From: a bacterium | GTDB taxonomy: Bacteria; UBP15; UBA6099; JAJRTR01 | DNA: 38,845 nucleotides | NCBI GenBank assembly: GCA_024278215.1 | Contig: JAJRTR010000182.1 | Span: forward strand, 62,001-100,845 | Direction of reading: 5' to 3' | Shown here: one piece after another, positions 1 through 38,845 of the stretch | Position numbering within the stretch: position 1 is the stretch's first letter | Layout: each line of letters opens with the position of its first letter | Made by a program: the position numbers and the translations under genes | Notes under the pieces: generated by a model | What the model saw: only the letters and a program-made list of their open reading frames with translations | Told to the model about the DNA's origin: nothing | Database searches by the model: none

Positions 1-183
1 ACCCAGCGTAATGCAGAATTCACGCAGAAGTTTTGTCAGGCTGCTGCCCACCATAGATTCATTCACAGGAAGGTACACAGCCAGTGTGTTGTCTTCATCG
101 GCAGCGCGCGCGGTTGCGGCGTGAAGCGCAACGGCGGCAAGTATGACAAAAATAAATCCGGCTGATAATCGCAGTTTCGACAT
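1..183 (-). CDS. 5' part of a secreted protein (runs off the window)
   Basis: ATG at 183 preceded by AGAGGTG; translates MSKLRLSAGFIFVILAAVALHAATARAADED..., a Sec signal peptide with A-R-A cleavage site. Confidence 0.7.
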   Translation of the reverse strand, partial: MSKLRLSAGFIFVILAAVALHAATARAADEDNTLAVYLPVNESMVGSSLTKLLREFCITLG

Positions 184-355
184 GGGGCTCACCTCTCTGC
201 AACAATTGTATTACGAAAAACCACAGCACTGCAAGCGAAATATCGCAGTATCGTGAATTCACGCTTGGAGACAAAAAAACATCCCGCCCGGAGATGCCTG
301 TATTTTATGAATAAATGATAATATTTCTGTTTATCTTACATCGCCGATTACAAAA

Positions 356-583
356 TCATCTTGCCATCAGGCTGAGTTGTCTGTTGAGTGCCGAGTTGAG
401 GGTGCGCACTCTGGATTCGAGTTCACGTGCCATTGCGAGTTCCGGCAGCGCATTCGTTCTTGACGGTTTCGGGATAGACGGACATTGTGTTGCCGAACGT
501 GTGTGCACGGCATCGACCGGGGTATATATGATGTGTGCTCTTGCGGGTTTGTAGGTTATTTTATCGTAAAGAAATGTTGACAT
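356..583 (-). CDS. small hypothetical protein (75 aa)
   Basis: GGGAGG Shine-Dalgarno 5 nt before ATG; no recognised motif. Confidence 0.5.
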   Translation of the reverse strand: MSTFLYDKITYKPARAHIIYTPVDAVHTRSATQCPSIPKPSRTNALPELAMARELESRVRTLNSALNRQLSLMAR

Positions 584-723
584 TTTTTCCTCCCTGATCT
601 TCAGCCGCGAAAACGTCCATGTTTCCTATATTTATATTTATCGGACGAATCGGGTGGAACTTTAACATTTTTTGTGATATTGATAATTCGATTGAAGATT
701 ATGCGGAAAAAAAGAAAATTATT

Positions 724-902
724 GGGCAAATTACAAAATTATGTTCGAAGCGAGGTCGAACGAAATTTTTCATAAGCAAGGCGGAGGTGCAAAATCCCCG
801 CAGGCGTACTCGCCGAGTACGTTGAGGATGATTTTGTGCCGACAACGCAGCTATGGGCAATTGCAGTCGACCGCAGCCAAATCATAATTTTGCAATTGGC
901 TC
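724..902. mobile_element. MITE family A, full-length copy with degenerate left TIR
   Basis: Aligns along its length with 7600-7777; right TIR CATAATTTTGCAATTGGCTC; flanked by TATT/TATT 4-bp duplication (720-723, 903-906). Confidence 0.85.
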
Positions 903-995
903 TATTGTAAAAACAGCATTTATTTATATATCAGGGTTCATTTATCACAGTTTTTTGACGAAAACTAATATAAGAAAGCGTCAGAGAAAACGGTA

Positions 996-1193
996 TTGGA
1001 CATGTGGATTGAAGAAGAAACAGAAAAGTGTGAATCGCGCAAGCAGCGGGATTATGTGCGCGACATGAACGATCTGATCAATGCCGAACGTGAGCGTGTC
1101 CTGAGGATTATGAAAAGAATCGACAAGTCGATGGAAGCCGTCCGGAAGACTCAGCGAATCACCGGAAAGAACACTCCGGAGAGCGATAGATAA
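996..1193 (+). CDS. short charged helical ORF, possibly a gene remnant
   Basis: Protein-like charged composition, but weak start and no clear RBS; lies just downstream of a MITE. Confidence 0.3.
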   Translation: MDMWIEEETEKCESRKQRDYVRDMNDLINAERERVLRIMKRIDKSMEAVRKTQRITGKNTPESDR

Positions 1194-1647
1194 TTCATTG
1201 ATTCTCCGCAATACTACTATTTCAATGCTCCGGACTGAAGTCCGAGGTATCTATTGGTGTCGTTCCTGCGAAGGAGGAATCCAGTTTCTTTTTGCGGGAC
1301 CCGGGAGCCCGATCTACAGTTTTGTCAGTACTGATGGGCGTGCCCAAACAAAAACGGTTTGAGCACGGCACACATGGTTTGATTCGTGTGTAATCAGTCC
1401 CAATACTGTTCAGTTAGGACTCAATAATGCACAAAAAACCAGTATTTATCAAGATATTCGTTGTATCTGTGCCCTTAACTTAACGGTATTGTAATTAGCC
1501 CGCATATTTCACAAATGCGGGTTCAAAAACAGGAAGAATGCCTGTAATACAAGGCGCGGCAAGTGAGTGGTGAGGGAATTCTTGCAGAATATCTGAATTT
1601 GCACAAGTTCAGATACAGGAAACACGCACTCAAAACGGAGCCGCCTG

Positions 1648-2442
1648 TTATTTCTGTTGTATATACGGCTTTTCGCCCAGGTTCTCGAACCAGTTGGGCG
1701 GGAATTCTTCGGTAAATACCGAAGGGGCAAGCGGTATATTGAACCTGTAGTTTGTATAGGTGGACAAGTTGATAAATGTGTATGGGAGTTTGCTGACTTT
1801 TGTTTTCCACTTCGAACTGACAGGAAACCAGTAGTCGTTCATTTTTTCATAGTCGATTACGCCGTTTATCGAGACTTTCATATCTGACGAATTAACCAGC
1901 CCAAGGAACTTAAGAACAATGTACCGCTCTTTGTCTATATACCAGGTCATTGGAAAAATGATCTTGTTTTCCACACTTTTAGGTATCAGGGTGACGCGGA
2001 AACAGTCGATGCCTTTGAAGACCTTGTCCGGGCCTCTTTCGACATTATAGGAATTGAAGACTTTGTCGGTCCAGCCGTGATCCATGGCGATTGCGCCCGG
2101 CTCGTTGGGGCTGCCTGCCCAGTAATTGTCCTCGGTCTTCGACAACAGTTTGTAGCCGTGCTTGCCGGGTGCCTGATAGAAGTAGCGCATTTTCAGTGTC
2201 GTGCCGTTTCCCATGCTGAGCGGCATAGTACCGGGCGAATCCGTGCCGCGCGTCATTTCGTATGTGTGCACCCTCAGTTCGTCGTAGCTCATCGTTTTTA
2301 TGTCCTGCGCGATGAACCGTCTCTGGATTTCATTTATTATGTCTGCTCCGGTGAGTTCCTGTTTTTCGACCGCCGCGGCTGCTGCGGCAAGGCGACCGAA
2401 CAGCATCGCCGCGATCATAATAAGCAGAATTCTCGTTTTCAT
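1648..2442 (-). CDS. exported protein, probably LolA-like / outer-membrane lipoprotein-sorting fold
   Basis: GGGGAGG RBS before ATG 2442; signal peptide MKTRILLIMIAAMLFG..AAA; pattern C-x-x-V-x-L-x-P-K, W-Y-I-D-K-E, YEKMNDYWFP and Y-R-F-N-x-x-L-x-x-x-x-F typical of LolA-like proteins. Confidence 0.7.
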   Translation of the reverse strand: MKTRILLIMIAAMLFGRLAAAAAAVEKQELTGADIINEIQRRFIAQDIKTMSYDELRVHTYEMTRGTDSPGTMPLSMGNGTTLKMRYFYQAPGKHGYKLLSKTEDNYWAGSPNEPGAIAMDHGWTDKVFNSYNVERGPDKVFKGIDCFRVTLIPKSVENKIIFPMTWYIDKERYIVLKFLGLVNSSDMKVSINGVIDYEKMNDYWFPVSSKWKTKVSKLPYTFINLSTYTNYRFNIPLAPSVFTEEFPPNWFENLGEKPYIQQK

Positions 2443-2565
2443 GTTTTGCCTCCCCTGAAACATATATGTCATTTTCATTGTGTTTCCCTACACCCGCAAC
2501 AATATATTCTACCACTCATTTCATGAAACTGTTTACTGCCGGAACATAATAGTGTGTTTAACATA

Positions 2566-4074
2566 TCATTTATTCTTATTCTTTTCGCGGCGCAGGCGGA
2601 CCACAAGCATGAATGCTTCCTCGATAATGTTCATAGACATTTTCGATTCGCCGTATCTCCTGTCGAGAAAACGGATCGGCACTTCAGCAATCCGCAACCC
2701 GGCCTGGTACGCCCTGAACGTCATCACTATCAGGTATCCGTATCCTTTCGCGGATATGGAATCAAGACCAAGCTTGTCGACCTCGCTGAGACGGATGCAC
2801 CTGTAGCCTGTCGTCAGGTCGGAAACCGGCACGCCGAGCACAGTTTTCGCGAACGTGTTGCCGCCGAAACTCAGCAGCCGGCGGTGAACGCCCCAGTTGA
2901 TTGTCCCGCCGCCCGGCACATAGCGCGCGCCCACGACATAGTCGGCCTCCTGTGCCGCCCTTATCATCTGCGGCAGCGTCACGGGATCGTGCGATAAGTC
3001 GGCGTCCATATTTATCACGAAATCGAAGCCCTGCCCCTTCGCCCATTTGATGCCTTCCGTTATGGCGGTGCCCAGTCCGAGCTTGCTGCCGCGGCTCAGC
3101 AGGTGCAGGTTCGGGAGTTCACCTTGCAGCGCGCGTACGGCATCGCCTGTGCCGTCGGGTGACGAGTCGTCCACAACCAGCACGGTGATGTCAGGCAGTA
3201 GCCTGAATATGCGTTTGACAAGCGGTGCGATATTATCTTTTTCGTTGTATGTGCATGTTATTACAGCGACACGCGAGGCGTCCGGCGGCCTGCCGGTATA
3301 TGCGCCGAGAAGTTTAACTTCCGCACGCGCTTGCCGCTGGATACCCCTGAGCGGAAGGTAACTTTTTATCGTCTGTCCTATGCCGAGCTTGCTGCGACCG
3401 ATCTTCTTGTCGTACCTGAGCGTGAAAGGTATCTCCTCGACGCGCTCGCCCGATTCGAGCAGGCGCAGCAGCAGTTCCGCCTGCACGCCACCGCCCTTCG
3501 ACTGCACAATATGCGCACCGTAAATATCCGACGCACGCAACAGCGCCGCCCTCGAATATGCGCGATAGCCGCAGCTTATGTCTTTCACACCCGGCACGGG
3601 CGCGAGCAGGTCCATGAAACTCTTCGCGCCCCGGCTCAGTAGTTTTCGCGGCGCGCTCACTCCCTTTTCTTCGCCGCCCTCGACGAAACGCGAACATATC
3701 GCCAGCCCCGCGCCGCCCCTTATTCTTTCGACAAGCGCCGCGATGTATTCCGGATTATGCGTGTCGTCGGCGTCCATTGTCACCATCACGTCGGCGGCGG
3801 AGTCCGCACGATCGAGGAAGGCGTTTATCCCGGTTTCAATCGCCGCGGCGAGTCCCCTGTTCTCACTGTGCGACACGACTTCCAGAGCGCCCGCTTCCGC
3901 GAGCGCGTGCTCCCGCGACACACGCACCGTCCCGTCGCTGCATCCGTCGTCGACGACAATAACCTTCACCGCATGCTCGTATCCACGCGCAAACGCGGCT
4001 ATCGCATCCAGAAGCGAGGGGAGCGCCCGCTCTTCATTATATGCCGGAAGAACAACGTAGATTGTCATATTCAA
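2566..4074 (-). CDS. glycosyltransferase family 2 with two tandem DPM1-like domains
   Basis: Two copies of the GT2 motif set: PAYNE..VVDDG..MDADDTH..FTLRYDKKIGRSK and CTYNE..VVDDS..MDADLSH..EVPIRFLDRRYGESKM; start 4074 (TTG) or 4068 (ATG). Confidence 0.92.
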   Translation of the reverse strand: MNMTIYVVLPAYNEERALPSLLDAIAAFARGYEHAVKVIVVDDGCSDGTVRVSREHALAEAGALEVVSHSENRGLAAAIETGINAFLDRADSAADVMVTMDADDTHNPEYIAALVERIRGGAGLAICSRFVEGGEEKGVSAPRKLLSRGAKSFMDLLAPVPGVKDISCGYRAYSRAALLRASDIYGAHIVQSKGGGVQAELLLRLLESGERVEEIPFTLRYDKKIGRSKLGIGQTIKSYLPLRGIQRQARAEVKLLGAYTGRPPDASRVAVITCTYNEKDNIAPLVKRIFRLLPDITVLVVDDSSPDGTGDAVRALQGELPNLHLLSRGSKLGLGTAITEGIKWAKGQGFDFVINMDADLSHDPVTLPQMIRAAQEADYVVGARYVPGGGTINWGVHRRLLSFGGNTFAKTVLGVPVSDLTTGYRCIRLSEVDKLGLDSISAKGYGYLIVMTFRAYQAGLRIAEVPIRFLDRRYGESKMSMNIIEEAFMLVVRLRREKNKNK

Positions 4075-4101
4075 GTTCTTTTTTCCCAGGTAGTTACAAT
4101 T

Positions 4102-4698
4102 CTATATAGTTTCCTTTTCGAGCAGCATTTTTTTCAGAGCCCGGAAAGCATTCGCCCTGTGGCTTATGCTGTTCTTTTCTTCCGCCGTGATTTCAGCCAT
4201 AGTCAGACCGCGCTCCGGGAGATAGAAAACCGGGTCGTACCCGAACCCGCCGCCGCCGCGTGGCTCGCGTGTTATGACACCGCGACATTCGCCCTCGACG
4301 GATTCTTCCGAGCCGTCGGGATACCTGACGGCGACAACGCACACAAAGCGCGCTCCCCGCTCCGCTTCGGGCACATCCTCGAGCTCTCCGAGCAGTTTTG
4401 TGTACAGATCGCTCGCCGCCGCGCCTTCACCCGCGTAACGTGCCGAGTGCACTCCCGGCCCGCCACCCAGCGCGTCCACTTCGAGTCCCGAGTCGTCCGC
4501 CACTATTATACCTTCAACCTCGCCCGCCGCCGCACGCACCTTTTTGAACGCGTTCTCCCTGTATGTTTCGCCGTCCTCGACTGCGTCGAAATCTATGATC
4601 ACTCCGAATTCTTTCAGACTTTTTACCTCTATCGGTGCCATGATTGCCGCGATCTCACGCGCTTTATTGTCATTGAACGTCGCCAGTATGATCTCCAT
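4102..4698 (-). CDS. rdgB: non-canonical purine NTP pyrophosphatase (RdgB/HAM1)
   Basis: ADDSGLEVDALGGGPGVHSARYAG, GFGYDPVF, EKNSISHR motifs; AGGAG RBS. Confidence 0.96.
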   Translation of the reverse strand: MEIILATFNDNKAREIAAIMAPIEVKSLKEFGVIIDFDAVEDGETYRENAFKKVRAAAGEVEGIIVADDSGLEVDALGGGPGVHSARYAGEGAAASDLYTKLLGELEDVPEAERGARFVCVVAVRYPDGSEESVEGECRGVITREPRGGGGFGYDPVFYLPERGLTMAEITAEEKNSISHRANAFRALKKMLLEKETI

Positions 4699-4983
4699 AT
4701 TTTTCTCTCCTGTTGCCGGTGTGCTTCAGTACATAACAGCGATTATTGGTGAAAATAGAGCACTGATATTTTTCTGTAAAATAAAAAACAGGGACAGTAT
4801 ATTATGAATATCAAGCGGCGTAACGAAAACCCTTTGAAGCACCTGTTCCCGTGGCCCGCGCCTGGGAACAATGGTGATTTTTTAAACCACATTGGTGAAA
4901 TATGCAGTTATCCATCCACAGGAGCCGCTGATAAATATGTTGGACCTGTGAGCCAATTAATTACTTCGAGTGCGGGCCGGGCG

Positions 4984-5964
4984 TTACTCCATCATCTCGT
5001 CATAAAAGTCAACGAAGTTCGGGTTTTCGACAGTTTCCATCAGTTTCATGGCCGCCCTGGGATGATCGTTGAGAAGACCGGTGATCATGTACGGTATGTC
5101 AAACCCCCATTTCAGTTCGGCTCTCATGGGCTCGACCCATTTCTCAATCGCTTTTATGAGGGGGCGGAGTTTGAACTTGGGATTTCGCAGGAAGCCGATA
5201 AGAAGTTCTGTCTGGCAGTTGCCCGCGCCCCTGCCGAGGCCCGCAAAGCTGCCGTCAGCCATGCTCGCGCCGAAAATCAGCGATTCTGTTGTGTTCGCAA
5301 ACGCAAGCGACTGATTATTGTGCGCGTGAATACCAACATTTTTACGCCACTGCTTCGCGATATCGAGATACTGCGTCGTCAATCTTCGTATCTGCTCCGG
5401 GTAGAGGGAGCCGAAACTGTCGACTATGTATATTGTATTAACCGGGCTTTCCATCAGGGCGTTGAGCGCGTTTCTTATTTCGTTTCCCGAAACTTTCGAT
5501 ACGGCCATAATATTGATTGAAGTCTCATAACCTTTTACATTAGCGTCATTGATCATGTCGATGGCAAGCGGAATCTGGTGTATATATGCCGCGACACGAA
5601 TCAGATCGATAACACTTTCTTCACGCGGAATAATGTCCTCTTTGTAATCGCTCTTTTCGGCATCGGCCATTACTGAAATTTTCAGGTCGGTATCGTTGTC
5701 GCCCACGACTTTTCGGATATCTTCCTCGTCGCAGTGCTTCCAGGGGCCGAATTCCGACTTCGGAAACTGCGTTTTTGAGTTTTTATAGCCCATTTCCATA
5801 TAGTCGATACCCGCTTCGACACATGCGTCATACACAACTTTCACAAAATCATAATCGAATTTGTGGTTGTTCATGAGACCGCCGTCCCGTATCGTGCAGT
5901 CCAGCACTTTTATGTCGGACCTGAATGTCGTAAGATTTCCGATTGCCTGCTCCATGTTATCCAT
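4984..5964 (-). CDS. HMGL-like (DRE-TIM) aldolase, 4-hydroxy-2-oxovalerate aldolase-like
   Basis: LDCTIRDGG, IVDSFGS, GIHAHNN, GLGRGAGN motifs; start placed at ATG 5964 behind GGAGAAAAGGAA. Confidence 0.9.
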   Translation of the reverse strand: MDNMEQAIGNLTTFRSDIKVLDCTIRDGGLMNNHKFDYDFVKVVYDACVEAGIDYMEMGYKNSKTQFPKSEFGPWKHCDEEDIRKVVGDNDTDLKISVMADAEKSDYKEDIIPREESVIDLIRVAAYIHQIPLAIDMINDANVKGYETSINIMAVSKVSGNEIRNALNALMESPVNTIYIVDSFGSLYPEQIRRLTTQYLDIAKQWRKNVGIHAHNNQSLAFANTTESLIFGASMADGSFAGLGRGAGNCQTELLIGFLRNPKFKLRPLIKAIEKWVEPMRAELKWGFDIPYMITGLLNDHPRAAMKLMETVENPNFVDFYDEMME

Positions 5965-6093
5965 TTCCTTTTCTCCCAGTCTCGGTTGCCGGTCTGTGCG
6001 GATACTGTGCCGACCACACGGCAACATCATTGCATATTAAGCGTCTGACATTATAGCACAAACAACGGAAGAAAAGAAAAAATATATTATGAC

Positions 6094-6137
6094 TTGACAT
6101 CATAATTGAACGGACTATAATTATGAACATATTCATA
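6094..6137 (+). promoter_or_regulatory. sigma70 promoter of tetR with overlapping palindromic operator
   Basis: TTGACA 6094-6099, 16 nt spacer, TATAAT 6116-6121; palindrome TATGAACATATTCATA 6122-6137. Confidence 0.75.
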
Positions 6138-6151
6138 TTTAGAGTGGATTC

Positions 6152-6802
6152 ATGGCCGGCTTAAGACAAAAGAAAAAGGAACAGCGGGAACAGCGGATTC
6201 TCGAAGCGGCCCGTTGTCTTTTCATACGGAAGGGATTCGCAGAAACAAGCATCGAGGGTATAGCGGAACATGCGGAGGTAGGTGTCGGCACTGTCTACAA
6301 CTATTTTCGTTCGAAAGATGAACTTCTCATCGCAATAATTGTCCGTGCAACGGACGATGTCATTGACGCCGGAAAGGTGGTTATTGCGGACCCGCCCGCT
6401 GATCCGGTCACAGGATTTACAGCGCTTTTCGATATTTACACGGAATGTTTCACTGAATTCGAGAAGGGCCTTATGCGTGATATGTTCTCCGCATTTTTTC
6501 GTCATGGACAGTTGGTGGACAATGAGCTTGTCGAGCAGGATTTTCGTATTGTGGTGCAGATTTCGCAGCTTATCGAATATTACAGTGCAGAGGGAAAGAT
6601 CGAAAGCGATTTTGCCACCCAGCAGGCCGCGCTCGCGCTTTACGGACAGTTTTTTATGAATTTCCTGATATACGCCGCGACTGATACTATGTCCCTGGAT
6701 GAGGTGAAAATGGCGATGGCAGCGCAGTTGGATATATTTTTTTATGGTTTGCTGTCGCTGGAGATCAAGTGTGGTAAACAGGGGCCGTTTAAAATATTCT
6801 GA
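6152..6802 (+). CDS. TetR/AcrR family transcriptional regulator
   Basis: RILEAARCLFIRKGFAETSIEGIAEHAEVGVGTVYNYFRSKDELL helix-turn-helix. Confidence 0.95.
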   Translation: MAGLRQKKKEQREQRILEAARCLFIRKGFAETSIEGIAEHAEVGVGTVYNYFRSKDELLIAIIVRATDDVIDAGKVVIADPPADPVTGFTALFDIYTECFTEFEKGLMRDMFSAFFRHGQLVDNELVEQDFRIVVQISQLIEYYSAEGKIESDFATQQAALALYGQFFMNFLIYAATDTMSLDEVKMAMAAQLDIFFYGLLSLEIKCGKQGPFKIF

Positions 6803-6903
6803 TTCTGACGCGGTCGTCTGCAACCGGCTCATGAACTGAGACACCGACGGCCTCCCTGCAAAGATAAAAGACGAGGACGCGGAAAAAATCATTAAATGAA
6901 AAA

Positions 6904-7793
6904 TTGACATTCGTCTACGCGCCCGGCGCAACCGCAGCCCTGCCCGGAATGCCCGACAGAGCGCCCGGCTCTCTGCGTGCCGACTGGAACGGCTCCGCTC
7001 TGCTCGCGCGCTACTACGGCAGCCGGCACGGCTGGGACTACTCGATACAGGGCGGTAAAATCTATGGCGGCTACCACTACGGCGGCGGCCTTGTCGGCGA
7101 GGTCGGCCCTTACCAGCTTCGCGTCGAAGCGTCACTTTTCCTTGCGGACGACAGCCCCGCCCTGCCCTACCCTCTCACGGGCAATCTGTTCGACGACTCG
7201 ACAACTGCTGTCTTCGGCATCGGCAGATACTATAAATCTTCGCTCGACCTCGAAGTCGAATATCTCTACAACGGAGCAGGCGACCCGGACGATTACTACA
7301 CCGCATATCTGCGCCGGGCTTATGGCGGCTCGCTCAGCCTCGGGCGGCAAATTATAGGCGTGACGGCAACTTACGAATTTTCGCCGCTGATCAACGGTCG
7401 TCTCGCTGCTCTGCACTCGCTTTCCGACCAGTCGGCACAACTTCAGCCGGTTATCATCCGCTCGCTTACCGACAACTCGGATGCCGTCTTCGGTGCCACG
7501 CTGGATTTCGGACACCGCCCGGCGGCGGACCCGATTACCGGCATACGCCTGCGCAGCGAATTCGGCACTTATCCGAACTATTTCTTTTCACAATATAAAG
7601 AGCCAATTGCAAAATTATGTTCGTAGCGAGGTCGAGCGAAATTGTTCAGAGCAAGGCGGAGGTGTAAAATCCTCGCAGGCGTACTTGTAGAGTACGTCGA
7701 GGACGATTTTGCGCCGACAACGCAGCTATGGACAATAGCAGCCGACCGCAGCAGAATCATAATTTTGCAATTGGCTCTAAAGTCTATTTCTGA
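6904..7793 (+). pseudogene. outer-membrane beta-barrel protein fragment, 5'-truncated and interrupted by a MITE three sense codons before its stop
   Basis: Alternating Gly/aromatic beta-strands; no signal peptide or RBS; removing 7600-7781 restores the ending Q-Y-K-V-Y-F-stop (7782-7793). Confidence 0.7.
7600..7777. mobile_element. MITE family A, intact 178-bp copy
   Basis: Perfect 20-bp TIR GAGCCAATTGCAAAATTATG; TAAA duplicated at 7596-7599 and 7778-7781. Confidence 0.92.
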
Positions 7794-8011
7794 GATTTTT
7801 TTTCTGAAACCGCACCGCTTCTTATGTGCGCGTACCGGCGCGCTACCCCGGATTTCTCGCGATTCCGGCCCGCATTGGTGAAATATGCGGGCTACACGCA
7901 GGCGAATGCCCGGCAGTTCCATCGCTCGCTGTTGCAGTGGTGTGGGGATGTTGGTTTTGTAAAATGCTTCGGCAACGGGAAGTTTCGGTTGCACGATATT
8001 GAGTGTTGCTG

Positions 8012-9391
8012 TCAGACTCTGATCTTTATATCCCTCGTTTTCTCGTCCAGTGGATATTTCAGAAAGATAAAGAACCCGATGAGACCAAGAACGCCTGCGA
8101 TAGGACCGAGCAGACTGACCCCGAGATAGCAGTCCGGACCGCCGCATGTTGCCGAGGGCAGATTCTTTCCGAAATATTCGAACAGAACACCCTGCATACC
8201 CATGGACAAACCGGTCGCGATCTTTTGCAGAAGCCCCTGCATGCCGAAATACATGCCTTCGCGGCGGTGGCCGGAGATTTTTTCGTCATAGTCCGCTATG
8301 TCTGCAAGGATAGCCATGGGCATGACCTGGTTGATGGCTATGGGAATACTGAGCAGTGCCATGATAATGATGCCCGCTACTGTGGGGCTGACCGGCAGGG
8401 GGAAACGCCCCACGAAAAACATCAGTGGCATAATCACTGCCAGCAGCAACAATCCGACCTTGTACAAAAATGCTTTTTCAAACTTTTTTGTGAGCAGATT
8501 GATTACAAGAAACGAAACAGCGATGCCCGGAAAGAGTATGAGATAGACCGTGGTAACAAAACCCTCGGTCTGTCCCATGAGGCGGGTCACGATAAACGGG
8601 ATCGAGGCAGTGATGCACGCGAAACCCAGGTACTGAAAGATCGACGAAGTGATATAGACGCGAAACGCGGGGTTTTTCAGAGTCCAGGAAAACGACTGGA
8701 ACATGCTGTATGACTCTTCCTTCACGGTCGGCGAATGATCGTGCGTTTCCCGCACAGTGAAAGCCGTGATATAGATAAAAACAAACGCCATGCCGCCGGA
8801 AAAAAGCGCCGCATTGAAGTAGCCAAGGTACATTGATGATTTTACGTCGATGAATTTCGGAAGGATCATGCCCTGGAACGCCGTGGCGAGAAGCATGAAC
8901 ACGGCAAGATAAGTTGAAACCTGCACACGTTCGGCGTTGTCGGGAATCAGTTCCGGGTAAAGCGAAAGATACGGTCCCATAACCAGCGTGAAAAATATAT
9001 AAAACAGCCCCATGAGTACAATCGTATAAATGGTGATGGCCAGACTGCCTGCGGGAAATATCGGGTGGAACAGGAGGATGAATGTGAGAATAAGCGGGGG
9101 GGTGGCGAACAGCAGAAAAGGACGGCGACGCCCCCATCGGGAGTGGGTATTGTCGCTCCAGTAGGCCACCAGCGGGTCCGCGATCCCATCCACAAACCGA
9201 CCGAGCATGAATGCGATACCGAATACAGCGGACGATATGTAGACCTCATGCCCCGGGCCTCTGGTGGTATAGAAATACACCAGCCAACCGGTGCATACCA
9301 TGTTCACGATATTGCCGCCGAACTGACCGCTGCAATAAAGCATACTGCGACCGAAACCATAACGCTGATTCTGTGTCTTTGTATTGTTCAT
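8012..9391 (-). CDS. MFS transporter, glycoside-pentoside-hexuronide (MelB-like) family
   Basis: About 12 hydrophobic segments; DGIADPLVAYWSDNTHSRWGRRRPF and ADIADYDE..GHRREGMYFG signatures. Confidence 0.93.
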   Translation of the reverse strand: MNNTKTQNQRYGFGRSMLYCSGQFGGNIVNMVCTGWLVYFYTTRGPGHEVYISSAVFGIAFMLGRFVDGIADPLVAYWSDNTHSRWGRRRPFLLFATPPLILTFILLFHPIFPAGSLAITIYTIVLMGLFYIFFTLVMGPYLSLYPELIPDNAERVQVSTYLAVFMLLATAFQGMILPKFIDVKSSMYLGYFNAALFSGGMAFVFIYITAFTVRETHDHSPTVKEESYSMFQSFSWTLKNPAFRVYITSSIFQYLGFACITASIPFIVTRLMGQTEGFVTTVYLILFPGIAVSFLVINLLTKKFEKAFLYKVGLLLLAVIMPLMFFVGRFPLPVSPTVAGIIIMALLSIPIAINQVMPMAILADIADYDEKISGHRREGMYFGMQGLLQKIATGLSMGMQGVLFEYFGKNLPSATCGGPDCYLGVSLLGPIAGVLGLIGFFIFLKYPLDEKTRDIKIRV

Positions 9392-9531
9392 GAGATTCTG
9401 GTGTTCCTACATTCACCTGTTCAGCATAGCCTCTTGAGGGCGATTTTGCAACGACATGTTATCTATAAAGAAGTAATTGTGAACGCTGGAGCATTCAGTC
9501 GATGAGTTCACAAGATGAACCACAGGAATAC

Positions 9532-9566
9532 TTAGCCCGGATTTCTTTGTGAGAAATCCGGGCTAA
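9532..9566. repeat. palindromic repeat family B, between two co-oriented minus-strand genes
   Basis: TTAGCCCGGATTTCT-TTGTG-AGAAATCCGGGCTAA perfect 15-bp arms; near-identical copy at 16737-16771. Confidence 0.8.
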
Positions 9567-9599
9567 CCCATCTTGCGTCTTTTCTTTGTTGACAGGATA

Positions 9600-10592
9600 C
9601 TACAAATCATAGATGCCGCCGGCTTCGATCACTTCGACATCGGCGTCGAGTTCTTTGTCGAATCTCGCAAGTGCGCTGTCGCATGTGTCATGCGCCGACA
9701 GAAGCACACGTTTGGGCGCGGCTGCATTTATTGCCTCGATTGCGGCTCCCTGATCGTTCTCTGTTATACGTTCCCACGGCGGTTTCCCTGTTCCGAACAG
9801 CATCTGGAGCTGGATGCCGCCCTTGTTGCCTCTGCCGGTCGTAACCGGGAAATGCAATCCGCCACCTATAGCATATATCGGATCGTCTGTAAGTTTTTTC
9901 ACCATGTCGAGAATCACCTGTATCGTAGGGTGTACGCAACCTGTGAAAAGGACAATGCCTTTATCCTTTATCTTTGCGATTATCGACTGTTCTTCGCATA
10001 GTCCCAGCAAGAAAAGACTTCTGCACAGCGGTCCGGTCGAATATATGCCGCCTGCAAGATGTGTCGGTTTCGCAACTATCCGCTCGTCAAATCCCGGCGC
10101 TTTTGCGTCTTCCGGCAGGTAGCAAGGTTTCCCGTTTCCCTTGCTCAGGCTCGCTGGAATGCTCATTGTTTTTGACCGGCTCGCCTTCATGCCGCCGAAA
10201 TGATCGAGGTGAAGGTGCGAGATCGCCACTGCATCCACATCGTCGAGGCTGAAACCGAGTTTCTTCGCATTTTTTGCCAGTGTTTCCTGTTCTTCGCCGA
10301 AGCCGATATCAAAGAGCAGTGAACCACGGTCGGTGTTGAAAACATAAGATACACCCGCGCTCCTCTCGAATCCCGGGCGTGTCTTCCACTCGACGAGCGA
10401 CTTCAATTCAAATCTATCGAGTTCAGGCAGTTCGAGCTTCCGCGCTTCGGCTATCCTCTTTTTGTTAGTGCGTTCTACTTCGTTGCGTGTCTTCTCGAAT
10501 TTAATGTTTCTCAGTCCGAGCACCGGCACAAGTACGGGTGATGCCGCTGCGATCAGCGGCCAGAACTTCACTGGTATTCTTGTATTTTCCAT
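9600..10592 (-). CDS. metallo-beta-lactamase fold hydrolase
   Basis: LLFDIG, ISHLHLDHFGG (HxHxDH), TGCVHP, GGGLHF, SAHD; start placed at ATG 10592 behind AGAGGGG. Confidence 0.9.
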   Translation of the reverse strand: MENTRIPVKFWPLIAAASPVLVPVLGLRNIKFEKTRNEVERTNKKRIAEARKLELPELDRFELKSLVEWKTRPGFERSAGVSYVFNTDRGSLLFDIGFGEEQETLAKNAKKLGFSLDDVDAVAISHLHLDHFGGMKASRSKTMSIPASLSKGNGKPCYLPEDAKAPGFDERIVAKPTHLAGGIYSTGPLCRSLFLLGLCEEQSIIAKIKDKGIVLFTGCVHPTIQVILDMVKKLTDDPIYAIGGGLHFPVTTGRGNKGGIQLQMLFGTGKPPWERITENDQGAAIEAINAAAPKRVLLSAHDTCDSALARFDKELDADVEVIEAGGIYDL

Positions 10593-10671
10593 TTTAAAAC
10601 GCCCCTCTCCAATTTGTAAGGCCCTGGATTCCTCCAACACCATATCCACAACTAATCACCCTGTCCTTAAC

Positions 10672-10737
10672 GCCAATTGCAAAATCCTGGTTCGAGTGCG
10701 GTCGGCTGCAATTGTCAACAGCTGCGTTGTCGGCACA
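10672..10737 (-). repeat. MITE family A, partial inverted copy
   Basis: Reverse complement of the right third of the element (GCCAATTGCAAAAT...GCTGCGTTGTCGGCACA). Confidence 0.75.
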
Positions 10738-10966
10738 TCAACATACATATCCATTATGGCAAATATTGCAATCATTTTCAAAATACATGGAATTTCAAGG
10801 ATTTTGTATGCCGTTACCGCTTTTCTTCGCGGCATAGCTGACAAATAATTATTTTCATTATCGTTTTACATTAAATCGAAGTTTTGATATTGTTACATTC
10901 TAACTAATACAGGCAGATTCAGATCGCAGAAACGACATCCGCGCGAATGGTAGAGAGACAAGCGAA

Positions 10967-13648
10967 ATGATTGAAATTCGGCTTCATCCTTCAGGCCGGC
11001 TTTTTCCTGAATCCTCGAACAGCAGCGCCGGCGATAATCTCGATTTCAGCAAGTTGAAGGATGTATTTCACTCCGACTGGCGCGAGGGTTTATTCTCGCT
11101 TGCCGCGGATACGGATATTGACACGGCGCACCTGTCGCCGACTGTGCGTTTCTGGCGCGATATTGCGGCCAATTACCTGACGAAATTGTGTCAGATACCC
11201 GGATCGGAGTCAGAAGTCGAGGTCGAGCCGCCTTCGGATTCCGATTTCGCGACATGGGTGCTTACCGCTCCTCCTATGGCAGGCGGCGAGTACCTTTCGG
11301 CGGCCATGATCGAGGGTGTCTGGAGTGCGCTGACACAGTGGGGCACAGAGCGTATTGCGGCAGCGGGCGGTGTGGAATCATTTCTGAAGAAACGCGCGAC
11401 CGGCTGGAATCGGGTCGGACGTGTAACTTTCCATCTTGCCGAGAATAAGAAGGACGAAGCGCGTCCATTCGCGTTTATGGCGAGTTTTACCACCGGCATC
11501 GGCACTGGTGGAAAATTGAAACACCTGCCTTTGCGCAAAGCACTTGAAATGTATGCTGGAACCGGCAACAAACAGGCATTGATAAAACTGTTGTCGCCGG
11601 TACAGAAAGCGGCGGAACGCTGCGAGTGGGTTCAGGAACTTGTGGAAAGCGGCGAGATATATTCGCCGATGGCCTGGACGCCGGAGCGCGCATACCAGAT
11701 GCTGCGCACAGCAACGGCGCTGGAGGAAAGCGGACTGTCTGTGCGACTGCCGGACTGGTGGAAGAAACGGCCCCGACCGCATGTGTCGGTGACTATCGGC
11801 GAAAAGAAACGTTCCTCGCTCGGCGCGTTGGAGACGCTTGATTTCGACATTGCCGTGGCTATGGGCGGCGAGCCTCTGTCGCAGGCCGAACTGAATGAAT
11901 TGTTGTCGGGCGGAGACGGATTGGTACTGTTCAAGGGGAAATGGATCGAAGTGGACAGTGACAGGCTGCAACAGGCGTTAGATCACTGGAAGGACATCGA
12001 GGCGAAGGCCGAAAACGGTGAATTATCGTTCATCGAGGGGATGCGGCTGCTTGCGGGCGCCCCGGTCGACCTCAAGCAGACCGGCGAGGTCGACGAAGAG
12101 CGGTCCTGGGCACATGTTTCCGCCGGCAAAGCTATGCGGGAAATGCTGAGCGGACTGCGCGAACCGTCGCGACTCGAACCGCTCGATACAGGCAATGTAC
12201 TGAACGCCACATTGCGTCCCTATCAGCGCGACGGCGTGTCATGGCTCCATTTTCTCACGGAACTGGGCCTGGGCGCGTGCCTGGCAGACGACATGGGACT
12301 CGGGAAAACTTTGCAGACACTCGCTCTGCTGGCCTGTCGCAGCCGTGGGCGGAAAGACGCACCGTCACTTTTAATCATCCCCGCTTCGCTGCTCGGCAAC
12401 TGGCGAAGCGAATCCGAACTTTTCACACCCACATTGAAATTGCTCATACTGCATCCTTCGGAAACCGACAAAGCTACTATGGCGAGAATCGAACAGTCGC
12501 CTGAAAAACAACTTGCAGGTTATGACCTTGTGATCACAACCTATTCCATGACACATAGAATCGAGTGGCTTGCGGACATACAGTGGCATCTCGTCATACT
12601 GGACGAAGCGCAGGCTATCAAAAACCATACTACACGCCAGAGCAGGGCGGTCAGGAAGTTTAAGGCAAACTCGCGCATCGCCCTGACCGGCACACCGATT
12701 GAAAACCGGATCGGCGACCTGTGGTCGCTCTTCGATTTTCTCAACCCCGGTCTGCTCGGTTCGGCGACGGTGTTCAAGAGATTTGTCAAGAGCCTCGAAG
12801 ACCGACCTCGCGACACTTTCGGCCCGCTACGCAAACTGGTCGGCCCCTACATACTGCGCCGCCTGAAAACCGACCGCAACGTCATCTCCGACCTGCCCGA
12901 CAAAACCGAAACCATACGCTACTGCTCGCTTACAAAGGAACAGGTCAAGTGCTACAAACAAACTGTGGATGCGCTGGCAGACGCACTGAAAACAAAAACC
13001 GGCATGGAACGTCGCGGCCTGGTTCTCCAGACACTTATGCGCCTGAAACAAATATGCAACCATCCCAGCCAGTTCAATGGCGACGCCGAATACGCACCCG
13101 GCAAAAGTGGAAAATTCACGCGCATCGGGAAAATATGCGAAGAACTCGCCGAACGGCAGGAAAAAGCGCTGGTGTTCACGCAGTTCCGTGAGATCATTCC
13201 CGCGCTCGACGAGCATCTCGCACGCGTTTTCGGCAGGCCGGGACTGGTTCTGCACGGCGGCACAAATGTGAAAAAACGTAAAAACCTCGTCGACCGGTTC
13301 CAGCAGGAAGACGGACCGCCTTTCTTTATCCTTTCATTAAAAGCAGGTGGCACCGGACTGAACCTGACTGCCGCTTCGCATGTCATTCACTTCGATCGCT
13401 GGTGGAACCCCGCCGTCGAAAATCAGGCCACGGACCGCACATTCCGCATAGGCCAGAAAAAGAATGTGCTCGTGCATAAATTCGTCACCACCGGCACCAT
13501 CGAAGAACGCATCGACGAAATGATTAACGAAAAACGCGAGCTTGCCGAACAATTGCTTTCCGGCAGCGGCGAGATCAAACTGACCGAACTGGCCGACGAC
13601 GAATTGATGCAGCTTGTCCGTCTGGATGTGTCACGTGCTACACGATAG
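10967..13648 (+). CDS. SNF2-family helicase/ATPase
   Basis: LRPYQ, LADDMGLGKT, LDEAQ, LTGTPIEN, SLKAGGTGLNLT, DRWWNPAVENQATDR..RIGQ. Confidence 0.96.
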   Translation: MIEIRLHPSGRLFPESSNSSAGDNLDFSKLKDVFHSDWREGLFSLAADTDIDTAHLSPTVRFWRDIAANYLTKLCQIPGSESEVEVEPPSDSDFATWVLTAPPMAGGEYLSAAMIEGVWSALTQWGTERIAAAGGVESFLKKRATGWNRVGRVTFHLAENKKDEARPFAFMASFTTGIGTGGKLKHLPLRKALEMYAGTGNKQALIKLLSPVQKAAERCEWVQELVESGEIYSPMAWTPERAYQMLRTATALEESGLSVRLPDWWKKRPRPHVSVTIGEKKRSSLGALETLDFDIAVAMGGEPLSQAELNELLSGGDGLVLFKGKWIEVDSDRLQQALDHWKDIEAKAENGELSFIEGMRLLAGAPVDLKQTGEVDEERSWAHVSAGKAMREMLSGLREPSRLEPLDTGNVLNATLRPYQRDGVSWLHFLTELGLGACLADDMGLGKTLQTLALLACRSRGRKDAPSLLIIPASLLGNWRSESELFTPTLKLLILHPSETDKATMARIEQSPEKQLAGYDLVITTYSMTHRIEWLADIQWHLVILDEAQAIKNHTTRQSRAVRKFKANSRIALTGTPIENRIGDLWSLFDFLNPGLLGSATVFKRFVKSLEDRPRDTFGPLRKLVGPYILRRLKTDRNVISDLPDKTETIRYCSLTKEQVKCYKQTVDALADALKTKTGMERRGLVLQTLMRLKQICNHPSQFNGDAEYAPGKSGKFTRIGKICEELAERQEKALVFTQFREIIPALDEHLARVFGRPGLVLHGGTNVKKRKNLVDRFQQEDGPPFFILSLKAGGTGLNLTAASHVIHFDRWWNPAVENQATDRTFRIGQKKNVLVHKFVTTGTIEERIDEMINEKRELAEQLLSGSGEIKLTELADDELMQLVRLDVSRATR

Positions 13649-13721
13649 AGACAATTGCCGCCGGTCACGGCGGATCAGTGTTTTACAATCGACTCGATAA
13701 TAATAAGAAAGGAACAAAATC

Positions 13722-14897
13722 ATGTCTTGGGGATACAGACCTTATGTTTCAGTCGCGCAACGACGTGCTGATGCGAGGCGGGAAATGCAGAAGCTTCGCA
13801 AGCAGGGCAGGAATATCCAGCCAGTGGAGATCGAAGGCCGCACCATAGCAAGAAGTTTCTGGGGCAAGGGGTGGTGCGATCACCTCGAGTCCTTCTCCGA
13901 CTATTCCAACCGGCTTCCGCGAGGCCGCACTTATGTAAGGAACGGCTCGGTCTGCCACCTCGAGATAGCGCCGGGCCGGATCGACGCTATAGTCAGCGGC
14001 TCGGAATTGTACAATGTCACTATCGACATTAATAAACTCAGCAAGTCCAAATGGAAAGCGGTAAAGAAAAAGTGTTCAGGCCGGATCGGTTCCATTCTCG
14101 AACTTCTCCAGGGCAGGCTTTCCGATCAGGTGATGGGCATTGTGTCCGACCGGCGAAAGGGGCTTTTTCCATCGCCGAATGAAATCAAACTGTCGTGTGA
14201 TTGTCCCGACTGGGCGGTTATGTGCAAGCACGTCGCCGCTGTACTGTACGGTGTCGGAGCGCGGCTCGACACATCGCCCGAACTACTGTTCCTGTTGCGG
14301 GATGTAGACGCTCAAGAACTGATTACCGCAGATATTACCATCCCCGCCGCAGGCGCAAACGATGCGGGCGACACGATAAGCGACGATGAACTGGGCGGCA
14401 TTTTCGGTGTCGAGATGGACGATGGCGCGGCAACTCCTGTAAACGTCGGCAAGTCTCCAAAAAGAGTGAAAAAGAAAACTGCATCGCAGCTTAAGAAAAA
14501 GTCGAAAAAGAAAACTGCTGCAAAGTCAAAACCGAAAAAAACGGCACCCCGCAAGAAGTCTGCAACGTCGAAAACAGCGAAAAAACAAAACACGGCGAAG
14601 CAAGGGGAAACGACATCTGTCGCAAAGGCAGGTTCCGCAAAGAAGTCGACACGCCGCAAAGCTGAAGAGGCCAACCTCTATGATCACCAGTCCCCATTTC
14701 TTCCGACCGGCGAAACCGTTGCCGAACTGCGAAAACTTTCCGGTCTTTCGGGGGCGGCATTCGCGAAACAGCTCGGCGTATCTCCGGCAACTGTATACCG
14801 CTGGGAAAAAACGAAAGGGTTCATTCACCTGCACGACCGCACGATATCGGCGCTGCGCAAAATGGACGATAACCTGAAAAAGCAACTGATATCGTAA
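13722..14897 (+). CDS. SWIM zinc-finger protein with Lys/Ala-rich linker and C-terminal XRE-type HTH
   Basis: CDCPDWAVMCKH SWIM motif; NRLPRGRTY; LRKLSGLSGAAFAKQLGVSPATVYRWE HTH; AAAGGA RBS. Confidence 0.92.
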   Translation: MSWGYRPYVSVAQRRADARREMQKLRKQGRNIQPVEIEGRTIARSFWGKGWCDHLESFSDYSNRLPRGRTYVRNGSVCHLEIAPGRIDAIVSGSELYNVTIDINKLSKSKWKAVKKKCSGRIGSILELLQGRLSDQVMGIVSDRRKGLFPSPNEIKLSCDCPDWAVMCKHVAAVLYGVGARLDTSPELLFLLRDVDAQELITADITIPAAGANDAGDTISDDELGGIFGVEMDDGAATPVNVGKSPKRVKKKTASQLKKKSKKKTAAKSKPKKTAPRKKSATSKTAKKQNTAKQGETTSVAKAGSAKKSTRRKAEEANLYDHQSPFLPTGETVAELRKLSGLSGAAFAKQLGVSPATVYRWEKTKGFIHLHDRTISALRKMDDNLKKQLIS

Positions 14898-15059
14898 GTT
14901 TTTGTAAATGGCAATTGTATTTCCGAGAACACGATACGGAATCGGTGGGCTCTTTACGAATGGAACTACCCACGTACTGAAATCGGATGAATTCATATAA
15001 ATCAAACCGGACGAAAACGCTTAATTGACTTCAACGAATGTAAAGATAAGAATAGATAT

Positions 15060-16475
15060 ATGAAAGTACTTCTTGTGAATCCCGGCTCGAACTCTTCCGT
15101 AACAGCGGGAAGATACAGGCGTTTCCTCGCGCCGATGCCGCCGATCAGCATCGCTTATGTCGCCGCTGCTCTCGAAACAGCGGAGATCGACGTCGAGTTC
15201 TACGACGATTACACATCCGGCGACGGACGCACCGGCCTTATGGACCACATACGCGATTCGGATGCCGGCATCATCGGCCTGTCCTGTGTCACTGTCACTG
15301 CGGGCAGAACTTATGACATCGCCAGAGACATCAGAAAACATTTCCCCGACAAAAAGATCATCATGGGTAACATTCACCCGAGTATTTTTCACAGAGAGAT
15401 ACTCCAGGATAATCTCGCCGACGCTATCGTACTCGGCGAAGGGGAAAAGACCATCGTAGACCTCGTCAGGGCCTTCGACGGCGACAACGCGTTCAGCGAA
15501 GTCAAGGGAATTGCATACAGGGACAACGGTTCCGTGCAGGTGACGGAACCGCAGGAATTCGTAACAGACCTCGACACGCTTCCGTTCCCCGCATGGCATC
15601 TTTTCCCGCTTGAACGGTACCGAATATTCAATTTCGCGAGAGTACGCGAGCCCGGCGCGCTGGTGCTCGGCTCACGCGGTTGTCCATATAATTGCACCTT
15701 TTGCAGCCTCAAGATAATGGGCCGCCGACGCCGCAGGCGGTCTCCCGGCAGCATCGCCGACGAATTCGAGTTTCTTCACGATAAGTTCGGCTATGTCCAG
15801 ATGTCGTTCATCGACCCGATGTTCCCTTTCTCGAAACGCGAAGCTCTCGCATTCAGCGATGAGATTATCAAGCGCGGACTCCAGAAGAAAATGTGCTGGA
15901 TAACAGAAACAAGAGTCGATCACGTCGATGCGGAGATGCTCGAAGCAATGCATAAATCAGGTCTGCGAAGAATCATGTACGGCTTCGAATCCGGCACGCA
16001 GGAAGGCATCGACACCATGGAGAAGAACTTTACTATGGACCAGGCGCGCAGGGCTGTCGAGGCCACGAAGAAAGCCGGTATACAGATTATCGGTTTCTTC
16101 ATACTTGGCGCGCCCGGTGAAACTGTCGAGAGCATGAACCAGACCATAAACTACGCCGCTTCCCTGAATATTGATTTCGCGAAATTTACTGTCTTTTCAC
16201 CATTCCCGGGCACAAAAGTCTACGAAGATATGATGCGCGACAACATCATCGAAAAAACCGACAGGTGGGAGAAGTTCACAAACTACCCATCGAAAAACAT
16301 ACCCGCTATTTTCGTTCCGGAAACAGTGAAAAACGAAGACCTTGTCCGCCTGCAGAAAAAAGCGTTCTTTAAATTTTATCTAAGGCCGAAGATGATCCTG
16401 AAACATCTGTTCAAAATCCGCACACTGAGTCTGCGGGATATTATTGACGGTTTTTTCACACTGCTGAGACAGTGA
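15060..16475 (+). CDS. cobalamin-binding radical SAM protein
   Basis: N-terminal B12-binding-type domain (LLVNP, PPISIAYVAA, GEGE); SRGCPYNCTFC CxxxCxxC; GFESG; PFPGT. Confidence 0.93.
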   Translation: MKVLLVNPGSNSSVTAGRYRRFLAPMPPISIAYVAAALETAEIDVEFYDDYTSGDGRTGLMDHIRDSDAGIIGLSCVTVTAGRTYDIARDIRKHFPDKKIIMGNIHPSIFHREILQDNLADAIVLGEGEKTIVDLVRAFDGDNAFSEVKGIAYRDNGSVQVTEPQEFVTDLDTLPFPAWHLFPLERYRIFNFARVREPGALVLGSRGCPYNCTFCSLKIMGRRRRRRSPGSIADEFEFLHDKFGYVQMSFIDPMFPFSKREALAFSDEIIKRGLQKKMCWITETRVDHVDAEMLEAMHKSGLRRIMYGFESGTQEGIDTMEKNFTMDQARRAVEATKKAGIQIIGFFILGAPGETVESMNQTINYAASLNIDFAKFTVFSPFPGTKVYEDMMRDNIIEKTDRWEKFTNYPSKNIPAIFVPETVKNEDLVRLQKKAFFKFYLRPKMILKHLFKIRTLSLRDIIDGFFTLLRQ

Positions 16476-16517
16476 TCGACACATTTCCGCTACAACCCCA
16501 ATACCGTTTACTTAATA

Positions 16518-16738
16518 GAGCCAATTGCAAAATGGGGGGTATGTACTTGACTCAACTTATCACAACCCATTGTATGTCGGCTATTGTCCGAACCGCAACA
16601 TCTTGAGTCCGGTTGAGTGATGTGCATACCCACCTGCAAAATTATGTTCGTAGCGAGGTCGAACGAAATTGTTCAGAGCAAGGCGGAGGTGCAAAATCCT
16701 CGCAGGCGTACTTGTAGAGTAGTACCGACAACGCAGCT
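16518..16738. mobile_element. MITE family A copy, interrupted in its left TIR and truncated on the right
   Basis: GAGCCAATTGCAAAAT at 16518 resumes at 16635 and then matches the 7600 copy, with an internal deletion; ends at a family B palindrome. Confidence 0.85.
16534..16634. mobile_element. MITE family C, 101 bp, nested in MITE A
   Basis: 23-bp TIR with 4 mismatches (GGGGGGTATGTACTTGACTCAAC / GGTGGGTATGCACATCACTCAAC); 8-bp duplication TGCAAAAT at 16526-16533 and 16635-16642. Confidence 0.85.
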
Positions 16739-16771
16739 AACCCGCATTTCTTTGTGAGAAATCCGGGTTAG
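16737..16771. repeat. palindromic repeat family B
   Basis: CTAACCCGCATTTCTTTGTGAGAAATCCGGGTTAG, near-identical to 9532-9566. Confidence 0.8.
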
Positions 16772-16905
16772 TGCTCCCAATCAATTCGGTTCATGTTCAC
16801 GCCGGACGGCACGAAAAACAAAAAAGCCCGCAAAAGCGGGCCGTTCACGATGCCGGAGACCGGGCTCGAACCGGTACGAGGGATAGCCCTCACGGGATTT
16901 TAAGT
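16768..16905 (-). repeat. distal att direct repeat: 3' half of tRNA-Leu (16851-16905), its terminator (16820-16841) and flank
   Basis: 16807-16905 is identical to 31511-31609 (99 bp); similarity continues to 16768 / 31473; identity ends at the anticodon loop. Confidence 0.95.
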
Positions 16906-16969
16906 TCGACAGTCCATTACAACGCAATCCACAAAAAAGCCCTTGTTTACTATAAAAATCACACATAAC

Positions 16970-16996
16970 GCCCGGAAAACCTCCGGGCTCTTTTTT
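16970..16996 (+). terminator. intrinsic terminator just inside the left end of element 1
   Basis: GCCCGGA-AAACC-TCCGGGC followed by TCTTTTTT. Confidence 0.7.
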
Positions 16997-17034
16997 GTGT
17001 TTTTTCGGATAAAATCGGACCGTTCGGGCTCATT

Positions 17035-17055
17035 TTAGTGCCCCCTGGTGCCCCT
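17035..17055. promoter_or_regulatory. putative integrase arm-type sites (left end)
   Basis: TTAGTGCCCCC-TGGTGCCCCT tandem; same motif pair at 31462-31483. Confidence 0.65.
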
Positions 17056-17209
17056 GCGCCGGGCGGGGCATGAAATTTCGGACCCGGGTACGGGGGTCAA
17101 GCGTTCCGGTCGGCGCAAATTTACGGTCAGGCGCAAAAAGCGGATTTTTGTCTCAACTTTACGATATAATAAACGCAATCGGCAAAGACGCATTTTACCG
17201 GGAGGGCAA

Positions 17210-17802
17210 ATGGCTTTAACGAAATTCATATCATGTCTATCAATCGTTTCAGCGTTTGTTGGGACAATTTTCTTTGTAAAAGGGTTTTTGAAAATCACGC
17301 CGGACGTTATCGCGGCTCAAAGTGGAACGTATTGGGGGTATAATCTTTACATTATGGAGAGTATTTGCTCTCAAAAATCAAACATTGTATGCGAGTTCGT
17401 TTTAGTTCTTATAGCTACGGCTATCCAACTCGCCGGTCTTTTTGTAGACGAAAAAATTGGATTTAATGACTCTAAATTCATATCGCTTGCAATCATAGGA
17501 GGAGCGGCGATACTCCTCTATGTGACCTTTACGTTTATTGATAAACAATATACCGAGTACACTCTCGCGGAGACGAAAAAATCTATATGCGCACAGATTT
17601 CAAAAGATACGTCAAAGACAACAAGATAAATGACTCCGAATTTGCGGGAATCGAAAATGCCGCGAAAAACATGCTTGGATTGACGAGAGACAAGAACGAG
17701 GCCGCGGTCGATTATCTAAAACGTGTTTACAAAGCGGTTGGGGTTGAGTTCCCCAAGTCCATTCAACTCAATTTATCGGTCGATAAAAAAACCGACAATT
17801 AA
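17210..17802 (+). pseudogene. three-TM membrane protein split by a frameshift at an A6 run
   Basis: GGAGGG RBS before ATG 17210; three hydrophobic segments; one extra A at 17576-17581 fuses it to ORF 17587-17802 (ETKKIYMRTDFKRY...). Confidence 0.6.
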
Positions 17803-17823
17803 ACTTTAACGGAGAGAACAGGT

Positions 17824-18228
17824 ATGGGAGAGTATTACGCGATAGTTCACAGGAAACGCATCATGGACGATTTCGGGTTTGTCGCTATCGGCTCGTTCGT
17901 CGTGGACCTCGCGCGTCGGGGCGTTATCTTTGGATACAACGACAAGTACCCGGAGCAACGCGACCACATGGTCGACGTTTTCTCCCGGTTGCGGGAGGAG
18001 CAATGGACTTACGACTGCTGCCTCGATTACTGGAGATTTCAGGGCGGCTACACCGAGTCATATACCGAGCCGCAAATTATCGAGGCGTCCTGCCTTGAGG
18101 AGGCCGCGCGGATTATTACCGAACGGGTGGACGGCGAGTGGCGGTCCTATTGGAACGAAGTGAAAGAAAAAATGAAACGGGACGGCGTTCTCGTTTATGA
18201 CGAGGGACAATTTAATGGCGAAAAGTAA
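17824..18228 (+). CDS. hypothetical protein (134 aa)
   Basis: GGAGAG upstream; overlaps the hsdM start; no recognised motif. Confidence 0.7.
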   Translation: MGEYYAIVHRKRIMDDFGFVAIGSFVVDLARRGVIFGYNDKYPEQRDHMVDVFSRLREEQWTYDCCLDYWRFQGGYTESYTEPQIIEASCLEEAARIITERVDGEWRSYWNEVKEKMKRDGVLVYDEGQFNGEK

Positions 18229-19789
18229 AAACAAAACACTCGACGTGTCGGCGTTGGAGACTTGGTTGTGGGATGCGGCTTGCGTTCTCCGGGGAGCGAC
18301 GGACGCGCCCAAGTACAAGGACTATATTCTCCCGCTTATTTTCTTAAAACGGCTCTCGGACGTTTTCGACGACGAGGTCGCGGGGCTCTCCGAGGAGTTC
18401 GGGAGCGAGGCGAACGCGCTCAAGCTCGTGGAGCAGGACCACAAGCTCGTCCGGTTCTATCTCCCGGAGGACTCGCGTTGGCCGGAAATCGCGAAACGCT
18501 CCGCCGCCGGGCTGGGCGAGTTCCTCACGGACGCCGTCCGGGGCGCGTCACGCGAAAACCCGAAACTCGCCGGGGTCGTGGACGTTACGGATTTTAACGC
18601 TACGACCGCCGGGCAAAGGATTATCGACGACGACCGGCTCCATGCCCTCGTACAAAAACTTAACGAGTACCGCCTCGGCATCAACGACGTGGAGCCGGAT
18701 ATCCTTGGGAGAGCATACGAGTACCTGCTTCGGAAATTCGCGGAGGGCTCCGGGAAAAGCGCGGGAGAGTTCTACACGCCCCGGGAGGTCGGGGTACTCA
18801 TGGCGCGTATCCTCGACCCTGAACCCGGACAGACGGTTTATGACCCGTGTTGCGGCTCCGGTGGACTCCTTATCAAGGCCCACCTCCGGCTTGTCGAAAA
18901 AAAGGGCAAACAAAAGAACGGGAGCCGACGCCTCCCCGCGTCCGTGGCCCCGCTCAAGCTCTACGGACAGGAATACTACGGCGGCACGTTCGCCATGGCC
19001 CGCATGAACGCCTTTATTCACGATATGGAGGCCGAAATCGCGCTCGGCGACACGATGAACGGCCCGGCATTTACCGAGGCCGACGGTGGGCTCCGAGCAT
19101 TCGATATTGTCACGGCCAACCCCATGTGGAACCAGAAATTCACCGCGTCCGTGTACGAGAACGACGCCTACGACCGTTTCACCCGGGGCATACCGCCCAC
19201 GTCCTCGGCGGACTGGGGCTGGATACAGCACATGTTCAAGTCACTCGGGGACGCCGGGAAAATGGCGGTGGTCCTCGACACCGGGGCCGTGGCCCGTGGC
19301 AGCGGCAATCAGGGCGCGAACAAGGAACGGGATATACGGAAAAAGTTCGTGGACGACGACCTCGTCGAGGCGGTCTATCTCCTCCCGGAAAACATGTTCT
19401 ACAACACCACCGCGCCGGGTATCGTCCTCGTGGTAAACAAAAACAAAAAGCACCCCGGAGAGATACTCCTCGTGAACGCCACGGCACAATTCTCCAAAGG
19501 CCGCCCGAAAAACTTCATGGAGGACTCCCACGTCGAGGCGGCGGCGGACGTCTATCTCAAATGGGAGGCCGTCGAGGGGCTGTCGGCGATTATCACGAAA
19601 GACGAAGCGGCCCGGAACGACTACAACCTCTCCCCGAGCCGATATATCTCGACCGGCGCGGAGACGGAGGTCCTCCCTCTCGATGAGGCCGTCCTTCTTC
19701 TCCGGCAGGCCGAGGAGGAACGGGCGGAGGCGGACGAGAAATTGAAAGGTATTTTGACCACACTGGGATTTAATAACGCTAATGGCTAA
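18215..19789 (+). CDS. hsdM: type I R-M methyltransferase subunit
   Basis: LWDAACVLRG..YKDYILPLIFLKRLSD; LGRAYEYLLRKFAE..GEFYTPREV; YDPCCGSGG; motif IV as ANPMW; YNLSPSRY. Confidence 0.96.
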   Translation: MAKSKNKTLDVSALETWLWDAACVLRGATDAPKYKDYILPLIFLKRLSDVFDDEVAGLSEEFGSEANALKLVEQDHKLVRFYLPEDSRWPEIAKRSAAGLGEFLTDAVRGASRENPKLAGVVDVTDFNATTAGQRIIDDDRLHALVQKLNEYRLGINDVEPDILGRAYEYLLRKFAEGSGKSAGEFYTPREVGVLMARILDPEPGQTVYDPCCGSGGLLIKAHLRLVEKKGKQKNGSRRLPASVAPLKLYGQEYYGGTFAMARMNAFIHDMEAEIALGDTMNGPAFTEADGGLRAFDIVTANPMWNQKFTASVYENDAYDRFTRGIPPTSSADWGWIQHMFKSLGDAGKMAVVLDTGAVARGSGNQGANKERDIRKKFVDDDLVEAVYLLPENMFYNTTAPGIVLVVNKNKKHPGEILLVNATAQFSKGRPKNFMEDSHVEAAADVYLKWEAVEGLSAIITKDEAARNDYNLSPSRYISTGAETEVLPLDEAVLLLRQAEEERAEADEKLKGILTTLGFNNANG

Positions 19790-21113
19790 AAAAATGAGAA
19801 AACTAAATGCTGATACAGAGGGGTTTTGGACTTTCGACAAAGACACCCTCCCGGAAACATGGGCCGTAAATTGTATTGGCTCGTTAGCCGAGACCATGTA
19901 CGGAGGGGGAACGCCTTCTACAAAAAATGCGGAGTATTGGGGAGGAGATATTCCTTGGACAACCACCGCAATAATTCACCCGGACGATATTTTCCTTGAC
20001 CGCTATCAAAGGAAAATCACCAAGTTAGGGCTCGAAAAATCTTCGTCTAAAATTGCTCCTCATGGTAGCGTATTAATCGGGACACGAGTTGGCGTCGGAA
20101 AAGCTGTAGTAACGACTTTCGATATTGCTATTAATCAAGACCTTACCGTCTTGTGTCCTAACGATAGAGCCGTCCCGGAGTATATAGTCTTATCGTTAAA
20201 ATCTCCAAATCTGCTGAAATGGTTTGAAGAAAACAAACGAGGAACAACCATAAAAGGGGTTACGAGGGACGACGTAGCTAAATTGGTTATTCCCCTCCCC
20301 CCTCTCCCGGAGCAAAAAGCGATAGCGGGGGTATTGAGGGCGGTACAGGAGGCGAAAGAGGCGACGGAGGGGGTAATCGCGGCGGCGCGGCAGCTCCAGG
20401 CGAGCCTCATGCGACACCTCTTTACCTACGGCCCCGTCCCGTTCGACCAGGCCGACCGGGTCAACCTCAAGGAAACCGAAATCGGCCCGGTCCCGCAGGA
20501 GTGGGATATTAAGCCTATTGGAGATTGCTCTTTGCTGTCACAGTACGGAATTTCAATGCGCGGTAATCTTAAAGGGCAATACCCCATACTTCGCATGAAT
20601 AACCTACAGGAGGGTAAAGTTACAACCGAAAATTTACAATATGTCGATTTAGACGACGATACTTTTAAGAAATTCCGAGTGGAAACGGGTGATATACTTT
20701 TTAACCGTACAAATAGTTTTGAGTTAGTAGGCAAAACCTCGGTTTTCGAGAATGAGGGGGATTATATTTTTGCCTCATATCTTGTGAGGGTTCAATTAGA
20801 CGAAAGCCGTCTTTTACCTCGTTTGCTTAACTACTATATGAACATGGGGAGCACACAAACCCGCCTTAAATCCCTTGCCTCAAGAGCAGTGAGTCAATCG
20901 AACATTAACGCCACAAAGCTAAAGGGGTTCCTCGTTCCGGTTCCACCAATAGAGATACAAAAGCGAATAGTAGAACAAATAAAAGCCGTTGACGATAAGA
21001 TTACGGTCGAAAAGAATAGGCTGTCTATATTGATATCACTTTTCGACTCCCTTCTCCACAACCTTATGACGGGACAAGTTCGCGTCCCGGTCGGAGAGGA
21101 GGCGGGCGCGTGA
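19782..21113 (+). CDS. hsdS: type I R-M specificity subunit
   Basis: Two AT-rich TRDs separated by GC-rich conserved IPLPPLPEQKAIA...ETEIGPVPQEW; VPVPPIEIQ; LLHNLMTG. Confidence 0.96.
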   Translation: MAKKMRKLNADTEGFWTFDKDTLPETWAVNCIGSLAETMYGGGTPSTKNAEYWGGDIPWTTTAIIHPDDIFLDRYQRKITKLGLEKSSSKIAPHGSVLIGTRVGVGKAVVTTFDIAINQDLTVLCPNDRAVPEYIVLSLKSPNLLKWFEENKRGTTIKGVTRDDVAKLVIPLPPLPEQKAIAGVLRAVQEAKEATEGVIAAARQLQASLMRHLFTYGPVPFDQADRVNLKETEIGPVPQEWDIKPIGDCSLLSQYGISMRGNLKGQYPILRMNNLQEGKVTTENLQYVDLDDDTFKKFRVETGDILFNRTNSFELVGKTSVFENEGDYIFASYLVRVQLDESRLLPRLLNYYMNMGSTQTRLKSLASRAVSQSNINATKLKGFLVPVPPIEIQKRIVEQIKAVDDKITVEKNRLSILISLFDSLLHNLMTGQVRVPVGEEAGA

Positions 21114-21155
21114 CGGCGGGCGGCGAAAGGGGCGCGGGAGAACCGGCGGTTTTTG

Positions 21156-21164
21156 TGGTAAACT
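21156..21164 (+). promoter_or_regulatory. extended -10 promoter of the MNT-HEPN cassette
   Basis: TG-G-TAAACT 26 nt upstream of the GGAGG-led ATG at 21191. Confidence 0.5.
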
Positions 21165-21190
21165 GAAAACAAATATGCGGAGGCGGAAAA

Positions 21191-21484
21191 ATGGGCCGCG
21201 AGGAGATATTGAAAATCCTGAAACAGAACTATGACGGCATCGCCGGTCGGTTCGGGGTTACGTCGCTGGCGGTGTTCGGTTCCGCCGCCCGGGACGAGGC
21301 CGGGGCGGACAGCGATATCGACGTGCTGGTGGATTTCCCGGAGCCGCCCACGTTCGACCGGTACATGGACCTCAAGTTTCACCTTGAGGACCTGCTCGGC
21401 AGGCGCGTGGACCTTGTGACGCGGCGCGGGCTGCGCGAGCGCGTGCGCCCGTTCGTCGAAAAGGAGGCCGTGTATGTCGCGTGA
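21191..21484 (+). CDS. minimal nucleotidyltransferase (MNT/MntA-type antitoxin)
   Basis: FGSAARDEAGADSDIDVLV (GSx10DxD); LEDLLGRRVDLVT. Confidence 0.95.
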   Translation: MGREEILKILKQNYDGIAGRFGVTSLAVFGSAARDEAGADSDIDVLVDFPEPPTFDRYMDLKFHLEDLLGRRVDLVTRRGLRERVRPFVEKEAVYVA

Positions 21485-21815
21485 CTGGACCATGTACCTC
21501 GATGATATGATTGCCTGTTGCCGCAGGGTGATAGAGTATACGTGCGGCGCGGACCGGGAGTCTTTTTTCTCCGGCGGCATGGCATACGACGCGACGCTCA
21601 GGAACCTCGAAGTGCTCGGGGAGGCGGCAAAGAAGGTGCCGGAGGATGTGCGTCGGGCGCACCCGGATGTGCAGTGGCGCAAAATCGCGGGTCTGCGCGA
21701 TGTGCTCGCGCACGATTATTTCGGGCTCGAAGAGGAAACCCTGTGGGACGTGGTGGCAAACAAAGTCCCCGCGCTCCTGCCCGCGCTTGAGAAAATCCGG
21801 GAGGAAACCCCGTGA
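21474..21815 (+). CDS. HEPN/DUF86 (HepT-type) RNase toxin
   Basis: DATLRNLEVLGEAAK; WRKIAGLRDVLAHDYF (Rx4H followed by the Tyr modified in HepT). Confidence 0.95.
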   Translation: MSRDWTMYLDDMIACCRRVIEYTCGADRESFFSGGMAYDATLRNLEVLGEAAKKVPEDVRRAHPDVQWRKIAGLRDVLAHDYFGLEEETLWDVVANKVPALLPALEKIREETP

Positions 21816-24712
21816 CGGCGGGCGGCGAGAAAGGCGCGGTGCAGAACCCGTTCGTCCGGTACGCGACCGAGGCGGGCTGGACGTATCTATCCCCTGCGGA
21901 GGCTCTTGAATTACGCAAGGGTGGCATTACAAGCCCCCTTTTGGACGTGGTAGTCGTGGACCAGTTACAGCGGCTTAACCCGGGGATAGTGGACGCGGGC
22001 AAGGCCGAGGAGACGGCTCGAAAAATCGCCCGGGTGCGGCCCAATATCGAGGGGAACCTCGACGCATGGGAGTACATGAAAGGGCTCAAGACCGTTTTCG
22101 TACCGGAGGAAAAGAGGGAGCGCAATATCCGGCTCCTCGACCCGGTCGACGCGGGCGCGAACAAGTTCCACGTTACGGACGAGTTCACTTTCTCTAACGG
22201 CAGCCCTCCGGATATCCGGGCGGATATCGTTTTTTTTGTGAATGGGGTCCCGGTTATTATTGTGGAAACAAAAGGCGCGAAAAAATTAGAGGGTATTGCC
22301 GACGCGCTGGACGATATACGTTACTATCACCGCAAGGGTCCAGAGTTCCTCGCTCTAAATCAAATACATACTCTTACGCACCTCGTACAGTTTTATTACG
22401 GGGCGACCTGGGTCCTTTCCCGGAAGTGGCTTTTTAACTGGCGGGAGGAGTCCGTTAAGGACGGCGATTTCGAGACGCTATGTAAAACTTTTGTGGCTCC
22501 CCGGCGCGTTCTCCGGGTCATTACTGACTTTATCCTATTCACACGAAAGGACGACGAGTTATCAAAGGTCGTGCTCCGGCCCCACCAGATGAGAGCGGCA
22601 GACCGATGTTTAGGCCGGGCGCGGGACGGGGAAAAGACACGAGCCCTTATTTGGCATACACAGGGGTCCGGCAAGACGTACACAATGATAACCACGGCGA
22701 AACGGATACTTGAGGACAAGGACCTCGAAAACCCGACCGTTATCATGCTCGTGGACCGTAACGAGTTGGAGGAGCAGTTATTCAAAAACCTCGAACAGGT
22801 CGGGTTCGGAAGCGTAGCTATTGCCGAGAGTAAAGAAAACCTCAAACAACTCCTCAAGAGCGACCGGCGCGGGCTTATCGTTTCCATGATACACAAGTTC
22901 GACAGGATACCGGCGGAGATAAACGATAGGGAGAACATATACGTACTCGTGGACGAGGCGCACCGGACGACCGGGGGCGACCTCGGCAATTACCTCATGG
23001 GGGCGTTGCCGAATGCTACTTATATGGGCTTTACCGGGACGCCTATCGACCGGACGGAACACGGCAAGGGTACGTTTAAGACTTTCGGCTTACAGGATGA
23101 ACGGGGCTATCTTGATAAATACTCAATCAAAGAGTCCATAGCCGACGGGACAACAGTCCCGATACACTACGCGCTGGCCCCGAACGAGCTGCGGGTCGAG
23201 CGGGAGACGCTTGAACGAGAGTTTTTATCTCTTGCCGACGCCGAGGGCATAAGCGATTTTGAGGAACTAAATAAAGTCCTCGAAAAGGCCGTCACGTTAA
23301 GGAACATGCTCAAGAACGAGGACCGTATCGACAAAGTCGCCCGGTTCGTTGCGGAGCATTTCCGGACTACGGTCGAACCCATGGGCTATAAGGCGTTCCT
23401 CGTAACCGTAGACCGGGAGGCGTGCTGCCTTTTCAAAGAGGCTCTCGATAAATACCTCTCTCCGGAATACTCTGAGGTCGTGATAAGCGGAGGCGGAAAA
23501 AAGGACGGGGAACTCCTCCAGAAATACAAACTATCAGAGGACAAGGAAAAGGATATAAGAAAACAGTTCCGGAAACCGAACGAGTTACCGAAAATGCTCA
23601 TAGTCACGGAAAAGCTCCTTACCGGGTTCGACGCGCCGGTCCTTTACTGTATGTACCTCGACAAGCCCATGAGGGACCACGTTCTCTTACAGGCGATAGC
23701 GCGGGTAAACAGGCCATACGAGGACGACGAGGGGCGAAACAAGCCCGCCGGATTCGTTCTCGATTTCGTGGGGATATTTGAAAAACTCGAAAAGGCTCTC
23801 GCGTTCGACTCGGAGGACGTGAGCGGAGTCGTTGAGGGCGTGGACCTCCTCAAGGAACTTTTCGAGAGCATGATAAAAGACGCCCGGGCCGAGTACCTCC
23901 CGGTTATCAAGGGTAAAAAAGGTGACACACAGGTCGAGGCCGTGCTCGAACATTTCCGGGACAGGGACACGCGGCATGATTACTACAAGTTCTTTAAGGA
24001 ACTCCAAGACGTATATGAGATACTCTCGCCGGACGCCTACCTCCGTCCGTTCCTCCCGGACTACGGACTCTTGACGGATATATACTACACGCTCCGGGCG
24101 AACTACGACCGGGGTATCCCTATAGACCGGGAGTTCCAGAGAAAAACAGCCCGGCTCGTACAGGAACATACGAGCTCCGGAGCGATACAGGCCCCGGACG
24201 AGGGCCATATTATAGACGAGAACGCGCTCCGGAAAATCGCCGGAGAGGACACGCCCGGGACGGTTAAGGTTTTCAATCTCTTAAAAGCAATACACGGGCT
24301 CGTAGAACATAACTCGAATAAAGAGCCATACCTCATAAACATAGGCGAACGTGCAGAGGAGATAGCGCAAGCGTTCGAGGCGCGGCAAAAGACGACCCAA
24401 CAGGCGCTGGAAGAACTCGCCCGGCTTGTGGCGGAACTGGAGGAGGCCAAAGGCGAGCGGGCGGCGACGGGACTCTCACCGGAAGCGTTCGCGGTCTACT
24501 GGTTCCTCAAAAAAGAGGGAGCGGGCGACCCCATGAAAGTAGCCGAGGACGCGGAGAAAACTTTCAAAGAGTACCCGCATTGGAACGTAAGCGAACGGCA
24601 GGAACAGGACGTAAGGCGGAGTTTGTATAAGTCGTTGATAGACTCCGGGGTCGAGGCCGTGGTCGAGGTAGGTAGCAAACTCCTTAAAATGTTAAAGAGG
24701 GCCTCGCAATGA
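21812..24712 (+). CDS. hsdR: type I R-M restriction subunit
   Basis: RADIVFFVNGVPVIIVETK nuclease motif; WHTQGSGKT; VDEAHR; GFTGTP; LLTGFDAP; LLQAIARVNR. Confidence 0.96.
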   Translation: MTAGGEKGAVQNPFVRYATEAGWTYLSPAEALELRKGGITSPLLDVVVVDQLQRLNPGIVDAGKAEETARKIARVRPNIEGNLDAWEYMKGLKTVFVPEEKRERNIRLLDPVDAGANKFHVTDEFTFSNGSPPDIRADIVFFVNGVPVIIVETKGAKKLEGIADALDDIRYYHRKGPEFLALNQIHTLTHLVQFYYGATWVLSRKWLFNWREESVKDGDFETLCKTFVAPRRVLRVITDFILFTRKDDELSKVVLRPHQMRAADRCLGRARDGEKTRALIWHTQGSGKTYTMITTAKRILEDKDLENPTVIMLVDRNELEEQLFKNLEQVGFGSVAIAESKENLKQLLKSDRRGLIVSMIHKFDRIPAEINDRENIYVLVDEAHRTTGGDLGNYLMGALPNATYMGFTGTPIDRTEHGKGTFKTFGLQDERGYLDKYSIKESIADGTTVPIHYALAPNELRVERETLEREFLSLADAEGISDFEELNKVLEKAVTLRNMLKNEDRIDKVARFVAEHFRTTVEPMGYKAFLVTVDREACCLFKEALDKYLSPEYSEVVISGGGKKDGELLQKYKLSEDKEKDIRKQFRKPNELPKMLIVTEKLLTGFDAPVLYCMYLDKPMRDHVLLQAIARVNRPYEDDEGRNKPAGFVLDFVGIFEKLEKALAFDSEDVSGVVEGVDLLKELFESMIKDARAEYLPVIKGKKGDTQVEAVLEHFRDRDTRHDYYKFFKELQDVYEILSPDAYLRPFLPDYGLLTDIYYTLRANYDRGIPIDREFQRKTARLVQEHTSSGAIQAPDEGHIIDENALRKIAGEDTPGTVKVFNLLKAIHGLVEHNSNKEPYLINIGERAEEIAQAFEARQKTTQQALEELARLVAELEEAKGERAATGLSPEAFAVYWFLKKEGAGDPMKVAEDAEKTFKEYPHWNVSERQEQDVRRSLYKSLIDSGVEAVVEVGSKLLKMLKRASQ

Positions 24713-25023
24713 AAGCGACACCGCCGCCGGAGTGGGAACCATTGGAGGAGTCCGTCCCCCGGGACATATTCAAAGCCGAGGTCCGGGCGTGGGCAAAACG
24801 GATAGGCGTCGAGCCGAAAGAGATACACGTCCGGGAAATGACGAAAAAATGGGGAAGCGCGTCCACGACGGGGCGCGTCACGTTCGCCGCCGACCTCCTC
24901 CGGCAACATAGCGAGTTCCGCAAACGTGTAATCGTCGAGGAGCTGTTGCACCTCAAGGTCCCGAATCACGGGAAATTATTCAAGTCGCTCCTCCGGGCGT
25001 ATTTGAAACGGAAAAACCCTTAA
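24709..25023 (+). CDS. short YgjP/DUF45 (M48-like) protein
   Basis: REMTKKWGSAS and VIVEELLHLKVPNHGKLF; HExxH appears as EELLH; ATGA overlap with hsdR, the usual position of this family. Confidence 0.85.
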   Translation: MKATPPPEWEPLEESVPRDIFKAEVRAWAKRIGVEPKEIHVREMTKKWGSASTTGRVTFAADLLRQHSEFRKRVIVEELLHLKVPNHGKLFKSLLRAYLKRKNP

Positions 25024-25215
25024 TATTACGATTTATCGGGTTATTTGACTATAGTCTAATGACATTAGTAAAATATCGAGCGATAACGGCATTTTAGTAT
25101 TGTATGCGACGTATTCCTCGATTTATCAGCAAAAGCCGCTCTCCGGGCGCGTGAGAGGCCTTGAGAGCGATAGTAGAGGCCGGTCGCAACCTCGTTTTCG
25201 GATAGGAGGCGGGAA

Positions 25216-25683
25216 ATGACATACGATTGGATAATCGACGGCGAGATTGGCGTCGGGTCGGCTCCGGTTAATCGGGAGGACGCGGAAGCTCTCCGGGCGG
25301 CGGGTTTTCGAGCCATTCTCGATATGACGGAATCCCACGAGCCCGGATACCGGGGAGGAGTCGACGGGGTAGAATACGAAAACATACCGACGCCGGATTT
25401 AGCGGAGGACGGCGCGGGGTATATTCTCCCGGACGAGGTTATTATCGAGGCGGTTAGATACATACGGGAGAGCGTGGCGGCGGGCCGTCCGGTCTATGTT
25501 CATTGTCGGTACGGCGCGAACCGGAGTTCGATAATCGTAACGGCATACATGTGCGCCGTTCGGAAAATCCGGCTCTACGAAACAATACACACAATAAAAG
25601 AGCGGCACCCGGAAGCGAACCCGAACTACAAACAGGTCGCCGCATTGTGCCGATTTCTCGAAAAGAGAGGAGCCGAGGTATGA
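25216..25683 (+). CDS. dual-specificity / PTP-like phosphatase
   Basis: PTPD acid loop; VYVHCRYGANRS = HCx5RS; ANPNYKQ; AGGAGG RBS. Confidence 0.93.
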   Translation: MTYDWIIDGEIGVGSAPVNREDAEALRAAGFRAILDMTESHEPGYRGGVDGVEYENIPTPDLAEDGAGYILPDEVIIEAVRYIRESVAAGRPVYVHCRYGANRSSIIVTAYMCAVRKIRLYETIHTIKERHPEANPNYKQVAALCRFLEKRGAEV

Positions 25684-26648
25684 GCGGGTTATGTCGGGGA
25701 GACAGAATAGCCGGGGCGATATTCGGAACGGCGGTCGGGGACGCCCTCGGTTATCCGGTCGAGTTCTCCCATGGGGTCACGGTAACGGACCTCCTACCTC
25801 CACACCACTACTCGGACGATACGCAAATGAGTATTGCTACGGTCGAGGGGGGCCTTCAAACCGACCCCTCCCCTAAAAAAGGCCTCCCGAGGTTGGAGGA
25901 GAATATCGCGGCGGAACTCGCAAAGTGGAACGAGTCACAGGATAGACCCGAAAACAGGAGGGCTCCCGGTAATACATGCCTCTCCTCGACGGCCCGCCTC
26001 CGGAAAGGAGTAACGTGGAGGGAGTCGGGAGTCTACTCCGCCGGTTGCGGCACAACTATGAGAATGGGAATACTCGGACTCCTCCTTACCGAGGACGAAA
26101 TTATCGAGAGAGGCCCAGGTATCGCGGCTATGACGCACACTGACCCGAGAGCCATAGCCGGAGGCGTCGGCTCGGCTCTCACGGTAAAGTACATTTCGGA
26201 GGACGTGGAAAACCTCGAAATTATTAAAAAGCTCACGGCGGTATTTTCGGACGGCACTCACTCCGGCCTCCAATGTCCGGAAATGGTGAGGCTCCTCTCC
26301 CGGGTCGAGGATAGTACGGGGCGGGACATAGGGCGTGAGGCCGGGACGGAATGGTATCTCTCGCCTCCGGCGTGGATAGTGGATATGCTCGGAGAGGGGT
26401 GGGTAGCGGACGAGTGTCTCGCCCTCGCGCTGTTCCTCGCATTTCAAGCCGGGGACGACTTCAAAGCCGGAGTGCTCTCGGCGGCGAATCTCGACCGCTC
26501 GGATAAAGACTCGGTAGGCGCGGTCGTGGGTTGTATGTTAGGAACTCGCCTTGGGGCCGAGGCAATCCCGGAGGCGTGGAGGAACAATATAGAAAACGGA
26601 AAGCTACTCGACCGGGTCGCAACGGACGCGACCGCGTGGCGCATGTAA
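25680..26648 (+). CDS. ADP-ribosylglycohydrolase (ARH/DraG family)
   Basis: GTAVGDALG, YSDDTQM, GCGTTMR, MTHTDP, DKDSVGAVVG; ATGA coupling to the phosphatase stop. Confidence 0.93.
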   Translation: MSGLCRGDRIAGAIFGTAVGDALGYPVEFSHGVTVTDLLPPHHYSDDTQMSIATVEGGLQTDPSPKKGLPRLEENIAAELAKWNESQDRPENRRAPGNTCLSSTARLRKGVTWRESGVYSAGCGTTMRMGILGLLLTEDEIIERGPGIAAMTHTDPRAIAGGVGSALTVKYISEDVENLEIIKKLTAVFSDGTHSGLQCPEMVRLLSRVEDSTGRDIGREAGTEWYLSPPAWIVDMLGEGWVADECLALALFLAFQAGDDFKAGVLSAANLDRSDKDSVGAVVGCMLGTRLGAEAIPEAWRNNIENGKLLDRVATDATAWRM

Positions 26649-26760
26649 CATAGTCCCCCTCAAACTCGACCTGAAAACTCCCACCTGAAACCCGACGGTA
26701 TAATAACCATAGGGGAATATTATGATTGTCATTTTGCGCGGTGAAACAGATATGAAAAAT

Positions 26761-26825
26761 AAAGGCGACGGGCTGGTGTCCGCGCGACTTTCCCCTAACC
26801 CGGCCTCGTCGCCTTTTTTCTTTTT
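26761..26825 (+). promoter_or_regulatory. long hairpin followed by a T-tract upstream of the Rep-like gene
   Basis: AAAGGCGACG-GGCTGG (26761-26776) pairs with CCGGCC-T-CGTCGCCTTT (26800-26816), then TTTCTTTTT. Confidence 0.55.
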
Positions 26826-26926
26826 GAGTCGTCGTCGCTCGCTCTACACTCTCCGGTTTTACCGTAGTCAAATCTCCCATAAAGGAAGGCGGACAGTTTG
26901 CCAGCAAACACCGCGTGCGTTTAATT

Positions 26927-27547
26927 ATGTATAGTAATAGAGTTAATAGAGGGGCAAATATAAGAGGACGAGCGAGGCCGCACGGCACCCCGGTCAAGAT
27001 ACCCGAGTTTGATTGTCCCGAGTCGCTCATATATATTCCCACGAGTCCTTTACCTGTTTGTCCTCCCGAAGCTCGGCAAGACTCTTTTTCGAGGGGCCTA
27101 CGACGACGTATTCAAACTAAACACGAACTCATATCACGGGTGGAGCGTTCCGAGTACAACCTCGCTCTTACAACTACTCTACCCTTAGATTATTTCTACT
27201 CCGACGAGGCCGCCCTTAAATACCTCCAAGATAAATTCAACCAAATTGTAGCTCGGCTCCGATACCGAGATATTCCTTTTAAGTTTTTAGGCTTCCCTCA
27301 ACTCAACGAGGACCGTACTAATATCCACGCCCACTACGCCGTCATTACCTCTTTCGATTTTGGCGTAAAAAAGTTCACTAAAACGAGAAAGCGGTTAAGG
27401 CGTATGTGGAAAAAATATACAGACGAAATAGGGCAGGAACTCGATATACGTATCCGGTATTACAAGAGAGGTTGGGCGTCGTATATTTTTCGAGAGTACG
27501 AAATGGGTTGGGGACATGTAATGGTTAGCAGGGACTTCCCGGTGTAA
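26927..27547 (+). CDS. HUH-endonuclease, rolling-circle Rep-like protein
   Basis: Ordered motifs LALTTTL (I), NIHAHY (HUH, II), W, GWASYIFRE (Tyr, III); basic ~206-aa protein; start uncertain. Confidence 0.7.
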   Translation: MYSNRVNRGANIRGRARPHGTPVKIPEFDCPESLIYIPTSPLPVCPPEARQDSFSRGLRRRIQTKHELISRVERSEYNLALTTTLPLDYFYSDEAALKYLQDKFNQIVARLRYRDIPFKFLGFPQLNEDRTNIHAHYAVITSFDFGVKKFTKTRKRLRRMWKKYTDEIGQELDIRIRYYKRGWASYIFREYEMGWGHVMVSRDFPV

Positions 27548-27769
27548 TCTCTCGTACGTATCGGACACTCTCCCGGCTTCCCCACAGTCAAAGAGGCGGT
27601 TTCAAGGTAACGGTACAATAGGTATAGGAGGGAAAAACGTAAGTGGTTAATTTGACAACGGTCAAAAAAAACCGAACGACAAAAATCATTACCGGCTTTT
27701 CGAGGAAAAGTTTTCCCCGACGTTTTCTCACGGTATGAGGACAAAACAAAAAAAGGCGGGCTACGGTAA

Positions 27770-28066
27770 ATGGACGAACGAACTAAACGAAAAAGACTAA
27801 GCCGGTTTATGAAAATAGCGGCAATCGCCGGGCCGGATGCGACAGCGCAAATATGCAACGAGCTATCGGGCGACCGCGTATATATCCCGAAAGCGGACGT
27901 ATTTACAAGGGAGATACGTAACGAGAAAATCGCGGAGGAGTGGGAGCGCGGCGTCCCGGCGTTTGACCTCTCCCGGAAATACAACCTTACCCCACGGCGC
28001 ATATATCAAATCGTGAACGGGAACGGCAACACCGGGAGGATGAGTTCAGCGAGTCTGGGACTATAG
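27770..28066 (+). CDS. Mor/C family transcription activator
   Basis: LSGDRVYIPK...RNEKI...LSRKYNLTPRRIYQIV matches the Mor pattern. Confidence 0.85.
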   Translation: MDERTKRKRLSRFMKIAAIAGPDATAQICNELSGDRVYIPKADVFTREIRNEKIAEEWERGVPAFDLSRKYNLTPRRIYQIVNGNGNTGRMSSASLGL

Positions 28067-28457
28067 TAAAATAACCCACTAACACAGATAGGGAAGATTC
28101 GATACCGGGCTCCGGCATTTACAGAGGCCGACGGGCGACCCTCCCCCGCCCTTTGCGGACGAACAACCGTGCTGGTTACACTGGAAAACAGTCGCGGGAC
28201 CATTGCCTTTATCCGTCGAACATTCTAAAATGGAACTTATCCGACTCTGGATTCTAATTGTCGTTTCTGCCTGAATCGGTCTGGTCAATCGAATAGGAAG
28301 CGACATTTAGTTCCGAGTCGTTACAAACAACCTCGCGGAGGAACCGCCTGATATTCGGGCCGGGTTGACCTCCGGCACGTTTTCGGGAGGGGGCCACTGC
28401 TTTTTCCGCGAGGTTGGGTAGTGCGCCCCTTTTCGGTTTGGGGCATAGGAGGTCAAA

Positions 28458-29303
28458 ATGGCATATTGTGAGAACTGCGGAAATCCGCTTGGAGACAACG
28501 CTCAATTCTGTGTTAAGTGTGGAACAAAAAGACACACCGGGGAGCCGGTCCCTCAACCGGGGCCAATTCAAAACATCGAGACATTGCCTGTATCGCCGCA
28601 AGCGCAACAACCGCCACCGGGCGGGACACAATATCCACAATACGAAAAAGGCCCGACGACGGCGCAGAGAGGCGGCTCAAAACTATCCCTGTCCTCGGTA
28701 TGGGCATGGTTCCGGAAGCAGTCGAAGCCGGTACAGGCGGCGATTGTCGCGGGTATCGTAATACTCATTATTATCGGCGCGACAACGGAATCTCCCGATA
28801 CTCCTACGGGTAGTAATCCCTCCGGGACTACTACAACGGAGCTATCCCCGGAACAACGGCTCTCAAACGCCGAGGCGAAACTACAGGAGTACAAAGATTA
28901 CAAAGCTACCGTACTCGCGGCGTTCGGAGACTCGGACGCTTACGCAAAACGGCTCTACGACCAACTACAGGCGGGCGACATGTATAAGGCGTACGAGACC
29001 GCCGATAAGGGATATTGGGTAAACTTCGAGTTGGCGACGGAGAAATTACCAAAAATCAAACCTCCAAAGGAAATGAAATTGGCTCACGATAAATACGGGG
29101 AGGCCGCGCTATTCAGGCAAAACGCTATGAGGGCGTTTGTAAAAGCCGTAGACGCGAACGGCAAAACTAAACTCATGAAACAATACAAAGATAATGTCGA
29201 GTTCGCGTTTTCAGCATTGACCTCGGCGACAGCGGAAATGACTACCGTAATCGTCGAACAAGAGAAAAAAGTCGAGGAGCTTAAAATCTCGACAACCGAG
29301 TAA
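28458..29303 (+). CDS. zinc-ribbon, single-pass membrane protein with helical C-terminal domain
   Basis: MAYCENCG..FCVKCGT; Pro/Gln linker; TM AAIVAGIVILIIIGA; AGGAGG RBS. Confidence 0.9.
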   Translation: MAYCENCGNPLGDNAQFCVKCGTKRHTGEPVPQPGPIQNIETLPVSPQAQQPPPGGTQYPQYEKGPTTAQRGGSKLSLSSVWAWFRKQSKPVQAAIVAGIVILIIIGATTESPDTPTGSNPSGTTTTELSPEQRLSNAEAKLQEYKDYKATVLAAFGDSDAYAKRLYDQLQAGDMYKAYETADKGYWVNFELATEKLPKIKPPKEMKLAHDKYGEAALFRQNAMRAFVKAVDANGKTKLMKQYKDNVEFAFSALTSATAEMTTVIVEQEKKVEELKISTTE

Positions 29304-29321
29304 AGGCGAGAGGAGGTTAAA

Positions 29322-29738
29322 ATGGCATATTGCGAGAGTTGCGGAAACGAGCTACGAGAGGGTATCAAATTTTGCGGTAAATGTGGAACAAAGGTCGGGG
29401 ACGGGACACCTGCGACCGCACCCCCGGCGACCGCGCCTCCTCTCCGGGAAAGTCCTCCGAGACTACAACCGACCAGAGGACCGTCAATAGGAGACGGCGG
29501 TAAGGTTTACAAAGAAATACGATATACGTGTCAGTCTTGCGGGAACCAGTGGCACAGCTTACCGAGAGAGGAGAGCCTCGGAACAAAATGCGCGACGGCG
29601 GCGGTATGTCCCTGTTGCATAGGAGGCCCGCTTACTCACTTTTTCAAGGGTAAGGGCGGTGTCCCGCTTGAGCACTCCATGTGTAAGAAATGTCGTTCTC
29701 GGAATATCACGCGAGAAGAAATCGAGCACGTAAGGTAG
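29322..29738 (+). CDS. zinc-ribbon protein with second Cys-rich domain
   Basis: MAYCESCG..FCGKCGT; CQSC, CPCC, CKKC; AGGAGG RBS. Confidence 0.88.
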   Translation: MAYCESCGNELREGIKFCGKCGTKVGDGTPATAPPATAPPLRESPPRLQPTRGPSIGDGGKVYKEIRYTCQSCGNQWHSLPREESLGTKCATAAVCPCCIGGPLTHFFKGKGGVPLEHSMCKKCRSRNITREEIEHVR

Positions 29739-29748
29739 GAGGCGGGCA

Positions 29749-29961
29749 ATGGCGGCAAAGGCACTCATACGGCTTATACAATGGTATCAACGGCAGGTAT
29801 CACCCCGGCTCAATACCCGTTGTCGATTTCAGCCCTCGTGTTCTCAATACGCGATTTTAGCGATAGAGAAATATGGAGGCATAGTCGACATCGGGAAAAC
29901 GGCGTGGCGGCTCTGTCGATGCAATCCGTTTAATCAAGGGTCGTGTATAAACTTTCCTTAA
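29749..29961 (+). CDS. YidD-like (membrane protein insertion efficiency / haemolytic domain) protein
   Basis: LIQWYQRQVSP...CRFQPSCSQYAILAIEKYG...RLCRCNPF; AGGAGG RBS. Confidence 0.9.
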   Translation: MAAKALIRLIQWYQRQVSPRLNTRCRFQPSCSQYAILAIEKYGGIVDIGKTAWRLCRCNPFNQGSCINFP

Positions 29962-30184
29962 ACGTAATCACAAAACTACGACAATACGCCTCCGGGAAAG
30001 TATGGAGGACTCTCACAAAAGCAAGATATTTTTATTTGCATCGAAAAAAATCGAGGTCGACGGCGTAGAATTATATGAGAGGGAAAAATCGGGAGGAAAG
30101 GAAAGCAAGCATAATAAAACCTCTACGATACGGTCGATGGTACTACCCTTTCGGACAAAGGACTTTTGAACGGGAGGAGCCGAA

Positions 30185-30367
30185 ATGCTAAAGGAAAAGT
30201 TATTGACGGTAAAAGAAGCGGCCCGGTATTTAGACGTAAGCAAGGATTTCATTTACCGACGAGTTCAATATGAAACCGACGTGGTGAAAGTCGGTAGAGG
30301 AATCCGGTTTACGCTAAGGGCTTTGGAAAAGTGGGTTGCGAACAACACGGTAGCGGGGAGCGTTTAA
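30185..30367 (+). CDS. excisionase-like HTH protein
   Basis: LLTVKEAARYLDVSKDFIYRRV...KVGRGIRF....LEKWV; GGAGG RBS; directly before the integrase. Confidence 0.9.
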   Translation: MLKEKLLTVKEAARYLDVSKDFIYRRVQYETDVVKVGRGIRFTLRALEKWVANNTVAGSV

Positions 30368-30383
30368 TCGCGCTTCCCAACCC

Positions 30384-31607
30384 GTGAGGAAAGGGGGTGA
30401 TAACTTGTTTATACCGAAAGGGAAAAGGTATTGGTACTTCAATGTCTATGACGACATGGGGAAACAGCGGAAATTTTCCACGCGGGTTGAACCGTCCAAA
30501 CCGGGGGTTAAGTGGAGCGAGGAGAAAAAGGGCATAGTGAAAAAGGCGGAGGCGGCGAGAAGCCGGATACTTGCGGAAAAGGGTTACGGGACTCCCCGGT
30601 TTTCACAGGAACGGAAAGCCGTATCTTTCGAGGTCTTGTTCAACGAGTATTACGAACGCCACTCCAGGGTACACAAAAAGAGCCACCGGCACGACCTGTA
30701 CAAAGGACGACATTTATTGGAGGCGTTCGCGGGCGTCCGGGTCGATAAGATAACGCCCCTCGCGATTGAGCGATACAAGGCGAAACGACGGAAGGTAAGC
30801 GGCCCGGCGACGATAAACCGGGAACTCGCGCTCATCAAGCACATCTATACAAAGGGTATCGAGTGGGGGTACTGCCGGGAGAACCCGGCCAAGGGGGTAA
30901 AGCTATGCAAGGAGCCTCCATCCCGAAATATTACTCTCACAGACGACGAGCGTATGAGGCTCATAGAGAGTTGCGACCACCGAATCAGGCCCATTGTCCT
31001 TGTCGCTCTCCATACGGGCATGAGGCAAGGCGAGATTATGGGTATGCGTTGGGAGAACGTGCGGTTCAAAGGAGTTCCGTGTCCGCACATTTTACTCCCC
31101 GTTACAAAATCGGGTAAGCCCCGTGAAATTCCCATGAACCATATCGTTTATCAGGTCCTGTACGAGCAGCCGCGCAACGGCGAGAGGGTATTTAATCGGA
31201 GTTTCCCGCGCTACTCTTGGGAAAAGGCCGTACAGGAGTCGAGACTCAATGGGCTCCGGTTCCATGACCTCCGGCACGAGTTCGGGACGAGACTTGTGAA
31301 CAATGTTCCACTACCTCGTATCAAAGAGCTCCTCGGTCACTCGACAATCCAGATGACCATGAGCTACCTTCATACGACCTCTTTGGAGTTAAAAGAGGCG
31401 GTTGATTACTCGTGTGAGAACTCGCCGGAGTGGCGGAATTGGCAGACGCAGAGGGACGACATTGGTGCCCCTTTAGTGCCCCCAATCAATTCGGTTCATG
31501 TCTTCGCAGGCGGCACGAAAAACAAAAAAGCCCGCAAAAGCGGGCCGTTCACGATGCCGGAGACCGGGCTCGAACCGGTACGAGGGATAGCCCTCACGGG
31601 ATTTTAA
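30384..31607 (+). CDS. int: tyrosine integrase of element 1; ORF runs through the att site and stops in the anticodon-loop core
   Basis: SGPATINRE, HTGMRQGEI, TKSGK, RFHDLRH, LLGHS..MTMSY; start may be TTG 30405. Confidence 0.95.
   Translation: MRKGGDNLFIPKGKRYWYFNVYDDMGKQRKFSTRVEPSKPGVKWSEEKKGIVKKAEAARSRILAEKGYGTPRFSQERKAVSFEVLFNEYYERHSRVHKKSHRHDLYKGRHLLEAFAGVRVDKITPLAIERYKAKRRKVSGPATINRELALIKHIYTKGIEWGYCRENPAKGVKLCKEPPSRNITLTDDERMRLIESCDHRIRPIVLVALHTGMRQGEIMGMRWENVRFKGVPCPHILLPVTKSGKPREIPMNHIVYQVLYEQPRNGERVFNRSFPRYSWEKAVQESRLNGLRFHDLRHEFGTRLVNNVPLPRIKELLGHSTIQMTMSYLHTTSLELKEAVDYSCENSPEWRNWQTQRDDIGAPLVPPINSVHVFAGGTKNKKARKSGPFTMPETGLEPVRGIALTGF
31424..31457 (+). other. inverted 5' half of a tRNA-Leu inside the integrase 3' end
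   Basis: GCCGGAGTGGCGGAATTGGCAGACGC matches nt 1-26 of the neighbouring tRNA-Leu at 25/26, then AGA-GGGAC up to the anticodon loop. Confidence 0.85.
31524..31545 (-). terminator. intrinsic terminator of tRNA-Leu
   Basis: Minus strand GCCCGC-TTTT-GCGGGC-TTTTTT. Confidence 0.8.
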
Positions 31608-31640
31608 GTCCCGGGCGTCTACCAATTCCGCCACTCCGGC
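31555..31640 (-). tRNA. tRNA-Leu(TAA), CCA not encoded
   Basis: GCCGGAG/CTCCGGC acceptor stem, CGGGA-CTTAAAA-TCCCG anticodon arm, long variable arm GAGGG-CTAT-CCCTC, GGTTCGAGCCC T arm. Confidence 0.97.
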
Positions 31641-31843
31641 TTTTTAAAAATATCCTTTTGTTTAAGCCAATATTTGCTAACTTTACAATTGGTTTGCAGT
31701 AATCTATTTTGTGTTTCGCACAAATTCACCCTATTTATCTTAGCTTATGTGCGCTGAATTGAGAACAGATCGGTGAGATTTTCCAAATATTTGTTTGATG
31801 TGTTTTCTCCACGTCTTTATCGCGCATATTTCACCAATGCAGG

Positions 31844-31893
31844 CTAACCCGGCATAGCAGTAACCGAACAGGGTTTCAGTTGCGCCGGGTTAG
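31844..31893. repeat. inverted repeat with family B-like ends between the two tRNA genes
   Basis: CTAACCCGGC ... GCCGGGTTAG 10-bp perfect arms with a different interior. Confidence 0.55.
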
Positions 31894-31933
31894 GGAGGAT
31901 CCGCTTAAAGACGGAAAGATGTATACAGAATTC

Positions 31934-31962
31934 TTGACAACAGCAACCCTTCCCCCTATTAT
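31934..31962 (+). promoter_or_regulatory. sigma70 promoter of tRNA-Ala
   Basis: TTGACA 31934-31939, 17 nt spacer, TATTAT 31957-31962. Confidence 0.8.
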
Positions 31963-31974
31963 TCAATAGCACGA

Positions 31975-32047
31975 GGGGACTTAGCTCAGCTGGGAGAGCG
32001 CCGCCCTTGCACGGCGGAGGTCGAGGGTTCGAGCCCCTTAGTCTCCA
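31975..32047 (+). tRNA. tRNA-Ala(TGC), CCA not encoded
   Basis: GGGGACT/AGTCTCC acceptor stem with G3:U70; CCGCC-CTTGCAC-GGCGG anticodon arm; GGTTCGAGCCC. Confidence 0.97.
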
Positions 32048-32081
32048 TAACCAAGAAACACTGATAACTACAGGCTTTTTT

Positions 32082-32105
32082 GCCCCGTGGAGGGGCTTCC
32101 TTTTT
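32082..32105 (+). terminator. terminator-like hairpin after tRNA-Ala
   Basis: GCCCC-GTGGA-GGGGC-TTCCTTTTT. Confidence 0.55.
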
Positions 32106-32154
32106 GCCCTGTACCGGGCAGAAGTTAGCCAAGGTTAGACAAATCTTCACGTTT

Positions 32155-33174
32155 TCACTCCAGGAACGCCGCAATCTTCTTGTCACGTTTGTCACTCACG
32201 TGTGCGTAGATCATCGTGGTCATCGGGCTACTGTGACACAGGTAGTACTGCACGTCGTACAGGGTCGCATCTTTCTCAATCATCTCAGTTGCGCAGCGAT
32301 GACGCAACGCGTGGAACCGCCTGTCGGGGAGTCCGAGTTCTTCATCGACTTTATCCCGGACGCGCCGCCATGCAGCACGCGGGAAGTACGGGAACGGCTT
32401 GTCCTTGTTCTCGGACCTCAACTGGAACAGCAACTGGAAAACTGACTGCGGAGGCTTGCGGTAGTGTTCTTCAAGTCCGCCTTTCTTCTTACTAATCCAA
32501 TACTTGATGGTTTGTTTCCCGAAGTCAACATCCTTCCACTCGACTCTCAGAATCTCTTTCAGGCGTCGCCCCGTCTTCAGAGCGAAGAATACAATCGAGT
32601 ACAGGTATGAGCTTTCTTTCCTGGCCTCTTTAAGGATAGCATCTGTATGCTCAGCGGTGAGAAACTGCTTTACCGGGCGAGACGGATACGCCTTTGTCTT
32701 TGCCACTGGGTTCTTGGTGCAATACTCCCACTCGATGGCCCTGTTGAAGATTGCGCTTAGAACGTTGCGATACCTGTTCCAGGTGGTACCCTGGCGTGTC
32801 TTTACAACTTTGTTGTGGAACCTGCGGATGTCCAGGGGAGATATGTCATCCATCATCTTCCCGGAGAACTCCCTCTCGATCAGGTTCATTCGAGACTTGT
32901 CGATGGTGTAGTTCTCTTTGTACAGAGCAAAGACTTCATCAAACGACCGCGCCGGCAGTCGCTGTATGTCCAGGTCTTCGTCCGAGACCCGTTTCAGAAT
33001 GACTCTTTCGGCTTCTACTTTTATCGACTTCATCTCATTGTTCCACTTAATGCCTTTCTTCGAGGCTCTGACGCCGCTGGACAGCGTACGTCGAGAACCT
33101 TCTGACAGCTTGATCTTGCAGGCCCATAGGCCTTTTACTTGCCACCAATACACTAAATCACTTCCTTTCGTCAC
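32155..33174 (-). CDS. int: tyrosine integrase of element 2
   Basis: KTGRRLKEILRVEWKDVDF, RRFHALRH, YLCHSSPMTTMIYAH; start probably GTG 33174 or 33153 because longer starts overlap xis. Confidence 0.93.
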   Translation of the reverse strand: MTKGSDLVYWWQVKGLWACKIKLSEGSRRTLSSGVRASKKGIKWNNEMKSIKVEAERVILKRVSDEDLDIQRLPARSFDEVFALYKENYTIDKSRMNLIEREFSGKMMDDISPLDIRRFHNKVVKTRQGTTWNRYRNVLSAIFNRAIEWEYCTKNPVAKTKAYPSRPVKQFLTAEHTDAILKEARKESSYLYSIVFFALKTGRRLKEILRVEWKDVDFGKQTIKYWISKKKGGLEEHYRKPPQSVFQLLFQLRSENKDKPFPYFPRAAWRRVRDKVDEELGLPDRRFHALRHRCATEMIEKDATLYDVQYYLCHSSPMTTMIYAHVSDKRDKKIAAFLE

Positions 33175-33232
33175 CTCCCTTATACCGGAATGTACATTTA
33201 TTATCTCCGGCAAAGGGTTGCTCTGGCAAGGG

Positions 33233-33562
33233 TTAGTCAAATAACCGTCCCGTACGTTTTGCCTTTTCGATAAGGGAATCCAGTTCTTCCTTGGGCACCA
33301 GAATCCTGCGTCCGTGCTTAATCGTCCGGACGTGCGCCCGCATACGCGCATAGCCTTCAGTTGTACCAATGCCAAGATACGCGCAGGCCTCCTCCATGGA
33401 CAGCATTCGCTTCTGCGCAGCCATGGAATGGAGAATCTCCGTGAGTAGTTCTTCGATTCTGAACAGGGATTCTAAAGCGGTCGCAGCATGGGGCTGCTGC
33501 TGGTTCTCAGTGGTCGATACAGCCGTAGATTCTTGTTGATCCGAATGGGATGGTTGCTCCAT
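33233..33562 (-). CDS. excisionase-like HTH protein with N-terminal extension
   Basis: MLSMEEACAYLGIG....Y......IKHGRRILVPKEELDSLI; GAGGAG RBS. Confidence 0.88.
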   Translation of the reverse strand: MEQPSHSDQQESTAVSTTENQQQPHAATALESLFRIEELLTEILHSMAAQKRMLSMEEACAYLGIGTTEGYARMRAHVRTIKHGRRILVPKEELDSLIEKAKRTGRLFD

Positions 33563-33694
33563 AGGACAACGCTCCTCTTGCGTTGGCGTCGTCCCAGGTG
33601 GCGTTCAATGTCGAACGCGCGTGGACGTCTACCTGTTTCTCGGCACTGCGCTTTCAGGATTTGCCGTGCCGGTTAATATTGAACCGCCGTGGAC

Positions 33695-34933
33695 TTAACG
33701 GCGGAATTTCTGCTCACTTATCATGGTACCGTGGCGTTGCTGGAATTGCTGGTGACGTGTGTGCCACATGTCCAGCAGGCTCGGTAGTTTTACATGGCCG
33801 CACTTGACGGTGTTCCGGTCCCGCTTGCATAGTCCACGCATGACCTTCTTCCTGACCAGTACATCGAGGTCTTCGATCTGGTACGACACGTTGACGGCTC
33901 CAAAGTGACCGAGCCAGCCAGCGAAGATTTCACGTAGATCATCGCAGACCTCTTTCAGTTCACCGTGGGTATATTCGACCATCTTCTTAGTCACTTTTAA
34001 GTCCAGCTTTCCCACAGCCTTCTCCGATGCACGGACTCTGATCCAATCATCTTTCAGCATGATGTCGTATCCAAGAAACACAAAGCTATCGGCAGCATGA
34101 CGGAGGTGGGTCTTCGACTCCTTCTGCTCCAGCCCCACGTTTGCCAGAGATTGCGCTGAGAACTCACGCGCCAGGATTGCTTCTTGCTCTGTCATGCAAA
34201 AGACTATTATGTCGTCGGCATAGCGAATGAGTTTGAACCTGGCGGCGGTCATCTCACGGTCGTACCCGGTGAGATATATATTGCACATCAGAGGCGATAA
34301 TGGTCCGCCTTGGTGCAACCCCGAAAGGTTTGGTTCCTCTGGAGTGGTATCAAGCGGGGATCGCATTATCCGGTGAATAAGTTCGATGACCCTGGGATCG
34401 TTCACAATGTCGATGGACATATCAAGAACGGGTTGGTGTGGAATATTCGGAAAGCAGGCTGCAATGTCAGTTTCGAACACACACAAGTCGCCTTCCTTCA
34501 AGATGATGACGATCCTTTTCAGGGCCGTGAGTGGACCACGGTCTGGTCGAAACCCATGGCTGCAATCTTCGAAAGTTGGCTTGAACATCGGTTCGATCAC
34601 CTGCCGGATTGCCGTTCCAACCACGCGGTCGTAAACAGTCGGTATTCCCAGGATGCGACAACCATCTCGTTTCATGGCCTCGTGGATGGAAATCCTCACT
34701 GGCAGGCCAGTCACCTTGTCGAGAGGGACTTGTCTCACCGGGTCAGACCAGTACGACATCGCGAGTAGCTCTCGTTGGATTTGTGCGGCATAATGATCGT
34801 ACCGCTGTACAAACTTGGCTGCTGTCACACCATCGACACCTGCACCCTGGTTCTCATCACGTGCCCGCTTACGGACATGACAGAATGCACGACGGATGTT
34901 TTCCTTGCTGGCTATCTGTTCGAGTAAGCTCAT
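33695..34933 (-). CDS. group II intron-like reverse transcriptase with maturase/thumb domain, no endonuclease domain
   Basis: GAGVDG (RT0), RILGIPTVYDRV, SHGFRPDR, ETDIAACF, LHQGGPLSPLMCNIYL, RYADD, FVFLGY, AGWLGHF; start ATG 34933 (MSLLEQIAS). Confidence 0.95.
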   Translation of the reverse strand: MSLLEQIASKENIRRAFCHVRKRARDENQGAGVDGVTAAKFVQRYDHYAAQIQRELLAMSYWSDPVRQVPLDKVTGLPVRISIHEAMKRDGCRILGIPTVYDRVVGTAIRQVIEPMFKPTFEDCSHGFRPDRGPLTALKRIVIILKEGDLCVFETDIAACFPNIPHQPVLDMSIDIVNDPRVIELIHRIMRSPLDTTPEEPNLSGLHQGGPLSPLMCNIYLTGYDREMTAARFKLIRYADDIIVFCMTEQEAILAREFSAQSLANVGLEQKESKTHLRHAADSFVFLGYDIMLKDDWIRVRASEKAVGKLDLKVTKKMVEYTHGELKEVCDDLREIFAGWLGHFGAVNVSYQIEDLDVLVRKKVMRGLCKRDRNTVKCGHVKLPSLLDMWHTRHQQFQQRHGTMISEQKFRR

Positions 34934-35314
34934 AAGAAAGAAGGTGGCGACAGCCACCACCTGAATTGGGCGCAAGCTGCGGTCGGAGCCGGGAGCGTGG
35001 CCGGGCGCGTTTCTGTGCCCTGCTCAGGTGTTCTCTATACCCGCATGGCCTCGCTCTATGCGTGGACCGTGGCGGCGGCCTCCTACTGCTGTCTCCTACC
35101 GTATCCTCATCCAGGTGTATCAAAGCCCTATAGGCTCTGTACACTACTGCCCTTGCGGCTGGCTTACCACCATGATCGCAGTCTGCGATCACTGAACCTT
35201 GCGGCTCGTGGTGGGGGCATTCGGTAGTCTTGCGTAATGTTTTCCCGTACTCCTCTCGTTTTTAGTTTGTCTCTGCGCTGTTTTCTGTCATGGGCGGCGC
35301 GTGTTCCGGTGCTT
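34934..35314 (-). ncRNA. putative structured leader/ncRNA upstream of the RT
   Basis: Nested helices and a GCAA tetraloop on the minus strand; begins just downstream of an extended -10 promoter; boundaries inferred. Confidence 0.55.
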
Positions 35315-35320
35315 ACCTTC

Positions 35321-35329
35321 ATTATAGCA
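35321..35329 (-). promoter_or_regulatory. extended -10 promoter facing the leader-RT-xis-int unit
   Basis: Minus strand TG-C-TATAAT (plus strand ATTATAGCA). Confidence 0.65.
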
Positions 35330-36376
35330 AACGGGTTTCGAAGCTATTGGCCATTGAAAAGGCCTGTAACGATAGGCATATTTGTTTGCCCTGTATACTG
35401 ATACAGGTTGGTTGTCACAATGACGGCATAGTGCCCGTTGCATTGCCTTTGTCCAGCGACATGACGGAAACCGGAGACTTCTGTGGCTAATTCCTTGTCA
35501 AGGGGGTTAGGCAAATAAAGTTTCGGCAGCGTGTTCCGGCTATCTTCTTATTGCATGGCTATGCGTTGTACCGGGAAGCTCTGTCCTTCGCCGTGTTCAC
35601 CGTAATCAGATAGTCGGACGGGTAGTCTTCATCTCGGCATCTGCCGTGCCTCTGGGTGCCGACGTTGAGGTCTGATAACACTTCCCGTCACCCGCATAGT
35701 TCACAAGGACTACTATCCAGTGCCAGTCTGATGTACCCCATTTGGGGTGCTACCCCCACCTGCCAAATGCCATACACCCTTTACGGCTGCTGTCACGGAA
35801 CTGAATTCCGCTGTTCCCACAGGATTCCAGGCAGGGGAATTATTCCCGCTGGCCAGAGCCAACTAACCGGAATGACCAGTGTTCTTTTACGGTCTATGCA
35901 ACGTTATACGGGTTTGACACGTGTTTCCTTCCGAATCCGCTTGTTACTGGTTGCTTTCCGCTTCGATCCTATTGCAAAACAGGGGGTATCTGTCATATGT
36001 CACTATGCCCTGTACGGGGTCCTTTTCTGAGCGTTCCAACATGGTGTCAAAACTGTATATTGATGCATGGAAGGCACTGTTCCTGTATCTGACTACAGGT
36101 TTGACATGTGTCTGGCGGGCTGTAGCGTGGCACTGGACCTGTGCAGGGGTGCCTATGTTACACCATCAACGGGGCCAGTGCTATGCAACGTCTCTTTTAA
36201 TGTCCATAAAGAGCAGCATGGTGGCCGGACATAAGCACTGCCCGACCCCATGCAGAAAACTCAGGCATGGGAGCCGCGTGCATTTCCACATGCCCAATCA
36301 TTCAACAGTCCGAATGTATAAAACGGACCGGATTATGCTCTTTTTATGCTGTGGTTTCAGATAGGGAAAGTTGCCG

Positions 36377-36694
36377 TCAACGCAGTAGCAAGTTGACTTT
36401 CTGCTGTAGTTCGTACTGCATGTCGGAGTCTCTCAGACGTCTGTAGAACCCTTCAATGAAAAGGTCCTTGTCCGGCACGCCACCGAATTCCTCAATGAAT
36501 TCGGCAGTCTGATACTCGGGCCATATATCGTCGAAGTAATCCGAAGATATCTCATGCCCGTGCGCAGCTTTGGTGAGTTCACCGAAGTCAGTGCAGTTAT
36601 CAGGCCATTCGTCTGCGAACTCTTCACCAAGCCCAAGATTACGCTCAACGTAATCTCCTGCGGACCGCGACAATGCGTCGTCTCTGTTTCTCAT
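36377..36694 (-). CDS. acidic hypothetical protein, paralog 3 (105 aa)
   Basis: AAGGAG RBS before ATG 36694; shares DxGELTKAAxGHxIS and FGGVPDK..F.EGF with 36738-37049. Confidence 0.85.
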   Translation of the reverse strand: MRNRDDALSRSAGDYVERNLGLGEEFADEWPDNCTDFGELTKAAHGHEISSDYFDDIWPEYQTAEFIEEFGGVPDKDLFIEGFYRRLRDSDMQYELQQKVNLLLR

Positions 36695-36737
36695 AATGGC
36701 AATCTCCTTTCCGTGCAGTCCATGTGCACGATTCGTG

Positions 36738-37049
36738 TTACGACTGTTGCAGATCGAGAAGTATTCCGCATGCTCGGTCTCGCAGGTCATCCAGTTTGTT
36801 GTTGAAGCCTTCAAGGAATGCTCCCTTGTCGGGCACCCCGCCGAAGTCTTCCACAAATTCCTTCCGGCTCAGTTCATCCCAGATATACTCCGGGATATCC
36901 GATATAGGATGTCCTGCGGCGGCTTTCGTCAGTTCGCCGTAGTCGTTGCAATCCTCAAGCCATGGCCCGGCGTATTCTGGTCCGAGGTTACGACTCTGCT
37001 CCATGAACTCGTCCATGGATTCGATCAGGGTCTGTGTCCTGTTGGTCAT
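36738..37049 (-). CDS. acidic hypothetical protein, paralog 2 (103 aa)
   Basis: AAAGGAGGTG RBS before ATG 37049; paralogy with the downstream gene, with many synonymous differences. Confidence 0.87.
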   Translation of the reverse strand: MTNRTQTLIESMDEFMEQSRNLGPEYAGPWLEDCNDYGELTKAAAGHPISDIPEYIWDELSRKEFVEDFGGVPDKGAFLEGFNNKLDDLRDRACGILLDLQQS

Positions 37050-37136
37050 GTCAACACCTCCTTTCCCGTTAGGTTCATGATGATCTATTCCCTCCTCAAA
37101 CACCCATCCAGCGCATGAGATTTCTGGCTGACACTC

Positions 37137-37457
37137 TCACTGATCAGACTCGCGCAGGTCTTCCAGAGTCTCCTTTATCTCAGGGTACAAGTCGTCGAGG
37201 CCCAGCTCGATACCGATACAAACATGATCGAAGTCAGGTCGTCGTCCATGCTTGGCAATGAAGTCTTCCAGTAGTCCATAAAGCTCAAGATCATCCATTG
37301 TGTTTTCATGAACAATAGCTCCTGCACCTTTCAATGCGGCCTGATGCCAATCTTCGTCGTCCTGATGTTCTTCGAACATAGTCCGTGCGTAATTGAAACC
37401 TATCTCCTCACAGTCCATCATGAATGCAAACTGCTTATCTGTTTTCTGCTGTTCCAT
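37137..37457 (-). CDS. acidic hypothetical protein, distant paralog 1 (106 aa)
   Basis: DFIAKHGRRPDFDHVCIGIELGLDDL aligns without gaps to EFVEDFGGVPDKGAFLEGFNNKLDDL; similar length and charge. Confidence 0.75.
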   Translation of the reverse strand: MEQQKTDKQFAFMMDCEEIGFNYARTMFEEHQDDEDWHQAALKGAGAIVHENTMDDLELYGLLEDFIAKHGRRPDFDHVCIGIELGLDDLYPEIKETLEDLRESDQ

Positions 37458-37835
37458 TGTGTTCTGCGTGCTGTGTTTTTCCTTTCCAAAAGTTAAAAAC
37501 GACTCTCTCCTCTTTTTCGTCTATCAGGCGCACAGCCCCGATGCCGCTGCAGCCCCTGACCGTGTACTGCCTGCCGCTGGCCGCTGTTCCATGTTCTGGG
37601 TTTACCTCCTTTCTTCACCTTGAACTTTTCCCTTATCTCAACTGACCTTCTATCGAACCGTAGGCAAGAGCTTCTGAACTGAACAGCTACAGTGCTCTTC
37701 TATTACCGATGTACTATTAATGACTATATCCTCTTCAAAACGTTCGTCAGAGCTACAGCTATAGACTGTTGTACTGCATGTTGTATACTGTAAAGATAGG
37801 TTGTACGAAAACGTTGAGTAACTTCTGGAGCGTTC

Positions 37836-38600
37836 ATGCCTGGAAAGACACAAAAAGCTATACTCAATGCCCTGGTTAGACGGCCCAATGGAGTGAGACT
37901 TCAGGCATTATCTGAGGAACTTGGGATTGATGCCAGAATCCTGAACCCGCCGATTGCTCGGCTGGAGAAAGCAGGATATGTTGAGCGATTCAAGGGAACA
38001 TACAGAAAGAAGCAAAAACAGTACGTCAAGATAACAAAACCAAAAGGGCGAGACTTTCTTAGATACGGAAAGGATAATTCAACGTTTTTATCGGATCCGT
38101 CTGGTTACCGAGGGGTGTCGGTTTACAGGGAATCATTGGAATTATGGGAGGCTCTAAAGTTTAAGAAGGTTACCGTTGGACACGGGGAACGAGAGATATG
38201 GGACAAAGAGGAGAAGGTTAAGAAGACAATCCCCTTCATTAACCGGAAGCGTCCTATCAACATAGCCTTGAGAGACTTTGTGGATAAGTACAAGAACGTA
38301 GACATGTTTTTCACGCCAGCGGAGACATGGGTGGGAAAAGGGAGCGTATTGAATTTTATTCGTTCACACTGTTTATGGTTTTCATCTGATCTCCCACTGA
38401 ATAATAATGACCAACCGCTAACGGCAGTTAAAAGACATAGCATCATCGTTTCAAAGACACAGAGACTCATCAAGGATGAGCTTCATCCTTTCGCAATTAT
38501 TGAATCAGGATATGACTTTCATGTTTTGCTTATGGTGCAGAACTATATGAAGAATGATAAACGGTTAAATTTCAGGACTCCTGACCTGGGAGAAGGGTAG
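37836..38600 (+). CDS. winged-helix protein with a degenerate RepB/AEP primase-like C-terminal domain
   Basis: N-terminal ILNAL...LQALSEELGID...IARLEKAGYVER wHTH; C-terminal DMFFTP, CLWFSSD, PFAIIESGYDFHV, RLNFRTP; GGAG RBS. Confidence 0.7.
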   Translation: MPGKTQKAILNALVRRPNGVRLQALSEELGIDARILNPPIARLEKAGYVERFKGTYRKKQKQYVKITKPKGRDFLRYGKDNSTFLSDPSGYRGVSVYRESLELWEALKFKKVTVGHGEREIWDKEEKVKKTIPFINRKRPINIALRDFVDKYKNVDMFFTPAETWVGKGSVLNFIRSHCLWFSSDLPLNNNDQPLTAVKRHSIIVSKTQRLIKDELHPFAIIESGYDFHVLLMVQNYMKNDKRLNFRTPDLGEG

Positions 38601-38845
38601 AAAAGAGGGCATGGCGAGAGAGGCACACAAAAAAGCGTATGAATAAAGGAAAAATGTCGAGTGGAGAGAAAGATAACAAAATATGACGGGACGCTACAAA
38701 GGGAAAAAAGATATGATACAATATAGGGAACACATACAGCAGTGAGTGGGGGAAGATATGCCACAGATGATATTGCCGTTGTTTCCGGCGGAGGCCACCG
38801 CGATTAATGAACATCTGGCGTTCTGTAAAAAAGACGGCCAGGTAT

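Follow-up and report, generated by a model that had tools for sequence, protein, structure and literature searches.

An inverted copy of the target tRNA 5′ half in the attP P arm of a mobile defense island: a conserved element and possible marker of the integrated state

To our knowledge, the means by which an integrase is kept low when its element is integrated and made available after excision are understood for few model elements only. In phage lambda, this involves sib, a compact local hairpin beyond attP, whose linkage to int exists in the free phage and is lost in the prophage. In ICEKp1, int is reported to be controlled by integration state through promoter switching, and intS of KplE1 to be tightly regulated (PMC13023037; PMC2951348). 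In other elements the int reading frame spans attP, and integration either gives int a new 3′ end, as for IntP of Mx8, or splits it, as in SSV (PMC6070905; PMC4383910). The anticodon-loop class of islands defined by Islander comprises tyrosine-integrase islands that lie between an intact tRNA gene (tDNA) and a direct, displaced 3′ fragment; islands replacing the 5′ part of the tDNA are known, if uncommon (159/3919), and tDNA fragments in the opposite orientation are discarded as false positives (PMC4383910). Integrase-mediated inversion between inverted att sites has been documented for a further tyrosine integrase, that of pTN3 of Thermococcales (PMC5495485).

The window (the whole stretch of bacterial DNA analyzed here, 38,845 nucleotides) harbors an island that resembles the anticodon-loop class in its general layout, but which differs from the class by carrying within the island an additional tDNA 5′ fragment of opposite orientation (PMC4383910). 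The island, its attachment regions and its surroundings are composed as follows:

15060-16475: ORF of 471 aa, left of the island
16768..16905, plus strand: left direct repeat, consisting of the displaced tRNA 3′ fragment (16851-16905), the tRNA 3′ flank, a terminator and one arm-like repeat
16906..31609, no strand: mobile defense island of 14.7 kb, bounded by direct repeats of ~138 bp
16970..16996, plus strand: intrinsic terminator (hairpin 16970-16988, then a T run), 61-90 nt past the core in the excised circle
17035..17054, plus strand: P′-arm direct repeats TTAGTGCCCC / CTGGTGCCCC, ~130 bp from the crossover end
18197-19789: HsdM, island cargo, type I restriction-modification
19782-21113: HsdS, island cargo, type I restriction-modification
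21812-24712: HsdR, island cargo, type I restriction-modification
31473..31609, plus strand: right direct repeat, consisting of the island-borne flank, the terminator and tRNA nt 86-32
31529..31546, minus strand: tRNA terminator (intrinsic), within the int frame
31555..31640, minus strand: tRNA-Leu(UAA), the integration target (ARAGORN and Rfam), the single tRNA-Leu(taa) found in the genome
31975-32047, strand not given: tRNA-Ala, in the window

Further cargo includes a YgjP-like peptidase, an ADP-ribosylglycohydrolase, two zinc-ribbon proteins and YidD, with xis and int at the end of the island. The direct repeats (16768-16905 versus 31473-31609), identified by a k-mer scan and alignment, differ by a single 1-nt indel and some mismatches around 31502-31510, and within them 16851-16905 equals 31555-31609 in the same orientation, which is the arrangement of an intact tDNA and a direct displaced 3′ fragment. 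Their identity stops at 31609/16905 in the anticodon loop (anticodon 31604-31606), and the island is therefore placed at 16906-31609, a length within the 2-200 kb range set for such islands, with nt 32-86 of the tRNA-Leu(UAA) contributed by the island and nt 1-31 by the chromosome. An initial reading of the sequence alone (hereafter the sequence-only reading) had taken att to be a short core, which has to be corrected, as the repeat takes in 75 bp of the tRNA 3′ flank, including the minus-strand terminator; an identity block that extends 75 bp past the tRNA is unusually long compared with the Islander class (PMC4383910). All sequence-level features of a tRNA-integrating tyrosine-integrase island of the anticodon-loop class were found, and by sequence criteria the island is an ordinary member of this class.

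The extra fragment lies at the right end of the island, where the following features overlap or adjoin each other:

30185..30367, plus strand: putative excisionase of 60 aa (HTH_17, E 1.9e-9), preceding int
30384..31607, plus strand: tyrosine integrase of 407 aa (PF00589, E 3.3e-23, aa 185-332; Tyr codon at 31365)
31424..31450, plus strand: inverted, int-sense copy of tRNA-Leu(UAA) nt 1-26/27, int codons 347-356 (SPEWRNWQT)
31462..31482, plus strand: P-arm direct repeats TTGGTGCCCC / TTAGTGCCCC, putative arm-type Int sites
31615..31640, plus strand: chromosomal partner arm, the complement of tRNA nt 1-26, with TTTTT (31641-31645) directly after it

Int contains the integrase motif GHSTIQMTMSYLH; its match to Int_N (E 2.6e-4, 22.1 bits) is below the Pfam cut-off of 27 bits, and a SAM-like match is weak as well. 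The int frame continues for 79 residues after the catalytic Tyr, through the P arm, up to a TAA at 31605-31607 that overlaps the anticodon, and it is because of this extension that the fragment lies inside the frame. The sequence-only reading had int crossing the fragment and stopping in the att core, in agreement with the ORF at 30384..31607 and a stop codon within the identity block that ends at 31609. Since this block is common to both junctions, Int has an identical sequence in the integrated and the excised state. The island thus shares with Mx8 and SSV an int frame that runs across the attachment region, whereas the defining feature of those systems is absent, as integration leaves Int unchanged: the stop codon lies inside the identity block and the same protein is made in both states.

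A repeat search of the window showed that 31424-31449 on the plus strand matches nt 1-26 of the tRNA-Leu(UAA) in inverted orientation at 25/26 positions, exactly as had been noticed from the sequence. The two arms of this inverted repeat (31424-31449 / 31615-31640) are 26 nt long, 96% complementary and separated by a gap of 165 nt. When up to three mismatches are allowed, the 26-mer is found at these two sites of the window and at no other, and 100 dinucleotide-preserving shuffles yielded 0 matches (chance expectation none). On the plus strand, which is the int strand, the fragment reads as the sense tRNA 5′ half, with one difference, namely C for T at tRNA nt 20. It is identical to nt 1-27 of the tRNA-Leu(taa) at locus L053 of an unrelated genome (27/27), matches that of locus L024 at 26/27 positions, and corresponds exactly to nt 1-27 of a tRNA-Leu(UAA) variant that has C20 and A27. 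The sequence-only reading had further claimed that the fragment ends at GGGAC at the anticodon-loop crossover point; the match extends there only with a 1-nt offset, and this ending is not kept in the close relative described below.

Within the host genome (G000), only one of 47 tRNAs, the tRNA-Leu(taa), has an inverted piece of itself within 800 bp, and for the other 46 no inverted self-fragment was found within that distance. Among the five tRNA-Leu genes of this genome, Leu(taa) is the closest to the fragment, and none of the others fits better as its source. A donor tRNA with the exact fragment sequence was not found in the G000 genome, hence recent gene conversion in this host is unlikely.

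The fragment begins 59 nt past the catalytic Tyr codon (31365) and lies 12 nt left of the P-arm repeat pair, and is thus part of the attP P arm. The motif TTRGTGCCCC, with at most one mismatch, occurs five times in the window (16768, 17035, 17045, 31462 and 31473), and although this count is not above chance for the window as a whole, the placement is telling, as all five copies are on the plus strand and all are at att regions. These repeats are putative arm-type sites on the P and P′ arms, each located ~130 bp from the crossover end. The fragment was also considered as an arm-type site and was rejected, since by eye its sequence does not match the TTRGTGCC repeats.

A search among 60 related genomes identified one close relative (locus L007, G008:C151), which comes from the same order but from another genus and family. 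Its int piece, 104 aa in an open frame, can be aligned over Int residues 305-407 at 54% identity. In order along the locus, the last ~100 int codons lead into the tRNA-half copy, two direct repeats GGTACCTTT, a different terminator and an antisense tRNA 3′ part. The latter belongs to a different tRNA-Leu(taa), and unrelated DNA with a GemA-like gene lies beyond it, while on the other side, as seen in an identical metagenome copy (L071), the int remnant stands directly after a 2-oxoacid dehydrogenase acyltransferase gene. L007 is a decayed relic, in which int is reduced to its last 104 codons and the adjoining tRNA 5′ half is absent, and it is probably the inner junction of a tandem array. The 5′ half of G008's own tRNA-Leu(taa) was not found within three mismatches in this genome, which is 89% complete.

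The fragment in L007 is identical at 29/29 nt, a block that consists of TC, tRNA nt 1-26 and A. From the catalytic end of int to the anticodon loop, no indel separates the window from L007, and the spacing is equal in both, with 59 nt from the Tyr codon to the fragment and 105 nt on to the tRNA 3′ end. The individual stretches compare as follows, with nucleotide identity first and then the number of identical degenerate residues that use the same codon:

Int core (41 codons): 66%; 9/25
Nine fragment codons: 100%; 7/7
Arm and terminator stretch: 53%; 7/10
tRNA 3′ part: 67%; 6/10

At the rate of the core, seven identical codons out of seven have a probability of 0.36^7, or ~8e-4, and the contrast between 7/7 and 9/25 points to constraint on the nucleotides. 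That the nucleotides of the fragment, and not just its amino acids, have been held constant is supported at P ~8e-4 by the comparison of these two lineages. The P-arm repeats differ between the two elements, with two copies of GGTACCTTT at the same position in L007, whereas the fragment does not. Nucleotide 20 is C in both fragments, but T in the tRNA-Leu(taa) of G000 and of G003, hence the fragment appears to have been inherited within the element rather than re-copied from the host. As judged from these comparisons, the fragment is a rare, lineage-specific and conserved component of the attP P arm, held at constant spacing in two diverged island lineages.

Beyond L007, the distribution is narrow. 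The best relative in a whole-Int protein search has 40% identity. When the tail region (residues 300-407) was searched among proteins of 223-713 aa, the query alone was returned; the tail as its own query gave no match among proteins of 59-189 aa, and a scan of 1.84 billion representative proteins gave eight matches, none of them with the SPEWRNWQT tail. The Int-protein searches led to 50 loci (L005-L054), 38 of which hold a tRNA, and in 0/38 of these tRNA-bearing loci of distant int relatives was an inverted tRNA piece with a score of at least 14 found within 600 bp. Part of this set (L024-L054) was obtained by a scan with EWRNWQTQ among its patterns, and because this peptide corresponds to the translated tRNA-Leu 5′ half, the set is enriched for tRNA-Leu genes. 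The int2/tRNA-Ala island in the same window has no such fragment either. The presence of the inverted half in homologous integrases, which had been proposed as a check, is therefore borne out for the close relative only, where it stands at full identity amid 53-66%, and not for the distant loci.

A nucleotide pattern (tRNA-Leu 5′ half, 90-120 nt, antisense tRNA 3′ end) matched twice in 13 genomes of the phylum, in G000 and G008, and had 0 matches in viral contigs. In metagenomes it retrieved 19 loci, namely L071, which repeats L007, the locus L063, three convergent tRNA pairs and 14 loci with a different motif. L063 is loosely similar, as a 46-nt sense 5′ part of a tRNA-Leu(caa) faces a different antisense tRNA-Leu, and no integrase is found among its five ORFs. 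No description of an inverted target-tRNA 5′ half in an attP P arm was found in searches of the openly available literature.

The RNA of 31400-31655 is predicted to fold into a 26-bp helix, with pair probabilities of 0.96-1.0 at 25/26 positions. On the plus strand, the duplex has 25 pairs and one C.A mismatch (−51.5 kcal/mol), with UUUUU directly after the 3′ arm, so that the ~26-33 bp suggested by the sequence-only reading are reduced to the lower end of that range. The difference between C20 in the fragment and T20 in the host tRNA is the cause of this C.A mismatch in the int mRNA, while in a transcript of the opposite strand it gives a G.U pair, and in a minus-strand transcript reading through the tRNA terminator the duplex is uninterrupted (−56.2 kcal/mol). 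The complement of the fragment is chromosomal and hence linked to int solely in the integrated state. In the excised circle, reconstructed from the window coordinates, the helix is absent, and the hairpin at 16970-16988, followed by a T run, is predicted in its place. Both coordinates and folding thus agree with the earlier proposal that 31615-31640 meets int upon integration and is replaced in the circle by the left end, and the plus-strand terminator that had been placed there (16970-16996) was recovered as well. The sole hairpin between the catalytic domain of int and the junction is the tRNA terminator, with its T run on the minus strand, and int transcription therefore plausibly reaches the junction. 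A state-specific 26-bp RNA duplex is, by modeling, geometrically and thermodynamically possible on either strand.

The reading that we prefer, with less than even confidence, is that the fragment acts as RNA and marks the integrated state. Only in this state would a transcript that crosses the junction hold both the fragment and the chromosomal tRNA 5′ half, which would then form the 26-bp long-range duplex. As U5 directly follows the duplex in int read-through RNA, the int mRNA would be ended or destabilized, either by a terminator-like 3′ end or as a substrate of RNase III, and the duplex would also shield the tRNA promoter. In tRNA read-through RNA, the mismatch-free duplex may mark the transcript antisense to int for processing. 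In the excised circle there would be no duplex, and int mRNA would end at an ordinary terminator.

An RNA marker of this kind is consistent with a real and non-random inverted repeat, with the anatomy of the island and its att sites, and with a predicted helix that exists in the integrated context and not in the circle, as well as with the lack of a plus-strand T-run hairpin between the catalytic domain and the junction. The comparison with L007 argues in the same direction, by the unchanged fragment amid diverged sequence, its codon identity, the equal spacing on both sides, the arm repeats that have changed where the fragment has not, and the element-inherited C20. However, there are two carrier lineages only, one of which is a decayed relic, the distant tRNA-bearing loci and the int2/tRNA-Ala island lack the fragment, and protein searches with the tail gave no further carrier. 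Moreover, the C.A mismatch falls in the int-mRNA duplex, so that the minus strand fits better, and translation across the fragment would compete with folding. An RNA role also needs no exact spacing, and the spacing observed suits a DNA-protein architecture better.

The sib-like retroregulation hypothesis can be assessed by analogy. As with sib, recombination links or unlinks a downstream structure and int, and a read-through double-stranded RNA would control the int mRNA. The linkage indeed changes with integration state, since the circle has 16906 onward instead of 31615-31640, and a double-stranded RNA downstream of int is predicted with a probability of ~1 for the 26-bp duplex, which is long-range and assumes read-through. 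In contrast to sib, the duplex spans a 165-nt loop, derives from a tRNA half and is complete when integrated, and thus has the opposite polarity. With its reversed polarity, its long-range structure and a hypothetical RNase III cleavage with 3′-to-5′ decay of the int mRNA, the island is likened to sib in concept only and should not be classed as sib type. ICEKp1 and KplE1 intS are likewise similar in concept, in that the level of int expression depends on whether the element is integrated or excised, but for neither of them is a captured target-gene fragment at the 3′ end mentioned in the available parts of the two papers (PMC13023037; PMC2951348).

The fragment could also be a non-functional scar, left by an Int-mediated inversion or by an ancestral attP that carried the tRNA 5′ half, which we regard as a serious, if somewhat less probable, rival. 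Its apparent conservation would then be due to the small sample of two, to a common origin in the recent past or to earlier gene conversion involving tRNA genes. A scar of an inverted recombination had also been offered as an alternative by the sequence-only reading, as had a decoy att half-site, and both are conceivable. This bears on where the fragment came from, for which the distant Int relatives are informative. In four of them (L031, L033, L034 and L042) int and tRNA are convergent, as in the window, whereas in seven others (L024, L028, L030, L035, L045, L054 and L051) int is co-oriented with a complete tRNA-Leu and lies directly upstream of it, with 10-55 nt between the stop codon of int and the 5′ end of the tRNA. 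L024 combines a tRNA-Leu(taa) with an Int of 36% identity, and as the 450 nt examined past its tRNA contain a ~65-bp repeat and nothing island-like, its island is probably on the 5′ side of the tRNA. Compared with an L024-type tRNA (...GACGCAAGGGAC followed by TTAAAA), the window fragment continues to the anticodon-loop C32 with a 1-nt insertion, as a half-site junction would, while the stretch beyond the fragment toward C32 has been lost in L007.

The simplest origin would appear to be a tRNA half-site generated by recombination at the anticodon loop, which we infer could be either the relic of a 5′-type attP or the product of an integrase-mediated inversion. Both routes have precedents, the former in the 5′-replacing minority of the Islander set and the latter in pTN3 (PMC4383910; PMC5495485). 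The pTN3 case shows how an inverted att half-site might come about, but it concerns an archaeal SSV-family enzyme and large chromosomal inversions, whereas here there is a 27-nt piece and no inversion product was seen (PMC5495485). A flip of the 165-bp segment that would rebuild a sense tRNA beside int was considered and dropped, as no flipped form is present in L024 or the other loci. The great rarity of the feature is also what would be expected of a scar. Yet identity over nt 1-27 is 100% and breaks off sharply, with divergence in nt 28-32 and in the surroundings, and the lack of an exact donor tRNA in G000 speaks against a recent copy.

A DNA-level role in the intasome would account just as well for the conserved spacing and the neighboring arm repeats. 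The 27-bp copy would then be a protein-binding or architectural site in the P arm for Int, Xis or a host factor, a further serious rival of slightly lower probability. As the P arm folds back, the inverted copy would be aligned in parallel with its counterpart in attB, and could aid synapsis or set directionality in attR. The fragment stands at a fixed distance from the catalytic Tyr codon, the arm repeats and the core, and no indel is seen across ~240 nt of only 53-67% identity; arm-type repeats lie 12 nt away, and the fragment has been conserved regardless of its C/T difference from the host tRNA. In addition, Int has a putative N-terminal arm-binding region (the Int_N match below the cut-off), with repeats on both arms. 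However, the absence of indels could merely follow from the open reading frame, and the anticodon stem (nt 27-31), in which one would look for core-type Int sites, is not included in the fragment. The P′ arm has no second or partial copy, and no tRNA-targeting attP with such a site was found in searches of the openly available literature.

Very improbable is a constraint at the protein level, with SPEWRNWQT as a functional motif in a C-terminal extension of Int and a merely historical likeness to the tRNA: C-terminal tails do regulate some tyrosine recombinases, and the int frame is open over 75 P-arm codons in both elements (shuffle P = 0.036 in the window and 0.017 in L007; the other two frames of the stretch have 2-4 stops), but the 7/7 identical degenerate codons are not required by protein-level selection, the rest of the tail has 10/35 residues identical and merely translates terminator and tRNA, and relatives end ~40-50 residues past the Tyr and lack such a motif. 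What probability remains falls to something other than an RNA marker, a DNA site, a scar or a protein motif.

The two halves of the target tRNA are both present on the island, oriented oppositely, and it is conceivable, if doubtful, that the sense 5′ half serves as a nucleic-acid probe, be it as RNA or as DNA. In the int transcript, the RNA form of the probe would pair with the junction, thereby signal integration and turn int off; in the folded P arm, the DNA form would pair attP with the 5′ half of the target during synapsis. If either is true, a captured piece of the target gene would let a tyrosine-integrase element sense its own state of integration or its target. In the RNA case, it would be a retroregulator with a polarity opposite to that of lambda sib, and a target-derived sequence that completes a structure only at attR would be a simple and portable state sensor. 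Island-finding software treats opposite-orientation tDNA fragments as noise, whereas the present case shows at least one that has been conserved within an attP. Were the fragment a mere scar, it would still record a switch of orientation in an integrase lineage that comprises both 5′-replacing and 3′-replacing islands.

Of 19 metagenome loci that matched a nucleotide pattern of a tRNA-Leu 5' half, a 90-120 nt spacer and an antisense tRNA 3' end, 14 carry a complete tRNA-Leu (cag or caa) followed by its terminator and then by a copy, in inverted orientation, of that tRNA's 3' end (L062, L064, L066-L070, L072-L074 and L076-L079). The copy lies about 55-75 nt past the tRNA and comprises its last 21-25 nt, from the T loop to the 3' end, with the CCA included in some loci, and the sequence beyond it varies from locus to locus. 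Tests of 43 ORFs from six such loci (L062, L064, L070, L074, L076 and L079), and of three ORFs from L078, found no integrase. In three of the loci, namely L064, L070 and L074, the 2-kb flank holds a gene of the RNase R/II type (RNB domain).

In another metagenome locus, L063 (2001-2196), the 5' part of a tRNA-Leu(caa) lies in sense orientation over 46 nt, extending through the anticodon stem-loop. After it come a hairpin, two direct repeats (GTGGGCCAAT) and a tRNA-Leu(caa) in antisense orientation, before the contig ends. The acceptor stem of the antisense tRNA differs from that of the sense part, and none of the five ORFs tested in this locus is an integrase. Possibly L063 is a junction of the same type as that in the window but unrelated to it.

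A weak match to the Rfam family isrK (window 31525-31597, minus strand; 20.5 bits against a gathering score of 50 bits, E 0.055) spans the 3' part of tRNA-Leu(UAA) and the terminator, and is taken to be due to chance. To the right of the island, the window contains two further features:

31975-32047, tRNA-Ala, faced convergently by the integrase below
32155-33375, minus strand, second tyrosine integrase (PF00589)

Together (31975-33375) they look like a second island, alongside which there is no inverted tRNA piece.

Among the loci found with the Int protein, integrases with 24-36% identity to the window Int stop 10-55 nt upstream of a complete, co-oriented tRNA-Leu in L024, L028, L030, L035, L045, L051 and L054, the hosts being mostly Acidobacteriota MAGs and one a member of the Zixibacteria. 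In this arrangement, the rarer one, the island replaces the 5' part of the tRNA. In the Zixibacteria locus (L024, 1255-1420), two copies of a ~65-bp repeat (GGGCTTCGGCCTGTTAACC...) lie directly downstream of the tRNA-Leu(taa).

In the window itself, the left, nominally chromosomal, direct repeat of the island opens with an arm-like repeat (TTAGTGCTCC; 16768-16777), and therefore the 'chromosomal' tRNA flank at this repeat may derive from the P arm of an island or have become homogenised with such an arm.

Follow-up and report, generated by a model that had tools for sequence, protein, structure and literature searches.

What does a reverse transcriptase (RT) of the group II intron type do at the edge of a tRNA-integrating island, directly upstream of excision and integration genes and behind a long stretch that lacks convincing genes? 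With a probability of roughly 60%, we read the RT in the window (the whole 38,845-nt stretch of DNA analysed here) as a free-standing, domesticated enzyme without a ribozyme, carried by the island as a passenger and likely serving defence. The parts of this reading differ in strength. That the RT is a free-standing enzyme of the group II-like (G2L) type, neither an intron nor coupled to xis and int, appears quite probable, with G2L understood as Simon and Zimmerly define it and with G2L4 and G2L5, but not the four newer clades of Toro 2019, in the comparison. That it acts in defence is more tentative, somewhat short of even odds, and draws on context at two loci, one of them simply an island. 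The features referred to below are:

31975..32047, plus strand: tRNA-Ala(TGC), integration target of the island (Rfam tRNA, 65.6 bits; ARAGORN)
32006..32047, plus strand: attL core, covering the final 42 nt of the tRNA-Ala gene
32155..33375, minus strand: tyrosine integrase (int), ORF as listed from TTG
33233..33562, minus strand: xis, excisionase-like HTH protein of 109 aa (HTH_17 in Pfam, 3e-06)
33563..33694, minus strand: RT-xis spacer of 132 bp, with one hairpin, no U-run and no domain V/VI
33695..34933, minus strand: RT, intact, 412 aa, group II intron-type, with YADD, thumb and D regions
34667..34705, minus strand: lineage-specific fingertip insertion of 13 aa (L77-R89) in the RT1 fingertip loop
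34934..35330, minus strand: candidate RT leader, 58% G+C (GC 0.577), putative only as an ncRNA
34942..34962, minus strand: terminator-like hairpin (9 pairs, from a scan), then a pyrimidine/U tract into the RT ATG
35390..36111, no strand assigned: non-coding stretch with dispersed repeats (repeat search)
36170..36376, minus strand: compact multi-hairpin structure, directly downstream of the stop codon that ends the last small acidic gene
36377..37457, minus strand: three tandem paralogous small acidic proteins of about 105-121 aa, island cargo
37836..38600, plus strand: winged-helix (MarR-like) protein of 254 aa, divergent, part of the island (MarR_2 in Pfam, 2.3e-05, below cutoff)

The enzyme and its lineage

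A sequence-only reading of this locus had described an uninterrupted 412-aa RT with all core motifs, YADD and a thumb, and profile and structure comparisons bear this out. RVT_1 (Pfam) matches at E 7.4e-27 and TIGR04416 (NCBIfam, group II RT/maturase) covers the protein from model position 2 to 352 of 353, at 236 bits against an equivalog cutoff of 300; the GIIM match (Pfam) is weak (19.9 bits vs a cutoff of 23). The motif 3 D is conserved in the alignment alongside YADD, and none of the catalytic residues varies in an alignment of 79 sequences. Since the AlphaFold model (pLDDT 95.2) overlays the GsI-IIC RT with a TM of 0.77 over 418 alignment columns (Foldseek), the thumb and D regions are present, and the architecture is the endonuclease-less RT-thumb-D arrangement of class C-type intron enzymes, with an intact YADD. 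The ORF has a longer reading from TTG (33695-34975, minus strand); the ATG at 34933 is aligned as the start in all three clade members and yields the 412 aa. Codon usage matches that of the host (per-codon score 0.20 in the reading frame; -0.25 and -0.39 in the shifted frames). Judged by a comparison with its 52% homolog (pN 0.316 vs pS 0.882 over 395 codons), the gene is maintained by purifying selection.

The insertion of ~14 aa in the fingers, likewise noticed from the letters, is real and measures 13 residues by MAFFT or 14 gap columns by HMMER. It is predicted to hold a short helix at residues 83-88 (pLDDT 93-95 over blocks 71-90 of the model) and is common to the 52% homolog (P0002) and absent from the 43% homolog (P0121). 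As had also been claimed, no Shine-Dalgarno sequence precedes the RT start, either in the window or at the homolog locus G003:C157. Among 17 window genes whose starts were inspected by eye, about half are without an obvious Shine-Dalgarno sequence as well.

How isolated is this enzyme? A search of 1.84 billion representatives returned two homolog clusters besides the window RT, P0002 and P0121, and of 17,978 HMMER matches only these two (438 and 299 bits, respectively) lie above 171 bits. The three form a clade with a FastTree support of 100 and a stem length of 0.75, found in 2 of 13 genomes of its phylum. TIGR04416 scores fall at 236, 244 and 257 bits within the clade, at 290-307 in the sister set and at 361-391 for four ordinary intron RTs. 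The best reading is that of a new, very small, free-standing lineage of the G2L type. Two of its three loci were read, the window and that of the 52% homolog (G003:C157).

Among solved structures, class IIC intron RTs are the best relatives by sequence (7uim at 118 bits and GsI-IIC at 114 bits; G2L4 at 41 bits), and the RTs of GsI-IIC (6ar1) and of the E. rectale IIC retroelement (7uim) lead in fold as well. Class C-type RTs have about 410-430 aa, RT0-7 with 2a and 3a, thumb, D and no endonuclease, and are about 26% (Foldseek) or about 30% (rough alignment reading) identical to the window RT; unlike them, the latter has no ribozyme around its ORF and carries the extra fingertip loop. With the G2L RTs (G2L4, G2L5 and later clades; Simon and Zimmerly 2008, Toro and Nisa-Martinez 2014, Gonzalez-Delgado 2021) it shares a closest affinity to group II enzymes, a thumb/maturase-type region, the absence of a detectable intron RNA, its single copy and, as seen for some of them, proximity to defence genes. 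It differs from G2L4 by YADD instead of YIDD, from G2L5 by keeping the DD that is DN there, and from all of these by the fingertip insertion in two of its three clade members.

Two affiliations were rejected. No tested defence RT family fits, because the best DRT-family match in PADLOC, UG17 at 116 bits, scores far below the generic RT model (212 bits) and the group II models. A retron RT was discarded at 35 bits for NF038233 (cutoff 235), and no msr/msd was found in the RT region, where no Rfam family matched.

The upstream region and possible modes of action

The favoured mechanism would have the RT make cDNA from an RNA template, with its own long 5′ leader as the foremost candidate, to the benefit of island or host, anti-phage defence being the likeliest setting. 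The hairpin and U-tract, which abut an ATG without a Shine-Dalgarno sequence, probably hold translation at a low level. Defence is still plausible because both readable loci lie in restriction-modification contexts, type III at G003:C157 and type I on the window island. According to PMC8632793, 25% of known G2L RTs are close to defence systems. No effector gene or domain was found with the window RT.

Does the upstream DNA, then, encode a dedicated ncRNA? In its stronger form, which overlaps the favoured mechanism and adds the ncRNA as a defined component, the proposal would be a two-part defence like DRT2, DRT9 or DRT10, in which some portion of the 1.4-kb non-coding stretch gives a structured RNA, bound by the RT and copied repeatedly into functional cDNA; we consider this unlikely, though it fares better than the other alternatives. 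An RT plus an upstream ncRNA, as in DRT2/DRT9, is the only known way in which a bare RT confers immunity, and the window RT has neither an effector domain nor an adjoining effector gene. It resembles DRT2/DRT9 in that the RT is the only coding part and non-coding DNA lies before it, whereas the proteins are remote (Drt2 45 bits, Drt9 56 bits; Foldseek TM 0.50 for DRT2 and 0.67 for DRT9). UG17/DRT10, the former G2L3 (PMC8632793), is the best DRT profile in the clade (116-130 bits, nearly full length) and shares a group II-like ancestry with a thumb. DRT10 systems (ncRNA, SLATT protein and RT) further occur in defence islands (PMC12632851), but have YVDD where the window RT has YADD, and an ncRNA of their type is only putative here; no SLATT gene matched among the scanned window neighbours, and the gap holds no coding ORF.

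The upstream DNA itself gives a divided picture. That ~1.4 kb lack a credible ORF holds: none of ten scored ORFs in 34934-36376 matches the window's real genes in both in-frame score and contrast between frames, the best (57 aa) reaching 0.054 per codon against 0.06-0.28 for nine real genes. The gene-poor stretch is 1443 nt long in the window and 1456 nt at G003:C157, counted from a 68-bp repeat, so that about 1.45 kb without convincing genes precede the RT at both loci, each ending in a hairpin and U-run before the ATG (at G003 from sequence and fold). An extended -10-like TGnTATAAT, spotted by eye near 35330, lies upstream of the candidate leader. At G003 the 340-nt leader is significantly structured, with a long hairpin (z -3.08; 0 of 100 shuffles as good), whereas the window leader reaches a z of -1.78 (5 of 100). 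The claim of a region rich in helices stands in part, as 2 of 20 windows of 150 nt upstream of the ATG beat their shuffles at z < -2.5 (36350-36201, z -5.1; 35225-35076, z -2.9) and the other 18 do not. The most structured of these lies 1.2 kb from the RT, right after another gene. It overlaps the compact element at 36170..36376 (MFE -72.8 kcal/mol, z -3.23, 1 of 200 shuffles as good), for which Rfam returned no match. Against a shared ncRNA, neither the leaders nor the whole upstream regions are more alike than shuffles (for the whole regions, Smith-Waterman score 13 vs a shuffle mean of 13.0), no Rfam family matches, and the RNAalifold consensus of the two loci is weak: half of its -26.9 kcal/mol is covariation bonus, and the alignment beneath it is essentially arbitrary. 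Covariation cannot be demonstrated with two sequences. Three kinds of repeat occur between leader and compact element: two 18-nt copies in direct orientation (89% identity), two 28-nt copies in inverted orientation (79% complementary) and a CCTGTAT..ACAGG palindrome that is present twice. By a rough estimate, inferred rather than computed, the two longest have a chance expectation below 0.05; the stretch looks like protein-binding or origin-like sites.

A housekeeping role in DNA repair rather than defence, by microhomology-mediated end joining or snap-back synthesis, seems improbable. Its appeal is that G2L4, the only characterised free-standing G2L RT (10.1101/2022.03.14.484287, PMC11761039), repairs DNA, that basal double-strand-break repair by a mobile intron RT is described there too, and that the window RT has a similar fold (TM 0.71) and stands alone without a partner gene. 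YADD is present, however, instead of the YIDD that marks G2L4, the G2L4 chains match at 41 bits only, and a core repair gene is not expected on a mobile island in 2 of 13 genomes of the phylum.

Absence of an intron RNA

Could the gene belong to a group II intron that has escaped recognition, its ribozyme too divergent for Rfam, or to a dead-intron relic, possibly acting in trans? We rate this slightly lower still than a repair function. The protein retains every feature of an intron RT, including thumb/X and D, and Simon and Zimmerly (PMC2602772) note that G2L RTs might still have a ribozyme that is unusual or lies far away. No Rfam group II model, however, matches at gathering score in the whole window or at E<=10 in 33000-37000, and neither readable clade locus (0 of 2) has a match. 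Applied to 14 loci of ordinary RT relatives, the same search finds an intron RNA at 12 (6/7 and 6/7), through RF00029 and D1-D4 models of at least five types; fused ORFs (808 and 1003 aa) account for the two misses. GTGYG is absent from the 1443 nt upstream of the RT (2.35 occurrences expected from shuffles). The absence of a GUGYG 5′ end and of a canonical domain V/VI, both asserted from the letters, is thus upheld, the latter by the lack of an RF00029 match at E<=10.

The surroundings of the gene point the same way. Since domain V is the most conserved part of an intron, homolog flanks diverged beyond recognition around a conserved ORF are the reverse of the intron pattern, and xis begins directly after the 132 bp that follow the RT stop. 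The RT is present once in its own genome (G000) and is hence not a spreading element; among the sampled genomes, ordinary intron RTs reach three copies in some cases (G278, G210). RF00029 was found in neither whole genome, G000 or G003, among the 150 of about 330 candidates scored in each, both being fragmented metagenome-assembled genomes (207 and about 200 contigs) of a kind from which repeats such as introns are often lost. Full-length, conserved, single-copy and without intron RNA at two loci, the RT fits the description as a ribozyme-less, domesticated group II-type enzyme that the sequence-only reading had given it.

The island and the neighbouring xis and int

The window RT is an island passenger gene at the integrase-proximal edge. 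The 42-nt attL core occurs at two places in the genome, the second (G000:C16:12444-12485; 42/42 identity by blastn) being the candidate attR, where no tRNA gene is found; bounded by these 42-bp exact direct repeats, the island spans at least 19 kb. Its far end encodes HsdS, ORF6N, HsdM, a PD-(D/E)XK nuclease, DUF932 and a GemA-like gene. The small acidic paralogues (49% and 29% pairwise identity; coding scores 0.17-0.28) match nothing in Pfam, PADLOC, NCBIfam or PHROG. Retrons offer a parallel for an RT carried near the integrase of such an element, as integrative phages and satellites bear them next to int, for example phage phiR73.

The main idea of the sequence-only reading, an RT embedded in the xis-int unit and acting with it in the island's life cycle, its cDNA serving as recombinase substrate or regulator, is very unlikely. 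The coordinates confirm its starting point, with RT (stop 33695-33697), xis (ATG 33562) and int co-oriented beside a tRNA, and 132 bp without a canonical terminator after the RT; by fold, the RT retains a D (DNA-binding) region. The synteny is not kept, however, at the one homolog locus read. The 19 kb read at G003:C157 contain no recombinase, xis, int or tRNA and no homologs of the window neighbours (xis, int, acidic proteins, winged-helix protein); upstream of the RT lie a DUF3800 gene and the type III genes for Mod (PADLOC 628 bits) and Res (769 bits), and downstream lie thiolases. Conversely, a second pair of xis-like HTH and int genes stands without an RT 1.7 kb away at a tRNA-Leu, its integrase belonging to the same family (28% identity, from residue 70), and int has a promoter-like site of its own (33229-33200). 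The substrates of tyrosine recombinases are double-stranded att sites, and these enzymes are not known to need cDNA. In DRT10 systems, a neighbouring recombinase is irrelevant to RT function: according to PMC12632851, one lies beside two of three E. coli systems and is dispensable for immunity.

We infer that the position of the RT beside xis and int is positional rather than functional, and its placement there looks accidental. Co-transcription of the three genes in this genome is possible, given their common orientation, the 132-bp gap and the missing canonical terminator between RT and xis. Profiles support both neighbours: xis matches the TIGR01764 excise domain (7e-05, below cutoff) and PHROG 66 (excisionase and transcriptional regulator), and int matches Phage_integrase (Pfam, 2.9e-21) and the PHROG 1 integrase (3.3e-47). 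As homology begins at about residue 70 of the listed ORF, the true start of int is probably near 33174-33195.

The reverse transcriptase and its lineage

What kind of enzyme is this reverse transcriptase (RT), and is it maintained? The RT lies in the following gene order, which had been read correctly from the sequence alone:

33695-34975, minus strand: RT open frame; the start falls at ATG 34933, aligned in 3/3 members of the lineage, giving 412 aa
33233-33562: excisionase-like HTH_17 gene (xis), beginning 132 bp after the RT stop
32155-33375 as listed: tyrosine integrase (int), with homology starting near residue 70
31975-32047: tRNA-Ala(TGC), 108 bp from int

The protein matches RVT_1 (Pfam, E 7.4e-27) and covers nearly all of the group II intron RT/maturase model TIGR04416 (NCBIfam; model positions 2-352 of 353), at 236 bits and hence below the 300-bit cutoff; GIIM is sub-threshold as well (Pfam, 19.9 bits, cutoff 23). 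As in the proteins of mobile group II introns, motifs 0-7, a YADD box and a thumb/X region are present, and alignments show the YADD and the motif-3 aspartate to be conserved. By sequence, the nearest solved structures are class IIC intron RTs (7uim, 118 bits; GsI-IIC, 6ar1, 114 bits). The AlphaFold model (pLDDT 95.2) superposes on the GsI-IIC RT with a TM score of 0.77 over 418 alignment columns (Foldseek) and on the G2L4 RT with 0.71, while the RTs of DRT9, DGR and DRT2 superpose less well. An insertion in the fingers region, noted from the sequence, proved real: in alignments the RT1 fingertip loop carries 13 extra residues, L77-R89, modelled with a short helix. The insertion is common to the RT (P0001) and its closest homolog, P0002, and is absent from the third lineage member, P0121, whose loop is shorter than usual. 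Over 395 codons compared with the homolog in genome G003, pN is 0.316 and pS 0.882 (saturated), and codon usage is host-like. The RT is a real, maintained enzyme of a tiny lineage.

How tiny became evident from database searches. P0002 (52% identity) is the only close relative among 5.8 billion clustered proteins, with next matches at or below 39%. An exhaustive HMMER search of 1.84 billion representatives added one member, P0121 (43% identity, 299 bits), after which scores fall to 171 bits among 17,978 matches, so that the lineage amounts to three sequence clusters in that collection. Profile searches place the clade in 2 of the 13 genomes of its phylum and in 2/401 genomes of a wider sample (786 and 759 bits; all else at or below 194). 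With the window RT as query, no close relative was found in genome contigs or viral contigs; P0121 retrieved only matches of 31-34% identity in genome contigs (Erysipelotrichaceae) and none in viral contigs, where the three-member alignment likewise found nothing. A metagenome scan returned one 28% relative and a locus 100% identical to that of P0002, that is, the G003 DNA again. Among the tblastn matches listed for plasmids and phages, none exceeded 33% identity, and every best match was below 60%.

In a FastTree phylogeny of 90 rows (78 of the 150 listed HMMER matches, P0122-P0199, together with nine locus ORFs and the three clade members, but neither P0200-P0268 nor the short ORFs of L011 and L016-L018), built with FastTree support only and no outgroup, the three members group together (support 100, stem 0.75). 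The nearest neighbours of this clade are four sister proteins, and the TIGR04416 scores form a gradient from the clade through these to ordinary intron RTs.

TIGR04416 scores of the clade and its relatives (cutoff 300 bits)
Clade, 3 members: 236, 244, 257 bits
Four sister proteins (P0135, P0155, P0163, P0174): 290-307 bits
Four ordinary intron RTs: 361-391 bits

Intron RNA and known RT systems

Could the RT still belong to a mobile group II intron? At gathering score, Rfam returns two tRNAs only for the whole window. With permissive filters, none of its group II families matches either strand of 33000-37000 at E<=10; this includes domain V/VI (RF00029) downstream of the RT ORF, and the models of domains I-IV (D1-D4) have no match upstream. 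The motif GTGYG is absent from the 1443 nt preceding the RT, where 2.35 copies would be expected. The Rfam check proposed in the sequence-only reading therefore found no full intron, and its statement that a GUGYG 5′ end and a canonical domain V/VI are missing was borne out by the models and the motif count. This negative is meaningful because the same library detects intron RNA at the nearest RT relatives: RF00029 and/or D1-D4 were matched at 12 of 14 control loci (6/7 scanned at E<=1 and 6/7 further loci at gathering score), and the two without a match (L007 and L030) are fused ORFs, 808 and 1003 aa long. Neither control scan returned a group II RNA match at the locus of the 52% homolog, with RF00029 found neither at E<=1 nor at gathering score. 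Genome-wide, RF00029 was not found in the source genome or in G003 among the 150 of ~330 first-look candidates scored in each of these fragmented MAGs. The RT is single copy in the source genome, by DNA and by protein, and the clade RT has one copy in G003, bearing in mind that MAGs can collapse repeats. A mobile intron is accordingly unlikely, given that domain V/VI, GUGYG-led domains I-IV and multiple copies or a recognisable target were all missing in these searches.

The established G2L category comprises group II-like RTs that stand alone, retain the thumb/maturase region and have no intron RNA (PMC2602772, PMC4244168). Being nearest to group II intron RTs and showing no intron RNA structure, the present RT falls within this definition. 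It differs from each of the other systems with which it was compared. G2L4, which according to 10.1101/2022.03.14.484287 and PMC11761039 acts in double-strand-break repair, has YIDD, whereas this RT has YADD and scores 41 bits to G2L4 chains; it is not G2L4. The former G2L3, now UG17/DRT10, combines an upstream ncRNA of ~137 nt, an adjacent SLATT protein and a YVDD RT (PMC8632793, PMC12632851). In contrast, the RT studied here has YADD, no SLATT among the neighbours scanned with Pfam, and an upstream gap without a coding ORF; the UG17 profile scores 116 bits against it, the generic RT model 212 bits (PADLOC). Retrons pair a VTG-region RT with msr/msd, whereas here NF038233 reaches 34.9 bits against a cutoff of 235 and no retron RNA family is among the Rfam matches. 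CRISPR RTs are fused or adjacent to cas1/cas6 and accompanied by an array; this one is unfused (412 aa), with no Cas families among the Pfam matches of the 28 window ORFs scanned and no repeat array in 32000-38845, and the PADLOC 'Cas1_IIIb' match covers only the RT part of a fused model (positions 21-275 of 617). As to DGRs, no TR/VR pair with Avd was found: the sole direct repeat of >=16 nt in 30000-38845 is a 22-nt pair with 77% identity, and a DGR RT chain scores 23.6 bits. Pfam, the repeat search and NF038233 thus agree with the earlier impression that cas1, Avd/TR-VR and a retron signature are absent, and G2L4, DRT10, retrons, CRISPR RTs, DGRs and mobile introns were each set aside on their tested defining features. 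Judged by these sequence comparisons, which among the named G2L clades cover G2L4, the RT appears to be a new, very small lineage of domesticated group II-like RT (G2L-type).

The xis-int genes and the upstream DNA

The sequence-only reading had proposed a ribozyme-less, domesticated group II-type RT wired into the xis-int unit; the first part is supported, the second is not. Only one homolog locus could be read, that of P0002 in G003, a genome of the same order and a different family. No tRNA, integrase or excisionase lies in the 19 kb around the RT there, and xis, int, the three small acidic proteins and the winged-helix protein of the source locus have no homolog at it. Instead, genes for a type III methyltransferase (PADLOC, 628 bits), the restriction enzyme (769 bits) and a DUF3800 protein are found upstream, and thiolase-type metabolic genes downstream. 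Moreover, a second HTH and integrase pair at tRNA-Leu, of the same integrase family (28% identity), comes without an RT, and the best promoter-like site of the region is located between xis and int. Since the G003 neighbours are unrelated, the tRNA-Leu pair lacks an RT and a promoter-like site precedes int, the RT appears to be the only conserved unit; synteny with xis-int is not kept at this one locus. Full-text literature searches found no paper tying a group II-like RT functionally to xis-int. Comparative evidence thus lends no support to a role of the RT in excision or integration and argues against a new recombination-coupled system.

The G003 locus has features of its own. A 68-bp direct repeat (L014, the P0002 locus on G003:C157, 5934-6001 and 7436-7503; 88% identity) flanks the DUF3800 gene. 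Its first copy forms the 3′ terminus of res, the type III restriction gene; apparently the DUF3800 cassette is an insertion that now lies between res and the RT region. In the 740-bp gap after the RT, several G+C-rich hairpins (L014 10450-10974; z -2.8 to -4.0) look like REP-like or terminator elements; they have no counterpart in the window, where xis follows the RT so closely.

Does the RT come with an RNA of its own? Codon statistics confirm that the ~1.4 kb upstream is non-coding, without a credible ORF. Its description as rich in helices holds in part: two of 20 scanned segments of 150 nt stand out, one in the hairpin element listed below and one in the leader, and the region is not uniformly structured. 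Two features were delineated:

36170-36376, minus strand: compact three-hairpin element with an outer closing stem, after the last acidic gene (z -3.2 to -5.1)
35390-36111, between the two segments: dispersed non-coding repeats, comprising an 18-nt direct pair (89%), a 28-nt inverted pair and two copies of a palindrome with a 7-bp stem

The three-hairpin element belongs to no Rfam family and is unique in the genome; it could serve the acidic genes as a 3′ UTR or terminator complex, or be a small RNA in its own right. The repeats look like protein-binding sites and are possible operator, oriT or origin-like elements of the island. Within the G+C-rich leader, the second segment, 35225-35076, has a z of -2.9. 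The candidate RT leader, ~400 nt from a TGnTATAAT-like motif read by eye, folds with z -1.8; in G003 the leader counted from a TTGACA/TATCAT pair (340 nt) folds with z -3.1. At each of the two loci the RT ATG directly follows a hairpin and a U-rich run, and a Shine-Dalgarno sequence is missing, as had been observed for the window; this lack was not retained as distinctive, about half of the genes sampled having none either.

The two upstream regions are of similar length (1443 and 1456 nt). This was discarded as evidence for a conserved RNA because their similarity equals that of shuffles (Smith-Waterman 13, shuffle mean 13.0) and their composition differs (G+C per 150 nt of 0.47-0.57 vs 0.31-0.55, respectively). 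The consensus fold that RNAalifold gave for the two leaders was unusable, being too weak and resting on too arbitrary an alignment. For these reasons a dedicated upstream ncRNA for the RT is only possible. Searches with the 1.47-kb upstream DNA found nothing similar in phages or in the phylum's 12 other genomes.

Island cargo and possible function

The tyrosine integrase lies beside tRNA-Ala, whose last 42 nt are repeated exactly at C16:12444-12485 of the source genome, where there is no tRNA gene. We read these 42-bp repeats as attL and attR of a tRNA-integrating island, which comprises at least window 32048-38845 and C16:1-12443 (~19 kb), the join between the two contigs (C160 and C16) being inferred, not assembled; the window stops where contig C160 ends. 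At the near end are the genes for the RT, the three small acidic paralogs and the winged-helix protein; the far end is as follows:

C16:1-12443 (L023): HsdS, ORF6N/Rha-like protein, HsdM, PKD protein of 813 aa, PD-(D/E)XK nuclease, DUF932 and GemA-like protein

Here, the ORF6N/Rha-like gene sits between hsdS and hsdM; hsdR was not seen in C16:1-12443 and may lie past the contig start. The three acidic paralogs are in tandem (window 36377-37457, minus strand; 49% and 29% identity), contain a motif with G-V-P-D-K, and match nothing in Pfam, PADLOC, NCBIfam or PHROG. Judging from size, charge and place on the island, one might guess at anti-restriction or DNA-mimic proteins. As RT partners they were dropped, being absent from the G003 locus.

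What, then, might the RT do? It is cargo of the island, and its most plausible purpose is defence. Both readable RT loci, two in all, lie in restriction-modification neighbourhoods, which fits the statement in PMC8632793 that a quarter of G2L RTs are found near defence genes. A more specific reading, to which we would give roughly one chance in eight, is that the RT and part of its 1.4-kb leader constitute an independently domesticated RT-ncRNA immune module, derived from a class C-type intron enzyme. The origin of such a module would be separate from those of the UG/Abi DRTs and the CRISPR RTs; the longer fingertip loop would fit the RT for a new template or primer, and expression would be gated by the hairpin and U-tract at the ATG. 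If true, bare-RT defence would have arisen from intron RTs by a second route, so far seen only in a candidate phylum of 13 genomes. Group II-like RTs that stand alone are regarded as stages in the recruitment of selfish intron enzymes to host functions, among them CRISPR adaptation, DRT10 defence and G2L4 repair. The present lineage, rare, intact and with an unusual fingertip insertion, would be one more branch of this recruitment. Should the RT prove to act in defence or to produce cDNA, it would be a case of independent domestication and, as a compact RT without an En domain, might be useful in biotechnology.

A second tRNA-anchored island opposes the first at a distance of ~340 bp. Located left of tRNA-Leu (window 10967-31607), it encodes a SNF2 helicase and a SWIM/HTH protein, a B12-binding radical SAM enzyme, a complete type I restriction-modification system (hsdM, hsdS, hsdR), an ADP-ribosylglycohydrolase, two zinc-ribbon proteins, and the HTH and integrase pair. 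An inverted copy, 24-26 nt long, of the 5′ end of tRNA-Leu (31555-31640, minus strand) lies ~110 bp off, at 31424-31449 (plus strand), with 23/24 bases identical when read by eye. This copy is part of the 3′ tail of the integrase ORF found there (30384-31607), which continues into the tRNA in antisense, and may be the remnant of an older integration event or of an att site.

Follow-up and report, generated by a model that had tools for sequence, protein, structure and literature searches.

[quoted passage not shown] The leader covers positions 35329 to 34934 of a bacterial DNA stretch of 38,845 nt, which was analysed as a whole and is called the window here. An earlier note on this DNA had described a promoter-driven, multibranched RNA of ~380 nt and had proposed it as the cognate RNA of the RT. 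We tentatively favor, by analogy with other RT systems and short of calling it probable, the reading that the leader is a functional RNA that would be produced in excess through termination ahead of the RT start codon, with the RT made by read-through, and that the enzyme would bind it through the 132-nt domain and possibly use it as a template. Such a partner RNA is plausible, and the alternative of a leader with a regulatory role only is almost equally likely.

The reverse transcriptase and its lineage

The RT (33695-34933, minus strand) is a group II intron-like protein of 412 aa with YADD and QGxxSP motifs, and its YADD active site is intact in the alignment with the RT of G003, a genome that carries a relative with 52% aa identity. 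Profile comparisons gave 6.9e-27 for RVT_1, 19.9 bits for GIIM (under its cutoff of 23) and 236.5 bits for the group II RT/maturase model TIGR04416 (under its cutoff of 300). The closest solved structures are the group II intron RT/maturases 7uim (118 bits) and 6ar1 (114 bits), the label of class IIC being found in the molecule name for 6ar1 (GsI-IIC RT) only. The RT core and thumb align to the solved intron RTs over residues 1-369, including an alignable domain X/thumb region, and the C-terminal part of the solved enzymes beyond about residue 350 of 427-428 stays unaligned. Under the operational definition of Simon and Zimmerly, as given in the available part of PMC2602772, the protein is a group II intron-like RT.

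Membership in the other RT groups considered was rejected on profile scores and motifs. The retron RT profile NF038233 returned 35 bits against a cutoff of 235, and the scores with the profiles of the DRT2, DRT9 and DRT10 groups were 40 bits (Drt2), 56 bits (Drt9) and 116 bits (RT_UG17). The last of these matches is generic, because RTs of other loci outscore the window RT with the same profile: four confirmed intron RTs reached 121-155 bits, and two loci without an Rfam match reached 156 and 189. DRT10/UG17 membership was rejected on this ground and because the SLATT family was absent among the 10 ORFs scanned (30384-38600) and among nine neighbors of the G003 RT. The G2L4 RT (PDB 9d4s/9d5x) gave 41 bits, versus 118 for an intron RT, and the abstract of 10.1101/2022.03.14.484287 gives YIDD as the G2L4 motif where the window RT has YADD, so that a G2L4 assignment was likewise discarded. 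Judged by its sequence, the RT is outside every RT family known for the use of an adjacent ncRNA.

Among 1.84 billion representative proteins, the lineage is confined to three clusters. Only P0002 (52% identity, 438 bits) and P0121 (43%, 299 bits) rose above the bulk of intron RTs, which score 171 bits at most, and in a quick tree, from which two rows with internal stops had been dropped, the RTs of the window, G003 and P0121 form a clade with an SH-aLRT of 99 and a long stem. The gene is single-copy in a genome that is 95% complete, and it is present in two of the 13 genomes of its phylum. Genome contigs held 80 RT-related loci, L012 alone being close, and metagenome contigs held one; none of the 22 loci on viral contigs was close to the RT, and none was found there for P0121. 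The loci L003, L012 and L092 are identical DNA and make up one relative, that of G003. P0121 lies on a Logan contig and P0002 on an ENA contig, each of 2.2 kb, and the comparison of leaders given below covers the window and G003.

Folding of the leader

All of the complementary segments that the earlier note had listed are present at their places on the minus strand. The putative transcript begins with an A-rich, unstructured segment (35314-35228, minus strand; MFE -5.9 kcal/mol) that has less structure than its shuffles (z = +1.72; 199 of 200 fold at least as well). Then comes domain 1 (35227-35096, minus strand), a multibranched fold that is closed by the pairing of CTACCG (35227-35222) with CGGTAG (35101-35096) and holds, on the same strand, hairpin A, GAGCC-GCAA-GGTTC with a GCAA loop (35207-35194), hairpin B, TGATCGCA-GAC-TGCGATCA with 8 bp (35191-35173), and hairpin C, in which GTGTA (35144-35140) pairs with TACAC (35119-35115). 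When the domain was folded by itself, ensemble pair probabilities were ~1.0 for the closing stem, 1.0 for GAGCC/GGUUC of hairpin A and for AGAGCC/GGCUUU, 0.66-1.0 for UGAUCGCA/UGCGAUCA and ~0.85 for GUGUA/UACAC. The inner stems CCACCA/UGGUGG (0.12-0.38) and UGCCC/GGGCA (0.18-0.23) were weaker, against overall values of about 0.85-1.0 for the stem that closes the domain and for its hairpins A, B and C. An exact repeat pair, AGCCGCAAGG, at 35206-35197 and 35160-35151 (minus strand, 46 nt apart) flanks hairpin B, and the chance expectation for such a pair within 132 nt is, by a rough estimate, ~0.01.

Compared with dinucleotide shuffles, domain 1 has a z-score of -5.49, and none of 200 shuffles was equal or better; the plus strand of the same segment reached -2.92, so that the RT strand is favored. 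When 34815-35754 was scanned with a sliding frame of 130 nt, the domain stood out as the sole peak on the minus strand, and it is retained in both the MFE and the centroid structure of the full-length fold, in which the 5′ and 3′ ends of the leader pair weakly. Its boundaries had been chosen by the author of the note after the stems were seen. A background scan of 132-nt minus-strand windows, with 30 shuffles per window (planned over 1-24750 and covering it to 24619), gave a mean z of -0.32 (sd 1.17) with 2 of 374 windows at z <= -4.6, which places domain 1 in the extreme tail without making it unique. Other strong minus-strand folds in 132-nt windows are found at 9439-9636 (z -4.78 and -3.91) and at 1651-1782 (z -4.67), the former sitting between ORFs 9600-10649 and 8012-9391 with no Rfam match.

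The full 396 nt gave a z of only -1.27, with 11 of 100 shuffles as good. As only domain 1 stands above chance, the supposed ~380-nt multibranched RNA is properly described as one robust 132-nt multibranched domain in a leader that is otherwise unremarkable. The 3′ segment (35095-34934, 162 nt) has a z of -1.07 on the RT strand, where 30 of 200 shuffles fold as well, and of -3.0 to -3.3 on the opposite, plus strand. It includes a second region (34960-35090) that forms a long irregular hairpin, more stable on the plus strand (MFE -66.9 kcal/mol, z -3.0 to -3.4, versus -47.1 kcal/mol and z -1.07 on the minus strand), where its fold contains six G-U pairs that correspond to C-A on the RT strand. 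The stems CGCAT/ATGCG and CACCTGA/TCAGGTG that had been proposed here do exist as complementary segments, but this long hairpin competes with them and the opposite strand folds better.

Promoter and terminator signals

An extended -10-like element, TGCTATAAT, can be read at 35329-35321 (minus strand). The promoter that had been claimed is present to this extent, but it has no -35 match, which is why a promoter consensus scan omitted the site. TGNTATAAT is found twice in the 38.8-kb window, where chance would give 0.73 copies and where 16 of 100 shuffles contain two or more. The other copy precedes the start codon of ORF 4984-6030 by 20 nt; since both copies are intergenic and upstream of a gene on the same strand, both are in promoter positions. 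Sigma-70-like promoters (35 versus 17.4 expected) and intrinsic terminators (39 versus 24.8 expected) are enriched in this genome. Within domain 1, the stretch 35162-35180 is 79% identical over 19 nt to the promoter stretch 35311-35329 and reads TGCGATCAT on the minus strand where the promoter has TGCTATAAT; a second start site may lie there.

At the other end of the leader, the hairpin GGTGGC-TGTC-GCCACC (34958-34943, minus strand) is followed by TTCTTTCTT and then by the ATG at 34933. The hairpin with its U-tract (34958-34934) scored as terminator-like and ends 9 nt before the RT ATG. A GC-rich hairpin over the stop codon of the RT (33684-33704, listed on the plus strand, its complement being read on the minus strand) is a possible endpoint for the transcript that carries the RT.

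The position of this terminator-like hairpin raises the hypothesis that the leader is a regulatory element acting in cis, with the hairpin and U-tract as a transcription attenuator, or as an operator for translational autoregulation by the RT, and with domain 1 as a sensor or stability element, the RNA being neither a template nor a stable partner of the enzyme. We rate this only slightly below the partner-RNA reading. A hairpin this close to the ATG, at 9 nt in the window and 10 nt in G003, is just as compatible with a leader that regulates in cis. Since no space is left for the RT to have a promoter of its own, it would have to be translated from transcripts that contain the leader, and the 3′ strand of CACCTGA/TCAGGTG overlaps the extended terminator stem (AGGTGG..CCACCT), so that alternative folds are possible. 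Group II intron RTs, the closest solved relatives of the window RT, autoregulate their translation at a DIVa stem-loop that overlaps their own start codon. Against the hypothesis, G003 has no comparable overlap of its second domain with the terminal hairpin, no ligand or sensor family was matched in Rfam at E <= 10, and a leader of 320-380 nt with domains of 130 nt is large for an autoregulatory operator. Regulation would also be compatible with an RNA partnership, the two not being mutually exclusive.

The leader of the G003 relative

The corresponding leader in G003 is a non-coding stretch of 325 nt with a z of -3.78, none of 100 shuffles folding as well. It is preceded by a promoter-like site, TTGACA-16-TATCAT, that has 11 of 12 consensus matches and is the best in the region, and it consists of a multibranched first domain of 133 nt (z -3.28; antisense -1.30), a second domain that is a long hairpin of 136 nt (z -4.54; antisense -3.07), and a terminal hairpin and U-tract that end 10 nt before the ATG. 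Relative to the ATG, domain 1 occupies about -294 to -163 in the window and about -306 to -174 in G003. Both loci have their parts in one order, from a promoter-like site through ~320-380 nt of leader to a hairpin and its U-tract. This similar arrangement, seen in two sequences, is the chief argument from comparison for a functional RNA.

The likeness does not extend to the sequence. Between the window and G003, blastn showed no leader similarity outside the ORF, the 7- and 8-mers common to both leaders were at chance level, and a MAFFT alignment of the two was uninformative. A covariance model built from the window domain 1 alone (R1) matched neither the G003 leader nor anything in the phylum's 12 other genomes, and the leader DNA itself had no match in those 12 genomes either. 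When positions 32000-38845 of the window were compared with the 7-kb G003 locus by tblastx, the RT was the sole common item, and the two loci thus share no conserved protein partner. The repeat pair of domain 1 is not a conserved trait, as the repeat pair of G003 (8 nt, 57 nt apart) sits in the second domain. The portion of PMC9226505 that treats UG2 describes ncRNAs without conservation between groups, and by this precedent the dissimilarity of the two leaders weakens the partner-RNA reading without excluding it. In favor of a cognate RNA stand the 5′ adjacency, the intact RT, the similar layout in G003 and the restriction-modification islands around both loci, and against it the absence of a shared sequence or a model match.

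Two U-rich 13-mers bracket the G003 leader, at its 5′ start (L003 1184-1196) and just before the ATG (L003 1489-1501). The first domains of both leaders hold a mini-ORF, MPPPRAARFSDRRLRSWW at 35220-35164 (minus strand) in the window and MNTDKMYYQGFRAW at L003 1270-1314 in G003, each of which ends in one or more Trp codons before the stop. Neither has a Shine-Dalgarno sequence, and both are probably due to chance. A coding leader was rejected for the same lack and because tblastx of the two loci showed no conservation in the leader.

The comparison also bears on the idea that the leader has no RNA function at all and is simply an ordinary long spacer that separates divergent genes in a mobile island, one GC-rich segment of which happens to fold well. 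The z of the whole region and the two background windows as extreme as z <= -4.6 are what such an origin would lead one to expect, as are the lack of conservation in sequence or model and the setting of the domain boundaries after the stems had been seen. We nevertheless regard it as quite unlikely, for G003 repeats the same order of parts with significant folds, domain 1 favors the RT strand, and promoter-like and terminator-like sites stand at opposite ends of the region.

Search for intron RNA and other RNA systems

Over the whole window, Rfam returned two tRNAs only, and at E <= 10 it gave nothing relevant in 33300-35700, neither a ligand or sensor family nor a group II RNA. In particular, domain V/VI (RF00029) and the group-II-D1D4 families had no match at this threshold in 33300-35700 of the window or in 2300-5000 of L012. 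With the same library, intron RNA domains were found in 13 of 16 loci of ordinary RT relatives, and RF00029 in nine of the 16. The control loci without an intron match were L013, L014 and L016, and as L013 and L014 show GTGCG upstream, Rfam is not exhaustive for intron classes. Reading of the 133 nt downstream of the RT revealed no domain V-like hairpin. A mobile group II intron was rejected on the missing domain V/VI and D1-D4 matches and on the single copy.

Two further element types were considered and set aside. A diversity-generating retroelement was dismissed because 29000-38845 holds no direct repeat of at least 30 nt of the TR/VR type. A retron-like cDNA hairpin in the 3′ region was rejected because the antisense folds as ssDNA are modest (z -1.86 and -2.57) and because the second domain of G003 favors the sense strand.

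The affinity of the RT to intron enzymes suggested another origin for the leader, namely that it is the decayed 5′ ribozyme remnant (domains I-III and IVa) of an ancestral group II intron, without an RNA function of its own and kept for its promoter and translation signals. The RT is closest to solved intron RTs (118 and 114 bits) and to annotated ones, the leaders measure 381 and ~320 nt, lengths that the 5′ RNA portion of a small bacterial intron can also have, and Rfam does not cover every intron class. The remnant hypothesis appears improbable to us, however, because neither locus gave a D1-D4 or domain V match at E <= 10, the 133 nt behind the RT have no domain V-like hairpin, and neutral decay, at 52% aa identity between the RTs, is not expected to leave z-scores of -3.3 to -5.5 in both leaders.

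Genomic context

The RT is followed in the same orientation by genes for an excisionase-like HTH protein and for a tyrosine integrase, the latter beside a tRNA gene (31975-32047), the last 42 nt of which recur exactly on contig C16 at 12444-12485 (L125). This second copy is probably the far end of an integrated island, and on the C16 side are encoded type I HsdS and HsdM, an ORF6N/Rha-like protein, a PD-(D/E)XK nuclease, DUF932 and a GemA-like protein. In G003, a DUF3800 gene and, at a distance of less than 3 kb, a type III Mod/Res pair are located just upstream of the leader and RT. Synteny of G003 with two congeners starts ~600 nt beyond the RT, which leaves leader and RT outside the syntenic block. 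The tRNA-bounded island in the one genome and the non-syntenic block in the other indicate that both cassettes are cargo of variable islands with defense genes. Defense RTs that depend on an ncRNA occur in variable islands with restriction-modification genes, and by this analogy the island location gives circumstantial support to a defense-type RT.

Another tyrosine integrase gene, on the plus strand at 30384-31607, runs into the 3′ part of a second tRNA gene (minus strand, 31555-31640), so that two islands may abut the tRNA gene pair, and a 44-nt inverted match of 70% joins the two integrase genes. In G003, a segment of ~230 bp (L126 10962-11200) lies 290 nt downstream of the RT and is repeated many times in five related genomes with ~68-94% identity; it resembles a small, non-autonomous repeat element situated where the island ends.

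A candidate partner RNA of the reverse transcriptase

If the leader is a partner RNA, transcription would start ~7 nt downstream of TGCTATAAT, near 35314, and the RNA would comprise in order the A-rich unstructured 5′ end, domain 1, the less defined second region and the hairpin with its U-tract. Most transcripts would end at the hairpin before the ATG and release a free RNA of ~370-380 nt, and read-through past this hairpin would yield the mRNA of the RT. The enzyme could then bind domain 1 as a scaffold and might copy part of the RNA, as in retrons and class 2 DRT systems. Several results were counted against the partner-RNA reading: the full leader folds like its shuffles and its 3′ half folds better on the opposite strand, the RT belongs to none of the families known for an adjacent ncRNA, model R1 found no match, and two of 374 background windows are comparable to domain 1. 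The cassette as a whole, a promoter, a structured RNA and an intron-less RT derived from group II introns, carried in variable defense islands, is offered as a possible description, with reserve.

A bolder version of the proposal would be that the locus represents a new ncRNA-dependent RT system that descends from a group II intron RT and has an origin separate from those of retrons and the UG/Abi RTs. Domain 1 would serve as scaffold and template, the two AGCCGCAAGG copies would allow repeated re-annealing and so give repetitive cDNA as in DRT2 and DRT10, and the terminator would keep the ncRNA in large excess over the RT. We consider this improbable; a template-jump mechanism is hinted at by nothing but the AGCCGCAAGG pair.

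RTs with an adjacent ncRNA are, to our knowledge, known so far from retrons and UG/Abi defense RTs. If the bolder proposal were true, the exchange of the ribozyme for another structured RNA would make a third independent origin of the RT-ncRNA arrangement, and would trace a route for the domestication of a selfish intron enzyme. As the lineage is very rare and lies in restriction-modification islands of a small uncultured phylum (13 species genomes), any activity would be new biochemistry, and the RT would then be a possible tool enzyme. If the leader were merely regulatory, the result would be a modest note on the expression of an orphan RT. The titles and abstracts searched describe no ncRNA upstream of a free-standing RT of the group II-like kind, which does not prove that none exists.

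Comparison with known systems

The G2L RTs offer the nearest comparison. According to the available part of PMC2602772, they are, like the window RT, closest to group II RTs and occur without a detectable intron RNA or domain V, and for the G2L classes this part mentions no structured leader of the kind found here. From G2L4 in particular the window RT differs in its YADD. It has neither a Cas1 fusion nor an adjacent Cas1, and its lineage forms a clade of three of its own. Mobile group II introns likewise have an RNA of several hundred nt before the ORF, and their RT core and thumb align with those of the window RT; unlike them, the window locus is single-copy and has no domain V/VI or D1-D4 match.

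In retrons the ncRNA stands directly ahead of the RT gene and in its orientation, as the leader does in the window, and the long hairpin in the 3′ region of the leader, which also folds as antisense ssDNA (z -1.86), is a further likeness. A typical retron msr-msd is shorter than the window leader, beside which no flanking a1/a2 inverted repeats were noticed. The class 2 DRT systems differ in that the window RT is not of the UG/Abi lineage and has no SLATT family among the neighboring ORFs scanned. Their ncRNAs are poorly conserved between subgroups in the accounts accessible in PMC9226505 and 10.64898/2026.04.29.721553, and the relevant part of PMC9226505 places those of UG2 and UG28 5′ of the RT, with a read coverage far above that of the RT mRNA. 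DRT2/UG2, DRT9/UG28 and DRT10/UG17 share with the window locus a stand-alone RT behind a sizable structured non-coding region, in defense islands.
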